Shown in pieces: positions 1 through 64,000 of a stretch of 64,000 bases of DNA. The notes under the pieces were generated by a model that saw only the letters and a program-made list of their open reading frames with translations, was not told the origin of the DNA and did not search any database. The stretch lies in sequence record SRR2962707_648; one strand, given 5' to 3'. Made by a program: the position numbers and the translations under genes. How positions within the stretch are numbered: the stretch's first letter is position 1; each line of letters begins with the position of its first letter.

Positions 1-89
1 AAATTAAAAAAGTCACCGAACCCAGCAACCACGGGTTTTTTAATATGCCTGTCCTGGTTAATTTTCACCGTGCCGGGAGATGTGTGAAC

Positions 90-127
90 GCAGGGTTCTC
101 ACTCGTGCCTCGTTTCATCCGGCCTAC
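90..127 (-). repeat. Degenerate REP-like element
   Basis: Minus strand reads GTAG-GCCGGAT...AACCCTGC: GTAG tetranucleotide plus an imperfect GC-rich stem. Single copy in the window. Confidence 0.35.
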
Positions 128-152
128 GACTGCCCTAGATAAAAGGCATTGT

Positions 153-1817
153 TTATAGTTGGATGACTCTGGCGTTGTCGCTGAGGGGGCTGGGGATGTG
201 GCTGATGAGTAGGAGTATGTCTGGTTTGTATTCGTTTTGCAGTGAATGACAAATTTGTTTGATACTTTCGCTGTCTAGTCCGTCGAAGGGTTCGTCGAGT
301 AGCAGTACGCTGGTGTTTCTTAATAGTAGTCGCGCTAGTACGAGGCGTTTTCGTTGGCCGCCGGAGAGGTCTCGTCCTTGTGCTCCGATTAAGGTATTTA
401 GCCCTTTAGGTAGGCTACGAGCCCAGTCGCCTAATGCAACGGCGTCCAGTACTTCCCAGAGTGCTTCTTCACTGGCGTGTTCTGCGCCAAGGCGTAGGTT
501 GGCTAGCAGTGATTGTTGAAAGACATAAGGGTTTTGAGGCAAATAGCTGAGTTTGGATTGATAATGTTCGTTGCCGTATAGATCGCTTGGCGCGCCGTTT
601 ATCAAGGCTTGGCCTTCACTCAAGCAGTCTCCTGCTAGCGAGGCTAATAATGTCGATTTACCACAACCGCTTTCTCCGCGTAGCCAGACACAGTCGTTAC
701 TTTCTACTGTCATGTTAATCGGTGCATTTCCGAGCCCTGAGGCGCTATGGTAACCACGATATTGGATTAATTCTATACGCTGGATAGTCGCTAACGAGGT
801 TGCCTCTGACTTTTCTGAGGTCTGTTTTTCTGAGCGCAATTGGTTTAATCGACGAATCCCCACTTGGGATTGCCCTTGAGCGACAAAAGACTGGGCTAAA
901 GGCAAAACCAGTTCGTTGACCGCTAGTATACAAAGCACTAATGCAACGACCCAGGTGCCCTGCACTCCTTGCTCTAAGGTAAGCGCACCACTCTGACTTT
1001 GATAATCCATTAACAAGATGAAGAAGCTCGCGAGCAATCCAATCGTTATCGCATAAGAGGCTAAACGACCTAGGCTGATGGCTTGTTGAATGCGAATTTC
1101 GGTGTTTTTCTGACGTTCGTCCAATTGTTCTAAACGCGCTGAGTATGCTTGCCAATGGCCACGAATGGTTAAGGTGATTAGGGCTGAAAACACGCTAACA
1201 AAGCGGCTTCGACGGTGCGTGCCTAAGATCTGCCCAACATGAACACTATGACTGGCATAACGCCCACATAGAAGTGGTACAAGGATTAAGTGCAACACGG
1301 CGGCGACCAGCAATGGCGGCAATAATGTGGGTGATATAAGGTACGCCACCACACTCACGCCAGCGTACGCTAATAAAGCGTAAATCCACGGTAACATCAC
1401 GACCAATGGCCAACGAATAATTTGGTCTAGATCGCTCACCAACCGTTGCAATAAGTCGCCTCGGCTTTGCTGATGTAGGTTCGCTGGGTCTTTTTCAACT
1501 CGTTGATCCCAAACCCATAAGCGTAAGGTTTTAAGCAAACTTAGAAGATGATCATGAGCGGTTACCTGCTCACCGTAACGGCCTGCAGTTCGCAAAATAG
1601 CCATTAAACGCACCAAAGCGCCTGGAGTAAAATAGTTAAAACCTTGTGCTAATCCCAGTACGCCAGCAAGCCCTGCCGCCGACAAGAACCAACCAGAGAT
1701 GCCAAGTAATGCCACGCCAGCCACACTGGCCATGACACCCAAAAATAGTGGTATTGCAAAGCCCCATGGGTTCGCCAATAACAGGCGCTTAAGCGATAGC
1801 TTGGATACTTTGCTCAT
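153..1817 (-). CDS. cydC: Heme/thiol ABC exporter subunit CydC
   Basis: N-terminal LLGISGWFLSAA and RTAGRYGEQ motifs; Walker A GESGCGKS, LSGGQ, LLLDEP; last gene after cydABX-cydD. Confidence 0.88.
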   Translation of the reverse strand: MSKVSKLSLKRLLLANPWGFAIPLFLGVMASVAGVALLGISGWFLSAAGLAGVLGLAQGFNYFTPGALVRLMAILRTAGRYGEQVTAHDHLLSLLKTLRLWVWDQRVEKDPANLHQQSRGDLLQRLVSDLDQIIRWPLVVMLPWIYALLAYAGVSVVAYLISPTLLPPLLVAAVLHLILVPLLCGRYASHSVHVGQILGTHRRSRFVSVFSALITLTIRGHWQAYSARLEQLDERQKNTEIRIQQAISLGRLASYAITIGLLASFFILLMDYQSQSGALTLEQGVQGTWVVALVLCILAVNELVLPLAQSFVAQGQSQVGIRRLNQLRSEKQTSEKSEATSLATIQRIELIQYRGYHSASGLGNAPINMTVESNDCVWLRGESGCGKSTLLASLAGDCLSEGQALINGAPSDLYGNEHYQSKLSYLPQNPYVFQQSLLANLRLGAEHASEEALWEVLDAVALGDWARSLPKGLNTLIGAQGRDLSGGQRKRLVLARLLLRNTSVLLLDEPFDGLDSESIKQICHSLQNEYKPDILLLISHIPSPLSDNARVIQL

Positions 1818-3552
1818 GCAAACCTCCGTGGGTTAAATTCCAATGTCTGTCAGCCCAAGAAATCGGGTGTGTATCGTGGCTGACCACTAACAATGTTTTG
1901 CCTTTTGAAACGCTATTTAGTGTCTCAAGTACGGCGTTAGCTGTGTCTTCGTCAAGCCCAGAACACGGTTCGTCTAGCAACCAAACATCGGCATTGGAGA
2001 GCAGCGCCCGAGCAATGGAAAGTCGCTGCATTTGCCCTCCTGATAAGCCGGTTCCTAATTCGGTAAGCTTGGTCTCCAGCCCAGCCGGTAAGGCCTTAAT
2101 GAAATCCGCACACTGGCTTTTCTCTAAAGCGGTTTGTATTTCTTGCTCACCTGGAGGCTGTATTCCCAACAATAGATTTTGACGAATGCTGCCATTTACC
2201 CATTCTGGTGTTTGTGGCAACCAGGCCAATCGGCCTCGCCACTGCGCAATATCCAGCGTCGAAAATGGCTCGTGGTAAACAAAACATTCGCCTTGATAAC
2301 CCTTTTCAAACCCCAATAGCAAATGCAGCAAACTGGACTTTCCGACACCAGATTCGCCACTAAGCCAGATACGCTCACCTTCACGAATATGATTACTGAT
2401 CGGCGCTAAACGAGTCCGGCCAGCTTGCTGCCAGCTCAATGCTTGAAAGGTCAACAAGGAGGTAGATTGTGTTTTGACGATCGATAAATGCGATTGAATG
2501 GCGTCGTCTTTTCTCACGGTCTGCGCGTCTTGTGTCGGAGTATTGAATATTTCCAATAACGCGGTCGCTGCGGCTTCGGCTTTTTGTTTGGCGTGATAAT
2601 CGTTGCCTAATTGGCGCAACGGTAAATAAAACTCTGGCGCGAGTAACAAGAGAAAAAAGGCTTGAGTTAACGTGACCGGTGCCTGTCCTTTGTCCCAAGG
2701 CAATTGCTCTAGCAAACCCAACCCCAGATACAAGGCGATCATCGCGATGGACAAGGAGGCGAATAACTCCAACGTTGCGGTCGATAAGAATGCCAAACGC
2801 AACACGCCCATGGTCGTTCTTTGATACGCACTGGCGCTGTCCGACAAACGCTGTTTGGCTTGTCCGGTACGACCGAGGCGTTTTAGTTCTGCCAGCCCTT
2901 GGCTTAAATCCATAAACTGGTTTGATAACATGGCCAACACTCGAAACTGTCGACGGTTCGCTTGCGCGGCTTTATGGCCCACAAAGATCATAAAAATAAT
3001 CACCAATGGCGCCGTCATCATAAACACCCCAAAGGCAATATAAGAGACAGGCAACACCGCAAGCAAAATAACACAGGGAATCAAGGACACCATAAACAAC
3101 TGAGGTTTATAGCGACTGAAATAATCATCGAGGGCGTCGACTTGTTCATAGACTCGTGTCGACAAGGCCGCATCTTCGTCAATTTTTAAGCGTGAAGGAC
3201 CAAGATGCGTCAAATGTGAGAGTAATTTTTTGCGCAGTGTATAGCGAATACTGCGACTGGCTGCGGCACTTAATCGCTCGCGACCAAAGCTGGCCAACGC
3301 GCGAATAAGCAATGCAGAAAATGCGATTAACAACAATGAAACAGAAAAAGCGCCGTCAATGACCAAGTCAGAAAAGACATTAGCCAAAGACCAAGCTTGG
3401 GCAACCAAACCGACGGTAAAAAGAATACCCAGCAGCTGAACAAGACGATAACGTTTCGTTTGTCGTTTTGCCCATTCATTAAGAAACTGCAATTCGGGCG
3501 TAGTTAGCCGTGCCTTTCGTGGCGACTTGTGCGCTTTCTCTTGTTTAGACAT
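1789..3552 (-). CDS. cydD: Heme/thiol ABC exporter subunit CydD
   Basis: TMGVLRLAFLS and LLLAPEFYLPLRQLG..YHAK motifs; ABC motifs GESGVGKS and LSGGQ. Confidence 0.92.
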   Translation of the reverse strand: MSKQEKAHKSPRKARLTTPELQFLNEWAKRQTKRYRLVQLLGILFTVGLVAQAWSLANVFSDLVIDGAFSVSLLLIAFSALLIRALASFGRERLSAAASRSIRYTLRKKLLSHLTHLGPSRLKIDEDAALSTRVYEQVDALDDYFSRYKPQLFMVSLIPCVILLAVLPVSYIAFGVFMMTAPLVIIFMIFVGHKAAQANRRQFRVLAMLSNQFMDLSQGLAELKRLGRTGQAKQRLSDSASAYQRTTMGVLRLAFLSTATLELFASLSIAMIALYLGLGLLEQLPWDKGQAPVTLTQAFFLLLLAPEFYLPLRQLGNDYHAKQKAEAAATALLEIFNTPTQDAQTVRKDDAIQSHLSIVKTQSTSLLTFQALSWQQAGRTRLAPISNHIREGERIWLSGESGVGKSSLLHLLLGFEKGYQGECFVYHEPFSTLDIAQWRGRLAWLPQTPEWVNGSIRQNLLLGIQPPGEQEIQTALEKSQCADFIKALPAGLETKLTELGTGLSGGQMQRLSIARALLSNADVWLLDEPCSGLDEDTANAVLETLNSVSKGKTLLVVSHDTHPISWADRHWNLTHGGLHEQSIQAIA

Positions 3553-3556
3553 GCGC

Positions 3557-3667
3557 TTACTTTTGCTCCTCTTCGCCTTCGTAACCGCTAAAATCTAGCC
3601 AAATCGCGTTTACAATACCGAATGCGCAAGCCAGTAAAACCCCTAGACTCCAAGCAAAATACCACAT
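3557..3667 (-). CDS. cydX: Cytochrome bd-I small subunit CydX (36 aa)
   Basis: MWYFAWSLGVLLACAFGIVNAIWL matches the CydX pattern; AAGGAG RBS; directly after cydB. Confidence 0.92.
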   Translation of the reverse strand: MWYFAWSLGVLLACAFGIVNAIWLDFSGYEGEEEQK

Positions 3668-3726
3668 AATACTGTCTCCTTTGTGGGGCGCTACAGGTGG
3701 AGCGCCCCCCTTCTTAATGAATGTGC

Positions 3727-4863
3727 TTAATAAAGAGAATGTGCGTTTTTCTCGATATGCTCTTTGCTGATACGACCAAACATCACAATGTAAGACCAAA
3801 TGGTGTAACACAAGATAATCGGCACAAAAATACACGCGGCGATAAACATGATTTGCAAGGTGTGTTGACTAGAAGTCGCATCCCACATAGTCAAACTCAT
3901 GCTAGGAAAAGTAGACGATGGCATTAGGAATGGGAACATAGACCCACCCGCAGTGACAATAATACCCACGATACCCAAAGAGGAACTTAAGAAAGCCAAG
4001 GCGCCTTTGTTCACACGACTCGCAAACGCAGCAACCAACAAACCTAATACACCCAATACAGGAGCCAGCATTAATAAAGGCACCTTATCGTAGTTCGCCA
4101 ACCAAGCGCCTGGCTCAATAGACACTTCTTTCATCAATGGAGTAAGGACTTGACCACCATCGATGGCACTCGTAATGACGTACCCTTGGATACCATACGC
4201 TAACCACACACCCGCTAAGATGAACAACACAGCGCCAAGTAATGAGGTCACTATGGTGGCTTTGCGAACGCGTTTCAGCAAGTCCCCTTCTGTTTTCATC
4301 TGCAACCAAGCACCACCTTGGGTAATGATCATCATCAGACTCACCAAGCCACACAAAATAGCGAAGGGATTCAATAGCCCAAAGAAAGAACCGGTATAAT
4401 CTACACGCAAGAACTCGTCAAATTGAAATGGCACACCTTGTAGTAGGTTACCAAAGGCCACACCAAAGATAATAGGTGGCACGATAGAACCAAAACCTAT
4501 GCATAAATCCCAGTTTCTTTTCCAACGAGGCGAGTCAATTTTCGAGCGGTAATCAAAGCCAATTGGGCGAAACCACATCGCGGCTAAGGTCAAGATCATC
4601 GCCATATAAAACCCTGAGAACGAAGCCGCATACACCACAGGCCAAGCCGCAAATAACGCCCCGCCCGCCGTAATAAACCATACTTGGTTACCGTCCCAGT
4701 GAGGGGCCATGGAGTTAATCATCACGCGGCGTTCGCTGTCATCACGAGTGATAATATTGACCAAGCTACCCACGCCCATATCAAAACCGTCGGTGATGGC
4801 AAAGCCAATCAATAGCACTCCGACCAATACCCACCAGATTAATTTTAAGACATCATAATCCAT
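3727..4863 (-). CDS. cydB: Cytochrome bd ubiquinol oxidase subunit II
   Basis: DGFDMGVG and PHWDGNQVW motifs; C-terminal HSLY. Confidence 0.96.
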   Translation of the reverse strand: MDYDVLKLIWWVLVGVLLIGFAITDGFDMGVGSLVNIITRDDSERRVMINSMAPHWDGNQVWFITAGGALFAAWPVVYAASFSGFYMAMILTLAAMWFRPIGFDYRSKIDSPRWKRNWDLCIGFGSIVPPIIFGVAFGNLLQGVPFQFDEFLRVDYTGSFFGLLNPFAILCGLVSLMMIITQGGAWLQMKTEGDLLKRVRKATIVTSLLGAVLFILAGVWLAYGIQGYVITSAIDGGQVLTPLMKEVSIEPGAWLANYDKVPLLMLAPVLGVLGLLVAAFASRVNKGALAFLSSSLGIVGIIVTAGGSMFPFLMPSSTFPSMSLTMWDATSSQHTLQIMFIAACIFVPIILCYTIWSYIVMFGRISKEHIEKNAHSLY

Positions 4864-4864
4864 G

Positions 4865-6442
4865 TTAAATCTCCTGCGATTTTATCTGAGCCGTTTCGTT
4901 TTCAAGTGCATAACGACCGGTGTGCAAGCTAGAAGGACCCTGTTTAGAGAAACGAATCATGAGATACATTTCTGCGATCAAGAAGGCGGTATAAAGTAAC
5001 GTAATGCCGATAATAGTGGTCCAAAGCTCGCCTTCTGTTAAACCAGAAGCGGCTAAGTTCACAGGCAATATTTCACCAATCGCCCATGGCTGACGACCAT
5101 ATTCAGCAACCAACCAACCTGCTTCACATGCAATCCAAGGAACCGGCAAACTAAATAGAATCACTTTCAAGAACCAACGGTTCTGACCAATTCGACGGCG
5201 TGCGTTTTGGTAGAAAGCGGCGGCAAAAATCAGCAACATAAAGAAGCCAAGACCGACCATGATTCGGAAAGAGAAGAAGATAGGCGCCACATGCGGAATA
5301 CTGTATTCCACGGTTTGATCTATTTGAGCCGCCGTGACGTTGTTCATGTCGTCGGCAAAGGTTTTTACCAACAAGCCATAACCTAGGTCCCCTTTCACTT
5401 TTTCGAAATCGGCTTTCACTTGAGGATCTGTTGATCCATCACGCAATTTCTGAAGCAGCTGGTTCGCATAGATGCCGTTGATAATACGCTGACGGTTTTG
5501 CTCTTTAAGCTGATCAATACCAGTCACTTGTTTGTCCAGCGAGCGAGTGGCGATCAAGCCGAGGGCACCGGGAATTTTAATCGCGTATTCGGTTTTTTCA
5601 ATGTCTTGATTCGGAAGACCGATCAAGGTGAAATCCGCAGGCGCTTGCTGTGTGTCCCATTCGGCCTCAATGGCGGCCATTTTCACTTTTTGAACATCGC
5701 CAATTTCATAACCAGACTCATCACCCAATAAGATTACACTTAATGTGGCGGCTAAACCGAAGGCTGAAGCAATAGCGAAAGAACGACGAGCAAAAGCCAG
5801 GTCACGCCCTTTTAGCAAATAATAACTTGAGATCGCTAAGACAAACATCGCGCCAGTACAGTAACCCGCTGACACAGTGTGAACAAATTTCACCTGAGCC
5901 ACTGGGTTAAATAACAAAGCACTAAAGTCGACCAATTCCATGCGCATGGTTTCATAATTGAATTCAGAGCCCACTGGGTTTTGCATCCAACCATTGGCAA
6001 TCAAAATCCACAAGGCCGACATATTAGAGGCGAAAGCCACCAACCAAGTCACCGCCAAATGTTTGGCTTTGCTTAAACGGTCCCAACCGAAAAAGAACAG
6101 CCCCACTAAAGTAGATTCTAGGAAGAAGGCCATTAACCCTTCTATCGCCAGCGGCGCACCAAAAATATCCCCGACATAATGGGAGAAATAAGACCAGTTG
6201 GTACCAAACTGGAACTCCATAGTAAGACCTGTCGACACGCCCAGGGCAAAGTTAATACCAAATAACTTACCCCAAAATTTCACCATGTCTTTATAAACTT
6301 GCTTGCCTGTGATGACGTAAACCGACTCCATAATGGCAAGAATAAAAGATAACCCGAGTGTTAAAGGAATAAACAAAAAGTGGTACAAAGCAGTTAGAGC
6401 AAACTGGAACCTCGATAAGTCCACTACCGTTTCATTGATCAT
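4865..6442 (-). CDS. cydA: Cytochrome bd ubiquinol oxidase subunit I (long Q-loop type)
   Basis: [31 protein letters not shown] and EYGRQPW motifs; start moved to ATG 6442 (MINETVV). Confidence 0.96.
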
Positions 6443-6593
6443 AATGACTTCAACCCATTCACTTGATTGAGAAAAGACGTTCACAGGCACTTTTCTTTAA
6501 ACTCAATGCTCTTGTTGTTTTACGTCCGCCGCCGCTCCAGCCATTGGAGCTAACTATAAGCGTGAATTATGAGTGAGCTTGTCTTTAGAAACA

Positions 6594-6607
6594 TTGCGTT
6601 AGATCAA
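6594..6607. promoter_or_regulatory. Possible FNR/Anr box upstream of cydA
   Basis: TTGCG-TTAG-ATCAA, 8/10 to TTGAT-N4-ATCAA, about 150 bp upstream of cydA. Confidence 0.4.
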
Positions 6608-6737
6608 GAGAAAGACAGAGAAAACCATTCAATGGTGTTTGGACACTTTTTATAGACCTAGGTCAAATAACCGTAGGCCATGCGATAAGTTCGTGATTTG
6701 GTTGGTTTTATAACAGCCTGTTGTGATGGCGGGTTCT

Positions 6738-7328
6738 TTAAAAAGGGTATTGAGTGAACATGTCCTCGATCATCTGATCAAGCGGCGCTTCTTGTCCGTA
6801 GGTTTTTGCGTATACTCGCAAACCAGAAATTTGGATTTGTATGTAACGGGCTAATTCTCTCGGTGTTTGGTTTTGTTTCACTTCACCTAATGCTTGAGCG
6901 TCTGCAATTAACAAAGCAAATTCTGTTTCTATTTGTTTGAGTGAATTTTTTGCTTCTTCTAATAACTCGGCATTGTCTTCGGTTAATTCAGCGACGGTTT
7001 TTGCCAACATACACATACCATTCGGCGCCTTGGTTTGTGAGTCAATCACCAGCATTTTGACAAAGCTTTGCAGCGCACTAATCGGCGATGAGGTTTCACG
7101 TCGGCAAGCATGTAAGGCCGCGATTCCCTGCTGCGTGTAACATTTCAACGCTTCTTTAAACAAGCCTTCTTTGCTACCAAAAGTCGCATAAATACTGCCT
7201 GGTCGCATATCAATTACGTCCTGGAGGTTACGCATTGAGGTGGCATGAAACCCCTTTTCCCAATACAAATCAGTCGCTTTATTCACCACCTGATCGCGGT
7301 CAAACTTGGCATTTTTTCTCATTGTCAC
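6738..7328 (-). CDS. TetR/AcrR family regulator (NemR/ComR-like)
   Basis: N-terminal HTH YWEKGFHATS...GSIYATFGSKEGLF; GMCML motif. Confidence 0.9.
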   Translation of the reverse strand: MTMRKNAKFDRDQVVNKATDLYWEKGFHATSMRNLQDVIDMRPGSIYATFGSKEGLFKEALKCYTQQGIAALHACRRETSSPISALQSFVKMLVIDSQTKAPNGMCMLAKTVAELTEDNAELLEEAKNSLKQIETEFALLIADAQALGEVKQNQTPRELARYIQIQISGLRVYAKTYGQEAPLDQMIEDMFTQYPF

Positions 7329-7347
7329 TCTTCTATAAAAAAACTTT

Positions 7348-7386
7348 TTGAACGATCGCTCAATTTTAACTTGAACGAACGTTCAA
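7348..7386. promoter_or_regulatory. Two 16-bp TetR-type operators
   Basis: TTGAACGATCGCTCAA (7348-7363) and TTGAACGAACGTTCAA (7371-7386) between divergent genes. Confidence 0.75.
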
Positions 7387-7466
7387 AACCACTTATTATT
7401 CGTTTTATTGAAAACAAGGCCGAACAATCAGCCACCAAAATCATCCACTGTTTAATAGGATATACC

Positions 7467-8018
7467 ATGAGCGAATTTACCATCCATACTCTAGAAAGCG
7501 CACCAGAAGCTAGCAAAGAAGCCGTTGAGGCCTCTATAAAAGGCAATGGTTTTTTACCTGGTTTACACGGTGTAATGGCGGAAGCACCAGGGCTACTTGA
7601 AGGCTATCAGGTGTTGCACAAACTGTTCACCGAGTCTTCTTTCAACGCAGAAGAACTGACCGTTGTTTGGCAAACCATTAACGTTGAACATGCTTGCCAT
7701 TACTGTGTTCCTGCCCATACCGGCATTGCGCATATGATGAAGGTAGACCCAGCATTAACCGAAGCATTGCGTAATCAAGAAGCCATGCCAACAGAGAAAT
7801 TACAAGTGCTGCATGAGACAACATTGGCGATGACTCGTAACCGTGGTTTCCTAACTCAAGAAGAAATATCACGCTTCTTTGAAGCGGGTTATGCTCAGCG
7901 TCAATTGCTGGAAATTGTTTTAGGTCTATCTCAAAAAGTAATGAGTAATTATACAAACCATCTAGCAGAAACGCCTGTTGATTCTGTCTTTGAAAAGTTC
8001 GCTTGGCAGCCTAAATAA
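7467..8018 (+). CDS. Carboxymuconolactone decarboxylase / AhpD-like protein
   Basis: EHACHYCVPAH (CxxC...H) and KVMSNYTNH motifs; AGGA RBS before ATG 7467. Confidence 0.88.
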   Translation: MSEFTIHTLESAPEASKEAVEASIKGNGFLPGLHGVMAEAPGLLEGYQVLHKLFTESSFNAEELTVVWQTINVEHACHYCVPAHTGIAHMMKVDPALTEALRNQEAMPTEKLQVLHETTLAMTRNRGFLTQEEISRFFEAGYAQRQLLEIVLGLSQKVMSNYTNHLAETPVDSVFEKFAWQPK

Positions 8019-8069
8019 GCGACCTACTGCACGCCCAAAAAACGTGCTTTCTAGCGCAAAAACACAATG

Positions 8070-8099
8070 TACCTCCTAACCATTAGGGGGTATTTTTTT
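8070..8099 (+). terminator. Rho-independent terminator
   Basis: TACCTCCTAA/TTAGGGGGTA stem followed by a T7 run. Confidence 0.7.
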
Positions 8100-8387
8100 A
8101 TCTTTTCTTTGTCATAAAAAAACCATTATTTAATTTGCTATTTTCGCTTTTCCTAACGCCATAAAATCACGATAAACACGACTTACCCCAGCACTGCCTT
8201 TTTAGGCCAATCACGGCATAAAGACTGCGCTTCAGCGCTATTTTACTGATTTGATTTTTCAATATAGAGTTGAAGAATTAATCGATTTTTTGGTACAAAA
8301 AACGGCGAGAAAAAGCGTAAATATGTGTCAAAGTGTGTGCAAAAAATGTACTATTATGTAAAGGTATTACATTGTAGGTAAAGTTCT

Positions 8388-8984
8388 ATGAGCATTGAAG
8401 ATTCAGCAAATAAGCACATCGAGTTTTTAAGCCAAAATAGCTACAGCCCACTACTGTATGTTGTGAATCACTATAATTTATTACTCATTAATTATAAGAC
8501 GCTTAATGGCATAACAAATTACGAATTCATTAATCAGTTCATGCAAGAGCAAGATCACCAAGGACTCGTCATTTTTGATGTTCCTAAAGACGGTGATATC
8601 TTAGCGCTTAAAGAATGGCCTAATCTCAAAGGCATTTTTTATGACGATGCTGATGAAGCTTTGTTTCAAAAAGGTTTTGAAGCCATCAACAGTGGAGAGT
8701 TATGGTTTCCTAGAGCGGTAACGGATTGTTGGATGCGACAAATGCTTCACCATGAGCAACAAAGTATGTTGCGCTCTAATAACCTTACTCGTAAAGAAGT
8801 GAAAGTACTAAACCTGCTTTTCTCTGGTTTAGAATCCAGCGCTATTGCCGACAATCTTTTTATCAGTGAAGCGACCGTTCGGGTCCATCTGCACAAAATC
8901 TACCACAAAATTGAAGTGAAAAATAAACAACAAGCACGAGAATGGTGCAAACAAAATCTCAGTAAGTTTAACAACGAACCTTGA
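8388..8984 (+). CDS. LuxR-family regulator, CsgD/VpsT-like
   Basis: Degenerate receiver-like N-terminus (GIFY...GELWFPR); C-terminal HTH LTRKE...IADNLFISEATVRVHLHKIYHKI. Confidence 0.85.
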   Translation: MSIEDSANKHIEFLSQNSYSPLLYVVNHYNLLLINYKTLNGITNYEFINQFMQEQDHQGLVIFDVPKDGDILALKEWPNLKGIFYDDADEALFQKGFEAINSGELWFPRAVTDCWMRQMLHHEQQSMLRSNNLTRKEVKVLNLLFSGLESSAIADNLFISEATVRVHLHKIYHKIEVKNKQQAREWCKQNLSKFNNEP

Positions 8985-9086
8985 TAAGGTTCCTGCCAAT
9001 AACACAGAGTTCAACGGTTATTCCGCTATTTCCTCTGCTTTTCAGATCTCATTCCGTTGTCTATTTTAGAGTTCTATTTTATTTAT

Positions 9087-9938
9087 CTAATAGTTAAGCG
9101 GTGTCACATGAAATCGAATCGTGTCACTGTATTCACCTGCCGCCTGCCTTTGAAATTCACCTAATTGCATGCCTAATCTCAATAAGAAAACCGTTTGTCC
9201 TTTATACGCAAAGGTTCTTTTTGATTCGCCTATTAAATTCACTCTGTCGCCGTCCAAACTTAAAAAATAATCAATGGTGTATTTATTTTTATATAAGGAA
9301 TGGATTAATCGGCCTCTATTTTCTGAGTTCACACTGAGTTGAACATCGGCGTTTGTGACCACTTTAAAGGTCGGCAACATATTGTACTCTTTGCCCGAAA
9401 CGAGTTCGCCAAGGTTAATTACATTTGAGCTAGAGCTGTACCCAACGACAGACAAACTGGTTCTTGGTAGGATCGTTTCTTTAATTTCGAACTCTCGCTC
9501 ATCCAATAAACTGTTATTTATGTCATAGAGTTTTAGCTCTAGTCGATCTGAATACTCTCCCGCTTTTACTGGCGTTCCGGCTCGAATCCGTAACTCAATG
9601 TCGGCAGAGGAGTCCACAAAATTCAAGCGGGTCACAGAGGAGCTAATCGTTTGCTGGATATCACTTTTAACATAATAAGGAATGGCCTGAAATTGGCCTT
9701 TCAGTTGGTTTTGATTGTTACTGGTGAGCACCATATACAATTGGCAGTCTTGTGTGTCACGAACACTAATATGCAAACGTTTTTTAGCATCATTGGGCTG
9801 CTGCGCATGATAATGTTCAAAATCATCGGACAAATGCTTAATAGTGCCAATTTTTGCGTTACAGTTTGCATAAGTCATTTGAGACAAACCTAAGAAAACA
9901 ACACCCGCAATCCATAGAGATAGCTTTTTAGTGTACAT
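9087..9938 (-). CDS. Putative two-domain minor pilin / tip adhesin
   Basis: Signal peptide, N-terminal Cys pair, two AGEYSD pilin-type strand motifs; last gene of the usher operon. Confidence 0.65.
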   Translation of the reverse strand: MYTKKLSLWIAGVVFLGLSQMTYANCNAKIGTIKHLSDDFEHYHAQQPNDAKKRLHISVRDTQDCQLYMVLTSNNQNQLKGQFQAIPYYVKSDIQQTISSSVTRLNFVDSSADIELRIRAGTPVKAGEYSDRLELKLYDINNSLLDEREFEIKETILPRTSLSVVGYSSSSNVINLGELVSGKEYNMLPTFKVVTNADVQLSVNSENRGRLIHSLYKNKYTIDYFLSLDGDRVNLIGESKRTFAYKGQTVFLLRLGMQLGEFQRQAAGEYSDTIRFHVTPLNY

Positions 9939-12321
9939 AAATTTCTCCTTTCCTTTGCAGTTGCTCGCCTTTTTTCACATCAATTTTAAAGGAGGAGCTT
10001 TTAGCGTCTTTTAGGGTGACTTCGTAGAGGCAAGGCTTTAAACCTGTAATGGCAAATCGCCCAGACCTATTAGTAAAGAATGTGCTCTCTTTTTTATTGC
10101 TGTCCGTAGTACAAACCGCGGTACCTACTTGTAATGCCAATGGCTCTTTATTCTCATCTAATAAAGTGGCGATAACAGAGATATTGGCTTCAGTTCCCAC
10201 CACAACCCCATAACCACTGCGGTAAGACGGATAGAAAGATAAGACACCTGAGCCAATGTCATAGCCTGGTGCTAAATCATTCACATCCACAGTAACGGAT
10301 GAATAACTGTATGAGCTTAAGTCGTTGATTAAAATACTGTCAAAGTCCTTGTTACTCGCCCGATACTCATCGTCATAACTGCCTAATACGATGGTTTTAT
10401 CCCCTAATGTTGGGTGCGCATCCACCACCGCAAAGCTGTCATCGATGGTTTTTCCGACCGCCCAATGGCCACCGGCAAATGCCACACTGGACGAAAGGCT
10501 TAAGCGGCTTTGATGCTGGGCGGATTGAGCATTAAGCTGGTCGTAATAACTGGCTTGGTCAAAGCTCGCGGTAAAACGGTTGCCGTTATACAGCGTCGTT
10601 AAGTCCAATGCGGCTTCGTTTTCATCGTTCTTTTCAATACCGGCTCGTACATTTAAAGCACCCACATACCTCTGGTCATTCTCTTGGCTAAATTCCAGAC
10701 GCGTGCTATCTCGAGAAGACTGGTGGGATAATTTCACTTTTCTCTGACTCGACAGTTTATAGCTCAAAGACAAGCTAACACTCCAATCATCTTCTCCTTG
10801 GTTTTCTTCCCATTGCCCCCCTACGCTGTAACGAAACTGCCCCTTTGCCAAGTCCTGAGAGAAGAGTACTGCAAACGATTTATTGAGCTCTTCTTGGTCA
10901 TAATTTCTAGATAAGTTGGCGGATAAAGAGGTCTGGAAAGTGGGCGTAACAAAAAAACTGTAGTTGGCTAAAATCTGGTGTTCACTGTTCACAGTTGTAT
11001 CATCTGTATCAGGTCGATAGCCTAACCGCCTAAAATATCGTGTGGCGTGCTCATAGCCCAAACTAAAGTCTTTGTGGGCTGGACTATTATCGGTAAAACT
11101 GCTGTATACCACTCGATAGGCTTGGCCATTTTCATCACTGCTACTAAAGGCATTTTCAAAGGCAATTTGCCCAATGGGCGAAGCGTAAATATTTTTAAGC
11201 CCCACCTGCTGCACAAATTCATCCGCTTGGGCATTGGCGCCTACCGTCCAATCCGTTGTCACACCATAGTCTAAATAACCACTGATAAAGGGTTCACTAT
11301 ATTGATACTCTAGCTGATCTTGCAGCTCGGCGGGCACGCCCACATGAAGCTCATATTCAAACTCCCCTTTCGCAAATAAATCCAACCCCGTTGTGACATC
11401 AAAATTCACATACGTCACCACACCCACATTGTCGGTAATGCGCAAAGTGATATCGTTACTGCCTTCATTAAGCGGGATATCATTTAAGGAATAAACGCCC
11501 GAAGCTAAATTCAATCGTCTGATAACTTGATCGTCCACCAGCACTTCAACTGACGATGGGCTGGTTAAGGTAAAACTTCTGGATGCACTGGGCTGAATAA
11601 TACGATCTGATACCAATGAATAATCATGGGTAATCGACACCCCTAGCATGCGAGTTGAAGACTGAAAATAACTGCCAAAACTGTAATTATCACCAATCTC
11701 TATGCGGGCGCCATCTAGGGGTAAATCATGGACTAAGCGTGATCCAGTTCGCGTAATACTAGACTCACCAGCGGCACTGACTGAGCTGTATTCATTCTCG
11801 TTTTCTATTACCCAACCTTGCCAGTTCATCACCATTTCAGAGCGAATATCCAATTGTTCACTGATGGTTTCTTCCACCTCATCACGCTGGTACAAATAAC
11901 TCGAATACAAGTTTAAATAACCACTGATGTCTGCAGGTTGATCACTTTTAGGTCTTGCGCTATCCGTTCTGACACTTAAGGTTTGAGGACGAATTAGCTC
12001 TAATGGTGCAGACATTTTTAAACTAAAGTCGCTTAAATCGAACGTGACGGAAAAACCTTGGGACTCCAATGATTGTTGCGAAATTAGTTCCCCATCTAAC
12101 TCGCTTTTAAGCGAAGTTAATGCGCTTGGGTACAACATTTTCACAAGGCTGGGTTCTAACTCGCTCCATTTGAGCAATAACGCGTCTTCTGGTGTTACGC
12201 TTAATGTCAGCTGACCTATCGAGGTTTTATTCAACTCAGCCTCCACTCTCAAATCAATAGTTCGATTAGATGGGTTGATTTTCGCCATACTCAATGTCGA
12301 AAAAAAAACAATATTAGACAT
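9928..12321 (-). CDS. Fimbrial outer-membrane usher (true start possibly 12335, frameshifted)
   Basis: About 800 aa, beta-rich; SSVEVLVDD...GVYSLNDIPLNEGSNDITLRITD and FFTNRSGRF motifs; located in a chaperone/pilin operon. Confidence 0.85.
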   Translation of the reverse strand: MSNIVFFSTLSMAKINPSNRTIDLRVEAELNKTSIGQLTLSVTPEDALLLKWSELEPSLVKMLYPSALTSLKSELDGELISQQSLESQGFSVTFDLSDFSLKMSAPLELIRPQTLSVRTDSARPKSDQPADISGYLNLYSSYLYQRDEVEETISEQLDIRSEMVMNWQGWVIENENEYSSVSAAGESSITRTGSRLVHDLPLDGARIEIGDNYSFGSYFQSSTRMLGVSITHDYSLVSDRIIQPSASRSFTLTSPSSVEVLVDDQVIRRLNLASGVYSLNDIPLNEGSNDITLRITDNVGVVTYVNFDVTTGLDLFAKGEFEYELHVGVPAELQDQLEYQYSEPFISGYLDYGVTTDWTVGANAQADEFVQQVGLKNIYASPIGQIAFENAFSSSDENGQAYRVVYSSFTDNSPAHKDFSLGYEHATRYFRRLGYRPDTDDTTVNSEHQILANYSFFVTPTFQTSLSANLSRNYDQEELNKSFAVLFSQDLAKGQFRYSVGGQWEENQGEDDWSVSLSLSYKLSSQRKVKLSHQSSRDSTRLEFSQENDQRYVGALNVRAGIEKNDENEAALDLTTLYNGNRFTASFDQASYYDQLNAQSAQHQSRLSLSSSVAFAGGHWAVGKTIDDSFAVVDAHPTLGDKTIVLGSYDDEYRASNKDFDSILINDLSSYSYSSVTVDVNDLAPGYDIGSGVLSFYPSYRSGYGVVVGTEANISVIATLLDENKEPLALQVGTAVCTTDSNKKESTFFTNRSGRFAITGLKPCLYEVTLKDAKSSSFKIDVKKGEQLQRKGEIYVH

Positions 12322-12337
12322 AAAAAAATTCGCATAA

Positions 12338-13063
12338 CTATTCCATCAGCTCTAGTTTTACATTGTTTTTATTCTTTTTTATTAGATCTGACACAGGGAT
12401 TTTTACGAACATAGCGCTCTTAGGCGGAAAAAAAACGTCGTAGCCCTGAGACTTTAATTCCTGTTTGGCAATGTGCTTTAACTCGACGCCATCTTCAACA
12501 ATATCAATATCGTAATCACTTAATCGGCTCGCCCCAGCGCCTTTATTCATTACCTTAGCGATTAAGACGCCATTTTTTATATTAGATGGTCCTACGCTTA
12601 TGTCTGGAGTAAGTACCGCTTGGTCAATATGAACAATCAAATTAACGTCCAATAGGATGGTTAACTTCGACTGTTTTTCTATCGGTAAATTCGCAATAGG
12701 CTGTTCAATCAAACTGACTTGATAAGTTTTATCGACAGAGGGGACATTCTTACCAACCCATCTAAATTGTATTCGTTGGCTTTTTCCTGCTTTTAAATAC
12801 AAAGACGGCGGAAAAACCCATAACGGAGCATCATCCACAGGGATCAATTTAGGCTCGGTGGCACCAGTTGAATCAAAATCCACTTCATAAATTTGAATAT
12901 CAAAAGCAATGTCTCTGGGTAGCTGGTTGTAAACCAAACTAAAGGGGGTTCTTACCGAATCATAAGGCGAAAAAGTAATGACCATGGGCGTTACTTCTAC
13001 TGCATAGACTGGTGCTGTCACCAGGCTATACAGGAATAATGTCATTACGGTTCGCCACAACAT
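12338..13063 (-). CDS. Periplasmic pilus chaperone 2 (PapD-like fold)
   Basis: Signal peptide; WVFPPSLYLKAGKSQRIQFRW and NKGAG motifs. Confidence 0.8.
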   Translation of the reverse strand: MLWRTVMTLFLYSLVTAPVYAVEVTPMVITFSPYDSVRTPFSLVYNQLPRDIAFDIQIYEVDFDSTGATEPKLIPVDDAPLWVFPPSLYLKAGKSQRIQFRWVGKNVPSVDKTYQVSLIEQPIANLPIEKQSKLTILLDVNLIVHIDQAVLTPDISVGPSNIKNGVLIAKVMNKGAGASRLSDYDIDIVEDGVELKHIAKQELKSQGYDVFFPPKSAMFVKIPVSDLIKKNKNNVKLELME

Positions 13064-13761
13064 TATAAAGTCACTTCCAAATCACTATCAGAGGCATTAA
13101 ATTGTGATGGCACTCTAACCAAAACGGTACTTTTTGAATTAGGGAGCATAATCTTCCCACTTAAAGACTGGCTAAGCTCCTTACCTTCTAAGACAAATTC
13201 TCCATCTTTATTATGTATCTTCCATTTCGATTGAGTCAGGCGAATAAATTTATTCCCTGTATTCTCTAAATCGACACTCCAAACCCCTTTAGAAACTTGC
13301 TTTTTCCCTTTAATAGAGACATTTGCCTCTGCATTGTCAGGAACCACATTTAATAGTGTATGAAAATTCATAGCCATAGTTACCCCAGAACTTGAAGAGG
13401 AATCTAACGACAAGGGTATTTGATTAATCGCAATTCGGTAAGCTTTAGAGGAGGACAATACAGGATCACCAATATAACGAACAATAATAGACTGACTCTT
13501 TCCAGGCTGAACAATACTGGTTATAGGGATAATTAAAAAATCTTCTCCATTTATTTTTAAGCTTTCTTTACCATTAGCATCTATCAACAAATCAAACGCT
13601 TCTATCTCAATAGTCAACGGATCTTTAGTACTATTATAAACCCGCATAGTTTGTTGAGATTGACTGCCAGATGGCTTTATTTCTGAGACCATCGGCCTAA
13701 CTTCAAATGCAAATACTGAATAAGAAACAACAAACAAAAGAAAACTGATAATATATTTCAT
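13063..13761 (-). CDS. Periplasmic pilus chaperone 1 (PapD-like fold)
   Basis: Signal peptide from ATG 13761; PGKSQSIIVRY, AYRIAINQIP and ENTGNK motifs. Confidence 0.85.
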   Translation of the reverse strand: MKYIISFLLFVVSYSVFAFEVRPMVSEIKPSGSQSQQTMRVYNSTKDPLTIEIEAFDLLIDANGKESLKINGEDFLIIPITSIVQPGKSQSIIVRYIGDPVLSSSKAYRIAINQIPLSLDSSSSSGVTMAMNFHTLLNVVPDNAEANVSIKGKKQVSKGVWSVDLENTGNKFIRLTQSKWKIHNKDGEFVLEGKELSQSLSGKIMLPNSKSTVLVRVPSQFNASDSDLEVTL

Positions 13762-13776
13762 AATATTCTTCCTAAT

Positions 13777-13806
13777 AAAAAAGGCAGTGATAGCACTGCC
13801 TTTTTT
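13777..13806 (-). terminator. Intra-operon stem-loop/terminator after the putative major pilin
   Basis: AAAAAAGGCAGTG-ATAG-CACTGCCTTTTTT perfect inverted repeat. Confidence 0.75.
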
Positions 13807-13816
13807 CATTTAAATA

Positions 13817-14296
13817 TTAGTTAGCTGCAATTGTTAAGCTTAATTGATCAGTATAGAAACCTGAGAAAGTTGGATTACCTACAACAGTAAGTGTAACCGT
13901 TCCAGGAATGCCAGTAGCCAAGTCTGTAGAACCAGGCTCGCTTTGAGACATACTCAAATCATCAACACCAGTAGTTGCACTTAGGGTGAAGTTATATGGT
14001 AATGCAGTTAACGCCGCAGTATAGCCAACACCTGTTGCATCCAAGCCATCAACGGTTTGCATATGACCTTCTGAAGACGTTAATGTTACAGTCGCTCCAT
14101 CATAATCATTACATTTGATTTTAAAGCCAAAAGTGCTTTGTTCACCGTCAATTAAGTCTGGGAAAGTAACAGAGGACTCGCTACCTGGCATGACTTTACA
14201 AACAGATGGTACATGACCACCCACTGCTACATCACTTGCGAATGCGACACCAGAAGTAAGGGCTGCGATTGCTGATAATACTATTAACTTTTTCAT
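13817..14296 (-). CDS. Putative major pilin subunit
   Basis: Signal peptide ending AFA; G-x-V-P-x-x-C ... CN Cys pair; C-terminal SGFYTDQLSLTI. Confidence 0.72.
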   Translation of the reverse strand: MKKLIVLSAIAALTSGVAFASDVAVGGHVPSVCKVMPGSESSVTFPDLIDGEQSTFGFKIKCNDYDGATVTLTSSEGHMQTVDGLDATGVGYTAALTALPYNFTLSATTGVDDLSMSQSEPGSTDLATGIPGTVTLTVVGNPTFSGFYTDQLSLTIAAN

Positions 14297-14340
14297 CTTG
14301 ATATTCCTTATATAATATTTAATATCTAAAAATTAATGCT

Positions 14341-14811
14341 TTACCATACTCCACCGGATATTGCTGATGGGGTCATTTCTATGCGAATAACGTCCTGGTA
14401 ATTCCCCGCATAAATCAAAGGGTCCACTAGTTTAAGCTGTAATGTCGCTATGCTTTTAAATAAAATCTCATTTACGTTAAACATCTTTGTGTTTTTTAGT
14501 TGATGCGCCAATACAGACGTACTGTAATTTGCATCCGCTATCGACAATGTCACGCTATAATCATTTATTTGAGTACCTTTCTGATGGCGCAAACCACCAT
14601 TTTCAGATTGCATCGATACTCGCATGGGTGAATTACAATCAATCACCAGTTCTGTGCTAGCTAAACCATTATTAGAAAGAGACAAGTTATTGCTCTCTGC
14701 TGTAAAGCCACATTTTTCAGGAATATACCCAATTAATGTTAAACTTACGTCATCACTACTATAAGCATTGAAGGCGTAGGCAGATAATATAATTGCAATA
14801 CTTTTTCTCAT
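14341..14811 (-). CDS. Putative pilin-like subunit
   Basis: Signal peptide; GYIPEKC...DCNSP...SENGGL; C-terminal AGNYQDVIRIEM; same pattern as the neighbouring pilin. Confidence 0.68.
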   Translation of the reverse strand: MRKSIAIILSAYAFNAYSSDDVSLTLIGYIPEKCGFTAESNNLSLSNNGLASTELVIDCNSPMRVSMQSENGGLRHQKGTQINDYSVTLSIADANYSTSVLAHQLKNTKMFNVNEILFKSIATLQLKLVDPLIYAGNYQDVIRIEMTPSAISGGVW

Positions 14812-15055
14812 TTCCTTTACTTCCTTTTGCCAGCCTCGCTAACACCATTTGATCCTAGATAATAAAAATCTGTTTAGTACGTTTCTATTTGCTTACTTTC
14901 ATATCGAATAAAGCCGTATCATTTAAATACACCAACATTTACAACTAAATATTTTCATAACTAAATAAATTAAGAGATAAACAAAAAATCAAGATTTCTG
15001 GCTTTTCTGATGCCATAACAAAGACTTACAAAAGGTCACAAAGAAGAACAAAATG

Positions 15056-15072
15056 TAAACATCAGGTAAACA
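15056..15072 (-). promoter_or_regulatory. PhoP/OmpR-type tandem repeat upstream of the pilus operon
   Basis: Minus strand TGTTTA-CCTGA-TGTTTA. Confidence 0.35.
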
Positions 15073-15638
15073 TAAAACCACATAGAGCAAGCACAACGTT
15101 TGAAAAAAAATTAAACAATCGGTTAATGTTTACAGATACCTTAATCACCTTATACACATCGTTACAGTTCCTTTACCTTTAAAAACGCTTTTTTAGCCAC
15201 TAAAAAACACGTGATTGCAAGACCAACATGCTACTTTCTTGCTATTTTTTTTCATTATTCCATGAAGGCTCTTTGGCTTTTTATTCGATGGTTTCCTTGC
15301 CACCCAGATAAAAACGCTTACTTAGAAGAAAAACACACAAATCGGACAACAAAAGAGAGGGAAAGAAGCGCAACAGAAGAAATTAAAATGAGGAATGAAT
15401 GGGCGAGCGACACCGAATCATCAAACAACACCTTAGCAGGGAGCATAGGGCCTTATTAAGGCCTGAGTTTATGCCATTGACGACAGCCAAACGAAGATCC
15501 AGCAGCCACAAGGTAGCAATAGCCAATAATTTTACTCACTCGATACCTGGCGCTATGGGGAGTCTTAACTGGCTCTACTCAGAGTGCGCTCTAGGCAGCA
15601 TACTTCTGCCCTATTTACTTTTTAGGAAGCTGTGCTCT

Positions 15639-16370
15639 ATGGAAAATCTAGTCTATTTAGTTCCTATTGTTTTTTTTGCCGGTATTGTTCGCGGCTATGC
15701 TGGCTTTGGCTTTGCCGTGATTGCTGTTATTGGCTTAAACCTATTTCTAGACCCGATTAAAAGCGTGCCTATTGTGTTAGCACTGGATTTCATTTGCAGC
15801 ATCAGCCTGATTAGAGAAGCGACTAAACACGCGGATAAAAAAACGTTTCGCATTTTGGCTAGTGGCTCAATATTAGGCATTCCAATTGGCCTCTTATTAT
15901 TGTATTTACTGCCTGCTATCTGGTTGAAACTGGCGATCTGTTCCTTTGTCTTGATACTGGTGATGCTATTAATCAAAAAAGCTAAACCGTCTCAGAACGA
16001 TTCATTCGGTAAAAAATTATTAACAGGAGTCGCTTCAGGCGTTGGCACTTCTAGTGCCTCTATTGGTGGCCCAATGATCCTTTATTACATTTTATCCAGC
16101 CCTCTGAATGTCAGAGCACAGCGGGCTACCATGATTTTATTTTTTATCGTCAGTGAATTGGTTGCGCTAATTGGCCTAGGGTTAAGCCAATCCTCCAGTA
16201 ATGAGGTGTATCTTGCTATCGCATGCTTGTTAGTGCCCACTATGATAGGCGTTAAAATTGGTCAATTCTTTTTTAACAAACGCCCTCCAACATCCTTTAA
16301 GTCCATCTCTCTACCGTTAATGGTCCTCGTTGCGGTCGTTGGGTTTAGCCAAGCCTTTCGTTCTATGTAA
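15639..16370 (+). CDS. Sulfite exporter TauE/SafE family protein
   Basis: GIVRGYAGFGFA and SIGGPM motifs; multiple TM segments; AGGA RBS before ATG 15639; next to tau genes. Confidence 0.85.
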   Translation: MENLVYLVPIVFFAGIVRGYAGFGFAVIAVIGLNLFLDPIKSVPIVLALDFICSISLIREATKHADKKTFRILASGSILGIPIGLLLLYLLPAIWLKLAICSFVLILVMLLIKKAKPSQNDSFGKKLLTGVASGVGTSSASIGGPMILYYILSSPLNVRAQRATMILFFIVSELVALIGLGLSQSSSNEVYLAIACLLVPTMIGVKIGQFFFNKRPPTSFKSISLPLMVLVAVVGFSQAFRSM

Positions 16371-16713
16371 AAAAACAGCGCGGAGTAAGTAACCTCATTA
16401 AGTGAGGTACTATGCTGCGCTGACACGCCCCTTTCTACTGTCGCCCTTCACTCCTTTGTCCCACCCTTATGTCCGTATATGGTCAATCACGAAACCACGT
16501 ATTCCCCTGTGTTACCGAGGCTTTAGCAGCGGCTGACATTCGGATTAAACGACGCTAAAACACCTCGCTCTAATATTCCCAAAATAATATCACCTAGAAG
16601 CCCAGCGCTATTCTGAAGACCGTCTGGGCATAAAAAAGCCAACGCTTTAAGCATTGGCTTTGGTTGAGAAGAACGAGCGGTTTAAAAGATACGATTACGT
16701 AAATCGATAGCGC

Positions 16714-17712
16714 TTATTGCATCGCTGCTTTCACATACTCAGGGTTCACAAAGACAGAATAATCCTCTTTTAAACCACTGATTTTTTTCTGCTCCAATAA
16801 GAACTCAGACGTGGCTTTCAGAGCCGAAACAACGCCCCCTTTGTCACCACAGCCTAACCAAGCGCAAGACCCTTGCTCTTTAAGCGTTGGGTATTCGTAT
16901 AGCGCCATCACACTTGGCACAGTATTGATATCACCACCAGTGATTTTACTGATGGATTTGGCCATCGGGTTGTCCGTTGTAAAGCTTGTTTTATGATCGT
17001 TGTATTCTTTGTCTACCGCGGCCACAATTTTGACAAAATCGACTAGAAATTGCTTATGGGTTTCCGAAAACTTCTTGTTTGCCACCAACCCATCAAACGT
17101 TGGTTTGCCCCAAGAGCTTAATGTTTTCGAGGTAATAAGCACATGTCCATTTTGCTTGATTTGGCCTAACACTGGATCCCAAATAAACGCGGCATCAATA
17201 TCACCACGACGCCAAGCAGCAGCGATAGCGCTCGGCTGCATGTTCAACAGTTTCACTTCACTTGGCTTAATGCCAAATTGCTCTAAGGCAAACATCATAT
17301 GAAAATGCGTTGTCGAGACAAACGGGACGGCAATGGTTTTACCTTTCAGATCAGAGGGTTTCATAATGTCGGAGCCATTACGAACCACCATAGCCTCGGC
17401 ATCACCAATGTTTTCTAAAATCCAAAAGACCTCTGCTTTCACACCATTACTCACCGCCGCAGCAATAGGACTAGAGCCTGCAGTCGCAATGTCTACACTG
17501 CCTGATGCCAATGCGGTCATGGCTTTCGCACCGGAATCAAAACGCCGCCAATTGATGGTCACACCCAACTTTTTCTCTATGATTTTTTCATCAATTACCT
17601 TTTTATAAGGGTTAAAAATCCCTTGGTAACCTATGGTGATTTCTTCTGACATAGCGCTAAATGAAATCGCCATAGCGCCCGCGAACAAAGCTACTTTTTT
17701 CACAAATTTCAT
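16714..17712 (-). CDS. tauA: Taurine ABC transporter substrate-binding protein
   Basis: INWRRFDSGA, GSSPIAAA, PFVSTTH and AAWRRGDIDAAFIWDP motifs. Confidence 0.88.
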   Translation of the reverse strand: MKFVKKVALFAGAMAISFSAMSEEITIGYQGIFNPYKKVIDEKIIEKKLGVTINWRRFDSGAKAMTALASGSVDIATAGSSPIAAAVSNGVKAEVFWILENIGDAEAMVVRNGSDIMKPSDLKGKTIAVPFVSTTHFHMMFALEQFGIKPSEVKLLNMQPSAIAAAWRRGDIDAAFIWDPVLGQIKQNGHVLITSKTLSSWGKPTFDGLVANKKFSETHKQFLVDFVKIVAAVDKEYNDHKTSFTTDNPMAKSISKITGGDINTVPSVMALYEYPTLKEQGSCAWLGCGDKGGVVSALKATSEFLLEQKKISGLKEDYSVFVNPEYVKAAMQ

Positions 17713-17787
17713 AGTTATTCCTTGCATGATAGTTTAATAGTTTTAATGAATTATGTGTTTTCAACCTATAACTCAGTCGCCCTGTTA

Positions 17788-18726
17788 TTAGTTATGACCT
17801 TTCCATGGAACAAGCTTTCTTTCCAAATAACGCATCAGTAGATCAAAGCAATACGCAATCACACCAATCACTATGATCCCAGCAATGACCACATCGGTAC
17901 GTAAGAACTCAGACGCGTTTAACACCATAAAACCAATACCTCGTTGCGCCGCGACCATTTCTGCCGCCACCAAGGTTGTCCACCCAAAACCAATTGCGAT
18001 GCGCATGCCTGTTAACACATCAGGTAACGCACCTTTCGCAATCACTTGGGTTATTACCTGCCAACGACTCGCCCCCATAGAGTAAGCCACTTGAATTTGC
18101 TCGATACGCACCGAGGTTACGCCAGCACGAGCGCTCAAAATAATCGGCGCGAGCATGGCCAGAAAGATCAACGTCATCTTGCTGCTTTCATCAATCCCCA
18201 ACCAAATAATGATGAGCGGTAAGTAAGCCAATGGTGGTAATGGGCGATAGAACTCGATCAGTGGATCAAAAATACCGCGTAAGATGTAGCTGCAACCGAT
18301 TAAAATCCCGAGCGGAATACCAATCAAACAGGCAAAGAAAAAGGCACCGAAAATTCGCGTCAAACTGGCCGATAAATGCTCTATTAGCGTCGCACCAGCA
18401 AACCCGTTATTGGCAATGTCGAGAAACTTTTGAAACACATCAAACGGCGACGGTAAGAACAAAGGATCAATAAACCCCATCTCGGTGACCAAAGCCCAAA
18501 TGCCAATAAACAAAAGCGTCGACACGACAGAAATAAGGCGGCTGTCGCCTGCCCCAGGCGCGCCATAGAACTCACCACTTTTAATCGAAGGTTTGCTGAT
18601 TTTCAATTTCGAATAAAGCATGAGTTTTTGTATTAATGGGGTGAACTCTTTGTTTGCTAAAACCGGTGCTTTCGACTCGTTTTTTGCATTTGTATCAGCT
18701 AAAGCTGTGGTTGATTTAATGTTCAT
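17788..18726 (-). CDS. tauC: Taurine ABC transporter permease
   Basis: DPLIEFYRPLPPLAYLPL and GWTTLVAAE motifs; ends VPWKG. Confidence 0.88.
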   Translation of the reverse strand: MNIKSTTALADTNAKNESKAPVLANKEFTPLIQKLMLYSKLKISKPSIKSGEFYGAPGAGDSRLISVVSTLLFIGIWALVTEMGFIDPLFLPSPFDVFQKFLDIANNGFAGATLIEHLSASLTRIFGAFFFACLIGIPLGILIGCSYILRGIFDPLIEFYRPLPPLAYLPLIIIWLGIDESSKMTLIFLAMLAPIILSARAGVTSVRIEQIQVAYSMGASRWQVITQVIAKGALPDVLTGMRIAIGFGWTTLVAAEMVAAQRGIGFMVLNASEFLRTDVVIAGIIVIGVIAYCFDLLMRYLERKLVPWKGHN

Positions 18727-18727
18727 A

Positions 18728-19573
18728 TTAAGCCCCTTCTTGACCCGTTTCATCGCCATGAATGATCGATAATATCTTTTCTCTTGTACTGATAAATGCT
18801 TCGCTAGATTTCACTTTACGAGCGTCACGACACGCCAAAAACTCTCTATTAAAGTTCAGATCAAACTGGTGAGTAATACGCCCTGGACGAGGTGACATCA
18901 CAATCAGACGAGTGGCTAACAACAAGGCTTCATCCACACTGTGTGTGATGAAAAACATCATTTTATTGGTCTCTTGCCAGACATCTAATAACAGCTCTTG
19001 CAAGGACTCTCGTGTCAAGGCGTCTAGGGCTCCTAAAGGCTCATCAAGAAGTAGCATTTCTGGATTATTCGCCAACGCTCTGGCAATCCCCACACGCTGC
19101 TGCATGCCACCAGACAATTGATAAACGCGGTGATGATGAAAGTCTTCTAACCCCACCAGCTTTAGAAATTCTGCGGCTTTTTCACGACGCTCTTTTTTGC
19201 CAACACCTTGTAGCTTAAGACCAAATTCCGTGTTCTCAATCACATCAAGCCAAGGCAACAACGCGTGCTTTTGAAACACCACACCACGATCTGCTCCTGG
19301 ACCAATCACTTCATCGCCCAGATCCAAACCACAAGCAATGCGTGGGTAGCCCTTTATTGAGCTATCACCCAATGTTAAATACCCTTTGCTAGGGGCAATA
19401 AATCCTGCAATCAAACTCAATAAAGTGGTTTTACCGCAACCTGAAGCGCCTAAGGCAACCACTAGGTCTCCTTGCTCTATCGTCAAATTGATATCAGACA
19501 GCGCTGTGACCGCTTCTCCCCCTTGAGAGGCAGGGTAAACTACCGATACATCCCGAATGTCTAATGTATTCAT
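18728..19573 (-). CDS. tauB: Taurine ABC transporter ATP-binding protein
   Basis: GASGCGKTT, GPGADRGVVFQ, LSGGMQQR and LLDEP motifs. Confidence 0.88.
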   Translation of the reverse strand: MNTLDIRDVSVVYPASQGGEAVTALSDINLTIEQGDLVVALGASGCGKTTLLSLIAGFIAPSKGYLTLGDSSIKGYPRIACGLDLGDEVIGPGADRGVVFQKHALLPWLDVIENTEFGLKLQGVGKKERREKAAEFLKLVGLEDFHHHRVYQLSGGMQQRVGIARALANNPEMLLLDEPLGALDALTRESLQELLLDVWQETNKMMFFITHSVDEALLLATRLIVMSPRPGRITHQFDLNFNREFLACRDARKVKSSEAFISTREKILSIIHGDETGQEGA

Positions 19574-19785
19574 TTTTCCACTCCTGTTCTGCCTAACTCA
19601 TCTCACGACGTGTAAGGCAATTCGTTAAATCTTGTTATTCAAGTTACTTATCTGACCTCCAAAGCCATAGAGCCAACCCACAAATTTTATGGTCCAGAGA
19701 AAAACATAAGAAAACATGGAGTATTTTTTGCATAAATGAACACTAGATTTTCAAGTCCTGTGCTAATTCGAGAAAGGTAATAACA

Positions 19786-21282
19786 ATGACGGACTGTCTA
19801 ATTAATGTTGAATTCCAACCTGGCAAAAGCTTTCAACAACAAATAAGAGAGAAACTCGTTGATTTAATTAAGAAAGATTATTTTGGCGAATCTAGTTTAC
19901 CTTCCAGCCGTAAGATGGCTCAGCTGTTAGGCGTGTCCAGAAATACCGTTATGCTGGTGTACGAAGGCTTGGTTGATGAACGCTTTTTAATTTCTAAAGA
20001 GCGCAGTGGCTACTTTGTGAACCCGGAACTAGACGATCAACTCCCCGATACAGTGCACCTTTTAAAGAAGACGCCAGAAAGTGACCTAGGCTGGAGCAAA
20101 AGACTCAAAAAAATCCCCTCTTCTTTTAACACCTTGCACAAGGACAAAAATTGGATCACCTACTCATATCCATTTATTTACGGCCAAATAGAGCCCATGC
20201 ACTTTCCGCTTTATCAATGGCGTGAATGCACTCGCATTGCGCAGAGTCGCGGGAATGTTCATGAGTGGATTGAAGACTATGTGGATGTGGACTCAAAGGC
20301 ACTAATCAGCCAAATACGTCAAAATATTTTGCCCAAACGCGGCATCACCGCCAGTGCCGACCAGATACTTCTCACCATGGGCACGCAAAATTCGTTTTCT
20401 CTTTTGGCTGGTTTACTCACCAATGAAGACACCTTGGTTGGATTAGAAGACCCTGGCTATCCAGACCAACGCCATATTTTTCATGCCTCGCGTTCACAAC
20501 TCACCTTTTTGCAACTCGATGATCAAGGCGTGGTCACAGGACCACAGCTTAGCCCCTGTGATTATGTTTGCGTGACCCCAAGCCATCAATACCCCACGAC
20601 GGTCACCATGCCATTGGATAGGCGTATCGCACTATTAGAGCAAGCATCAACAGACGATTTCATCATTATCGAAGACGATTATGAAAGCGAAGTGAATTTC
20701 CATGAGCGCCCTTTGCCATCGTTAAAAAGCATGGATGATAAAGGCAGGGTTATTTACGCAGGCAGTTTATCAAAGTCTTTATCACCGGGACTTAGGTTAG
20801 GTTATTTAGTGGCGGACGCGGAATTAATCAAAGAACTCAGAGAGCTGCGTCGTTTGCAATATCGCCATCCGCCCGCTAACAACCAAACCGTGGCCGCGCT
20901 CTTTATTAGTCAGGGGTACTACGACAGCCATTTGCGCCGGATGAAAACCTTGTATGAAACAAAATGGGGACTGATGTCTCGTGGGTTGAAAAAACACTTA
21001 GCACAATGTGAGATAACAGAAACCCAAGGTAGCTTCTGCTTTTGGATAAAATTGCCCAGCCCCTTAAAAAGCTCAGACTTAGTTCGTTTAGCGTCTAATT
21101 ACAGTATTTTAGTGGAATCGGGAGACAGCCTTTTTGCCCAAGCGCCTTCTCCACAGAATTACATACGACTGGGGTTCTCGGCGATACCTGAAGACAAAAT
21201 AGAAAAAGGCCTTGAGGTGTTAGGCACACTCATTTTACAACTGCAAAAAGAATACCCTCGTCAGATATACGCAACGAATTAG
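19786..21282 (+). CDS. MocR/GabR-family PLP-dependent regulator (TauR-like)
   Basis: GntR HTH LPSSRKMA..LGVSRNTV; aminotransferase-like TPSHQYPT, IIEDDY and SLSKSLSPGLRLG; divergent from tauB. Confidence 0.9.
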   Translation: MTDCLINVEFQPGKSFQQQIREKLVDLIKKDYFGESSLPSSRKMAQLLGVSRNTVMLVYEGLVDERFLISKERSGYFVNPELDDQLPDTVHLLKKTPESDLGWSKRLKKIPSSFNTLHKDKNWITYSYPFIYGQIEPMHFPLYQWRECTRIAQSRGNVHEWIEDYVDVDSKALISQIRQNILPKRGITASADQILLTMGTQNSFSLLAGLLTNEDTLVGLEDPGYPDQRHIFHASRSQLTFLQLDDQGVVTGPQLSPCDYVCVTPSHQYPTTVTMPLDRRIALLEQASTDDFIIIEDDYESEVNFHERPLPSLKSMDDKGRVIYAGSLSKSLSPGLRLGYLVADAELIKELRELRRLQYRHPPANNQTVAALFISQGYYDSHLRRMKTLYETKWGLMSRGLKKHLAQCEITETQGSFCFWIKLPSPLKSSDLVRLASNYSILVESGDSLFAQAPSPQNYIRLGFSAIPEDKIEKGLEVLGTLILQLQKEYPRQIYATN

Positions 21283-21315
21283 CCCTTTAGGAGTAACTCG
21301 TCGACTTCGCGTTTG

Positions 21316-21729
21316 TTAATCCCAATTGCTTTTTCGTAAGCTTTTAATCTGACCTTTTTGTTTTTTCTTGTCGACGCGTTTCTTTTGTGAAGAGCGCGAA
21401 GGTTTGGTCGCTCGACGCGCTTTTTGCACTTTAATGGCGTCAAGAATAAGCGCTTTTAAGCGCGCTAAAGCATCCTCTCGGTTTAACTCTTGGGTTCTAT
21501 GTTGCTGCGCCTTGATGACAATATCACCCTCTTTCGTTAGACGGCTGTCACTCAACGCCAGCAGACGTTCTTTATGGAAGTCAGGCAAGGAAGAGTTGGC
21601 AACATTAAAGCGCAAATGGATCGCCGATGAGACTTTGTTAACGTTTTGACCGCCCGCGCCTTGGGCTCGAATAGCTGTTAATTCAATTTCGTGATCGGGA
21701 ATGGAAACAGCAATGGAAATTTGCAACAT
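21316..21729 (-). CDS. arfB: Alternative ribosome rescue factor B (YaeJ)
   Basis: RAQGAGGQNVNKVSSA (GGQ motif) and a basic C-terminal tail. Confidence 0.95.
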   Translation of the reverse strand: MLQISIAVSIPDHEIELTAIRAQGAGGQNVNKVSSAIHLRFNVANSSLPDFHKERLLALSDSRLTKEGDIVIKAQQHRTQELNREDALARLKALILDAIKVQKARRATKPSRSSQKKRVDKKKQKGQIKSLRKSNWD

Positions 21730-21868
21730 TGGGATAATTTTATAACTCGTCAGCTTAATCTGGCCAAGATTGTAACAGTCTTAGTCAGGCTTTGCTTTGA
21801 TGGATCGTTTCAAGCTACATTATCAGTTACAATCCGTCTCTTGTCTCAGATTAAGTAGGGAGTTTTTC

Positions 21869-22630
21869 GTGACTCAGTTTCGTCCTTGTATTGATTTACA
21901 CCAAGGCAAAGTTAAGCAAATCGTCGGCGGCAGCCTCAATGACAAAGGCGCCAAAGAAAACTTTATTAGTGATTACGACGCAGCGCATTATGCCGCCCTA
22001 TACCGTGAACACAATTTAACTGGCGGTCATGTTATTGCATTGGGGAAAGGCAATCATAACGAAGCGATCAGCGCGCTAAAAACCTACCCAAATGGTCTTC
22101 AATTTGGCGGTGGCGTAACCGCACGCAATGCACAAAGCTATCTTGAAGCCGGCGCATCACACGTTATTGTTACATCGTATTTGTTTGAAAACGGTGAATT
22201 CTCTTGGGATCGTCTCGATAAAGTAAAACGTGAAACAGGCGTAGATCGCTTGGTTCTTGATCTCAGCTGCCGCCGTACTGCCAATGGCTGGTACATTGCC
22301 ACTGATCGTTGGCAAACCATTACCTCCACAGAAGTGAATAGTGCCAACCTTATTGAACTTGCTGACCATTGCGATGAGTTTCTGATTCATGCGGCCGATG
22401 TCGAAGGTTTACAAAGTGGTATTGATGAAGAGCTGGTGACACTGCTTGGCCAAGGTTGTCCGGTTGCCGTGACTTACGCTGGCGGCGCGCGCTCGTTAGA
22501 CGATTTAAAACGCGTCAATCAACTCTCTAATGGCAAGGTAGATCTGACCATTGGCAGCGCGCTTGATATCTTCGGCGGACAAGGAATTACCTTAGACGAA
22601 TGCATCCTTTGGAATCAGACTAAAGCCTAA
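21869..22630 (+). CDS. hisA: ProFAR isomerase, eukaryote-like (His6-type) HisA
   Basis: FRPCIDLHQGKVKQIVGG, LVLDLSCR, EFLIHAADVEG and DLTIGSALDIFGG motifs; GTG start after GGGAG. Confidence 0.9.
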   Translation: MTQFRPCIDLHQGKVKQIVGGSLNDKGAKENFISDYDAAHYAALYREHNLTGGHVIALGKGNHNEAISALKTYPNGLQFGGGVTARNAQSYLEAGASHVIVTSYLFENGEFSWDRLDKVKRETGVDRLVLDLSCRRTANGWYIATDRWQTITSTEVNSANLIELADHCDEFLIHAADVEGLQSGIDEELVTLLGQGCPVAVTYAGGARSLDDLKRVNQLSNGKVDLTIGSALDIFGGQGITLDECILWNQTKA

Positions 22631-22909
22631 CCTTTTTTGCTTCTATGATGCCGACATGACTCGTTCAAGATGCCTTCAATCACCACACCAATGAAGGCAT
22701 CTTAATTCATCAAGTGCTTAATTTAAGGGCATTTCAGTCAGAGACAAACCGACAAAACCTTCAAACAAACATTTGCTTCTTCAGACAGTCCTTTTACAGT
22801 TCTTTTGATAGTATTGACGCAGATGATTCGAGCACGAGATCTCGACATCACCGGGTCCATGCCGCATACTAGCTGCACTTATTTTTATATCTAATCTTAG
22901 GATTATTCA

Positions 22910-23638
22910 ATGTCGCTATTCCGTGCAGGCTTTTTACTTTTGCCGCTTTTCATCAGTGCATGCTCCTTACCTATTTTGCACAAAACAACGCCATCAGAGA
23001 CTGAACAAACAACACATCAAGCAAGCTCAAAAGAGCAAGCCGTTACGTCTTCACAAACAAGTGGTGAGCGTTCGCAAGCCCTGCTTGAGACACTTGACGA
23101 GGAAATGAAACAAGCCGCAGCTCATCATTCAGAGCTTCTGGCTCGCTCTGGGACAGCGCCCAGCATTCCATCCATAGACAAAGAGTCTATGACCACACAG
23201 CTGCTTACCTCTGAAGCCATTCAACAACTGCGTGCTTACAACGATCAGACCAGTGAGCAACTTATGGCCATCGACAGCCGCGTAGAGCAACGTAAAAAAG
23301 CCGCCTTACCAGGAGACATCATTCAAATATTGGTGTCTAAAACGAACATCACACTGGCCGATTCCAGCTTTGTCACACAACCGTTAATAGGCCAATGGGT
23401 TCGCGGCGAAAGTCGAGTTATCCGCTTGAAAGATGGTTTATTATTCGACGCTCAACACTCTGAAGATCTGCGCATCACTTACTCAGAAAGCTATCAGTTG
23501 TTGGTCAATGATAAGGTGATCAGTATTGTTAATCCTAACAACGAGAAAAGCCATGCCACATTTGACGTTGATACCAGCGAAAACAATGGCACCATTATCG
23601 GCTCTTTAGATTACCGCCAAGTAACTGGCAGCCACTAA
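22910..23638 (+). CDS. Hypothetical lipoprotein
   Basis: Lipobox FISA-C; AGGA RBS; no family recognised. Confidence 0.65.
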   Translation: MSLFRAGFLLLPLFISACSLPILHKTTPSETEQTTHQASSKEQAVTSSQTSGERSQALLETLDEEMKQAAAHHSELLARSGTAPSIPSIDKESMTTQLLTSEAIQQLRAYNDQTSEQLMAIDSRVEQRKKAALPGDIIQILVSKTNITLADSSFVTQPLIGQWVRGESRVIRLKDGLLFDAQHSEDLRITYSESYQLLVNDKVISIVNPNNEKSHATFDVDTSENNGTIIGSLDYRQVTGSH

Positions 23639-23728
23639 CGCATCATTGCCCCTCGCAATGCGCTGTTATAACAAACATGGTTAGCAACACGGCTACGGCA
23701 AGAACGAAGCACATCCAGCGTGCTTCGT

Positions 23729-24232
23729 TTAATGCTGACTCAGCTGTTCTCGGTTCCCACAACCTGGTTCTAGAGTTAGCATGGCGGAACGCTGCTGCTG
23801 AACATGATCCAACGTCATTTGAATCCACGCTAGGTACTGGCTAATCCAACTGGCAAAGAGACGGTCGCTAATTCGCTCCACCATCCTTCTGATTCTTTTT
23901 AGCGCTTGGCGATTTACACTCATGACTCGACTTGGTGCATGTTTGTCAGAGGACTTTAAAGCCATCAAATACGCCTTCGCAATGTAACCTGCCTCTAAAT
24001 TCATCGTACCACTGTCTTTCGGCAATGGTGCTAAGCTTACCAACAAGCTGTCACATAGCGTTCGATACTGAGTAGACACCCGCTGGAAAAAATGCTGCTC
24101 TGCCGTATTGGTCGCGCGCTTATAGAGATTGGAATTGGCAACACTGCCATCGAAACTAATAGAAAGAATATCAACCATCAGTCGCGAGTCGGCGTCACAA
24201 TAGGCCTTGGTATTATTGTTACTCGGTTGCAT
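23729..24232 (-). CDS. Helical protein resembling the DUF2383/PA2169 ferritin-like family
   Basis: Pattern L.DIL.IS.DG ... FQR ... P.DSGT; GAGGGG RBS; sigma-54-like promoter upstream. Confidence 0.5.
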   Translation of the reverse strand: MQPSNNNTKAYCDADSRLMVDILSISFDGSVANSNLYKRATNTAEQHFFQRVSTQYRTLCDSLLVSLAPLPKDSGTMNLEAGYIAKAYLMALKSSDKHAPSRVMSVNRQALKRIRRMVERISDRLFASWISQYLAWIQMTLDHVQQQRSAMLTLEPGCGNREQLSQH

Positions 24233-24306
24233 GATTTATCCCCTCTCGATATGGCGTGTTTTGTGTAAATAACCTATAAAACGAATCTGTTTACTGAAAA
24301 GTCTCT

Positions 24307-24322
24307 TACAAAGGCTATGCCA
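24307..24322 (-). promoter_or_regulatory. Sigma-54 promoter variant (-24/-12)
   Basis: Minus strand TGGCATAGCCTTTGTA, i.e. GG-N10-GT. Confidence 0.55.
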
Positions 24323-24399
24323 ACTTAGCCAACCTGTGATGTTATAGGAGCTAACCTAGCAATTTGATGTTTCAACTGGGTGAAAACTGGATGAAAACA

Positions 24400-24433
24400 G
24401 GAAGAAATTACACGTTATCTTGTCAGCCTTACA
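24400..24433. promoter_or_regulatory. Paired candidate enhancer sites
   Basis: GGAAGAAATTACA (24400-24412) and TGTCAGCCTTACA (24421-24433), starts 21 bp apart. Confidence 0.5.
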
Positions 24434-24474
24434 CAGCGTAAGATGATTCAACAGGATTCTTAAGGAGAGCTAAC

Positions 24475-25818
24475 ATGCCATCACCAAAGCTTTTTATACA
24501 CACTCGTGATCCATCATTAGCCTCTGCTCTATTGTCTTTAGACAGCGTTCGACAATTTGAGCTAATGATAAGTAACCAAGCTGAATGCTGGTTAGAACAA
24601 CTAACACACTCGCAATGTCAGGTCGCCATAATTGAAGTTGACGGCGTAGAAAAAGCCTCTTTCCTCGCCTTGCAAAATAGCGAATTATTGAACTGCATTG
24701 AATTTTCATTTTTCAGCCAAGGCAAACCCGACACCTTGTTGGATGAGCTGATGCATAAAGGGGCTGGGTTCCATTATCGCGCACCCTTTAATTACTCATT
24801 AATCGAAGCCTCGTTACGAGAGTCTTTTATCGAACTCAGTGATAGCAAAAGCAGCGCATTAAGCAACACCAGTAATTTAGACCAGTTTGGTCAATTAGTG
24901 GGCTCTTCCATCGCTATGCACTCTTTGTACCGCACCATTCGCAAAGTCGCCGCCACCAAAACCAACGCCTTTATTATTGGCGAAAGCGGCTCTGGTAAAG
25001 AGCTAGTGGCCAACACATTGCATATCTTTAGCGAGCGCTCTGAAGCGCCATTTGTCGCCATCAACTGCGGCGCCTTAAGCCCAGAACTTATTGACAGTGA
25101 ATTGTTTGGTCACGTAAAAGGCTCTTTTACTGGCGCCTACAAGGACCATGAAGGGGTTTTTGAACAAGCCGAAGGAGGCACTCTGTTTCTAGACGAAATC
25201 ACCGAGATGCCTTACGAACATCAGGTAAAATTACTGCGGGTACTAGAGAGCGGGGAATACAAACCCGTTGGAGGACAAAACGTCAAAATCGCAGATGTGC
25301 GTATCATTGCGGCGACCAACCGCTGCCTTAGCGATGCAATCAAAGAGGAAACCTTCCGAGAAGATCTGTATTTTCGATTGGCTCAATTCCCTATTAGCGT
25401 TCCGCCACTGCGAGACCGTGAAGAAGACGCTAGCGGCCTAGCGCAACACTTCTTGGCGTATCGTAATGCCCAAGATAACACCCATAAAAGCCTCTCAAAA
25501 AGCACCCTTGATAAAATACAAAGCTATTCTTGGCCTGGTAATGTGCGCGAATTAAAGCACACCATTGAACGCGCCTGCATACTGGCAAATGATGTGATTA
25601 AGCCAGAACATTTGATTATCAATAGCCTAGGAGACGATGACCAAGCCGATGACAGTCAAAAAGTGCCCGTCGGTATGCGCCTCGATGACATCGAAAAAAT
25701 TGCCATCACCGAAACCTTAAAAGAAAACGCGGGCAATAAAACAGATACCGCTCAACAGCTCGGCATCAGTGTGAAAACGCTTTATAACAAACTGGACAAA
25801 TACGACAACTCTAATTAA
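24475..25818 (+). CDS. Sigma-54-dependent enhancer-binding protein (AAA+, Fis HTH)
   Basis: GESGSGKE, ELFGHVKGSFTGA, GGTLFLDE, WPGNVREL and C-terminal LGISVKTLYNKL motifs. Confidence 0.95.
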   Translation: MPSPKLFIHTRDPSLASALLSLDSVRQFELMISNQAECWLEQLTHSQCQVAIIEVDGVEKASFLALQNSELLNCIEFSFFSQGKPDTLLDELMHKGAGFHYRAPFNYSLIEASLRESFIELSDSKSSALSNTSNLDQFGQLVGSSIAMHSLYRTIRKVAATKTNAFIIGESGSGKELVANTLHIFSERSEAPFVAINCGALSPELIDSELFGHVKGSFTGAYKDHEGVFEQAEGGTLFLDEITEMPYEHQVKLLRVLESGEYKPVGGQNVKIADVRIIAATNRCLSDAIKEETFREDLYFRLAQFPISVPPLRDREEDASGLAQHFLAYRNAQDNTHKSLSKSTLDKIQSYSWPGNVRELKHTIERACILANDVIKPEHLIINSLGDDDQADDSQKVPVGMRLDDIEKIAITETLKENAGNKTDTAQQLGISVKTLYNKLDKYDNSN

Positions 25819-25885
25819 CCAACCTTCGATGTACTATGGCGAGTCTCCGTCTGCTCAGTAGATCAGGAGACCGCAGAGAAAGTGC

Positions 25886-27595
25886 TCATTGCGCTGTTTT
25901 TTGAGCCTCTTTGGTGCCAGAGTTTTCTTTTAGCGCATTGTTTAAAGCAGACTCAGGCACCACCACATTCAGTGAATTTGGATTGACCTTAATATTAATC
26001 GTATCAGCCTCTCGCTCCTCGCCGTCAATCACATAGCGCCCTACCTGACTAATATCGACGGTGACTTGTCGAGCCGCACGATGGAACACCCCTGACTCTC
26101 GCGCCTCTTCGTCATGCTCTGACCCATTATCAGCGTTGGCATCCCCTAACCCTAACAAAGCCAATTCCGCCAAATTCAACAATTGAAAACGATGTGGATC
26201 AAGCCAGGTTAAATCCAACTCACCGTCCATAATATTTGGCATTCCCCTACCTTGCGCCAACAAGGTGGTGATGGGAGCGGCATTGGCTATTGTGAGACTC
26301 GGTGTCTTAATCATAAACGTCTCTTCATCGTCTAATGACACCTGAAACTCATGCACATCATTTTGGCTGATGGCTTCTCGTAAACCTTGTAAATAAGCAA
26401 GTTGCCCACTGGTGTTTTTCTTCTCACGGTCCGCTTTTTCAATCATTTGTTGTTCAAAGCCCACACCAACCATAAGCAGCATTAGCTCACCATTGCACTC
26501 GGCGGTATCAATTTTTTGCTCACACCCTTCCACTAAATTAATGCACGCGGTTTCCACTGGCGCCACTTTGGACAAGACGCCGCACAAAACATGGCTCAAC
26601 GCATTTGCGGTACCAAAAGGAATGATACCCAGCTTGATATCACTGCCCACCAGCGCGCTCGCCACTTCCGCCACGGTACCGTCTCCTCCGCAAGCAATAA
26701 CAAGGTCTGGAGAAGCGTTTACCGCCTCTTTGGCATAAACCGTCCCATTATTCTCAGGGGACGTTATTTTCACAGTCACATCATAATAGGCACTCAGATA
26801 ACGCAAAATAAACGCTTTTTCAGCTTCCCATTGGCGCTTTCCTGCAACGGGGTTAGCAATCAGCCAAGCGGTATTACGCACCGTGAGTAAACCATTTTTA
26901 TGGGCGCGCTTTAGCGCCTTAAACTGACGTTTATTCAGGCGTGCCGTTTGACGAATGGTGCGAATTTTTTCCATCACGTCGTCGGGTGAGCAGTTTGGAT
27001 TTTGGCTCAATAAATACGCCGCCATAACAAAAACCGAACGTCCGCGACCTAACGCACAATGAATCATCACCGAACGGCCTGTTTTTCGATGTGTGTGTAT
27101 CCAGTTTAAGGCTTTGTATATTTGCACGTTAGAGGGCGTCGAATGATCCAACACAGGAATATTTAGATAATCCACATGCTGTTGACTGGACACCCAATTC
27201 AACGAAGTAAATTCAGCGGTCACATCAAGGATCGCCGCTATATTCTCACTTTTAAGGTGATGCACATCAGAAGGGAAAAGACGACGGGCAAGGTACAAAC
27301 CTTCGTCGATTTTTTGCAAGGCTGGCACGGTATCACGGCTACGTTGCCAAGAATTGTACAGCTGAGTCGTCCATAGGAAAGGATGAAATACCCAGCGGAT
27401 ATACACGGGCACACTGCCGTCGGAGCGTTTTCGAAAAATGGTGGGGTTGTTTAATAAATACGCCAAGCTGACAGCCAGATAGGACAAGGTAAACCACGCC
27501 AATGCCAACTTAAAATAGACGTTAGAAGTCAATGTTGTCAGCAGTGCTAACACCACTGTGATGTAGAAATAATATTGTGGCTGAAACAAAGGCAC
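25886..27595 (-). CDS. Membrane-anchored dual-specificity phosphatase fused to a YegS/DAG-kinase domain
   Basis: N-terminal TM segments; CX5R motif HCALGRGRS; kinase motifs ANPVAG, GGDGT and PFGTAN; GTG start after GAGGAGG. Confidence 0.88.
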   Translation of the reverse strand: MPLFQPQYYFYITVVLALLTTLTSNVYFKLALAWFTLSYLAVSLAYLLNNPTIFRKRSDGSVPVYIRWVFHPFLWTTQLYNSWQRSRDTVPALQKIDEGLYLARRLFPSDVHHLKSENIAAILDVTAEFTSLNWVSSQQHVDYLNIPVLDHSTPSNVQIYKALNWIHTHRKTGRSVMIHCALGRGRSVFVMAAYLLSQNPNCSPDDVMEKIRTIRQTARLNKRQFKALKRAHKNGLLTVRNTAWLIANPVAGKRQWEAEKAFILRYLSAYYDVTVKITSPENNGTVYAKEAVNASPDLVIACGGDGTVAEVASALVGSDIKLGIIPFGTANALSHVLCGVLSKVAPVETACINLVEGCEQKIDTAECNGELMLLMVGVGFEQQMIEKADREKKNTSGQLAYLQGLREAISQNDVHEFQVSLDDEETFMIKTPSLTIANAAPITTLLAQGRGMPNIMDGELDLTWLDPHRFQLLNLAELALLGLGDANADNGSEHDEEARESGVFHRAARQVTVDISQVGRYVIDGEEREADTINIKVNPNSLNVVVPESALNNALKENSGTKEAQKTAQ

Positions 27596-27699
27596 GCCTC
27601 CTCGTCACTCTACTAAAACTCAACTCATCTTAATAAACTAACATCATCCAGAAAACCAACACTGTCCTCAAAAGCAACGCTATTCAATCAACATAGCAC

Positions 27700-27740
27700 T
27701 TACTTTGCCCAGAAATCTATACGAGATCTGGGCAAAGTAA
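27700..27740. other. 14-bp inverted repeat between the lipoprotein and phosphatase-kinase genes
   Basis: TTACTTTGCCCAGA ... TCTGGGCAAAGTAA; no clear U-tract on the minus strand. Confidence 0.6.
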
Positions 27741-27753
27741 TAAAACGCTGTGA

Positions 27754-28023
27754 CTAGCAATCTGTGTCTTCGGCGTTCACGCCTTCTTTGGCTTTCTCAC
27801 AGGTATCTTCAATTGCGTTACCCATATCCGTCGCCTGATCTGAAATCGCATCACCTGCGTCATCCATAGCGTCACCGGCTTTGTCCATGGTCTGCTCAAC
27901 CTGATCACCCACTTTTGAAGCCGTGTCATCTGCACTGTTTGATGTTTCGTCATTACACGCTGCCAATGAACCAGCAACGACCATAACCAATGCGCTTTTT
28001 AGTAATACACGTTTCATATTCAT
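27754..28023 (-). CDS. Small acidic lipoprotein with LEA/hydrophilin-like repeats
   Basis: Lipobox LAA-C; D/A/E/T-rich quasi-repeats (DKAGDAMDDAGDA); C-terminal Cys pair. Confidence 0.75.
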   Translation of the reverse strand: MNMKRVLLKSALVMVVAGSLAACNDETSNSADDTASKVGDQVEQTMDKAGDAMDDAGDAISDQATDMGNAIEDTCEKAKEGVNAEDTDC

Positions 28024-28048
28024 AAAGATAATCTCCATTCAGTTTAGA

Positions 28049-28225
28049 TTATTTTCTTGGTGATTTGCCACGTAGGGCGTTCGCAACCAAAGAAATCAGT
28101 AGTAAAACAATAAAAATGAAAAAGATGATTTTAGCGATCCCTGCCGCTGCGCCTGCAATACCAGTAAAGCCCAGTACAGCGGCAACCAATGCAATCATTA
28201 GAAAGATAACGGTCCAAACCAACAT
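28049..28225 (-). CDS. DUF1328 / YtjA-family small membrane protein (58 aa, not in the ORF track)
   Basis: Translates to [67 protein letters not shown]. Confidence 0.92.
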
Positions 28226-28277
28226 GCTATTCTCCTTAACGTATTTTCATCGTTTTCATTGTCTTCCCTAATGGTAT

Positions 28278-28293
28278 TGCGAAGGTCGTGCCA
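28278..28293 (-). promoter_or_regulatory. Sigma-54 promoter (-24/-12)
   Basis: Minus strand TGGCACGACCTTCGCA, GG-N10-GC, near consensus. Confidence 0.85.
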
Positions 28294-28310
28294 GTTTGTA
28301 AAGAAGATAG

Positions 28311-28323
28311 TAAGCCACTGATT
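28311..28323 (-). promoter_or_regulatory. IHF site
   Basis: Minus strand AATCAGTGGCTTA matches WATCAR-N4-TTR; lies between the promoter and the candidate enhancers. Confidence 0.6.
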
Positions 28324-28380
28324 TTTAAAGCGTTTTTATTTGATAGTGGTTTTTAAGCGCGCTTTTTTAAAGGCTAAACA

Positions 28381-28415
28381 AGAAATTCTTACAAAGTCGG
28401 CAGGTAATCGTTTCC
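28381..28415. promoter_or_regulatory. Paired candidate enhancer sites
   Basis: AGAAATTCTTACA (28381-28393) and GGTAATCGTTTCC (28403-28415), starts 22 bp apart. Confidence 0.5.
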
Positions 28416-28481
28416 GTCGGATAAATGTAAAGACGCAAATAATGTGACCGCACGGCAAAGGGTTGGTAACACACAGGCAAT

Positions 28482-28506
28482 AAAAAACCCTTCAAATGAA
28501 GGGTTT
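28482..28506 (-). terminator. Terminator of the pot operon
   Basis: AAACCCTTC/GAAGGGTTT stem with a U-run on the minus strand. Confidence 0.75.
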
Positions 28507-28563
28507 GGGGGAAACCTAAAAAGAACACAGCACTAACCTACTAAGCGACTCGAGGTTAGAGAC

Positions 28564-29376
28564 TTACGGTTGCTGAAACTTTGTTTGTCGGCGCATGATC
28601 ACAATCGCCGCGATCACCGCAATGGACACTGCCAGAATCATCAAGGTTGCCAAGGCATTCACCTCAGGGGTTACGCCTAAGCGCACCTTAGAGAAAATAA
28701 CCATCGGCAATGTGCTGTTACCAGGACCCGATACGAAACTTGCGATGACCAGATCATCTAGCGACAAGGTAAAAGACAACAACCAGCCCGAAATAATCGC
28801 AGGGGCAATCAATGGCAAGGTCACCAAGAAGAACAAGGTGCCAGGTTTGGCCCCCAGATCCATTGCCGCCTCTTCTAAGGTTTCATCCATCGACGACAAG
28901 CGCGATTGCACAACCACAGCCACATAAGCGAGGCAGAAGGTCGTGTGAGCAATGATAATGGTAATTTCACCACGCCCAGCAGGCCAACCAAAGAGACTTT
29001 CCATGGCCACAAACAACAGCAACAAGGACAAACCGGTGATAACTTCAGGCATCACCAAAGGAGCGGTTACCCAACCACCTAAAATGGTTTTGCCGCGAAA
29101 CGGCCCCATACGACTTAACACAAAGCCTGCCATGGTCCCTAAAACGGCCGCCAATGTGGCGCTAATAATGGCGATTTTAAAGCTTAGCAGTGCTGCGTCC
29201 ATAATCTGATCATTTTGGAACAAAGAGCTGTACCACTTTAGTGACCAGCCTCCCCACACGGTCACCAGCTTAGATTCATTAAAGCTGTAGATAATTAGAG
29301 ATAATATTGGCGCATACAAAAAGAGAAAGCCAAATAAAGCAGAACCTTTAAGAAACCAAGAACGTCGCTTCATCAC
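28564..29376 (-). CDS. potI: Putrescine ABC permease
   Basis: YSFNESKLVTVWGGWSLKWY, LEEAAMDLGA and SKVRLGVTPEVNA motifs. Confidence 0.9.
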   Translation of the reverse strand: MMKRRSWFLKGSALFGFLFLYAPILSLIIYSFNESKLVTVWGGWSLKWYSSLFQNDQIMDAALLSFKIAIISATLAAVLGTMAGFVLSRMGPFRGKTILGGWVTAPLVMPEVITGLSLLLLFVAMESLFGWPAGRGEITIIIAHTTFCLAYVAVVVQSRLSSMDETLEEAAMDLGAKPGTLFFLVTLPLIAPAIISGWLLSFTLSLDDLVIASFVSGPGNSTLPMVIFSKVRLGVTPEVNALATLMILAVSIAVIAAIVIMRRQTKFQQP

Positions 29377-30344
29377 ACATCCTCCTGCTTGTTACGGCTA
29401 CGCATAAACATAATGGGGCCGACCAATACAATTAACATGACGATCGCGACCGCAGATGCCATCGGCCAATCACGGTTTAAGAAGAACTCGTCCCACAGCA
29501 CTCGACCTATCATCAGAGTATCTGAACCACCTAACAAAGACGGAATAACGAATTCACCGACCGCCGGAATAAACACCAACAAACAGCCTGCAACAATCCC
29601 TGGCATTGCCAAAGGTAAGGTCACAAGAAAGAAGGTTTGATAAGGTTTGGCGCCTAAATCTTCTGAGGCTTCCAACAAGGTCAAATCCATTTTTTCCAAC
29701 GTGGTGTAAAGCGGTAGCACCATAAAAGGAAGGTAGGTGTAGACAATCCCGATGTACACAGCAAAGTCGGTTTGTAGCATGGTTATAGGATGGTCAATCA
29801 ACCCTGTGCTCATCAAAAAGTCATTAATTACACCGTTTTTCTTGAGCAAGCCAATCCAGGCATACACCCGCAATAAGAAAGAAGTCCAAAAAGGCAGAAT
29901 GACCAAAGACAACAACAAAGTACGCATTGTTGGCTGACTACGGGCAATCATGTAGGCAATGGGAAACCCTAAGATCAAGGTGAATACCGTCGACACCGCG
30001 GCAATGCGGATAGAGCTTAAATAAGCGTCTAAGTAAAAGTCATTCTGGAACAAAAACAAATAGTTACTAAATGACGCTTTGATCGAGAGGTAGGCCTCTT
30101 CTGGGTTCCAATCAAACATCGCAGAATAAGGTGGAATCGCAATCGCCGCATCGGACAATGAAATCTTAAACACCACCAAGAAGGGGATGAAGAAGAAAAT
30201 CCCCAACCATAAAGAAGGAATAGTAATCACCGCTCCACGACCAATATTAATGGTTCTCAAGCGGTTCCATAATCGCGATAAACGACTCGCCTTTCCTGGC
30301 GTGACAGGCCTTGGTGTTTGCTGAGGAGAGGCTGGATTATTCAT
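29373..30344 (-). CDS. potH: Putrescine ABC permease
   Basis: LPFWTSFLLRVYAW, GEFVIP and NRDWPMASA motifs. Confidence 0.9.
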   Translation of the reverse strand: MNNPASPQQTPRPVTPGKASRLSRLWNRLRTINIGRGAVITIPSLWLGIFFFIPFLVVFKISLSDAAIAIPPYSAMFDWNPEEAYLSIKASFSNYLFLFQNDFYLDAYLSSIRIAAVSTVFTLILGFPIAYMIARSQPTMRTLLLSLVILPFWTSFLLRVYAWIGLLKKNGVINDFLMSTGLIDHPITMLQTDFAVYIGIVYTYLPFMVLPLYTTLEKMDLTLLEASEDLGAKPYQTFFLVTLPLAMPGIVAGCLLVFIPAVGEFVIPSLLGGSDTLMIGRVLWDEFFLNRDWPMASAVAIVMLIVLVGPIMFMRSRNKQEDV

Positions 30345-31495
30345 GATATTAATACCACGCTGCTGTCAGCATCCCATGATAAATAAACCGTCTCATCCCA
30401 GGTTAATCGGTCGCCCATATCGCGGGCAAAGTTTGGTTGCGTGATACGCACTTCTTTGCCACTGGCCAAACGCACCTTGAAGATAGACTGGCTTCCCATG
30501 TAGGCGATTTCAGCGATCACACCACAAGTAGAGTTTGTTTCCTCAACGGGTTTTTCACGCGATATGCGAATTTTTTCAGGGCGTATTGCCGCGTAAACCG
30601 TTTGATTTGGAGCGCAGCTAATACCATGATCCGCTCGAATCATACTATTTGTGTCTGGACAGTGAATTGTTACGCTGTCTCTTTCGTCACCCATGACGGT
30701 GCCTTCGAACAAGTTTACATTACCAATAAACTCCGCCACAAAACGGCTATTTGGGTATTCATACACTTGATGCGGCTCGTCTATCTGCGTGATGATGCCT
30801 TGATCCATCACACCGATTCGGGTGGCCAATGTCATCGCTTCTTCTTGGTCATGGGTTACCACAACAAAGGTCACACCTAACTCATCTTGGATATTAATCA
30901 ATTCAAACTGAGTTTCTTCTCTGAGTTTTTTATCCAATGCGCCTAATGGCTCATCCAATAGCAACAACTTAGGACGCTTCACCAAGGAACGAGCTAGCGC
31001 AACACGTTGACGCTGGCCGCCAGACAGCATATGCGGCTTACGTTTTGCTAAATGTCCCATTTGCACCATATCAAGCATGTCGGCAACACGTTTTTTCACT
31101 TCACTCGATTTGATGCCTTCACGGCGTAAACCAAACGCCACGTTTGCTTCTACCGATAGGTGCGGAAACAAGGCATAAGATTGAAACATCATATTAACCG
31201 GGCGTTCCCATGGCTGAATGTTTGCCATATCAACACCATCGATCAAAATTCGACCGCTGGTCGGCTGTTCAAAACCCGCCAGCATTCGCAACAAAGTACT
31301 TTTACCGGAACCAGAACCACCTAAAAGACAAAACAGTTCGTTTTTATAAATGTCCAATGACACCGAATTCACGGCGGTAAAATCGCCAAATTGCTTGGTT
31401 AATTGATCAATTTGAACAAAAGGCTGCGCACCTTCTTCACGCCAAGAGGGAACGGCAATGGATTTTGGCTGAGCCAAGGTTGAAGTCGTAGACAT
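30341..31495 (-). CDS. potG: Putrescine ABC ATP-binding protein
   Basis: GGSGSGKST, MMFQSYALFPH, LSGGQRQR motifs; C-terminal TOBE-like region. Confidence 0.9.
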   Translation of the reverse strand: MSTTSTLAQPKSIAVPSWREEGAQPFVQIDQLTKQFGDFTAVNSVSLDIYKNELFCLLGGSGSGKSTLLRMLAGFEQPTSGRILIDGVDMANIQPWERPVNMMFQSYALFPHLSVEANVAFGLRREGIKSSEVKKRVADMLDMVQMGHLAKRKPHMLSGGQRQRVALARSLVKRPKLLLLDEPLGALDKKLREETQFELINIQDELGVTFVVVTHDQEEAMTLATRIGVMDQGIITQIDEPHQVYEYPNSRFVAEFIGNVNLFEGTVMGDERDSVTIHCPDTNSMIRADHGISCAPNQTVYAAIRPEKIRISREKPVEETNSTCGVIAEIAYMGSQSIFKVRLASGKEVRITQPNFARDMGDRLTWDETVYLSWDADSSVVLIS

Positions 31496-31617
31496 ACTCT
31501 ACCCTTTTCTAAATACATCACGGGGGGAAAGACTGAGCGATTCCATATAGAGAACAAAGTCACCCCAGATTAAAGCTGTAGACCCACCAAATCGAGACGA
31601 CTTAGTGGGTCCAGTTT

Positions 31618-32712
31618 CTAGCGGCCTGTCTTAATATTTGACCAAGCTCGAGTTAAAGAACGGTCAAATTTAGGCGTGTGTGCCACTTGAATGAAGAGCT
31701 TATCTTTCACCGCTTGTATTGGATAGATGCCTTTGTTTTCAGAGATTTCTGCATCTAACATAGGCGTTGCTGCCGTGTTCGGTACCGCGTAAAACACATA
31801 GTTGGACAAGGACGCAGCGACATCACCGCGTAGAATGTAGTTGATGTATTGCATTGCCGCTTCAGGATGAGGCGCATCCGCTGGAATGGCCATTAAATCA
31901 AACCACAGCAAGGTCCCTTCTTTAGGAATTGAGAAGCTGATGTTGACCCCTTGTCCTGCTTCTGCAGCACGATCTTTGGCTTGTAAAAGGTCGCCGTTAT
32001 ACCCTAATGCAACACAAATATCGCCATTCGCTAAATCGGAAATGTATTGACTAGAATGGAAGTATTTGTAGTACGGACGCGCCTCTGCAAGTACTTTGGC
32101 GCTGGCTTTTAGGTCACTCATGCTTTCTGAATTTGGGTCTTCGCCAATGTAATTATTAACAATCGACATGACTTCCGCAGGCGAGTCCAACACGGCAATA
32201 CCACAGTCTTGTAATTTGGCCGCCACTTCAGGTTTTAGCAGCATGTCCAAAGAATCTAGTTGGAAATCTTCACCTAGACGCGCTTTCACCATGTCTACGT
32301 TATAACCTATACCGACGGTTCCCCAAGCATAAGGCACGTTGTGCTTATTGCCTTCATCGTGACGGGCTACTTTGCCGGCCAATTGCTGATCGATATTTTT
32401 GTAGTTCGACAACTTACTTTTATCGATTGCTTGATACGCACCAGCCTTCACTTGGCGCTCGAAAAAAGAGTTAGAAGGAAACACCAAGTCATAACCTGAT
32501 GAGCCTGCCATCAATTTTGCTTCTAGTGCTTCGTTACTGTCGTATACATCATAATTCACCTTGATACCGGTCTCTTTCTCAAAATTCGCAACGGTATCTG
32601 GCGAGACGTAATCAGACCAATTATAAATATTCAGGACCTTATCTTCTGCCACAACGCTACCAGAGATAACGGCAGCGCAAACGGCTGATAAGCAAGCATG
32701 ACTAATTTTCAT
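31618..32712 (-). CDS. potF: Putrescine/polyamine-binding periplasmic protein
   Basis: LNIYNWSDY, PYAWGT and FHSSQYISDLANGD motifs; start moved to ATG 32712. Confidence 0.88.
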   Translation of the reverse strand: MKISHACLSAVCAAVISGSVVAEDKVLNIYNWSDYVSPDTVANFEKETGIKVNYDVYDSNEALEAKLMAGSSGYDLVFPSNSFFERQVKAGAYQAIDKSKLSNYKNIDQQLAGKVARHDEGNKHNVPYAWGTVGIGYNVDMVKARLGEDFQLDSLDMLLKPEVAAKLQDCGIAVLDSPAEVMSIVNNYIGEDPNSESMSDLKASAKVLAEARPYYKYFHSSQYISDLANGDICVALGYNGDLLQAKDRAAEAGQGVNISFSIPKEGTLLWFDLMAIPADAPHPEAAMQYINYILRGDVAASLSNYVFYAVPNTAATPMLDAEISENKGIYPIQAVKDKLFIQVAHTPKFDRSLTRAWSNIKTGR

Positions 32713-32866
32713 TCTGTGTTCCCCTTGGATTATAAATCCCGTGATAAATGACATTCTTTTGTGTTTTCTTAATGCCCTCATTGGGGCATTTTTATTGTAT
32801 TGCTTGTTATAATTTTATTGCTTCTAACGGAACTTTCTTGTGATGGTTTCTCGCTCTACTCTTTCG

Positions 32867-34201
32867 CTATAAATAGGCTTCGTACTCAACATCCGAAATA
32901 CGCCCATAAATTCTTTCTTGCTCTTGCGCTTTGACCGCACTGAATACTTTTACGAACGCATCGCCCAAATAATCGCGCATGAAACGGCTTTCTTTGAAAA
33001 CCTCGGTCGCCGCTTCCCAGCGGTTTGGCAATATTGGGAAATCGTCACTGACCGAGTAAGCATCGCCTTCGATTGGTGCTGGCGGCTCAAGCCCTCGCTC
33101 AATACCATCCAATGCACCGCCTAATACCGCAGCCAACACCAAGTAAGGGTTAGCATCAGCGCCTGCTACGCGATGTTCAATACGACGAGCAACCGTTGGG
33201 CTTTCAGGAATACGTACCGCAACAGTACGGTTCTCATAACCCCAGCTTGCAAACGTTGGCGCATGGGCCCCATTTTGAAAACGGCGATAAGAGTTAAGGT
33301 GTGGCGCCAATACCAACATACTGTCAGCCATATTAGCCAACAAGCCAGCCACTGCGTGCTTCAATAAAGGTGTCCCTTCTTCGCCACCATTATCAAAGAC
33401 ATTGACGCCGTCTTTATCGAGCAAGCTAAAGTGAACATGGAAACCATTACCGCTTTTTTGAGCGTATGGTTTCGCCATAAAGGTCGCACCGTATTCATAA
33501 TTGCGCGCTACGCCTTTTACCAAACGCTTAAACATATTGGCATGATCGGCGGCCAGCATGGCGTCGTCTACGTGCTTCATGTTGATTTCAAATTGGCCGG
33601 GGCCTAATTCTGAAATAATGGTGTCAGCAGGAATGCCTTGCACTTCACACGCACTTCGAACATCCGCAAAAAAGTTCGATAAGCCATCCATTTCTTCAAT
33701 TGAATAGCAATCCGTGTCCGTCAATCGACGACCATTGCCTTCTGTCATTAACGGCTCTTCTGGGCGTTGTTTTGCTTCAGATTCGCCATCTAATAGATAA
33801 AACTCTAATTCGGTTGCCACTACTGGGGTATAGCCAAGCGCTTTAAATCGTTCAACAATATTGGCTAAAATTTGGCGTGGATCAGGAAAGAAAGGTGTGC
33901 CGTCTGGGTTGTACATCATGGCAAGAATTTGGTCTCGCGGAGATTCAGACCAAGGAACCGGTATCGGTGTTGGATGAACGGGCAAACAAACGCCATCACT
34001 GTCACCCGTTTCAAACACTAAACCATTTTCTAAAACATCATCGCCCCAGTTATCAAAACCGATAACGGATTGAGGAAGTTTCACACCGTCTTTTAAAACC
34101 CCTTTCAAACCAGACGCCGGAATGCGTTTGCCTCGTAAGTTGCCATTTAAATCGGTAATAAAAAGATCGAATTCTTTATTGCTTGTTCCATGATCCGGCA
34201 T
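32867..34201 (-). CDS. puuA: Gamma-glutamylputrescine synthetase (glutamine synthetase-like, PuuA/PauA type)
   Basis: DLNGNLRGKR, ELEFYL, GPGQFE, ATFMAKP and RIEHRVAGADANPYL motifs; heads the potFGHI run. Confidence 0.8.
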   Translation of the reverse strand: MPDHGTSNKEFDLFITDLNGNLRGKRIPASGLKGVLKDGVKLPQSVIGFDNWGDDVLENGLVFETGDSDGVCLPVHPTPIPVPWSESPRDQILAMMYNPDGTPFFPDPRQILANIVERFKALGYTPVVATELEFYLLDGESEAKQRPEEPLMTEGNGRRLTDTDCYSIEEMDGLSNFFADVRSACEVQGIPADTIISELGPGQFEINMKHVDDAMLAADHANMFKRLVKGVARNYEYGATFMAKPYAQKSGNGFHVHFSLLDKDGVNVFDNGGEEGTPLLKHAVAGLLANMADSMLVLAPHLNSYRRFQNGAHAPTFASWGYENRTVAVRIPESPTVARRIEHRVAGADANPYLVLAAVLGGALDGIERGLEPPAPIEGDAYSVSDDFPILPNRWEAATEVFKESRFMRDYLGDAFVKVFSAVKAQEQERIYGRISDVEYEAYL

Positions 34202-34265
34202 AACCAGTACTCTCGTGATAATTTGTGTTACTTATTGTGTTATTTGCTCTAAAACGTCCAATCTC

Positions 34266-34281
34266 TTTTGTGATCACAAAA
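34266..34281. promoter_or_regulatory. Palindromic operator, probably for the adjacent GntR
   Basis: Perfect palindrome TTTTGTGATCACAAAA; partial copy TTGTGATCAAA at 34353-34363. Confidence 0.75.
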
Positions 34282-34432
34282 GAAATTTATATAATTTTCG
34301 ATAATCTTTGATTTTTCTTTTGAGCCGTATTATCAATATGAGCTAATCCATATTGTGATCAAACAATGACAGCCAGTTTTTTGCAAGAAAAAGGACGCTT
34401 TAACTCTATAATTTTTAGAAAAGGGCATTTAA

Positions 34433-35143
34433 TTGAACAATCCTTCACCTTTAGACATTACCTTAACCGACAGAAAGGACGGTGTAACTATCACCGAGTG
34501 GGTATATGAAGTATTACGCAATGCGGTTATGAGCGGTCAGATCCTGCCCGGAAGAAGCCTTACTATCCGCGAATTGGCTGCAGTACTTAATGTAAGCTCG
34601 ATGCCAATACGAGAGGCATTAAAAAAGCTTGGCACGGAGCGTGCGTTAGAAGTCAGGGAGAATCGCCGTATAATGGTGCCGAAAATGACGGCTATGAAGT
34701 TCAATGAATTGTGTGATACGCGGATTGCACTTGAGTCCCACGCGGCAGTCCGTGCCCTACCTTACATGACGGATACCCTATTAGAAGAGCTGCAAACACT
34801 GGATTTAGCGATTGATCACGCTCGTGCTATGAAAAACGCTGAAGCGACCATTCAGAGCAACCAAGCTTTTCATCGCCGCCTTTACTCTGCTAACCCTCAT
34901 CAGGTAAGCCTGCCATTGATCGAAAGCTTATGGTTACAACTCGGGCCCTTCTTACGCCTTGCCAACAGCCAGCTAGAAGAACACTACATTGTTGATCGCC
35001 ACCAAGAAGCCCTCTTAGCGATAAAAAACAAAGATACCTTAGCGCTGCAACTGGCCATCGCAGCAGACATTAGAGAAGGGATTGCTTTCGCTGGCACTCC
35101 AGAATTATTACATCAATTTATCGAAGCATCCTCTAATTCTTAA
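34433..35143 (+). CDS. GntR/FadR-family regulator (FCD domain)
   Basis: LTIRELAAVLNVSSMPIREAL HTH; NQAFH and HQEALLAI motifs. Confidence 0.9.
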   Translation: MNNPSPLDITLTDRKDGVTITEWVYEVLRNAVMSGQILPGRSLTIRELAAVLNVSSMPIREALKKLGTERALEVRENRRIMVPKMTAMKFNELCDTRIALESHAAVRALPYMTDTLLEELQTLDLAIDHARAMKNAEATIQSNQAFHRRLYSANPHQVSLPLIESLWLQLGPFLRLANSQLEEHYIVDRHQEALLAIKNKDTLALQLAIAADIREGIAFAGTPELLHQFIEASSNS

Positions 35144-35270
35144 AAGTTAAGATCAAACCGAATAAAAACTCAGCTTACTTTTTCAGCTTTTCGGCTAAAA
35201 GACAAAACGCCTTGGTAATTTGAGCCGCTGATTAATTATTGGCGACCGAGGAAAGAAGATGATAAATTGC

Positions 35271-35290
35271 ATTTTTGTGATCACAAAAAT
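35271..35290. promoter_or_regulatory. Second copy of the palindromic operator
   Basis: Perfect 20-bp palindrome ATTTTTGTGATCACAAAAAT upstream of the LuxR gene. Confidence 0.78.
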
Positions 35291-35333
35291 CACTGTGCAA
35301 TTAAAGCCGATGACTAAGATGAGGAAAACGTCC

Positions 35334-36152
35334 ATGGTGGCCAGCAAAGCAAATACTGAGTTAATATCTCCTGAGACGTTTAAAGAACTTGCCATTCTAG
35401 TCAACCACTTACGTGTCCCCAGCTTTCCAAACATGCTCGAAAACTTCCTAAGTGGACTTTGTCATTTTGACACCATTATTATGGTGACTTACAAAAAATC
35501 CTTTAAACCCATTATCCTTCACCCTAAAAACCGCTCAGAACACAGCCCTACACTGAATATGTACATTAATCAGGCGTACATACTCGATCCTTTATTTAAC
35601 AGCATCCAACAAGGCACTACGCCCAATATTAGTCGCTTGGCGGATATGGCGCCTGATTCCTTTGAAGACACTGAGTATTACCAAACCTGCTATAAAAAAT
35701 TTGACCTAGTGGACGAGATAAACCTAACGATTGCACTGGACGACAGCACCACATGCGCCATCTCTTTAGGCCGAAAAAGGCTCATGGGGTCAATCAAACG
35801 TGGCGAAATGATCAAGCTCAAAGCCGTTTACCCTCTTTTAGAAGCCTTAATCAAACAGTTCTGGCTCGCACAGTCTCGCGACTACCTAGAATACGTGCCT
35901 TCCCATGGTCCCATTCAATATGCGTTGAAAACCTTTGCCTGTGGGGTGTTAACCCAAAGGGAGCAGGAAGTACTGGGATTAATCCTTCGTGGCCACTCTT
36001 CCAAAGCCATTGCCGAAACGCTTGGCATTAGTGCGGGAACGGTAAAAGTACACAGAAAAAACATCCATGCGCGCCTCGATACCTCAACACAATCTGAGAT
36101 ATTTACGCTGTTTTTGAATCACTTAGATGAGATGGACAAGGACAGAAGTTAA
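35334..36152 (+). CDS. LuxR-family HTH regulator with an N-terminal sensor domain
   Basis: YILDP and EYYQTCY in the N-domain; LTQREQE...GHSSKAIAETLGISAGTVKVHRKNI HTH; GAGGA RBS. Confidence 0.88.
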   Translation: MVASKANTELISPETFKELAILVNHLRVPSFPNMLENFLSGLCHFDTIIMVTYKKSFKPIILHPKNRSEHSPTLNMYINQAYILDPLFNSIQQGTTPNISRLADMAPDSFEDTEYYQTCYKKFDLVDEINLTIALDDSTTCAISLGRKRLMGSIKRGEMIKLKAVYPLLEALIKQFWLAQSRDYLEYVPSHGPIQYALKTFACGVLTQREQEVLGLILRGHSSKAIAETLGISAGTVKVHRKNIHARLDTSTQSEIFTLFLNHLDEMDKDRS

Positions 36153-36166
36153 GAAGGGAAAGAACA

Positions 36167-36194
36167 ACATTGGTGGCTTACTCGCCACCAATGT
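36167..36194. terminator. Stem-loop between convergent genes
   Basis: ACATTGGTGGC/GCCACCAATGT. Confidence 0.6.
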
Positions 36195-36223
36195 CACTCA
36201 TAGACAAAGCCATCAATACGAAC

Positions 36224-37396
36224 TTATTTCGCCACCGCTTGCTCTTGAGCTTTAAGCAGAGGCTCATAACGCTTATCCGTTAGTGTTTTCATAAAGGCAA
36301 CCAAGGCATCAATCTTACGCTCCGATAAGGCATGCGCCTTTAGATCTTCTTTGTCGACGGTTCCTGGTACTTCAGGAGCACGCCAAGGCTTGCCTGTTTC
36401 TGGGTTAATTGAACGCTTCGGGTTGTTATAATGATCGTAGAATTCCACCACGGTACGCAAATTTTTGAACACACCGTTGTGCATATAAGGCGCCGTTACC
36501 GCCACATTTCGTAACGATGGATTCTTGAATTTACCGTCGTATTTCGGATCTGTGACCGCTGGATTGTCCAACAAACCATGATCAATAAAATCGGCTTTCA
36601 AATGCCCTAACGCCAGCAACGCTGTGTTAGCAGGAACACCAATATTGCGGTATTGATGATTGGTAAAAGGCTCTTTCTCACTGTCTTCTGTTTTCAAGCG
36701 GTGGCAGCTGTTGCAGTTGACATTATTGTTAGAGAAAAAGAGTGTCCGACCTAAATCCTCCAATACCGTAAGCTGATATTCCCCTTTCAGGAATCGATCG
36801 TATTTGCTGTCGTAACTGCTAAAGGCTGCGGTGCTTTCAAACGCTTGCAGCGCCTTACCAAAGGCCGCATACGCAGGGGCAACGGTCCCCTCTTTCAATG
36901 CTTGATTGGCAAACACATTGGCACCATAAAGACGGGTGAAAGTCGCATGATAAAGTGGGTTTTGCTGTAGTTTTTTAACCACCTGCTCTTCATTCGATAA
37001 GCCCATTTCTACTGGATTCAATGGTGGGCCTAATGCTTGATCTGCCAATGAATTGGCCCGCCCATCCCAAAACTGTCCACCAACGTATTCTTTTAGCGCT
37101 TCATCAAAATGGAAATCAGGGGAAGTGCTTGCGTAAGCGGCCATCGGCGTATTGCGCGACCCCAGAGCATGCCCATCGTCGCCCAATGAGACAAAGCCAT
37201 TGGCGCGAGTAAGACGGTGGTCCGTAAAACCTTGATCAGGCGCATGACAGGTTGCACATGACATAGTGCCGTTCACAGAGAAGACAGGATCGAAAAACAG
37301 CACCTGCCCTAATTGTGCTTCAGTGAGACCTTCGCCCGCCACGACTTGGCTACTAATAAGCGATACGGCAACCAGAAAAACAAAATTCTTAATCAT
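36224..37396 (-). CDS. Di-heme cytochrome c peroxidase / MauG-family protein
   Basis: Signal peptide; CATCH and CNSCH heme sites; RNTP, GQFWDGRA, PPLNPVEMG and PSLRNVAVTAPYMHNG motifs. Confidence 0.9.
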   Translation of the reverse strand: MIKNFVFLVAVSLISSQVVAGEGLTEAQLGQVLFFDPVFSVNGTMSCATCHAPDQGFTDHRLTRANGFVSLGDDGHALGSRNTPMAAYASTSPDFHFDEALKEYVGGQFWDGRANSLADQALGPPLNPVEMGLSNEEQVVKKLQQNPLYHATFTRLYGANVFANQALKEGTVAPAYAAFGKALQAFESTAAFSSYDSKYDRFLKGEYQLTVLEDLGRTLFFSNNNVNCNSCHRLKTEDSEKEPFTNHQYRNIGVPANTALLALGHLKADFIDHGLLDNPAVTDPKYDGKFKNPSLRNVAVTAPYMHNGVFKNLRTVVEFYDHYNNPKRSINPETGKPWRAPEVPGTVDKEDLKAHALSERKIDALVAFMKTLTDKRYEPLLKAQEQAVAK

Positions 37397-38307
37397 TTTA
37401 ATGTCCGTCGGATACTTGAATAAATACTAAAAAATGGCTGCATTAAGAGCTTTCGCACACTGTCAAAGTGCCGTCTCTTACCGTCACCCAAACCAAAGCT
37501 ACGATCATCGGGCGCGTCTCTAGACACTTTAAGCGTGCCAAACAAGCCATCCCATATGGCTAGCGCACTGCCAAAGTTATGTCGCATATGGCGCCTTTGA
37601 TGATGAACTTGATGTTGTGCTGGCGAAATCAATACACGCTCTAACCAGCGCCCATAGCCTAAACGAATATGGCTATGGCGTAGGTTTCCTGTAAAAGCAA
37701 ACAAGCTCACAATGAACAAGTTGCCGCCCAACACCGTATACAGATTGACCCGAGCACCGAAACAGAAAATAAACACCCCAGTTACCATGCCAGCAACCAC
37801 CGCATGACGCAGTGCAAAGAGGATATTTTCCAGCGGGTGCAATCGATAAAAAGTCAGTGGGTTCAACGCTTCAGCGCTATGATGAACCTGATGGATTTTC
37901 CATAACCAAGGGTTACTGTGCATCCAGCGGTGCAAGGCATAGCGACTTAAGTCTTCCAGCACAAACAGACTCAAGGTATAAAGCAACACAATGTCTCGGT
38001 AGTACCAAGGCAGAAACAGAGGGTCAGCAACCGCATTCAAGGCACTTAACGTCCATAACGCCACCGTCTGTCCCGACAGTAACACCGGCAAAATCAGCAG
38101 TGTCTTGATCAACCAATTAACCAAGAAATAGCGATAGTCTAATCTCGCATCAAGACTCCACCAATATCGTTTTAGCTGTACCCAAGACAAGGTATTACCC
38201 TGCCTTACGTACCACACCAATGCGATGATGGCGCTGACCAATAAATAGCCCCAAAAGACCCGCTCACTGCCGTTTAAAAAAGCCTCTAACGGTGAACTAA
38301 TCGCCAT
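37393..38307 (-). CDS. Sterol desaturase / fatty-acid hydroxylase superfamily membrane di-iron enzyme
   Basis: His boxes HRWMH, HQVHH, HSH and HQVHH; NFG...IWDGLFGT motif. Confidence 0.88.
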   Translation of the reverse strand: MAISSPLEAFLNGSERVFWGYLLVSAIIALVWYVRQGNTLSWVQLKRYWWSLDARLDYRYFLVNWLIKTLLILPVLLSGQTVALWTLSALNAVADPLFLPWYYRDIVLLYTLSLFVLEDLSRYALHRWMHSNPWLWKIHQVHHSAEALNPLTFYRLHPLENILFALRHAVVAGMVTGVFIFCFGARVNLYTVLGGNLFIVSLFAFTGNLRHSHIRLGYGRWLERVLISPAQHQVHHQRRHMRHNFGSALAIWDGLFGTLKVSRDAPDDRSFGLGDGKRRHFDSVRKLLMQPFFSIYSSIRRTLK

Positions 38308-39283
38308 CAGCGTCGATCAGAGTCGCGGTCACACCGATACTGCCAACCAATTGACGGTAAAAGGCTTTCTGTAAATCCAACAAGCCTTGAAACAAAGGAA
38401 TCATGTCACCTGTGTTGTAATTGTGCTCCGCCGGTGCGCCTTGATACGCCACCCAAGAAGCCGTGAGCGCCTCTTGAACCGCAGCCATGCCTTCCTCGCC
38501 GTGTTTTGCATACACTATGGTGGCGACATTCGGCTGCTGATCGTCAGCAAGAAGCTGCTTATTGGTTTCTAAAATCGCGCCAATAAAGCCCCATGACGCT
38601 TTGCTGTAAGGGTATTGTTGATGCTCAGGCTTTGGTTGACCCAGTGTGGCCTTCGTCAAACCACTGATTTGCGCAATGCGCCAATCACGGGTTTTATAAA
38701 TGTTTTCGATTTCTGCGTTGATCAACAAAGACAAGGCTTTATCGTGATCATCAAGGAAGTCGGCACGGTGCTCTTGGTAACCATCACGCACCTGAGTCAA
38801 GCGCTTACAAACGTTCGAACTAATGACCTCGGCCATTTCTTTGCGACGCTCTGTCCAAGGGCCGCTGAACATAACATCGTCCAATGCGCCCAAGGTTTTA
38901 TAAGAGTTTTTATACAAGGCTTTGGAGGCGGCAAGATCCCCCTTCATGATGCGACCTAGGCTTTCATGAATGTCTTCTTTGCCCATGTGGAAATAATCCA
39001 CCATCAAGGGATAGTCCATCGCGTCCATGTCATACGCACCTAGAATATAGCTCGCCTGTACACGCCCCCAACCTTCTGTCAGTTGCGCAAAAGCCTGATG
39101 CCGCTGCTCACTCGATGGGTTGTCTAGTGCCTGTTTTAGATCTCCACAATAGGTCACCGCATTGTTCGCGTTCGCCTGAATAACAGTGTCATAAATAACC
39201 GCATAAGGGTCTTGTTCTGCCGCTTGGCTCAGCGCAGGAGCGCCCAGCAGTAGCATGAGTGACAGACCAGTAAAAGCTTTCAT
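38297..39283 (-). CDS. Imelysin-like periplasmic protein with a degenerate motif
   Basis: Signal peptide; helical; KTLGALDDVMF in place of the GxHxxE motif; ends DADGD, typical of the second imelysin in such clusters. Confidence 0.7.
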   Translation of the reverse strand: MKAFTGLSLMLLLGAPALSQAAEQDPYAVIYDTVIQANANNAVTYCGDLKQALDNPSSEQRHQAFAQLTEGWGRVQASYILGAYDMDAMDYPLMVDYFHMGKEDIHESLGRIMKGDLAASKALYKNSYKTLGALDDVMFSGPWTERRKEMAEVISSNVCKRLTQVRDGYQEHRADFLDDHDKALSLLINAEIENIYKTRDWRIAQISGLTKATLGQPKPEHQQYPYSKASWGFIGAILETNKQLLADDQQPNVATIVYAKHGEEGMAAVQEALTASWVAYQGAPAEHNYNTGDMIPLFQGLLDLQKAFYRQLVGSIGVTATLIDADGD

Positions 39284-40692
39284 AGTTGCTCCAGAAAATG
39301 TAGCAAGGCCGCACGCTGAGCGCGACCCAGTTCAATAAATGTCGATTTGGCGGCTTGTGCCTCACCACCATGCCAGAGAATCGCTTCTTCTGGCGTTGCT
39401 GCCCGAGCATCGTGCAAAAAGCGCTCTCCTGCACGAACACGACCACCTATCCCCCACAAAGGGGCGGTACGATACTCGCGCTCACTGGCCAAAAACTCCG
39501 GCCGTCCATCTTTTAGCGATGCGCCCATGTCATGAAGCAACAGGTCGCTGTAGGGGTGAAAGACTTGGCCTTTCTCAGTCGTTAATGTTGACCGATGGCA
39601 ACCGCCACACCCCGCCTCATGAAAGAGCTTTTGCCCTTTTTGAGCTTCCTCATCCAGAGCAACAGGTTGTGGCACTTTATGGCCACGAATGTAGGCAGCT
39701 ATGGCTTGTAATCGGAACTCAGGAAGATCCAAAAGGCCATGGGGTGATTGCCGTCCACGGGGCGCTGCTAAGCAATCCAACTGCGCAGGTTGACACAACT
39801 CTTCAGGGTAAGCTGGGTTGGTTAAACCAAGGTCATGGGCTGCCGCATTGGCGGATTGGTTGACAATACTAGCTTCCGACGCCTTCCAATTAAAGCGTCC
39901 CAATACTTTTTGTTGCTGTTCTGGTGGATTTAACCAATTCGGGCGCCCACTAATGCCATCGCCATTGCTATCTGATGGGTCCGCCCAGGCTAAAATCTCA
40001 CTCTCTGGCACTTGCTCCAGTAAGCCCAAGCCAACCAACGCGGGAGGCTGGCGTAAGGAAATTACCGTATCATCCGCTAACGGGCCATAAGCCAATTGAT
40101 CTAAATAAGGGTCAAATTTAGACAAGAGAATGGTTTGCCCATCTGGGTAGGTAAAAGGCAGCGATTCAATGCGCAACCGAGTACGCGCTTCAGGTAGCAC
40201 TTTGCCATTACCGTTAATGGCGACCTGCACCCCATACACTGGGTCCGGCACGCTGTCGTGCGCCGGTGCATCGATATTGTTTAACTGCCAACGTAACCCA
40301 TGCTTACTTGGCTGGGTCAATTTAAACACCAGCGAGCGCAACGGCTGCCCATCTTTACTGAGGGTCGGCGCACCACCGCTGTCCACATGACAACTGGTAC
40401 AGGTATTGGCATTGAAATGAGGGCCTAAACCATCACGTGCCGTTGTGGCACTGGGGGCCTCCACCCAAGGAATAGAAAAAAAGGAGCGACCGAGAATAAA
40501 CTGATCGTATTCAGCGTCTGTCATGTTTCGCGGTTGCGAAAAAGGCTTGCTGCTTTTTGAATTAGTAAACAACTCGCTATCAGCAGTACCAGACATTTCA
40601 GTCGCGGCGCTGTGAACCAAACTAGGCCATATTAGAAACACAAAAGCGCCTCGAAAAATCCTTTTCGCGACGCGTCGACCGTTACTTTTCAT
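39280..40692 (-). CDS. Di-heme oxidoreductase (DHOR/DUF1111 family)
   Basis: RDGLGPHFNANTCTSCH, GLGLLE, DGISGRPN, GRFNWKA, CGGCH, SDLLLHDMG, RTAPLWG and LHDARA...EAILWHGGEA motifs. Confidence 0.88.
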   Translation of the reverse strand: MKSNGRRVAKRIFRGAFVFLIWPSLVHSAATEMSGTADSELFTNSKSSKPFSQPRNMTDAEYDQFILGRSFFSIPWVEAPSATTARDGLGPHFNANTCTSCHVDSGGAPTLSKDGQPLRSLVFKLTQPSKHGLRWQLNNIDAPAHDSVPDPVYGVQVAINGNGKVLPEARTRLRIESLPFTYPDGQTILLSKFDPYLDQLAYGPLADDTVISLRQPPALVGLGLLEQVPESEILAWADPSDSNGDGISGRPNWLNPPEQQQKVLGRFNWKASEASIVNQSANAAAHDLGLTNPAYPEELCQPAQLDCLAAPRGRQSPHGLLDLPEFRLQAIAAYIRGHKVPQPVALDEEAQKGQKLFHEAGCGGCHRSTLTTEKGQVFHPYSDLLLHDMGASLKDGRPEFLASEREYRTAPLWGIGGRVRAGERFLHDARAATPEEAILWHGGEAQAAKSTFIELGRAQRAALLHFLEQL

Positions 40693-40735
40693 AGTTCTCT
40701 ATTTTGACTAGTTCGAACCCATTAAAAAAGAAAGA

Positions 40736-40769
40736 CACGTTACCTTATTTCACACTATAAGGTAACGTG
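40736..40769 (-). terminator. Intra-cluster stem-loop after the imelysin gene
   Basis: 13-bp perfect stem CACGTTACCTTAT/ATAAGGTAACGTG, then TCTTTCTTTTTT on the minus strand. Confidence 0.7.
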
Positions 40770-40799
40770 CTCCTATCCGCTTATTGCCTATTGCTTGAC

Positions 40800-42128
40800 T
40801 TAGATCTGAGTTTCTTCAGCGTCTGTTACATCATTCGTAGTCAATGAAATACCGTAAGCGTTCGCAACATTCACCATTTGGTCACCCAAACGACGAAGTT
40901 CATTTTTCAAGGTAACAATGTTCTGTACGCTGGCTTCGTTTTCTGGGTGAATCTGGTAATCAAAATGCATCGTTGTTGTCGCCAATTTGTTGATCTTAGC
41001 GATGCGCATTTCAATGTCAGCCATCAATGCTTTGATCTTCGCTTGCTCTTCAGTTGGCAAGTTGTCAAAGAAAGCTGGTCCGACTTTTTTGCCTTTGTAC
41101 TCGCCCATCAAGACGTTTTTGATGCCTTGGTAGTTCAAGTCAATGTCACGGTGAGTATTGTCAGAGAAACAAGAATGCTCATCTTCTTCACTTGGCGTTA
41201 ATACGGCTACCGCAATACGCTCATTGGCCAATTCAGATTTAGAGAACACACCCATTGCAGAGAAAATCTGTTTCAAAGACGTCGCTGTTGCGATGTTTTT
41301 GTCTTTTTCAGCGCCCGTCAATTGATCCAATAAAGCGGCACGGTAAAGGCCGTTATTGCCGATCACCTTGGTATTCCACGCGCTAGACACTTTGGCTAGG
41401 TCGTAAACCAACTTGTCTGTTGCCGCTCTTAGGTAATCCAAGCGACGTTGCTTCAATTTGTCTGTTGTAAAATCAGACAATGGACGCTGGCCTGCGGTCA
41501 TTGGGCCGTGCGTGATCTTGTCTTCGATCATGTTGTTGTAGTCTTGATCTTGGCCCCACAACAAAAACTCAATGGCGTGGTAACCACTTGCTACGTTGGC
41601 GTCACCGCCATTTTCGTTTAATTCAGTGAGCACTTCAGGGGTGATCTTGGCCACATTTACTGGCTCTGCGTCTTCACCACCTGGAGTAAATACCCCTTTC
41701 GTATCAATGATATTGCCACTGGTACGCTGGTAGTTTGCGTCTTCCGTGTAGTCAATTAGGTTTTCATCCAACGGCCAAGCGTTGATCTGACCTTCTAATC
41801 CACCGTAAGCTTCTGCTACCCAGCCATCTTCTGCATCGATAGGGCCGTTAGATAGACGGAAAATTTCTGTTGTTCCGTAGCTTTCACGAGAGGCTAACCA
41901 AGCATTTTTTGCGGCTTGTAAGGTTTCTGCTGTTGGGTTTTTCGCAAAGGTATCAATCGCGACTTTAAGGGCTTTCGCACCTTCTAATGCGTCTTGATAG
42001 TTCGCTGTCGCAATCGTTGCATAAGTGTTCAAGGTGGCACGTTGCACACTCTGAGAGACGGCAGACATCGCTGGCAAAGAAAAGCTAAGTGTAGCGCCTA
42101 CGATGAGGGTATTTAGAATCGTTCTCAC
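40800..42128 (-). CDS. Imelysin (peptidase M75) family iron-regulated protein, IrpA/IcmP-like
   Basis: INAWPLDE, SGYHAIEFLLWGQD (GxHxxE), ELANER and EDEHSCFSDNT motifs; signal peptide; GTG start after GGAG. Confidence 0.92.
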   Translation of the reverse strand: MRTILNTLIVGATLSFSLPAMSAVSQSVQRATLNTYATIATANYQDALEGAKALKVAIDTFAKNPTAETLQAAKNAWLASRESYGTTEIFRLSNGPIDAEDGWVAEAYGGLEGQINAWPLDENLIDYTEDANYQRTSGNIIDTKGVFTPGGEDAEPVNVAKITPEVLTELNENGGDANVASGYHAIEFLLWGQDQDYNNMIEDKITHGPMTAGQRPLSDFTTDKLKQRRLDYLRAATDKLVYDLAKVSSAWNTKVIGNNGLYRAALLDQLTGAEKDKNIATATSLKQIFSAMGVFSKSELANERIAVAVLTPSEEDEHSCFSDNTHRDIDLNYQGIKNVLMGEYKGKKVGPAFFDNLPTEEQAKIKALMADIEMRIAKINKLATTTMHFDYQIHPENEASVQNIVTLKNELRRLGDQMVNVANAYGISLTTNDVTDAEETQI

Positions 42129-42207
42129 TATTATTTACTCCTAATGTGTTTTTTTTAAAATAGCGGATCTACCCTAATGCTAGGGCAAACCCTGATCATC
42201 CATTGTA

Positions 42208-43083
42208 TTAATGCGTTTCTGTTGCCGTTTCTAATCTCTGTGTGCGCTGTGGTCGCCCACGCAATTGCCATCTAAGTACCAAGAGTACCAACACCCAATA
42301 AATGGCAACCATAACCAAATCCCAACCAATAGGCTGTGAGCGATAAGCAAAAAGCGACGCCAACAAACCACCAAATACAGAACTGTCACTCAGCACACCA
42401 GACACATCCCATACTGTGCTGTACAGCCAAGCTGGTAAATCTGTTGCCGCCAGTGGGCCACCTAATAATTTGCCCGCGGCGGTTAAAAAGAGGGCTGAGC
42501 CCAAGAAAAGCAACATGGTTTCCGTGACTCGGAAAAACCATTTCCAAGAAATGTATTTGCCGCCAATTTGCAGCAAGAAGAACAGAATCATTGCCAGCGC
42601 CAAACCAATGGCCGCCGCCACAAAGAAGTTCACATAGGAGCCAAACGAGTCCAGCTGCAACAAGGAGCCATAAAGAAACATAACGGTTTCAGAACCTTCA
42701 CGCCCAACCGCGATCATCGCCAGGAAGAACACTCCCCACCAGTTGGAGGATTTGGCGCTTTCTTCTAGCCCACTTTCAAGGTCTTTTTTCATCGTGCGGC
42801 CATGGGCACGCATCCACATCACCATCTGCACAATCAATGCACTGGCAAACGTCAGCATGCCGATTTCAAACCAATCGCGACCAGCTCCACCTAAAATATC
42901 GGTCACTCCGATCAAAGTAAGCGTCAGCAAACCCGCCAGAGCAAACCCGCCTAATATCCCAGCCAACAACCAAATTTTTCCTTGTCGCGCGTCTGGGCGG
43001 CCATTCATCCAGGCGTATAAAATTCCTATCACTAAGAGCGCTTCCACACTCTCACGACAAACAACAAAAATAATCTGTCCCAT
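42208..43083 (-). CDS. FTR1-family iron permease (FtrC/EfeU-like)
   Basis: Two RExxE motifs (RESVE, REGSE); about 7 TM segments. Confidence 0.92.
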   Translation of the reverse strand: MGQIIFVVCRESVEALLVIGILYAWMNGRPDARQGKIWLLAGILGGFALAGLLTLTLIGVTDILGGAGRDWFEIGMLTFASALIVQMVMWMRAHGRTMKKDLESGLEESAKSSNWWGVFFLAMIAVGREGSETVMFLYGSLLQLDSFGSYVNFFVAAAIGLALAMILFFLLQIGGKYISWKWFFRVTETMLLFLGSALFLTAAGKLLGGPLAATDLPAWLYSTVWDVSGVLSDSSVFGGLLASLFAYRSQPIGWDLVMVAIYWVLVLLVLRWQLRGRPQRTQRLETATETH

Positions 43084-43086
43084 TGT

Positions 43087-43503
43087 TTAATCCTGAGCCT
43101 TAACAGTAATTTTTCCGCGAGCAGTCGGTGCAAAATCGTCGTAATAATCATACGAGCCAACATCCAATGGCGTAATAACCAGGCTGGTATTCGCGCCCAT
43201 AAACAATACTTTTTCTTGGCGCAGCTGGTTACTTTCAAACTCTGCTGGCTTGCTGCCAATGTTTTTTACCACTAGGCGGAATCTCGTTTTAGCAGGAACA
43301 ATCAACTCCGCAGGAATCAACTCACCGTCTTTAATTTCAATCAGGTAAGTGGGTAATTTAGTATAACGAGGGTCATGTATTTGCTGACTGAAGCCATTAG
43401 CATCCTTTTGAGTGCTACTTTGAGAGCCACCCTCTGCTGCCCACACTTTCATTGTCGTCAGGGCAAAAAACAGGGAAAGAAAGAAAATACCGATCAACTT
43501 CAT
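43087..43503 (-). CDS. Periplasmic cupredoxin-domain protein (FtrB-like)
   Basis: Signal peptide from ATG 43503; PAELIVPA, PAEFES..L..EKV and GSYDYYDDF motifs. Confidence 0.82.
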   Translation of the reverse strand: MKLIGIFFLSLFFALTTMKVWAAEGGSQSSTQKDANGFSQQIHDPRYTKLPTYLIEIKDGELIPAELIVPAKTRFRLVVKNIGSKPAEFESNQLRQEKVLFMGANTSLVITPLDVGSYDYYDDFAPTARGKITVKAQD

Positions 43504-43689
43504 TGAAAACATCCAGCCATAATAGATTAAGCAATTGGAGCAGATACGACGAACTCGCCCCTTCCTTACGTTTAGCCAACGCATTTACGAATCCAATGCG
43601 TTAGTTTGATACCGTTCGTGCATGCTTCTCATTGCGTTATTTGAAAAAGCACAAGCACACACGTTAATGTCGGTTTAAAACATCTTAAC

Positions 43690-43708
43690 AAGAACGCTTC
43701 TCATATTC
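43690..43708 (-). promoter_or_regulatory. Candidate Fur box for the iron cluster
   Basis: Minus strand GAATATGAGAAGCGTTCTT, 12/19 to GATAATGATAATCATTATC by my count. Confidence 0.45.
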
Positions 43709-43803
43709 ATTATTTTTTGTGCATTTGGTCGTATTCTAATGAAAAAATTTTCGATCGATAACCTATCACAACGCAATCACAACGCTTTTGTCACTGACTC
43801 AAG

Positions 43804-43850
43804 GCAAAATCCAGTAGACAAGAAGCAAAATCCAGTAGACAAGAAGCAAA
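43804..43850. repeat. 21-bp tandem duplication
   Basis: GCAAAATCCAGTAGACAAGAA twice exactly, plus GCAAA. Confidence 0.9.
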
Positions 43851-44074
43851 GATCAAAACGACTGGCACACCTACTGGCCACGAGGGGTATCACAGAAATG
43901 GCAGAAAAGAGAAACAAGGAAGCAGCAGAGAAAAGAAAGTATTGAGATGCGAGCCAGCGAGTCTGCGCTTGATCATGATCAGACAAGATCAAGCGCAGCC
44001 AGTGTGCGTGCGTCTATGACGCAAAAATGGCAACCCTATAAAAAGCAGCAGCAAAGACGCTGTCGCTCATGATG

Positions 44075-45562
44075 TTATAGACGAATCCACACGTTTTTCA
44101 CTTCGGTGTATTTTTCCATCGCATGAAGCGATTTATCACGACCATTACCAGACGCTTTAACACCACCAAATGGCACGGTTGAATCACCATCTCCCCAAGT
44201 ATTTACCCATACCATTCCGCTTTCTAATTGGCGGCTAACACGATGAGCACGTGACAAATTGCTTGTCCAAATAGCAGCGCCTAAGCCATATTTAGAATCG
44301 TTCGCCAAGGCAACACCTTCTTCTTCTGTCTCAAAGGTGGCAACCGCAAGCACAGGACCGAAAATTTCTTCTCGTACAAATTCCATGCTGTTTTTCGCGT
44401 CAGCAAAGATCGTTGGTTTTGCGTAAAAGCCTTTCCCTTGTTGATACTCAGGTACGCCACCATGCACCAATGTCGCGCCGTCCGCTTGCGCACTATTGAT
44501 AAAGCGCGTAACGGTATCAAGCTGAGTCTTGTCTACCATTGGCCCCATATTGGTTGCCGGATTCAATGGATCTCCCGCCACATAGCCTTTCGCCGCTTCT
44601 ATCAAGGCCACCATAAATTTGTCTTTAATGCCGCTTTGCACGTACAAACGAGAGCAAGCAATGCAAACTTCGCCTTGATTGGTAAAAATAGACGACGCCG
44701 CGCCTTTTGCCGCCGCAGTAATGTCTTCGCAGTCGTCAAACACCAAACAAGGGGATTTGCCACCAGCTTCAATCCAGACACGCTTCAAGTTCGATTGACC
44801 TGAATATTCCATCAACATGCCAGCGACGCGACTTGAACCAGTGAAGGCGATGACCTGTACGTCATTATGCAAAGCAAGCGCTTTACCGGCAGTATGACCA
44901 AAGCCTGGCAGAACGTTAAAGACACCATCTGGCACACCCGCTTGTGTTGCTAGTTCAGCCAAACGCAACACACTTAATGGTGATTTTTCAGACGGTTTTA
45001 AAATCACGCTATTGCCCGCAGCAAGCGCTGGCGCCACTTTCCAAGAGGCCATCATCAAGGGGTAATTCCACGGTGTAATCGCCGCAATCACGCCAATAGG
45101 CTCATGGCTGATCAACGCAAGATTTGGCCCACTTGTTGGTGCGATTTCACCGTACAGTTTGTCTATGCCTTCTGCCGTCCAGCGGAAGCAATCTATGGAA
45201 TCTGGAATATCAATGCCGACCATTTCAGAAATGGATTTGCCCATGTCTAAAGTGTCTAGCAGCGCAAATTCGTCTTTATGCTCTTCAATCAATTGCGCCC
45301 ATTTAAGCATGATGTTTTTTCGCTCACGGGGAGCCATGGTTGACCACACGCCACTTTTAAAGGCTTTTTTTGCCGCCGCAACCGCCACATCCACATCCGC
45401 GCTATCACAACTGGCCACCTTGGTGAGCAGGGTTTCCGTGGTGGGGTTAATGCAGTCAAAGGTCTCGCCGCTCACGGCAGGAACAAACTCACCATTAATA
45501 TACGCCTGACTTGGAAAAGAAAGGGAGGCGGCCTGCGCTTTCCATTGTTCGTAACTATTCAT
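44075..45562 (-). CDS. puuC: Aldehyde dehydrogenase, PuuC-like
   Basis: PWNYP, KPSEKSPLS, FTGS, EAGGKS, NQGEVC, EEIFGP and GNGRDKSLHA motifs; polyamine gene context. Confidence 0.8.
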   Translation of the reverse strand: MNSYEQWKAQAASLSFPSQAYINGEFVPAVSGETFDCINPTTETLLTKVASCDSADVDVAVAAAKKAFKSGVWSTMAPRERKNIMLKWAQLIEEHKDEFALLDTLDMGKSISEMVGIDIPDSIDCFRWTAEGIDKLYGEIAPTSGPNLALISHEPIGVIAAITPWNYPLMMASWKVAPALAAGNSVILKPSEKSPLSVLRLAELATQAGVPDGVFNVLPGFGHTAGKALALHNDVQVIAFTGSSRVAGMLMEYSGQSNLKRVWIEAGGKSPCLVFDDCEDITAAAKGAASSIFTNQGEVCIACSRLYVQSGIKDKFMVALIEAAKGYVAGDPLNPATNMGPMVDKTQLDTVTRFINSAQADGATLVHGGVPEYQQGKGFYAKPTIFADAKNSMEFVREEIFGPVLAVATFETEEEGVALANDSKYGLGAAIWTSNLSRAHRVSRQLESGMVWVNTWGDGDSTVPFGGVKASGNGRDKSLHAMEKYTEVKNVWIRL

Positions 45563-45779
45563 GATAATTTCCTTGAGTAAATCGTCGAATATTAGGAGAC
45601 TTTCTTATTCTGCAAAACGACGTATAAAAGATACTGCCAAGCTACAAAATCCACACTGAGAAAACCATATCCCCAAGGTGGTACAAAGCATAAGTTCACC
45701 CGCTACTATACTGTGCCCTGACTAGGAGGATACATCACACAGGTAAAACACAGCCCAGTTCGCGCGGGGGTGGTTGCTC

Positions 45780-46682
45780 CTATTGAGAGGGTGGCACACA
45801 TTGCTGGATCTTTTCAATCAACCACTGGATGCTTTCTTGGCTATCGTAAAGTTGGTGTGAAAAAATGCTCAGCGACAGTTCAGGCACACCTTTCGGCAAC
45901 AACACTGTTCGCACCGGCAACATGGCCGTTAACTCTTTGGCAATATTCGCCGGCACACACATCAAGCTGTCCGACTTGGCGGCGACCATGCCACCAATCG
46001 CATAACTCTGCACTATCATCGAAATTTGTCTCGATTGATGTTGCTCTATCAACCATTGATCGATGGGGTCCGCGCCTGAGTTAACCAGTGGCAAATGAAT
46101 GTGCGGTGTCGCTAAAAAAGCATGCAGACTAAGCTGATCTGGCAAGCTGTGCCCTTCTCGCACAATACCTACGTATTGATCCGTTAACCAATGCTGACGA
46201 TGGTAATACCTTGGCACAGACTGCAAGTTATCGACCCCTAGAAAAAGATCTAAGCGCCCTTCTTCAACTCGATCCATGCGCAAATTCTCCGGCAAGATAT
46301 CAATGGCGATGCGGATATTAGGCGCCTCCTCTTGCAACCGACTCGCCAGCTTAGGCAAGGCATAAAACTCAAAATAATCGACCGCGCCAATGTAAAAGGT
46401 TTTGGCTTCAGTGCGCGGATTAAAAGGCTTCACTTTATTAAACGCCAAATCCAATGCACTCAGCCCTTTGCGCACATCTGGGATCAACGCCAGGGCTGTT
46501 GGCGTTGGCTCCATGCCTAATTTGGTTTTAACAAACAAGGGGTCATCGAAACGGGTCCGTAGCTTTGCCAATACATGACTTGCCGCAGACTGACTCAAAT
46601 GCAAGGTCTTGGCTGCGCGTGACAAACTTCGTTCACGCTCCAGCACCACGAGCAAACGTAGCTGGCTGATGTCTATGTCCAT
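45780..46682 (-). CDS. LysR-family regulator
   Basis: SLSRAAKTLHLSQSAASHVLAKLR..FDDPLFV; divergent from aguBA. Confidence 0.92.
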   Translation of the reverse strand: MDIDISQLRLLVVLERERSLSRAAKTLHLSQSAASHVLAKLRTRFDDPLFVKTKLGMEPTPTALALIPDVRKGLSALDLAFNKVKPFNPRTEAKTFYIGAVDYFEFYALPKLASRLQEEAPNIRIAIDILPENLRMDRVEEGRLDLFLGVDNLQSVPRYYHRQHWLTDQYVGIVREGHSLPDQLSLHAFLATPHIHLPLVNSGADPIDQWLIEQHQSRQISMIVQSYAIGGMVAAKSDSLMCVPANIAKELTAMLPVRTVLLPKGVPELSLSIFSHQLYDSQESIQWLIEKIQQCVPPSQ

Positions 46683-46848
46683 AGGTTATCGAAATCTCTC
46701 ATATAACAAACGAAATATTACATTTCCATAATAACCTAATTCCGCGTACAAATAAGATATTGTTATACTAGCGCCACAGAGGCATGCCCTGCTGGGCATA
46801 TTGATGACACACAATCCACTAACATCATCGACGAAAGAGACAGATGCT

Positions 46849-47736
46849 ATGAGAAAAGTAACGGTTGCAGCGACCCAAATGGCGTGTTCTTGGAACATTG
46901 AAGAAAACCTAGACACGGCTGAGCGCTTAGTAAGGCAAGCAGCAGAACAAGGTGCGCAAATTATTCTGCTGCAAGAGTTGTTCGAAACCCCTTACTTTTG
47001 CATCGAGATCAGCGAGTCTTATCACGCCCTAGCCACTACGCTAGAGAGCAACGTCGCCTTTAAGCGTCTTTCTGCGCTGGCCAAAGAACTCGAAGTCGTG
47101 CTGCCATTTAGCTGGTTCGAAAAAGCCGGTAACGTGCGTTACAACACAGTGGCCATGATCGATGCCGACGGCAGCTTAATGGGCACTTACCGCAAGACAC
47201 ACATTCCAGACAGCGATGGCTATCTAGAAAAATACTACTTTAGCCCTGGCGATACCGGCTTTAAAGTGTGGGAAACCCGCTACGCCAAAATTGGCGTAGG
47301 CATCTGCTGGGATCAATGGTTCCCAGAGACGGCTCGCAGTATGGCATTGCAAGGCGCAGAACTTTTGTTCTTCCCAACCGCCATCGGCAGTGAGCCAAGC
47401 CAGCCAGAATTAGACAGCCAACCACATTGGCAACGTGTCATGCAGGGGCATGCGGCCGCTAACCAAACTCCCGTCATCGCGTCTAACCGCATTGGCACCG
47501 AGAACGCAAAATACCGCGACTTGTCTTTGACCTTCTATGGCTCGTCTTTTATTACCGACGACACAGGGGCAAAAGTTGCCGAAGCGGATCGCACAACCGA
47601 AGGAGTATTGGTGCATGAATTCGATTTAGCGCATTTGGAATTCCAACGCCAAGCATGGGGCTTGTATCGCGATCGTCGCCCAACCCATTACCAAACCCTT
47701 CAAACACTGGATGGAAAAACGCCGGCAAACTCGTAA
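46849..47736 (+). CDS. aguB: N-carbamoylputrescine amidase
   Basis: Nitrilase-fold triad motifs QELF, YRKTHIP and ICWDQWFPE; PTAIGSEP; start moved to ATG 46849. Confidence 0.93.
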   Translation: MRKVTVAATQMACSWNIEENLDTAERLVRQAAEQGAQIILLQELFETPYFCIEISESYHALATTLESNVAFKRLSALAKELEVVLPFSWFEKAGNVRYNTVAMIDADGSLMGTYRKTHIPDSDGYLEKYYFSPGDTGFKVWETRYAKIGVGICWDQWFPETARSMALQGAELLFFPTAIGSEPSQPELDSQPHWQRVMQGHAAANQTPVIASNRIGTENAKYRDLSLTFYGSSFITDDTGAKVAEADRTTEGVLVHEFDLAHLEFQRQAWGLYRDRRPTHYQTLQTLDGKTPANS

Positions 47737-47785
47737 CTCCGGTGAATTTGATAATTCCATTAGCGAGTAAAAAATAGGACTGATT

Positions 47786-48880
47786 ATGAGCAATAAACTG
47801 GACTCAACACCAAAACAAGATGGCTTTCGTATGCCGGGTGAACACGAACCCCAAGAACAGGTTTGGCTTGCTTGGCCAATACGAGGGGATAATTGGCGAG
47901 AGTCTGGTAAACCCGCTCAACAGGCCTTTACCGCAGTGGCTTTGGCCATTGCTCAATCTGCCCAAGTGATTGTCGTAGTGCCTAATAGCCATTACGACAT
48001 TGCCCGCCAATCTCTCGACGAGCACATTCGTGTGCTTGAAATCCCTTATAACGATTGCTGGATGCGCGACATCGGCGGTTCTTATGTGGTGAACAACAAG
48101 GGCGAACGCCGAGCCGTAAGCTGGCAGTTTAATGCGTGGGGAGGCGAGCTGGCTGGCCTGTATTCGCCATGGGATTTAGACGATGCCATGGCGCCTCAAA
48201 TGGCCAACATCACGTGTGACGACTATTACCAAGCGCCGCTTTTCTTAGAAGGCGGTTCCATTCATTGCGATGGCGAAGGCACCCTATACACCACAGAAGA
48301 ATGCTTACTGCACCCTAGCCGTAACCCAGACTTAAGCAAGCAAGAAATCGAGACACTGTTAGACAATTACTTGAGCATCAAAAAAGTAGTTTGGTTAAAA
48401 GACGGTTTGTTTAACGATGAAACCAACGGCCACATAGACAACATTCTGCACGTAATTCGCCCAGGCGTTGTTGCGCTCACTTGGTGTGACGATAAAAACG
48501 ACCCTCAATATGCCATCAGCCGTGCCGCCTATGACGTACTAAGCCAAACGACGGACGCCCAAGGCCGTGCCATTGAGGTCATTAAGCTGCCAATGCCTGG
48601 CCCGCTTTATATGAGCGAAACAGAAAGCCAAGGCATTCAACAAACAGAGACCATGGAACGACACGCAGGAGAGCGATTGGCCGCGTCTTATGCGAACTTT
48701 CTGATTAGTAATCAGAGTGTTATCTTTCCCTTATTGGACACAAAAACCGATCCGCAGGCACAACAGATCCTAGCCAGCGCTTTCCCTAACCATACGCTCA
48801 TTGGGGTACCGGCCAGAGAGATTCTCCTAGGCGGCGGTAACATTCACTGCATCACTCAGCAGGTTCCTAAGCGCCTTTAG
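47786..48880 (+). CDS. aguA: Agmatine deiminase
   Basis: FRMPGE, WMRD, LEGGS, ETNGHID and GGGNIHCITQQ motifs. Confidence 0.95.
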   Translation: MSNKLDSTPKQDGFRMPGEHEPQEQVWLAWPIRGDNWRESGKPAQQAFTAVALAIAQSAQVIVVVPNSHYDIARQSLDEHIRVLEIPYNDCWMRDIGGSYVVNNKGERRAVSWQFNAWGGELAGLYSPWDLDDAMAPQMANITCDDYYQAPLFLEGGSIHCDGEGTLYTTEECLLHPSRNPDLSKQEIETLLDNYLSIKKVVWLKDGLFNDETNGHIDNILHVIRPGVVALTWCDDKNDPQYAISRAAYDVLSQTTDAQGRAIEVIKLPMPGPLYMSETESQGIQQTETMERHAGERLAASYANFLISNQSVIFPLLDTKTDPQAQQILASAFPNHTLIGVPAREILLGGGNIHCITQQVPKRL

Positions 48881-48936
48881 GCACCCTTATGTAGGCAAAG
48901 CATGTCGATAAAAAATGCTTTAAATAGCCTCCATTC

Positions 48937-48982
48937 AAACCATTTCTCAGCGCTCTTTACGGCATTGAGAAATGGTTTTTTT
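48937..48982 (+). terminator. Rho-independent terminator
   Basis: AAACCATTTCTCA/TGAGAAATGGTTT stem with a T-run. Confidence 0.75.
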
Positions 48983-49246
48983 GGTTTAATTGCCCCGTCC
49001 CTTTCAGCCCCATAATTATTATTAAAAAAAAGCGTTTTATAGAGCAATATAATGATTTGTCCCTCCTCTTCTCTGTGCTAATCTCGCAAAAGTCGTTATG
49101 TCATCGTTCGGACATCACGCGTGTTTTGTTAGGCCCTTGTTAGACCAGAGCGACCAAAGAAAGGTCTTTGCTATCGCTCGATTAAACTGATTAGGGTGTT
49201 TTGCTCCTTATTTAAATAATAGCGTTTTACGCCTAGGGTAATATCA

Positions 49247-50218
49247 ATGGATTCCACGTTCACTTTATTGGATTTAGGCTGGCAGCCTTATTTTCAACAA
49301 CAGTTGTCATTGGATGACTTAGAATCTAACCGCATTGCACGTATTTGTTCCCATCAAAACAACACATACGAGTTAATTGACGAATCAGGTTTATTTAACC
49401 TACCAGAGCAATCTGATAGGCCTGATATGACGGTGGGTGATTGGGTCATTACCGATGCTGAACATGTCTTTTTACGTCGTTTAGACCGCACCTCTGTGTT
49501 CGAAAACACCGCAGCAAATGTCGATACTGTGTTTATCGTTTGCGCGTTGGATCACGATTTCAATCTGGGGCTGATCAAGCGCTACCTTGAGTTGGTGCAT
49601 GAAGCCCAAGCCGATGCGGTGGTCATACTCACAAAAGCTGACGCCTGTGAAGATCCTCAGGAAAAACGCGCTCAAGTAGAACGACTAGACCCTATTTTGA
49701 TCGTTGAAACCGTCAATGCATTAGATTCAGACAGCACAGCATGCCTGTCTCCTTGGCTTAAAAAAGGCAAAACCATTGCTTTGCTAGGCACTAAAGGGGC
49801 GGGGAAATCTTCTCTGATCAACACTTTGATGCAGAACGGCGACACTCAATCCGCGAAAATCGGCACATCCAATACCTTACAACCCATGCCCAAAGGGGCG
49901 ATTCTGCTGGATACCCAAGGCCTGCGCGATTTACAAGTTGCCCAATACAATGGCAGTAAAATCGAAAGCTTTGCGGACATTCTATCTCTTGCAGAAGCTT
50001 GCCGATTTAGTGATTGTCAACATCAAGGTGAGCCCGGTTGTGCGATTGCTAAGGCCGTCACCCAAGGCCGTTTGGAAGAAGCCCGAGTGGCCAGTTTTCT
50101 ATTGTTGCGCTCTGCAGAGACTGACGATGACATCAAAGCCAAATCCAAACCTCAGGGGAAATTTTACCGTAGCGCACAATCGGATGTTCGAGCACGCAAA
50201 CACAGCGCCGCCGAATAA
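49247..50218 (+). CDS. RsgA-like circularly permuted GTPase paralog (degenerate)
   Basis: TVGDWV, AANVD, TKAD (G4), GTKGAGKSS (G1), DTQG (G3) and Zn finger CRFSDCQHQGEPGC. Confidence 0.82.
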   Translation: MDSTFTLLDLGWQPYFQQQLSLDDLESNRIARICSHQNNTYELIDESGLFNLPEQSDRPDMTVGDWVITDAEHVFLRRLDRTSVFENTAANVDTVFIVCALDHDFNLGLIKRYLELVHEAQADAVVILTKADACEDPQEKRAQVERLDPILIVETVNALDSDSTACLSPWLKKGKTIALLGTKGAGKSSLINTLMQNGDTQSAKIGTSNTLQPMPKGAILLDTQGLRDLQVAQYNGSKIESFADILSLAEACRFSDCQHQGEPGCAIAKAVTQGRLEEARVASFLLLRSAETDDDIKAKSKPQGKFYRSAQSDVRARKHSAAE

Positions 50219-50248
50219 CACCGCCTCTACAGCACATCAAACCCTCTC

Positions 50249-50286
50249 AAGAGCCATGCTAACCACAGGTTAGCATGGCTCTTTTT
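50249..50286 (+). terminator. Rho-independent terminator
   Basis: AAGAGCCATGCTAACC/GGTTAGCATGGCTCTT stem with a T-run. Confidence 0.8.
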
Positions 50287-50652
50287 ACATCAGGTTTAGC
50301 TCATAGTGCCCTGTTTTTATTATCCATTTTCCGTTTAAAGCCCTGCACACCCACAATGAACGCTCACTTTCTCTAACTTTGCGGCTTTTCCTGCATTTTG
50401 TTGTATCCCCCTATGCGACTTAGGTCTAAATTACGCAGCGTAAAGAAAAGTATAGAATCCGCTAACCATAAAACCGTTAGATATCTCTCATATAAAAAAT
50501 GGCTCGGCATTCAGGCTTTTCTCGGCCGCTAGCAAGGACTCTTCCTTCTTGCGCACCACTTTTCGCCTGCTTTATCCAAACAATAAAGTCCAGCCAACAC
50601 CCGTTTTATGTGCCTTCTATTACCTAATAACAACATTAAAGAAGAATTGAGC

Positions 50653-52179
50653 ATGCAGTTAGATCGAATTAGACACAGTGGCCTACACAGTAAAATCATG
50701 TCCGCCGAACAAGCCAGCGAATTTATTAAAGATGGCATGACCGTCGGTATGAGTGGTTTCACCCGGGCAGGCGAAGCCAAAGCCGTGCCGAAAGCACTGG
50801 CGGAAAGAGTCAAAAAACACCCATTGAAAATCAGCCTAATGACGGGCGCGTCTCTCGGAAACGATTTAGACAAACTCCTAACAGAATCTGGCGCCCTCTC
50901 CCGTCGCATGCCTTTTCAAGTCGACACCACGCTGCGTAAGGCAATCAACAATGGCGAGGTCATGTTTATTGATCAGCACTTATCAGAAACCGTTGAACAA
51001 TTGCGTAACCATCAATTAACGCGACCCGATGTCGCTGTCATTGAAGCGGTCGCCATTACCGAGGAAGGCCATATTGTACCGACTACATCGGTCGGCAATT
51101 CGGCAAGTTTTGCCATTTTTGCCAAACAGGTCATCGTAGAAATCAACCTGTCTCACCAGCCTGAACTCGAAGGCTTGCATGACATTTATATTCCTTCTTA
51201 TCGACCTACTCGCACCCCCGTGCCTTTAACCCAGGTTGACGACAGAATTGGCAGCACAGCCATCCCGATTGATCCGGCTAAAATTGTTGGCATAGTGTTT
51301 ACCAACCAGAGTGACTCTTTCTCCACTGTCACACCGCCAGATGAAGACACAGCAAACATCGCACGCCACTTGGTCAGTTTTTTCGAAAATGAAGTGGCAC
51401 AAGAGCGCATGCCTGCTAATTTAGGGCCTTTGCAAGCTGGCATTGGTAACATTGCCAACGCCGTGATGATGGGGCTACTGGAGTCTGACTTTAAAGACCT
51501 CACCATGTACTCAGAAGTGCTGCAAGATTCAACGTTCGATTTGATCGACGCTGGCAAGCTAAGCTTTGCCTCAGGCTGCTCGATCATTCTTTCTGAGCGC
51601 ATTAACGCACAAGTATTTGATAATTTAGACAAATACCGCGATAAGCTGATATTGCGTCCGCAGGAAATCTCTAACCACCCAGAGATTGCGCGTCGCTTAG
51701 GCATTATTGCCATTAACACCGCCCTTGAGTTTGATATTTACGGCAACGTTAATTCCACCCACGTTTGTGGCACAAGAATGATGAATGGCATCGGCGGCTC
51801 AGGCGATTTTGCTCGCAACGCGCATGTGTCTGTTTTTGTCACCAAATCAATTGCGAAAAACGGCGATATTTCCAGTGTCGTCCCTATGGTCAGCCATGTT
51901 GACCATACCGAGCACGACGTGGATATTTTAGTGACAGAGCAAGGCTTAGCAGACTTACGCGGCTTAGCCCCAAGGGAAAGAGCCATTGAAGTCATTAACC
52001 ATTGCGTGCACCCAGAATACCGTGAAGCCATGCGCGATTACTTTGAACGCGCTTGTCAGCGCGGTGGCCATACACCGCACTTACTAGAAGAAGCATTTAG
52101 CTGGCATACTCGCCTTGAAGAGCAAGGCAGTATGAAAAAAGTGCCACCTGCTGCACCGCCAAAACTGGTTTCGTGCTAG
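50653..52179 (+). CDS. Acetyl-CoA hydrolase / succinyl-CoA:acetate CoA-transferase (ScpC/AarC family)
   Basis: SGFT, DQHLS, LQAGIGN, SEVLQD, GIGGSGDF and VTEQGLADLRGL motifs; start moved to ATG 50653. Confidence 0.92.
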   Translation: MQLDRIRHSGLHSKIMSAEQASEFIKDGMTVGMSGFTRAGEAKAVPKALAERVKKHPLKISLMTGASLGNDLDKLLTESGALSRRMPFQVDTTLRKAINNGEVMFIDQHLSETVEQLRNHQLTRPDVAVIEAVAITEEGHIVPTTSVGNSASFAIFAKQVIVEINLSHQPELEGLHDIYIPSYRPTRTPVPLTQVDDRIGSTAIPIDPAKIVGIVFTNQSDSFSTVTPPDEDTANIARHLVSFFENEVAQERMPANLGPLQAGIGNIANAVMMGLLESDFKDLTMYSEVLQDSTFDLIDAGKLSFASGCSIILSERINAQVFDNLDKYRDKLILRPQEISNHPEIARRLGIIAINTALEFDIYGNVNSTHVCGTRMMNGIGGSGDFARNAHVSVFVTKSIAKNGDISSVVPMVSHVDHTEHDVDILVTEQGLADLRGLAPRERAIEVINHCVHPEYREAMRDYFERACQRGGHTPHLLEEAFSWHTRLEEQGSMKKVPPAAPPKLVSC

Positions 52180-52229
52180 CGAAAAAAACCGCGCGCCTCT
52201 TTGCGCCATCACAACCACAAAGAGCATGA

Positions 52230-52268
52230 AAAAGCCTCGTCATGACGGTTATCCATGGCGAGGCTTTT
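52230..52268. terminator. Bidirectional terminator
   Basis: AAAAGCCTCGTCATG/CATGGCGAGGCTTTT between convergent genes. Confidence 0.72.
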
Positions 52269-52273
52269 ATCGT

Positions 52274-52302
52274 TTTCTAAGCCTTTCTAAGCCTTTCTAA
52301 GC
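52274..52302. repeat. 10-bp tandem repeat, about 3 copies
   Basis: TTTCTAAGCC twice plus TTTCTAAGC. Confidence 0.85.
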
Positions 52303-52371
52303 ACTTTAGCGTGCATTTCTAGACTGGGCTTACTGATAATTGCTTGTTGAGTCTAATAAGCGACAAACACC

Positions 52372-52515
52372 TTAATGGCGCTTCTTTTTCACCCCTTGCG
52401 TCGCTTTAAATCTAGGATTGGATTTGCAAATCACAAATAATCGCCCTTTTCGTTTCACGACCTTGCAATCCGCATTGCGCAATTTTGCACTCTTAAGTGA
52501 GCTAACCACTTTCAT
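52372..52515 (-). CDS. rpmJ2: Ribosomal protein L36 type B (47 aa, not in the ORF track)
   Basis: [55 protein letters not shown] directly after rpmE2. Confidence 0.95.
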
Positions 52516-52527
52516 GTATATCTCCCT

Positions 52528-52773
52528 TTACTGCTTACGGCGATAGCGACGTTTAAACTGAGCAATACGCCCTTCGCCGTCGTGAGTTCTTTGCTCGCCT
52601 GTATAAAACGGGTGCGACGCACTAGACACATCGATCGCCATATAAGGGTACTCGTTACCATCATGCTTAATGGTTTGCTCTGTTTTGACCGTTGAGCCAA
52701 TAAAGAAGTAGCGGTCTATTCGAGTGTCATGAAACGCAACGGTACGATAATCTGGGTGCAGTTGTTTTCTCAT
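52528..52773 (-). CDS. rpmE2: Ribosomal protein L31 type B (Cys-free)
   Basis: [11 protein letters not shown] and [12 protein letters not shown] motifs; no Zn-binding Cys. Confidence 0.95.
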
Positions 52774-52783
52774 CATAATCTCC

Positions 52784-52806
52784 AATATGTTATGTTATAA
52801 CATTTT
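52784..52806. promoter_or_regulatory. Zur box
   Basis: ATGTTAT-GTT-ATAACAT with perfect arms, immediately upstream of the rpmE2 RBS. Confidence 0.9.
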
Positions 52807-52887
52807 ATAACGCTTCTAAGACTATATTGCAAACAAAAAAAACGGCCCTTCGAAAAGGACCGTTTATTCATAACCCAAAAGCCGACG

Positions 52888-54225
52888 CTAATAAGGCGTG
52901 TCATTCATCATGGCAACCCATTGCTCAACATGACGTTTAAACTCAGGCATCTTCGCATTAGGAATTTCCTGAAGCGTTGGAATGTCCGTTGTCATGGCAT
53001 TCACCGGCTTGCCGTTCACATGCAATTCATAATGCAAATGGGCGCCCGTGGTACGGCCAGTATTGCCTGATAACGCGATCACTTGCCCACGCTTAACATG
53101 CTGACCTTTTTTCACCAGAATCTTACTAAGGTGCAAAAAGCGCGTGCTGTAAGGACCTAAGTTATCAACATCAAGATATTTACCCGCGTATTTTTGATAA
53201 GCCACTCGTGTCACCACACCGTCGCCAGTTGCCAATACTTTTGTACCGCTCGGTGCAGCCAAATCGGTGCCGTTATGGGGAGACAGGCGCCCAGTAATAG
53301 GGTGACGGCGATTAGGGTTAAATGGCGAACTAATACGGTAATGGATTTTGGTTGGCCAACGTAACAATGCAGGCGTCAAACCATTGCCGTTTTGATCATA
53401 AAAACGCCCATCGGAATGCAAAAAGGCATGGTAGGTTTCGCCTTTAATCGTCAGCTGAATGGCTTCTAGCTGCATTTTTCCGACCGACTCACCGTTTACA
53501 TCACCGGTTTCTACAACCACATCAAAGCTGTCGCCAGCCCGAGGGTCTTTACGGAAATCGATGCGCGTTTTAAACAGATCGCTGATAATCACGATATTTG
53601 CATCAGACAGACCGAGCTTTTTCGCGGATTGATAAAAGCTTCCTGCAATCTTGCCGTGCAAGGCCTCTTGCGAGTAATTGATTGGCAGCGCGTTTTCTTG
53701 ATAGCTATAGCCACCATTATCATGACGCACATAAGAGATGCTTTTACTCGGGTTAATGCGACGGGAAAGACTTTTTAACTTACCCTCATCATCCAATTCA
53801 AAGCTCAGTGTATCGCCTGCTAATAAAGGGTCTAATACCAGGTATTCTTCATCCGCTTCTAAGATGGAATACATCACACTACGAGACAAGCCAAGGCGAT
53901 TAAATATCTTTTCAAGCGTTTCGCCAGACTTGATCACATGATTAATAACGTGCGGCACTGGTGCGGCAGAAACAACACTTTGAAGAGGGTCGGTTGACAG
54001 TAAAGCGCCTTTCGAATCCGTTGTTTTTGCTGCCGGTTGCTCAACAGGCGAGATCTCAGCCTCACTCATTGTACTGTTCGGCAACACATAGGTTTCTGGG
54101 TCTGGGCTCGGTGCGACTAGAGCTCGATAAACCAACATAAGGAGAACAAATACACTTAGAATCAATAGTAGCCAAGCTTTTGGACCAGAAGGAGTCCAGC
54201 GCGAAAGGCGATTTTCAGAAGACAT
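52888..54225 (-). CDS. M23 peptidoglycan DD-endopeptidase (MepM-like)
   Basis: N-terminal TM, LysM-like IKSGETL, and Zn motifs HNGTD and HLHYE. Confidence 0.9.
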   Translation of the reverse strand: MSSENRLSRWTPSGPKAWLLLILSVFVLLMLVYRALVAPSPDPETYVLPNSTMSEAEISPVEQPAAKTTDSKGALLSTDPLQSVVSAAPVPHVINHVIKSGETLEKIFNRLGLSRSVMYSILEADEEYLVLDPLLAGDTLSFELDDEGKLKSLSRRINPSKSISYVRHDNGGYSYQENALPINYSQEALHGKIAGSFYQSAKKLGLSDANIVIISDLFKTRIDFRKDPRAGDSFDVVVETGDVNGESVGKMQLEAIQLTIKGETYHAFLHSDGRFYDQNGNGLTPALLRWPTKIHYRISSPFNPNRRHPITGRLSPHNGTDLAAPSGTKVLATGDGVVTRVAYQKYAGKYLDVDNLGPYSTRFLHLSKILVKKGQHVKRGQVIALSGNTGRTTGAHLHYELHVNGKPVNAMTTDIPTLQEIPNAKMPEFKRHVEQWVAMMNDTPY

Positions 54226-54542
54226 AAAAAAACAACTCGTTAAAACAGAATAAAGCGGCTCTAGCTGAACCATCTAAGCGCCCAAAGCACCATAGACACA
54301 GCCGTATACGGGCTAGATCGTCTTACGCTTTTTTGGAGTGAATACAGTAAGTACCATTAAATTCGTTTGATACGCTAATAAATCAAACGAATTTAATCGC
54401 AATTTTCACTTTCTATACCGCTTTCTATACAGAAATGGGCTTGGGCATGAAAAATAACTGGCGAGAATACGGCATTCTCGCCAGTAAAGAAATCCCTCTG
54501 ATCAATAAAAGGTCAGAGGTAATCACTTAAATAGAGCAAGGC

Positions 54543-56402
54543 TTAAAAGTAATGCAGTAATTGGATCGAGGTATCATTCCAACTTTTTGCTTCATACCAT
54601 GAGTGGGAAGTGCTCAATCGCATCTGCCAATCTGGTGCCAACTGATGCGCCCAAACGCCATTCAGAGTACGACGCTCCGCATTATGAAGATTGATATCGG
54701 TGAGATATTCAAACCCTAGTTGCAGATTGTTTTGCTCGCCATACCAAAGCCATTTAAATTCAGGACCCGCTTCTAAACGGTAACCATCTTGGTAATCGTC
54801 TTCTACCGAGCCACTGCCGTTTAATAGCACAGAGAACATACTTTGACCCACTTCTTGAGTCACACCCGCGCCGCCTTTTAAGCGAAAAACCAGTTCATCA
54901 TCAATGGTATGGTCGCGCAATAAAGACGCATTTACCTGCCACGATTTCGGTGTCACCAAGGCATTTTTAGGAGCCAATGAGCGAATATTAATAAACGAAA
55001 AAGTGTCTATTTCGACGGATTCCGCTTCATCCCATCGCAGACTGCCACTAAACATAGACAGCTCAGCGCCTTTTAAATAGCCTCCCTGCGGGTCCAATAA
55101 ACCATGGTAAGACGGGCGGTATTCTAAAACAGAGTACGCCTTGCTGTCTCTAGAGCCTAACGACAAGCCTAAGCGCTGGGTTTGATGACCTTGATCATCA
55201 CGCAATGCTGGTGGCTTAACAGGCGTAAACACTTCCCCACGCTGGCGCTTACTGCGTAAAGACAAGAGTTTAATGGAACGACCATTCAGGTAACTTGAGG
55301 TAACCTTTTTACGAGCAACCAAATAACGGCTGTATTCATAAGCAATTTCTAAAATCTGCGCCTGATCTTGATCACTGTAGGTGTCTAGCTCAGTCAGATC
55401 CAACTGTTCATTGTCAACCAGCGCTTTTGCCACATCGATGTGTTCATCATCCAATTGATTAAGCATGTTTGACATTCTATTCAGCAACGATGGACGGTAG
55501 CTGGCGTCATCAATCATATTGGCTTTTTTAAGCACGCGCACCGTGTCGGCAGGAATCGCCCAAAGGGAAAACTCATCCGCTAAATTTAAACGCGGGCTGC
55601 TGGCGTCAAGTAAGGTTAATAATTGGTAAGAGCAGTTTTCAGAAAAGAAGTAATACGACATTTGTGTGTTTTGCATTTCCCACACATGGCGCACAAATTG
55701 TTGCACCTCAAACGGCGTCAAGTCGAGTTTGTATTCCCAAATATCACGACTTTCTAAGAAGTTGTATTCTTTTACTTTTTGGTAATAAGGCATTACAGAG
55801 ACAACACCCGGATAACCGCCGGTCAGCCCTTTGTAACTAAACACCAACTGATTATCATCTGGGTCAGCGTTGGCTGCGTAGTTTACTGCGTAATCCAATA
55901 AAGGCGCATCGTTGCCTTTTTTCTTCACCCGAAACAAGGTGTGCCCATACATAGAAGAGGGGCTGTTTAAGTAGGCTGCGGGGAAAATCAAATAAACACT
56001 TTCGCCGTTGATCTGGGCGAACCAAGGGTCAAAGTCTGGGCATTCTATTTGTTGCAGAGGCAAATCAGGTCTTTGTTTTTTAAGCCAGAAAAAACGTGCT
56101 GGATAACGACATTGCGCGGCTTGATTGGTGTCGCTAAGCGTGGGGCCTTGTAAAAAACCCGCCAATGAGGCTTTGAGCTCGGCAGCAGGATCTTGACTTC
56201 CCTCTTTCGCAAGAAAAAAATTCGGATCGTCTATCTGGCTGCCAGTCCCTTTAATAGCACCAACACCATGGTAATGAAGCAAGTCTTGCCACTCTTTTTT
56301 AGCCGCTAGAGTGTCTATTTCAGCGTCGGATAAAGGCAACGCAATGGCGGCAAACAAGGAGGACGATAAAGAGGAAAACAATAAAAAGATTAAAAAGCGC
56401 AT
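54543..56402 (-). CDS. DUF4105 (Lnb N-terminal-like) outer-membrane protein
   Basis: Signal peptide; CRYPAR, SSMYGHT, Y...E.RDIWEY and YYFFSENCSY motifs; beta-strand-rich C-terminus ending in F. Confidence 0.78.
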   Translation of the reverse strand: MRFLIFLLFSSLSSSLFAAIALPLSDAEIDTLAAKKEWQDLLHYHGVGAIKGTGSQIDDPNFFLAKEGSQDPAAELKASLAGFLQGPTLSDTNQAAQCRYPARFFWLKKQRPDLPLQQIECPDFDPWFAQINGESVYLIFPAAYLNSPSSMYGHTLFRVKKKGNDAPLLDYAVNYAANADPDDNQLVFSYKGLTGGYPGVVSVMPYYQKVKEYNFLESRDIWEYKLDLTPFEVQQFVRHVWEMQNTQMSYYFFSENCSYQLLTLLDASSPRLNLADEFSLWAIPADTVRVLKKANMIDDASYRPSLLNRMSNMLNQLDDEHIDVAKALVDNEQLDLTELDTYSDQDQAQILEIAYEYSRYLVARKKVTSSYLNGRSIKLLSLRSKRQRGEVFTPVKPPALRDDQGHQTQRLGLSLGSRDSKAYSVLEYRPSYHGLLDPQGGYLKGAELSMFSGSLRWDEAESVEIDTFSFINIRSLAPKNALVTPKSWQVNASLLRDHTIDDELVFRLKGGAGVTQEVGQSMFSVLLNGSGSVEDDYQDGYRLEAGPEFKWLWYGEQNNLQLGFEYLTDINLHNAERRTLNGVWAHQLAPDWQMRLSTSHSWYEAKSWNDTSIQLLHYF

Positions 56403-56424
56403 AAATATAAAAGCTACCAACAAA

Positions 56425-56453
56425 AAATGAGGGCATATAGAATGCCCTCATTT
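56425..56453 (-). terminator. Stem-loop between the DUF3015 and DUF4105 genes
   Basis: AAATGAGGGCAT/ATGCCCTCATTT with a U-run on the minus strand. Confidence 0.7.
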
Positions 56454-56472
56454 GGTCAAGGTTAATTAGGTA

Positions 56473-56955
56473 TTAACCTAGGTATTTAGACAACTCTTTA
56501 GAACCAGACATAACGGACATGATGCCATCGTATGCTGTTGTTGGGTTCGCTTGTGCGTCTGCAAAAACAGTATCGAAGTGAGATTGCATTTGCTCATTAA
56601 AGACCGCTTTGTCTGCGCCTTTAACGCCCATTAGGTCAGCCAAAGCGCCCAATGTTTCGCCGTTACCTTTTGCCATGTCGATAGCCAAAGGTTCTAGGTT
56701 ATCGTTTAGGAACATAGCAACGCCATCAGCCAATGGGCCATTCGCATCTTCACAACCCAAAGTACCGGATGTCATACCAAATGTTTGGTTACCAGACGTT
56801 CCGTTAGTGGTCGCTGCCATAACGTGTTCGTACCATTCATTTGCATCTTTAAACACAACCGCTGTACCCAAACCACAACCCGCAGGGCCGTTAGAGGCTG
56901 CGAAAGAAGAAACAGAAACAGTAGCAAGTACTGCAGATAAGATAAGTTTTTTCAT
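56473..56955 (-). CDS. DUF3015 family secreted protein
   Basis: Signal peptide; GPAGCGLG, ATTNGTSGNQTFGMTSGTLGC and DMAKGNGE motifs. Confidence 0.85.
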   Translation of the reverse strand: MKKLILSAVLATVSVSSFAASNGPAGCGLGTAVVFKDANEWYEHVMAATTNGTSGNQTFGMTSGTLGCEDANGPLADGVAMFLNDNLEPLAIDMAKGNGETLGALADLMGVKGADKAVFNEQMQSHFDTVFADAQANPTTAYDGIMSVMSGSKELSKYLG

Positions 56956-57368
56956 GATGATTTCCTATAATTCCTTTAATAAGGTCTAGCCAGTGTTCCC
57001 AGATAAAACTGTTTATAACAACTACTTCCGTAGGTAGCGTTTCAATTCCTACTGAAAAGTTACTTAAGCAAAACAGCTGAAGTTAAGGTTATAGGAAGGC
57101 CTCTATCGATGTAAAGAAAAGGTCATTAATAAGCATGAAAAATAAGCATATTTCAAAAATTCAGCCTTTCCATGAACAATTTCCCACAAAAAGCATCATA
57201 AAAATCCATATTTCAAATGCCATTAATAAACAATAGAACGCACCAGTAAGCCTAGCCGAGCGCCTTAATAGCTTGAAAAACCGAGTAACGGTAAGCAACT
57301 TAGCGCCAATGCCTCAATTCACTTTTAAAGCTAAATTGACCAAATATGTAGAGAATGTGTAGCTTTAT

Positions 57369-57387
57369 ATTGATAATGATTATCAAT
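57369..57387. promoter_or_regulatory. Fur box
   Basis: ATTGATAATGATTATCAAT, a near-perfect 7-1-7 inverted repeat about 50 bp upstream of the receptor. Confidence 0.92.
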
Positions 57388-57438
57388 AGCAATATTATTA
57401 GCAATAAATCACATTAATTTACAAAATGAGGCGTTTCC

Positions 57439-59559
57439 ATGTCCATCAGGATCAGCTACAAAACTGCTCTTCTATTACCGATCAGTTTTAGTCTTTCTTC
57501 GTTTGTATTTGCGGATACTAAACAAGAGTCAACAATGAGCCTAGATCCGCTTATTATTGAAACCAGCCGAAATAATACAAAAAAAGAAGACAGTCCTCAG
57601 GTGGTCACCATTATCACCCGCCAGCAAATAGAAGAGCAGCTGTCGATTAGTACAGACAGCTCACAGGTATTGTCTAACCTACTGCCTGCCTACTCACCTA
57701 ATACGCAAAAATTAAACAACAGTAGCCAGACATTTCGTGGCCGCTCAGTACTCTACATGATTGACGGAGTGCCACAGTCCAACCCTATTCGAGAAGGCAG
57801 CAGATCCGCACACACAATTGACTTATCCATGGTGGAAAAAATCGAAGTCATCCATGGCGCAACCGCGGTTCATGGCTTAGGAGCGACAGGCGGCATTATC
57901 AACTTTATTACCAAATCGTCTAGCGCAAGTGAATTAAAGCAGCATGTCGATATTCAAATGACCATGCCAACCAGCAACATCGACAGTGATACTTTGGCGT
58001 ATAAAATTGGCTATCAAGCGCAAGGTTCAAAAGACAATTTTGATTACCTTGTCGGTCTGACCAATGAGATTCAAGGCATGTATGTGGATGCCGATGGAAA
58101 CTACGTTGGCTCTGCAACCGTTCGCGGCGATATCATGGATTCAAAAAGCTACGATGGATTCGTTAAGCTTGGTTACTGGCTTGATGATGATAAGCGACTC
58201 GAATTCGAATTAAATAAATACGAATTAAAAGGCCAAATGAACTTTGTAGGCGTCTCAGGGGATAGGGATAATGGCGTAGCAACCAGCTCAGTAAAAGGTA
58301 CCCCCGAAGGATTAGCACCCTACAATGATGTTCAAACCACAAGCGTTAGCTACACAGACAATGATCTACACGGTATGGACTTTAAAGCCCAGCTCTTTCA
58401 CCAAGATTTTGAAGGCCGCTATGGCGCAACAACGTCAAACAGCTTTCAAGACACCAGCATTGCACCACAAGGCACCCTTTACGATCAAAGCCAGAATCAG
58501 TCTGAAAAGGTGGGCGCTAAGTTCAGCCTAACCAAAGCGGACTTAATGCAAAATAAATTGAGCGTCACAACAGGGCTTGATTTGTTACAAGATGAAACCA
58601 GCCAAACACTGATACTGACCGATCGGACTTACGTACCGGAAACCAAATACGTCAACTATGCCCCCTTTGTACAACTTGAGTTTCGACCAACAGAACGCTT
58701 AGTCCTTCAAGCTGGGGCGCGTAATGAACACGCTAAACTTAATGTGGATACCTTTCAAACGGTGGCGGCAAACAATAGTGTCACGGTAGACGGTGGCTCC
58801 CCAAGTTTTAGTAAAACCGTCTACAACGCAGGCGCTGTCTTCAAAATAACGCCATCGACTAGTGTCTTTGCAAACTATTCCCAAGGGTTTGGTATGCCTG
58901 ATGTAGGTCGGGTCTTGCGCGGCATCAATACTACCGGACAAGATGTCGACTCGCTGATTGATTTATCACCAATTGTCACCGACAACTACGAAGTCGGTTT
59001 GCGTGTAAATCACCACCCTTATGACTTTGAAATAAGCTACTACGAATCTAACTCGGACCTTGGTAGCCGCATTGTCGCAACGAATGGGCTCTATACAGTA
59101 AAACGAGAAAAGAAAGAAATTAGAGGCGCTGAAGCCTCTTTAGGCTTCCAGGTAAACAAAGACCACCGACTACAAGCCAGTTACTCCTACATTGAAGGAA
59201 AATCAGATACAGATGGCGATGGCAAGGTAGATACAAAGCTTACAGGCGCGGATATCTCACCGAATCGATTAGTGGCATCTTGGAATGCCCGCTGGGACGA
59301 AAAGCTATCCTCTTTGCTGCAAATTAACCATGCTTTTAGTCGCCGTTTTGATAACGATGATTTCAACTTTGATAGCTATACTTTAGTGGATGCTTCTGTA
59401 GGTTATAAATTGCCTATTGGGCGTATGAATGTTGCGGTTGCCAATCTGTTTAACGAGGATTACTTTACTTACTATTCTCAGGCTGCCTACGCAAACGACG
59501 ATTTTTACTTTAAAGGCCGTGGCCGTACTGTCACCGTCGCTTATGGCGTAGATTTCTAG
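57439..59559 (+). CDS. TonB-dependent siderophore receptor (IutA/RhtA-like)
   Basis: Plug motifs RGR...IDGVP and IEVIHGA...GATGGIINFITK; FANYSQGF..PD; NLFNEDY; terminal F. Confidence 0.9.
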   Translation: MSIRISYKTALLLPISFSLSSFVFADTKQESTMSLDPLIIETSRNNTKKEDSPQVVTIITRQQIEEQLSISTDSSQVLSNLLPAYSPNTQKLNNSSQTFRGRSVLYMIDGVPQSNPIREGSRSAHTIDLSMVEKIEVIHGATAVHGLGATGGIINFITKSSSASELKQHVDIQMTMPTSNIDSDTLAYKIGYQAQGSKDNFDYLVGLTNEIQGMYVDADGNYVGSATVRGDIMDSKSYDGFVKLGYWLDDDKRLEFELNKYELKGQMNFVGVSGDRDNGVATSSVKGTPEGLAPYNDVQTTSVSYTDNDLHGMDFKAQLFHQDFEGRYGATTSNSFQDTSIAPQGTLYDQSQNQSEKVGAKFSLTKADLMQNKLSVTTGLDLLQDETSQTLILTDRTYVPETKYVNYAPFVQLEFRPTERLVLQAGARNEHAKLNVDTFQTVAANNSVTVDGGSPSFSKTVYNAGAVFKITPSTSVFANYSQGFGMPDVGRVLRGINTTGQDVDSLIDLSPIVTDNYEVGLRVNHHPYDFEISYYESNSDLGSRIVATNGLYTVKREKKEIRGAEASLGFQVNKDHRLQASYSYIEGKSDTDGDGKVDTKLTGADISPNRLVASWNARWDEKLSSLLQINHAFSRRFDNDDFNFDSYTLVDASVGYKLPIGRMNVAVANLFNEDYFTYYSQAAYANDDFYFKGRGRTVTVAYGVDF

Positions 59560-59580
59560 TACCTTCCCTAGCCTAAAATC

Positions 59581-59610
59581 AAAAGGCATCTTAATGAAGA
59601 TGCCTTTTTT
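59581..59610. terminator. Bidirectional terminator
   Basis: AAAAGGCATCTT/AAGATGCCTTTT. Confidence 0.8.
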
Positions 59611-59626
59611 CTCCCTACAAAACGAC

Positions 59627-60427
59627 TTAACTTATCTTAGACTTTGCCTTGACCCTATTATTCCTCAAAGGTAATGGACAGCTATTGCAATACTCAGCAG
59701 GCTCTGTGGCTTGATAGTAAAAACAACAGGTGCGTCGCACCCGTACCGGCTTATCCGAGAGCGCTGTTTTTTGCTTAGCACGATAAAACGCAAGCAGTGG
59801 GTTTTCATTCAAACCAAACAGCGCCGTTGTATTTTTATCAAGCAAAAAGTCATAGTCCAACTTAGCCTGGGCACGCTTTTCCTCTGGAATGGTCATTAAA
59901 ATACGCTGTTCATAAATGCTAAACACGCGCACGGCAATATTTTCCCAAAGAATGCGCTTAGATACGTTCGTTAGCGTGTAGAACCGCTCGACCAACAAGG
60001 TTAAATTTCCAGCAAACACCTTACTTAATAATGCCTCTCTCCAACGGTCTCTATCATCGACTCCAGTGGTCACAGAGGTATCCTTTAACGGCATTTTTGA
60101 TACCCATAATGCATTTTCTAATGGGTATTCAAAAACACAGTTCGCTAATGAAGCGTCCAAGCCTTTATCAAAACCAGACATTGCATAAAGCACCGGCGCT
60201 AAGGTCAAAAAAGCCATGCGCTTCATAACTAATGACGCCGTCACTTTAAGGTTCGATGCGCCAAGCTCTGGCATGATTTTTTGTAAGGTTTCTAAACATA
60301 GGTGCTCATCTAGCAATTTGCTGAAATCGATAGATAGAGGCTCATCTTGGGCGTAAGACTTAAGCCCAAATTCCGCTAACTTCGACCATTCACCGGTAAG
60401 GAGGGTGGCGTTGGTGATATTAGGCAT
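59627..60427 (-). CDS. Ferric-siderophore reductase (FhuF/FchR-like, 2Fe-2S)
   Basis: ILWEN motif and C-terminal RRTCC-x10-C-x2-CP; start moved to ATG 60427. Confidence 0.85.
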   Translation of the reverse strand: MPNITNATLLTGEWSKLAEFGLKSYAQDEPLSIDFSKLLDEHLCLETLQKIMPELGASNLKVTASLVMKRMAFLTLAPVLYAMSGFDKGLDASLANCVFEYPLENALWVSKMPLKDTSVTTGVDDRDRWREALLSKVFAGNLTLLVERFYTLTNVSKRILWENIAVRVFSIYEQRILMTIPEEKRAQAKLDYDFLLDKNTTALFGLNENPLLAFYRAKQKTALSDKPVRVRRTCCFYYQATEPAEYCNSCPLPLRNNRVKAKSKIS

Positions 60428-61265
60428 GATCTTGCTCTTTAGACCCCAACTTGCGCCCTTTCCCATAAGGAACACACATTGGCGTCCCAAACAATGGGTC
60501 TTGGCTTATGTGGCATTCCATGCCAAAGACGGCTTTCACCATGTCATGATCCAGAATTTCCTCTGGTGGCCCTTGGCAAAAAACAGCACCGTCTTTAATG
60601 GCTATCATCTTATGGGCATAACGCGCCGCAAGGTTTAAATCGTGCAACACCATCAAAATGGTCGTTTTATGGGCAAGATTCAACTCAAACAATAAATCTA
60701 AGACCTCGATCTGATGGGTTAAATCCAAATAGGTCGTTGGCTCATCTAGTAATAGAATGTCCGTATCTTGTGCCAGCGCCATGGCAATCCATGCTCTCTG
60801 ACGCTGACCGCCAGATAAGGCATCAATAGAACGCGTTGCAAAGTCAGTCATCTTGGTATCGGCGAGAGCCTTACGTACCAAACGTTCATCGTCCTTTGTC
60901 CAGCTTTGCAGCCAGTTTTGATGAGGATAGCGTCCCTGTCGTACTAGTTGCTCTACGGTTAACCCTTCTGGCGCGACTGGCCCTTGAGGGAGAATAGCGA
61001 GCTTACGTGCCACTTCTTTACCTGACAATGCGTGGATATCAGCCCCATTCAACAAAATCTTCCCCTTTGAAGGCGTTAGCAAGCGGGCAAAAGACTTCAG
61101 TAATGTCGATTTACCACAACCATTTCCACCAACCAACACGGTAATCTGGCTCGGTTCAATGACCAAATTCAGCGTTTTAATAATGGTCTTTTGCTCATAA
61201 CCAAGCGTTAGCTCAAGGCTTTGTAATGGACTACTTTTTAATAACTGACGATCAGACAAACTCAT
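60420..61265 (-). CDS. Iron-siderophore ABC ATP-binding protein (FecE/FhuC-like)
   Basis: GGNGCGKST, GRYPHQ, LSGGQRQRAWIAM and LDEPTTYLD motifs. Confidence 0.92.
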   Translation of the reverse strand: MSLSDRQLLKSSPLQSLELTLGYEQKTIIKTLNLVIEPSQITVLVGGNGCGKSTLLKSFARLLTPSKGKILLNGADIHALSGKEVARKLAILPQGPVAPEGLTVEQLVRQGRYPHQNWLQSWTKDDERLVRKALADTKMTDFATRSIDALSGGQRQRAWIAMALAQDTDILLLDEPTTYLDLTHQIEVLDLLFELNLAHKTTILMVLHDLNLAARYAHKMIAIKDGAVFCQGPPEEILDHDMVKAVFGMECHISQDPLFGTPMCVPYGKGRKLGSKEQDHA

Positions 61266-61307
61266 CTTTAAATCCCAATCTCCACAATCAGGCTTCCTCT
61301 AAAACGC

Positions 61308-62339
61308 TTAGAAGCGCTGTCGATATAGCAAATAAATAAAAAATGGCGCGCCAATGGCAGAAACAAACACCCCAGCAGGAATATCCAAAGGCTGGAACAG
61401 TAAGCGACCGCAGAGATCGGCTAGCATCACTAAACAGGAACCAACAAACGCAGAAACAGGCAATAAAAGAGCAAAGCTACGAGAAACAAATCGACGGGCG
61501 ATATGTGGCGCTATCATGCCAACAAAACCGACCGCACCAGCGTAAGCAATTGCGGGAGCCGCCATCATCACACTTAAAAAAAGTAACACGAGACGAAGTC
61601 TCTGCACAGGAACCCCCAAACCGGTTGCCAATTGATCCCCCAGCTCTTGTGCATTAACACGACGCGCGTAATACAAAGCAACAGGCCATGAAATGAGTAA
61701 CCAGGGTAATAGCGCAGTCACTTCAGCCCAACCCGCGCCATAGACACTGCCAGTCAACCAGATATAGGCTGTAATACTGGTAGACAATGGACTAGCGGCA
61801 ATCACAAACGTCGTCACGGCTCCCATTGCAGCAGAAATACCAATGCCGACCAAAACAAGACGCATAGGCGTCACGCCACCGTTCCACGCCAACGAATAAA
61901 TACACAGCGCAGCGACTAAGGAACCGGCAATAGCAAACACTGGCAACCAAACAATCCCTAGCGCAGCACTAAAAAATGACAAAAAGCACACCGCCGCTGC
62001 TGATGCTCCCCCAGTAATACCAATAATGTCAGGAGAGGCTAACGGATTGCGGATCATGGATTGCAACACCAGCCCTGAAGATGCCAACGCAGCGCCGACC
62101 ATAGCCGCCATCAAGACCCTTGGTAAACGCAAGGTCTCGACAATAAAATGAGCACCTTGATCTTCGTTTCCAAGAAGCACAGCAATGACTCTAAAAGGAG
62201 ATATCGACTCGTCCCCTAAGCATAACGACAGCAAAATAATCGCTAAAAAAACACCCATAGCGATGAAACATGCGCCAATGGAACGCCTAGGCACAGAAAA
62301 CGAGAAGAGTCGATTACGAACTGAAAAAGAATTATCCAC
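61308..62339 (-). CDS. Iron-siderophore ABC permease (FecD-like)
   Basis: LRLPR, RNPLASPDIIG and GFVGMIAPH motifs; GTG start at 62339. Confidence 0.9.
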   Translation of the reverse strand: MDNSFSVRNRLFSFSVPRRSIGACFIAMGVFLAIILLSLCLGDESISPFRVIAVLLGNEDQGAHFIVETLRLPRVLMAAMVGAALASSGLVLQSMIRNPLASPDIIGITGGASAAAVCFLSFFSAALGIVWLPVFAIAGSLVAALCIYSLAWNGGVTPMRLVLVGIGISAAMGAVTTFVIAASPLSTSITAYIWLTGSVYGAGWAEVTALLPWLLISWPVALYYARRVNAQELGDQLATGLGVPVQRLRLVLLFLSVMMAAPAIAYAGAVGFVGMIAPHIARRFVSRSFALLLPVSAFVGSCLVMLADLCGRLLFQPLDIPAGVFVSAIGAPFFIYLLYRQRF

Positions 62340-63345
62340 GTTGACTCCCCTTTCGAGCCAAATAAACAAAGAATGGCACACCTAATATGGCCGTTGTCAC
62401 ACCAATGGGAACTTCTTCGGGCATGATCACAAAACGACTGATTAAATCCGCGCAAAGCAGAAGAACCGCGCCCCATAATGCACTTATTGGAATCAACCAT
62501 TTATGATCACGGCCAACAACAAATCGCGTCATATGCGGAACAATCAAACCAATAAAACCAATGTTGCCAGCCAAGGCCACCGAACCACCCGCCAGCCCGA
62601 TAATCAATACACTTAACAGAACTTTGATAATGACCGTGTTTTGACCTAAGCCTTTAGCAACATCATCCCCTGACAGTAGAATATTAATGTGTGGTGCTGC
62701 CAAAATAGCCACTACAATAGCCACTGAAAAATAAGGTATCAGGGGTATAACCATGTCTAAAGAGCGTCCTGAAACAGACCCAGCCACCCAGAATAAAACA
62801 CTGTCTAATCCTTCTTGTCCAACGACTAACATGCCTTGAGTAAAAGCCATAAAAAGAGCAGATATCGCTGCACCTGATAACACTATGCGTACCGGTGAAA
62901 GCCCATCGCGCCCCAAACTCCCCAAGCCATAAACCAGCCCCCCCGCTATTGCTGCGCCTAAAAAAGCCAAGCAAAGCAAAGCGTTTAACGACGCAACAGA
63001 AAAGAAAGTTGAAAACAGCACAATAAAAAAGACAGCCCCAGCATTGACCCCAAAAATCGAAGGTGATGCCAACGAGTTCCGAGTCAGTGCTTGCATCAAT
63101 ACGCCAGATACCGCTAATGCAGAGCCCACTAAACAAGCAAGAATGGCTCGCGATAAACGCGTAGTCCTAATGATTACGTGATCAATAGATTGGGGGTCGA
63201 ACATCCAAAAAGCCGACCAGACGTGCTTAAGAGGAATGGCATACAACCCAAAGGCAATACTGGCCATAAACGCCATAAGCAAACAAATCAAAGACAGGGC
63301 AAGGACACCCCATCGAAACGGCACATTACTAGAAAAAGATGTCAT
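62332..63345 (-). CDS. Iron-siderophore ABC permease (FecC-like)
   Basis: TRLSR, MQALTRNSLASP, GFIGLIVPH and EVPIG motifs. Confidence 0.9.
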   Translation of the reverse strand: MTSFSSNVPFRWGVLALSLICLLMAFMASIAFGLYAIPLKHVWSAFWMFDPQSIDHVIIRTTRLSRAILACLVGSALAVSGVLMQALTRNSLASPSIFGVNAGAVFFIVLFSTFFSVASLNALLCLAFLGAAIAGGLVYGLGSLGRDGLSPVRIVLSGAAISALFMAFTQGMLVVGQEGLDSVLFWVAGSVSGRSLDMVIPLIPYFSVAIVVAILAAPHINILLSGDDVAKGLGQNTVIIKVLLSVLIIGLAGGSVALAGNIGFIGLIVPHMTRFVVGRDHKWLIPISALWGAVLLLCADLISRFVIMPEEVPIGVTTAILGVPFFVYLARKGSQRG

Positions 63346-64000
63346 CGAATGGGCTTAGCATCAGAAATAGGTAAATGATAAATGCGATACAATTGATCCA
63401 ACATGAGGTTCGCCCCCATAATGCCACCTGAAAGCAACCAAGCGACATGATCGACTTCGTACACTTGCTTGTGCTTAGGCGCCTTCAGCATTTTCCACAG
63501 TGGATGGGATTGCCAAGCACGATAATTTTGCCTCACCGTCGCTTCGTCAGATTGCAGAATGATAAAAAACACATCGGCATTCACACTTGGCAGGGCTTCT
63601 TTGCTTTTTAGTTTGATCCCCCACCCTGTTTTATTCGGCATTGGAAAGCTAAAACCAATTTCTTTTAATATCTTTCCAGGAAAGCTTTGCGGTAAATACA
63701 AACGTAAATGATCGGCGCGTACATTCAAAATAGAGACTGTCTGCGGCCATTGCTCAGCGTATTTACTAATGCCATTTCGCAGATCTTTGATGCGCTTTTG
63801 AAAAGCCAACCATATTCTCTTCCCCTTATTAACTTCACCAAGGGCTTTAGCACTGAGAGCCAATGTCGCCTTAAAGTCATCAACATTCTCTGCCATGATC
63901 GTTGGTGCAATCTTGGACAACTGACTATAAATTCTTTCATGGCGAGGCTTGGCGGCAATAATCAAATCTGGTTTTAACGCTAAAATGCTTTCTATATTTG
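63342..64000 (-). CDS. Iron-siderophore ABC substrate-binding protein (5' end outside the window)
   Basis: Frame open to the window edge (NIESILALKPDLII); YSQLSKIAPT and HPLWKMLKA...VYEVD motifs. Confidence 0.88.
   Translation of the reverse strand, partial: NIESILALKPDLIIAAKPRHERIYSQLSKIAPTIMAENVDDFKATLALSAKALGEVNKGKRIWLAFQKRIKDLRNGISKYAEQWPQTVSILNVRADHLRLYLPQSFPGKILKEIGFSFPMPNKTGWGIKLKSKEALPSVNADVFFIILQSDEATVRQNYRAWQSHPLWKMLKAPKHKQVYEVDHVAWLLSGGIMGANLMLDQLYRIYHLPISDAKPIR

Follow-up and report, generated by a model that had tools for sequence, protein, structure and literature searches.

In the FtrABCD/FtrAPBCD systems of Brucella, Bordetella, Burkholderia and Rubrivivax, the FtrB cupredoxin and the FtrC permease are encoded by adjacent genes (PMC11966278). 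FtrABCD takes up Fe2+ at acid pH and needs every component to do so. Ftr1p transports only Fe3+ produced by an oxidase; which oxidase serves FtrC in bacteria is left open in the same work as the observation that the H121A variant of Brucella FtrB binds copper and does not oxidise Fe2+ (PMC11966278). Imelysin/IrpA and DHOR (DUF1111) proteins are widespread and iron-regulated in pathogens and marine bacteria, and their biochemistry is unknown (PMC3143127). Fur-regulated icmP clusters, such as P. aeruginosa PA4370-PA4373 and V. cholerae VC1264-1266, have the order imelysin - DHOR - IPPA-type imelysin, followed by a fourth gene for a DUF1513 protein and, according to Xu et al., without an inner-membrane permease; neither ferric nor haem binding was detected for two imelysins by the same authors (PMC3143127). 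The iron operon of EfeUOB/EfeUOBM encodes an FTR1 permease and a haem peroxidase together with imelysin-fold proteins and a cupredoxin domain (PMC9174327, PMC3143127). In Synechococcus PCC 7942, an IrpA protein, a c-type cytochrome and FTR1 (IrpAB-Ftr1-SomB1) have already been proposed to act jointly in iron uptake, as cited in PMC9080828; the passages there describe co-regulation only and a reductive proposal, and name no FtrB, His-box or MauG-like partner.

Here we describe a seven-gene cluster in a 64,000-nucleotide stretch of DNA (the window) that resembles each of these systems in part. As in FtrABCD, FtrB and FtrC lie side by side in the same order; unlike FtrABCD, the cluster has no FtrA/P19 or FtrD, His121 of FtrB is gone from its whole subclade, and ftrBC is joined to five other genes. 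The icmP gene order is also present, but the DUF1513 gene is replaced by genes for a His-box enzyme and a MauG-like enzyme, the imelysin has no lipobox Cys, and a permease is encoded. The likeness to EfeUOB is one of outline: the cupredoxin, imelysin and permease come from other subfamilies, and c-type di-haem proteins stand in place of the b-type Dyp.

Results

A seven-gene cluster of two modules

Seven co-oriented open reading frames occupy the minus strand between 36224 and 43503, separated in order by 3, 79, 107, -4, -11 and -4 nt, so that the last four genes overlap by 4-11 nt. The span and overlaps given in an earlier note on this DNA were thus confirmed, and Pfam annotation agrees. Its other readings of the letters also stand: two RExxE motifs in FTR1, GYHAIE in an imelysin, two di-haem proteins (each with two CxxCH motifs) and His boxes in a membrane enzyme, all conserved, and no P19, FtrD or Dyp gene in the cluster. 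A Pfam profile search gave a domain match for six of the seven proteins, the product of 38297-39283 having none. The genes form two modules, an FtrB/FtrC pair and a widespread five-gene cassette encoding an IcmP-type imelysin, a DHOR, an IPPA-fold protein, a His-box membrane enzyme and a di-haem enzyme.

The FtrB/FtrC pair

The first gene (43087..43503) encodes a cupredoxin of 138 aa with a signal peptide (Cupredoxin_1, PF13473); its start was set at 43503 because homologues align from there. The protein is closest to Brucella FtrB (8VUK, E 1.9e-20) and only 22% identical to genuine EfeO. In the alignment, cluster FtrB keeps the equivalents of the iron-site Glu triad (Glu84/86/93) and of Asp118, and the His121 equivalent in the window's protein is Ala. 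This His is absent from 22/22 cluster cupredoxins from genomes, which have A, S, Q or D instead, whereas it is kept in 14 of 15 ordinary FtrB proteins and in all eight from stand-alone ftrBC pairs with no P19 or FtrD match (L170, L173, L175, L176, L188, L190-192). The loss across cluster FtrB is one evolutionary event; five P19-linked cupredoxins and L187 also lack the His. Judging from the alignment, the invariant Met102 of cluster FtrB could be a new copper ligand.

The FtrC-derived FTR1 permease (42208..43083; PF03239) carries RESVE and REGSE. Its subclade comprises about 80 proteins at at least 57% identity, with genes from Shewanella, Endothiovibrio, Psychrobacter and Falsirhodobacter among them, and the next relatives are Burkholderia FTR1 proteins at about 50%. 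The NCBIfam EfeU model NF041756 scored 116.5 on it, short of the cut-off of 255, and in the FTR1 tree the cluster permease lies on a branch separate from the EfeU of L140. No FtrD polyferredoxin was found among the seven genes or in the flanks. P19 was absent from four of the five cluster genomes searched; in G001, the closest genome, a cupredoxin-FTR1-P19 locus lies apart from the cluster.

The imelysin, DHOR and IPPA-fold proteins

The third gene (40800..42128, GTG start) encodes an imelysin of 442 aa (Peptidase_M75, PF09375) with a signal peptide and an EEDEH motif besides GYHAIE. It matches IcmP (7XRX, E 9e-62) and shares about 35% identity with icmP-type proteins from the same genus. The search returned no match to EfeO, EfeM or Algp7 at E<=1, no alignment with genuine EfeO was obtained (best E 0.043), and the NCBIfam EfeO family model matched nothing in the cluster. 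The DHOR (DUF1111) di-haem c protein encoded next (39280..40692; PF06537) has CxxCH at 98 and 362; no close solved structure was found for it. For the product of 38297..39283, the AlphaFold model (pLDDT 86.9) has IPPA (3PF0, TM 0.75) as its top Foldseek match, and PF09375 is present in relatives. We class it as an IPPA/PA4372-type imelysin-fold protein; the GxHxxE His is missing, and the C-terminus is DADGD. Five Trp residues are invariant in the imelysin and two in the IPPA-fold protein.

A model of the imelysin-DHOR complex scored 0.62, against 0.00 for the best of three controls; its runs share at least 51% of contacts, with a partner pLDDT of at least 85. Of 78 solved complexes, 51 attained the mark set for this test, as did 2 of 108 mismatches; among blind pairs of neighbouring genes, 7 of 44 passed as well. 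No similar complex was found among solved structures. Residues at the modelled interface are near-invariant within the subtype, and both sides are altered in icmP-type clusters. The model supports binding between imelysin and DHOR.

The His-box membrane enzyme and the MauG-clade enzyme

The sixth gene (37393..38307) encodes a membrane protein of the fatty-acid-hydroxylase superfamily (FA_hydroxylase, PF04116) with intact His boxes: H126, H130, H139, H142, H143, H157, H211, H232, H235 and H236 are invariant (18/18). No solved structure was found for it. Our guess is that this fixed cassette partner acts at the inner membrane, in a step that is either redox or lipid-modifying.

The last gene (36224..37396; CCP_MauG), previously read as a di-haem peroxidase, belongs instead to the MauG clade. 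Its product scores 343 bits to Paracoccus MauG compared with 58-82 to classical peroxidases, is 47% identical to Paracoccus denitrificans MauG over the full length, and keeps the equivalents of Tyr294, Glu113, Gln103, Pro107, Met114 and the Ca site. In classical bacterial cytochrome c peroxidases, the sixth ligand of the electron-transfer haem is Met or His (bioRxiv 10.1101/2020.04.03.015982). This assignment was rejected because the Tyr ligand is kept in 92/92 rows of the alignment, as are E113, Q103 and M114, and because the bit scores favour MauG. On sequence grounds, the enzyme is a MauG-clade protein with a predicted six-coordinate His/Tyr haem and the same distal pocket and Ca site as MauG, BthA and MbnH (PMC6405878). 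MauG itself reaches a bis-Fe(IV) state with H2O2. The enzyme differs from MauG in that the bridging Trp93 is variable (W/L/H/Y/V) and no mau genes lie near the cluster. Moreover, Trp199, which we take to be MauG's relay to its protein substrate and whose position was confirmed, is missing from every row except MauG itself. A TTQ maturase for MADH was rejected, since no mauA was found in 4/4 genomes with a positive control record; a mauB search had no positive control and is not counted. In trees built with FastTree and IQ-TREE, Paracoccus MauG nests among relatives taken from imelysin clusters.

Distribution and inheritance

A gene-neighbourhood search, proposed in the earlier note, revealed that the two parts co-occur and are inherited together: gene order is kept in 22 of 31 imelysin-anchored loci, from Marinomonas, Psychromonas and Rhodobacteraceae, and the imelysin and FTR1 trees give the same grouping. 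In FTR1-anchored genome searches, the FtrC subclade was never found away from the cassette. It is present in 4 of 62 Marinomonas-family genomes, each time beside the cassette, in 11 of 42 genomes of L010's genus, always 140-320 nt from the cassette imelysin, and in 1/401 and 1/400 genomes of wider samples, both being the search centres. Among 38 imelysin clusters with at least 2.5 kb of upstream sequence, 12 have ftrBC, 3 another permease and 23 none within 4 kb. The cassette mostly occurs without FtrBC, and the haem proteins are consequently not dedicated FTR1 subunits. One locus (L008) sits within the seven-gene clade but has lost ftrBC, and no FTR1 was found in its genome.

A FutA/FbpA ferric ABC importer takes the place next to the cassette in 9 of 52 imelysin clusters, 8 of them within 15 nt on the same strand; there the importer directly follows the cassette. 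The importers beside the cassette, of the FTR1 and FutA/FbpA types, take Fe3+. An ABC transporter by L028-L030 was discounted as ferric because its best match, 4R72, is presumably the sugar-phosphate protein AfuA; an NRAMP gene near L031 was taken as incidental, with grpE and DUF441 lying between. Cluster genomes hold a single imelysin match, and the seven-gene cluster appears to be an alternative to the icmP cluster. DUF1513 had no match in 8/8 cassette genomes searched (control G023 positive). A short, unlinked Dyp was found only in G001 and G054, whereas G063 and G064 lacked one (G058, the control, was positive), and a FeoB check showed no pattern (3/5).

Proposed function of the cluster

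The purpose of joining the iron permease to the haem cassette is probably to have iron made ready for import by the haem proteins. We put at a little under an even chance the reading that the cassette converts iron in the periplasm to Fe3+ bound to protein and supplies it to an importer that can be exchanged, FtrBC in this case. An ftrBC pair would have been grafted once onto the five-gene periplasmic cassette to give an iron-repressed operon, which would then have moved as a whole between Gamma- and Alphaproteobacteria. We infer every transfer of electrons and iron in this scheme as follows. The imelysin would hold iron in its acidic GxHxxE/EEDEH cleft, by analogy with the metal sites of EfeM and Algp7; the haem-1 end of DHOR is predicted to dock at that cleft and would accept an electron, the presumed direction being Fe2+ to Fe3+. 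The MauG-type His/Tyr enzyme would serve as terminal oxidant, spending H2O2 as EfeB does in EfeUOB, and FtrB, with its Glu triad kept and its copper His lost, would deliver Fe3+ to FtrC at its RExxE motifs. A second adaptor is the probable role of the IPPA-fold protein, and the His-box enzyme may, at a guess, stand in for FtrD/DUF1513 at the inner membrane. The fuller version, in which a MauG-type bis-Fe(IV) enzyme, spending H2O2, drives the imelysin-DHOR heterodimer as a haem-based iron oxidoreductase and FtrB is a copper-free shuttle, is tentative and somewhat doubtful.

The view of the earlier note that this is an iron-uptake cluster is supported. Its proposal that the haem proteins perform the redox step gains support because FtrB His121 is lost and an imelysin-DHOR complex is predicted, but they are not dedicated to FTR1, as ftrBC accompanies them in only 12 of 38 clusters. 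Several observations count against the supply of Fe3+ by the cassette: many genomes have a cassette that does its work with no permease within 4 kb (23/38 clusters), as in L008 after loss of ftrBC; the His loss is a single event and is seen in other cupredoxins too, and Met102 could ligate copper; some blind gene pairs also pass the complex test; no ferric or haem binding was found for two imelysins (PMC3143127); the IrpAB-Ftr1 proposal is reductive, not oxidative (PMC9080828); MauG's bridging Trp varies; and the RNA contigs shown do not bridge imelysin and DHOR.

Alternatively, the two modules might be no more than co-regulated neighbours, with ftrBC self-sufficient and the cassette, under the same iron-repressed promoter, doing a separate iron-starvation job, for instance peroxide control or envelope remodelling. 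The existence of stand-alone cupredoxin-FTR1 pairs, the many cassettes without ftrBC, the hairpins flanking the imelysin and the upregulation of the Leptospira imelysin-DHOR operon under H2O2 (bioRxiv 10.1101/2020.04.03.015982) would all fit. Nevertheless, we judge this unlikely: stand-alone FtrB proteins keep the His that cluster FtrB has lost, the FtrC subclade is never found alone, and in other lineages the cassette lies hard against a second, unrelated ferric importer. The earlier suggestion of a split EfeO made up of cupredoxin and imelysin, taken here to act with an EfeU-like permease, has a next to negligible chance. Both Pfam domains of EfeO do lie on adjacent genes, but all three proteins belong to the wrong subfamilies (FtrB, IcmP and FtrC), the EfeU score is 116 against 255, no EfeO model matches, and the predicted partner of the imelysin is DHOR. 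As a line of descent it is refuted by the FtrB- and IcmP-like matches and the failed EfeO alignment.

Marine iron is mostly ferric and ligand-bound, which would favour a reductive mobilisation: DHOR would reduce chelated or colloidal Fe3+ on the imelysin, the His-box enzyme would link a cytoplasmic reductant, the MauG-like enzyme would remove H2O2 against Fenton chemistry, and FtrBC would import the iron. The EfeB step is described as a reduction by Xu et al. (PMC3143127), a reductive SomB1-IrpAB-Ftr1 system was proposed for Synechococcus (PMC9080828), and BthA, a MauG relative, turns over H2O2 (PMC6405878). However, the importers found next to the cassette take Fe3+, and nothing would oxidise Fe2+ if FtrB has lost its oxidase His. 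To our knowledge, His-box enzymes also contain no haem wire across the membrane, and the reductive route seems distinctly unlikely. MbnH oxidises MbnP as a maturase, and the MauG-like enzyme might similarly build a metal site by oxidising either a small ligand or a residue of a partner, like MauG for TTQ. The retention of the bis-Fe(IV) pocket residues and Tyr294, the invariant Trp residues of the imelysin and IPPA-fold protein and the nesting of Paracoccus MauG among imelysin-cluster relatives are consistent with such a role; the absence of the Trp199 relay outside MauG and the variable Trp93 argue against it and leave it only a small chance.

If the fuller version of the scheme, with a haem-based oxidoreductase, holds, FTR1 permeases would have a third source of power in addition to copper oxidases (Fet3p, FtrA/FtrB) and Dyp (EfeB). 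Iron handling would then be ancestral in the MauG clade, from which the TTQ maturase of Paracoccus would have been recruited. The cluster offers a way to learn what imelysin/haem cassette proteins do: since the cassette is linked to a permease with measurable uptake, the part of each gene can be tested by deletion. A natural FtrB without the copper His allows a direct test of FtrC's oxidase, and the cluster hints at the function of MauG's closest non-TTQ relatives.

Promoter, transcripts and hairpins

A conserved promoter/operator lies upstream of the cupredoxin gene (43682..43718, minus strand, as are all features here). It consists of an extended -10 (TG at 43690-43689, hexamer 43687-43682) and a Fur-like site that covers the spacer together with the -35 region. 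The promoter footprint is present in 4/4 Marinomonas loci, and the Fur-like footprint (43686-43718) keeps 27-28 of 30 bases in the three others, where the median stretch keeps 15. The Fur-like box reported earlier is upheld by this conservation but is weak as a Fur match, scoring 13/19 against what we take to be the Fur consensus. Since a score of at least 13 is attained at 21 positions of the window, the raw match was dropped as evidence. A home-made genus matrix, not independent of the consensus because it was seeded with it, ranks the site 85th. In gammaproteobacterial upstream regions, Fur matches of 12-15/19 occur in 16 of 17, the match in the window being weak. Six of seven aligned Rhodobacteraceae upstream regions have an NGA-N9-TCR motif after the -35/-10; when this was examined as an Iron-Rhodo/IscR box, none scored better than shuffled sequence on the IscR-gamma consensus, with 29-192 of 200 shuffles doing equally well. 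A sigma-70 scan found 8 sites compared with 10.1 expected.

RNA contigs 40718-42496 (X4) and 40760-42389 (X5) bridge the FTR1-imelysin junction and speak against separate transcription of the two blocks, a possibility raised in the earlier note. Both end by the hairpin 3' of the imelysin; the 3' genes are without cover in X4 and X5, which proves nothing. On the upstream side, the contig ends are at 43666 in X4 and 43674 in X5, although contigs cannot prove a start. In the X2 and X3 runs the flanks are covered as well (28 and 23 of 30 bins), and these runs may contain DNA.

Three hairpins were unmentioned in the earlier reading. The one between FTR1 and imelysin (42165..42192; RNA folding z -3.4) is read through in the RNA contigs; it is also present in L002 and L016 and not clear in L001, L004, L017 and L022. 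The hairpin with a U-tract 3' of the imelysin (40735..40770; z -3.6) is likely a partial terminator or stabiliser, and strong hairpins occur at this place in 6 of 7 other loci folded. A terminator-like hairpin (36162..36199; z -4.35) closes the operon, with a convergent LuxR-type gene beyond.

Identity of the seven products

The seven genes occupy positions 36224-43503 on the minus strand of the window, with the domains (by Pfam) and the overlaps that the earlier note had reported. The protein called a degenerate imelysin has no Pfam match, yet its predicted structure has the IPPA imelysin fold (pLDDT 86.9; 3PF0, TM 0.75). In the closest named record, Marinomonas arenicola (L005), all seven proteins are 99-100% identical. 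Five of the seven products have signal-peptide-like starts, read by eye; as no Cys occurs among the first 35 residues of any of them, they look like soluble periplasmic proteins.

The earlier note took the cupredoxin and the imelysin to act as a split EfeO, with the haem proteins performing the redox step for FTR1. The cupredoxin has a single strong solved relative, 8VUK (E 1.9e-20), which is Brucella FtrB (PMC11966278). In an FTR1 tree, the permease clusters with P19/FtrD-linked FtrC proteins, apart from EfeU; among the best 120 of 549 matches, its subclade comprises about 80 proteins at least 57% identical, followed by Burkholderia FTR1 proteins at ~50%. Compared with solved structures, the imelysin matched IcmP (E 9e-62), whereas the EfeO family gave no match at E≤1, and it gave no alignment with the real EfeO of a related genome; in terms of descent, the split EfeO is therefore wrong. 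The imelysin is IcmP-type, the cupredoxin FtrB-type and the permease FtrC-grouped, none being EfeO/EfeU-like.

Both the imelysin-DUF1111-imelysin trio (PMC3143127) and FtrBC (PMC11966278) have been described, and IrpAB and Ftr1 of Synechococcus have been proposed as one system (PMC9080828, second-hand). In the literature searched, where subscription journals were thinly covered, we found no description of the cassette version with His-box and MauG-type genes or of its union with ftrBC; operons like it may already appear in Fig. 8 of Xu et al. or in the PMC1698941 regulon tables. The cluster is a real, conserved hybrid of known iron-uptake kinds. The defining features of EfeUOB and FtrABCD place it outside both, though it probably works like them. 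Elsewhere, Vibrio campbellii carries P19, cupredoxin, FTR1, M75 and Dyp genes in a row (L171:5032-8988), a natural FtrABC/EfeOB hybrid. A second, divergent cupredoxin-FTR1-P19 locus occurs in 5/62 Marinomonas-family genomes (L138:6107-7813; L141:4975-7787), and in two of these five an RnfD/NqrB-like gene follows it in place of FtrD.

Two modules

A neighbourhood search bore out the association of the cupredoxin-FTR1 pair (ftrBC) with the imelysin block in other genomes. All five remaining genes, the cassette, were present in 30 of 31 imelysin-anchored genome loci, the other being cut by a contig end, and ftrBC lay directly upstream in 22 of the 31; since kin are not independent, these counts represent few events. 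In metagenome loci (80 of 114) the cassette is common, mostly without ftrBC, and the IPPA protein of one such locus has relatives named Arcobacteraceae and Sulfurimonadaceae. Grouping 77 full-length imelysins at 90% gave 52 clusters, a sample leaning to close relatives. With 14 set aside for short flanks, the 38 with at least 2.5 kb upstream comprised 12 with ftrBC, 3 with another permease and 23 with no permease within 4 kb. Thus, ftrBC is not required by the cassette. The FtrC subclade was seen beside the cassette only (4/62, 11/42, 1/401 and 1/400 genomes, the last two hits being the search centres themselves).

In the imelysin tree the seven-gene loci form one clade (support 0.905) with L008 inside as a loss, and the FTR1 tree gives the identical grouping. 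The simplest reading of these sequences is that ftrBC was grafted once and the whole cluster then transferred as a unit. L001, L002 and L005 share the genes flanking the cluster in the window, whereas L016 does not. At L015:8865-9730, FTR1 matches fall in two frames (a broken gene or a sequencing error), and at L001:7816-8104 the 3' end of an aldehyde dehydrogenase gene stands in three extra copies at 104-nt spacing.

Judged by gene content, the seven-gene subtype appears to replace the icmP cluster (imelysin-DHOR-imelysin-DUF1513). Among 62 Marinomonas-family genomes, 4 have this imelysin subtype, 55 another and 3 none; none of the 62 has both, and no FTR1 above the cut-off was found among the 55. 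In 20 of those 55 that were fetched, imelysin-DHOR is followed by two genes, which are imelysin and DUF1513 in two loci scanned, with DUF1513 in a third too. The genus of L010 (42 genomes) divides into 13 with this subtype, 18 with another imelysin and 11 with none, at one match each. DUF1513 was absent from 8/8 cassette genomes searched (control positive). In most of the Marinomonas-family regions fetched, a conserved 190-aa gene without a Pfam match lies 5' of the icmP-type imelysin (L122:7567-8139, with equivalents in most of L118-L137). Loci L182-L185, from the genus of L010, carry a third imelysin-DHOR type with a divergent related His-box gene (35-38%) just upstream, at about 8840-10070; no IPPA or DUF1513 match was found beside it.

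Redox proteins and proposed mechanism

Brucella FtrB needs a His for Fe2+ oxidation (PMC11966278). This residue is absent from 22/22 cluster cupredoxins from genomes, a loss that counts as one evolutionary event, and the iron-site glutamates are kept. Ordinary FtrB proteins retain the His in 14/15 cases, among them each of the 8 that have no neighbouring P19 match, but it is also missing from five divergent cupredoxins linked to P19. P19 was absent from 4/5 cluster genomes searched. From its residues, cluster FtrB probably depends on an outside oxidant, though Met102 might replace the lost His.

The predicted DHOR-imelysin complex scored 0.62 versus 0.00 for the best of three controls, against a mark reached by 51/78 solved complexes, 2/108 mismatches and 7/44 blind neighbours; the model did not use the alignments of this analysis and, unlike the calibration, included haem. 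Runs shared at least 51% of contacts, and both partners had a pLDDT of 85 or more. The contact is between DHOR residues 53-96, immediately N-terminal to the first CxxCH, and imelysin 302-316 beside the EEDEH motif. Binding of imelysin by DHOR is thus supported by modelling, and natural imelysin-DUF1111 fusions have been reported (Xu et al., PMC3143127). In EfeM and Algp7 the metal sits at acidic positions of the imelysin fold (PMC9174327), and we infer that the modelled loops are equivalent to their metal-site loops.

The last gene product scored 343 bits to Paracoccus MauG, 140 to 6NX0 and 119 to 6E1C (which we take to be BthA and MbnH); for classical peroxidases the scores were 58-82. Equivalents of Tyr294, Glu113, Gln103, Met114 and His280 are kept in 92/92 aligned rows, duplicates counted; the Trp93 position is variable, and Trp199 occurs in MauG itself only. 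A search for mauA was negative in 4/4 genomes, and the positive control worked. In a tree including one true MauG, that of Paracoccus denitrificans (L169) nests among uncharacterised enzymes of icmP-type clusters, L150-L156 (UFBoot 95, 92). Imelysin, DHOR or DUF1513 genes lie near 9/11 of the closest MauG relatives versus 0/9 of the next (401-genome sample). At L018:16069-17406 a second, distant CCP_MauG gene with changed Ca-site residues directly follows the cluster.

In 9/52 imelysin clusters the cassette adjoins a gene for a ferric binding protein of the FutA/FbpA type (2PT1, E 3e-101), at most 15 nt away in 8. Both partner importers, FtrBC and the FutA/FbpA type, take Fe3+. Our tentative explanation, given somewhat less than an even chance as a whole, is that the attached importer, of whatever kind, receives Fe3+ in protein-bound form from the cassette. 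Imelysin would bind iron, DHOR would remove an electron, the MauG-type enzyme would hand it to H2O2, and FtrB would pass Fe3+ to FtrC; we infer the redox direction and every transfer. The His-box enzyme has intact metal ligands and is a fixed cassette partner.

Co-regulation only, with ftrBC and the cassette as mere neighbours, is a rather unlikely reading; reductive mobilisation of iron, the opposite use of the haem proteins, is less probable again. A role of the MauG-type enzyme as maturase seems improbable. The split EfeO, wrong as descent, we consider very improbable.

Transcription and promoter

In metatranscriptome runs X4 and X5, from one study, contigs cover 38376-43674 alone, the flanks being uncovered. 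Shared transcription of FTR1 and imelysin, expected from the earlier note, agrees with contigs of both runs bridging the junction, though contigs do not reveal the strand or prove that one transcript spans it. The cupredoxin-FTR1 junction is bridged in X5 and DHOR-IPPA in both; contigs of both runs stop at a hairpin after imelysin, and the imelysin-DHOR junction is unbridged among the contig pieces listed (37 further pieces exist).

Upstream, contigs extend to 43666 (X4) and 43674 (X5), just past a TG-n-hexamer at 43690-43682, which is kept in 4/4 Marinomonas loci within a footprint with 27-28/30 bases conserved. Of the Fur-like box proposed upstream, the conserved footprint held up and the match in the window is weak (13/19); a Fur site at the promoter is plausible but weak. 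Gammaproteobacterial upstream regions gave 12-15 of 19 Fur matches within 400 nt in 16/17 cases (L016, 11); in Rhodobacteraceae upstream regions the motif test failed. A direct duplication of 21 nt lies upstream of the promoter, at about 43805-43848.

The neighbouring genes at 29373-35143 and 44075-48880 read like genes for putrescine/agmatine uptake and breakdown; those scanned were Aldedh, GntR and LuxR. Further along the window, a strong Fur-like site (17/19) at 57366-57396 precedes genes at 57439-63965 that, judged from their sequence, resemble those of a TonB-dependent receptor and a siderophore ABC system.
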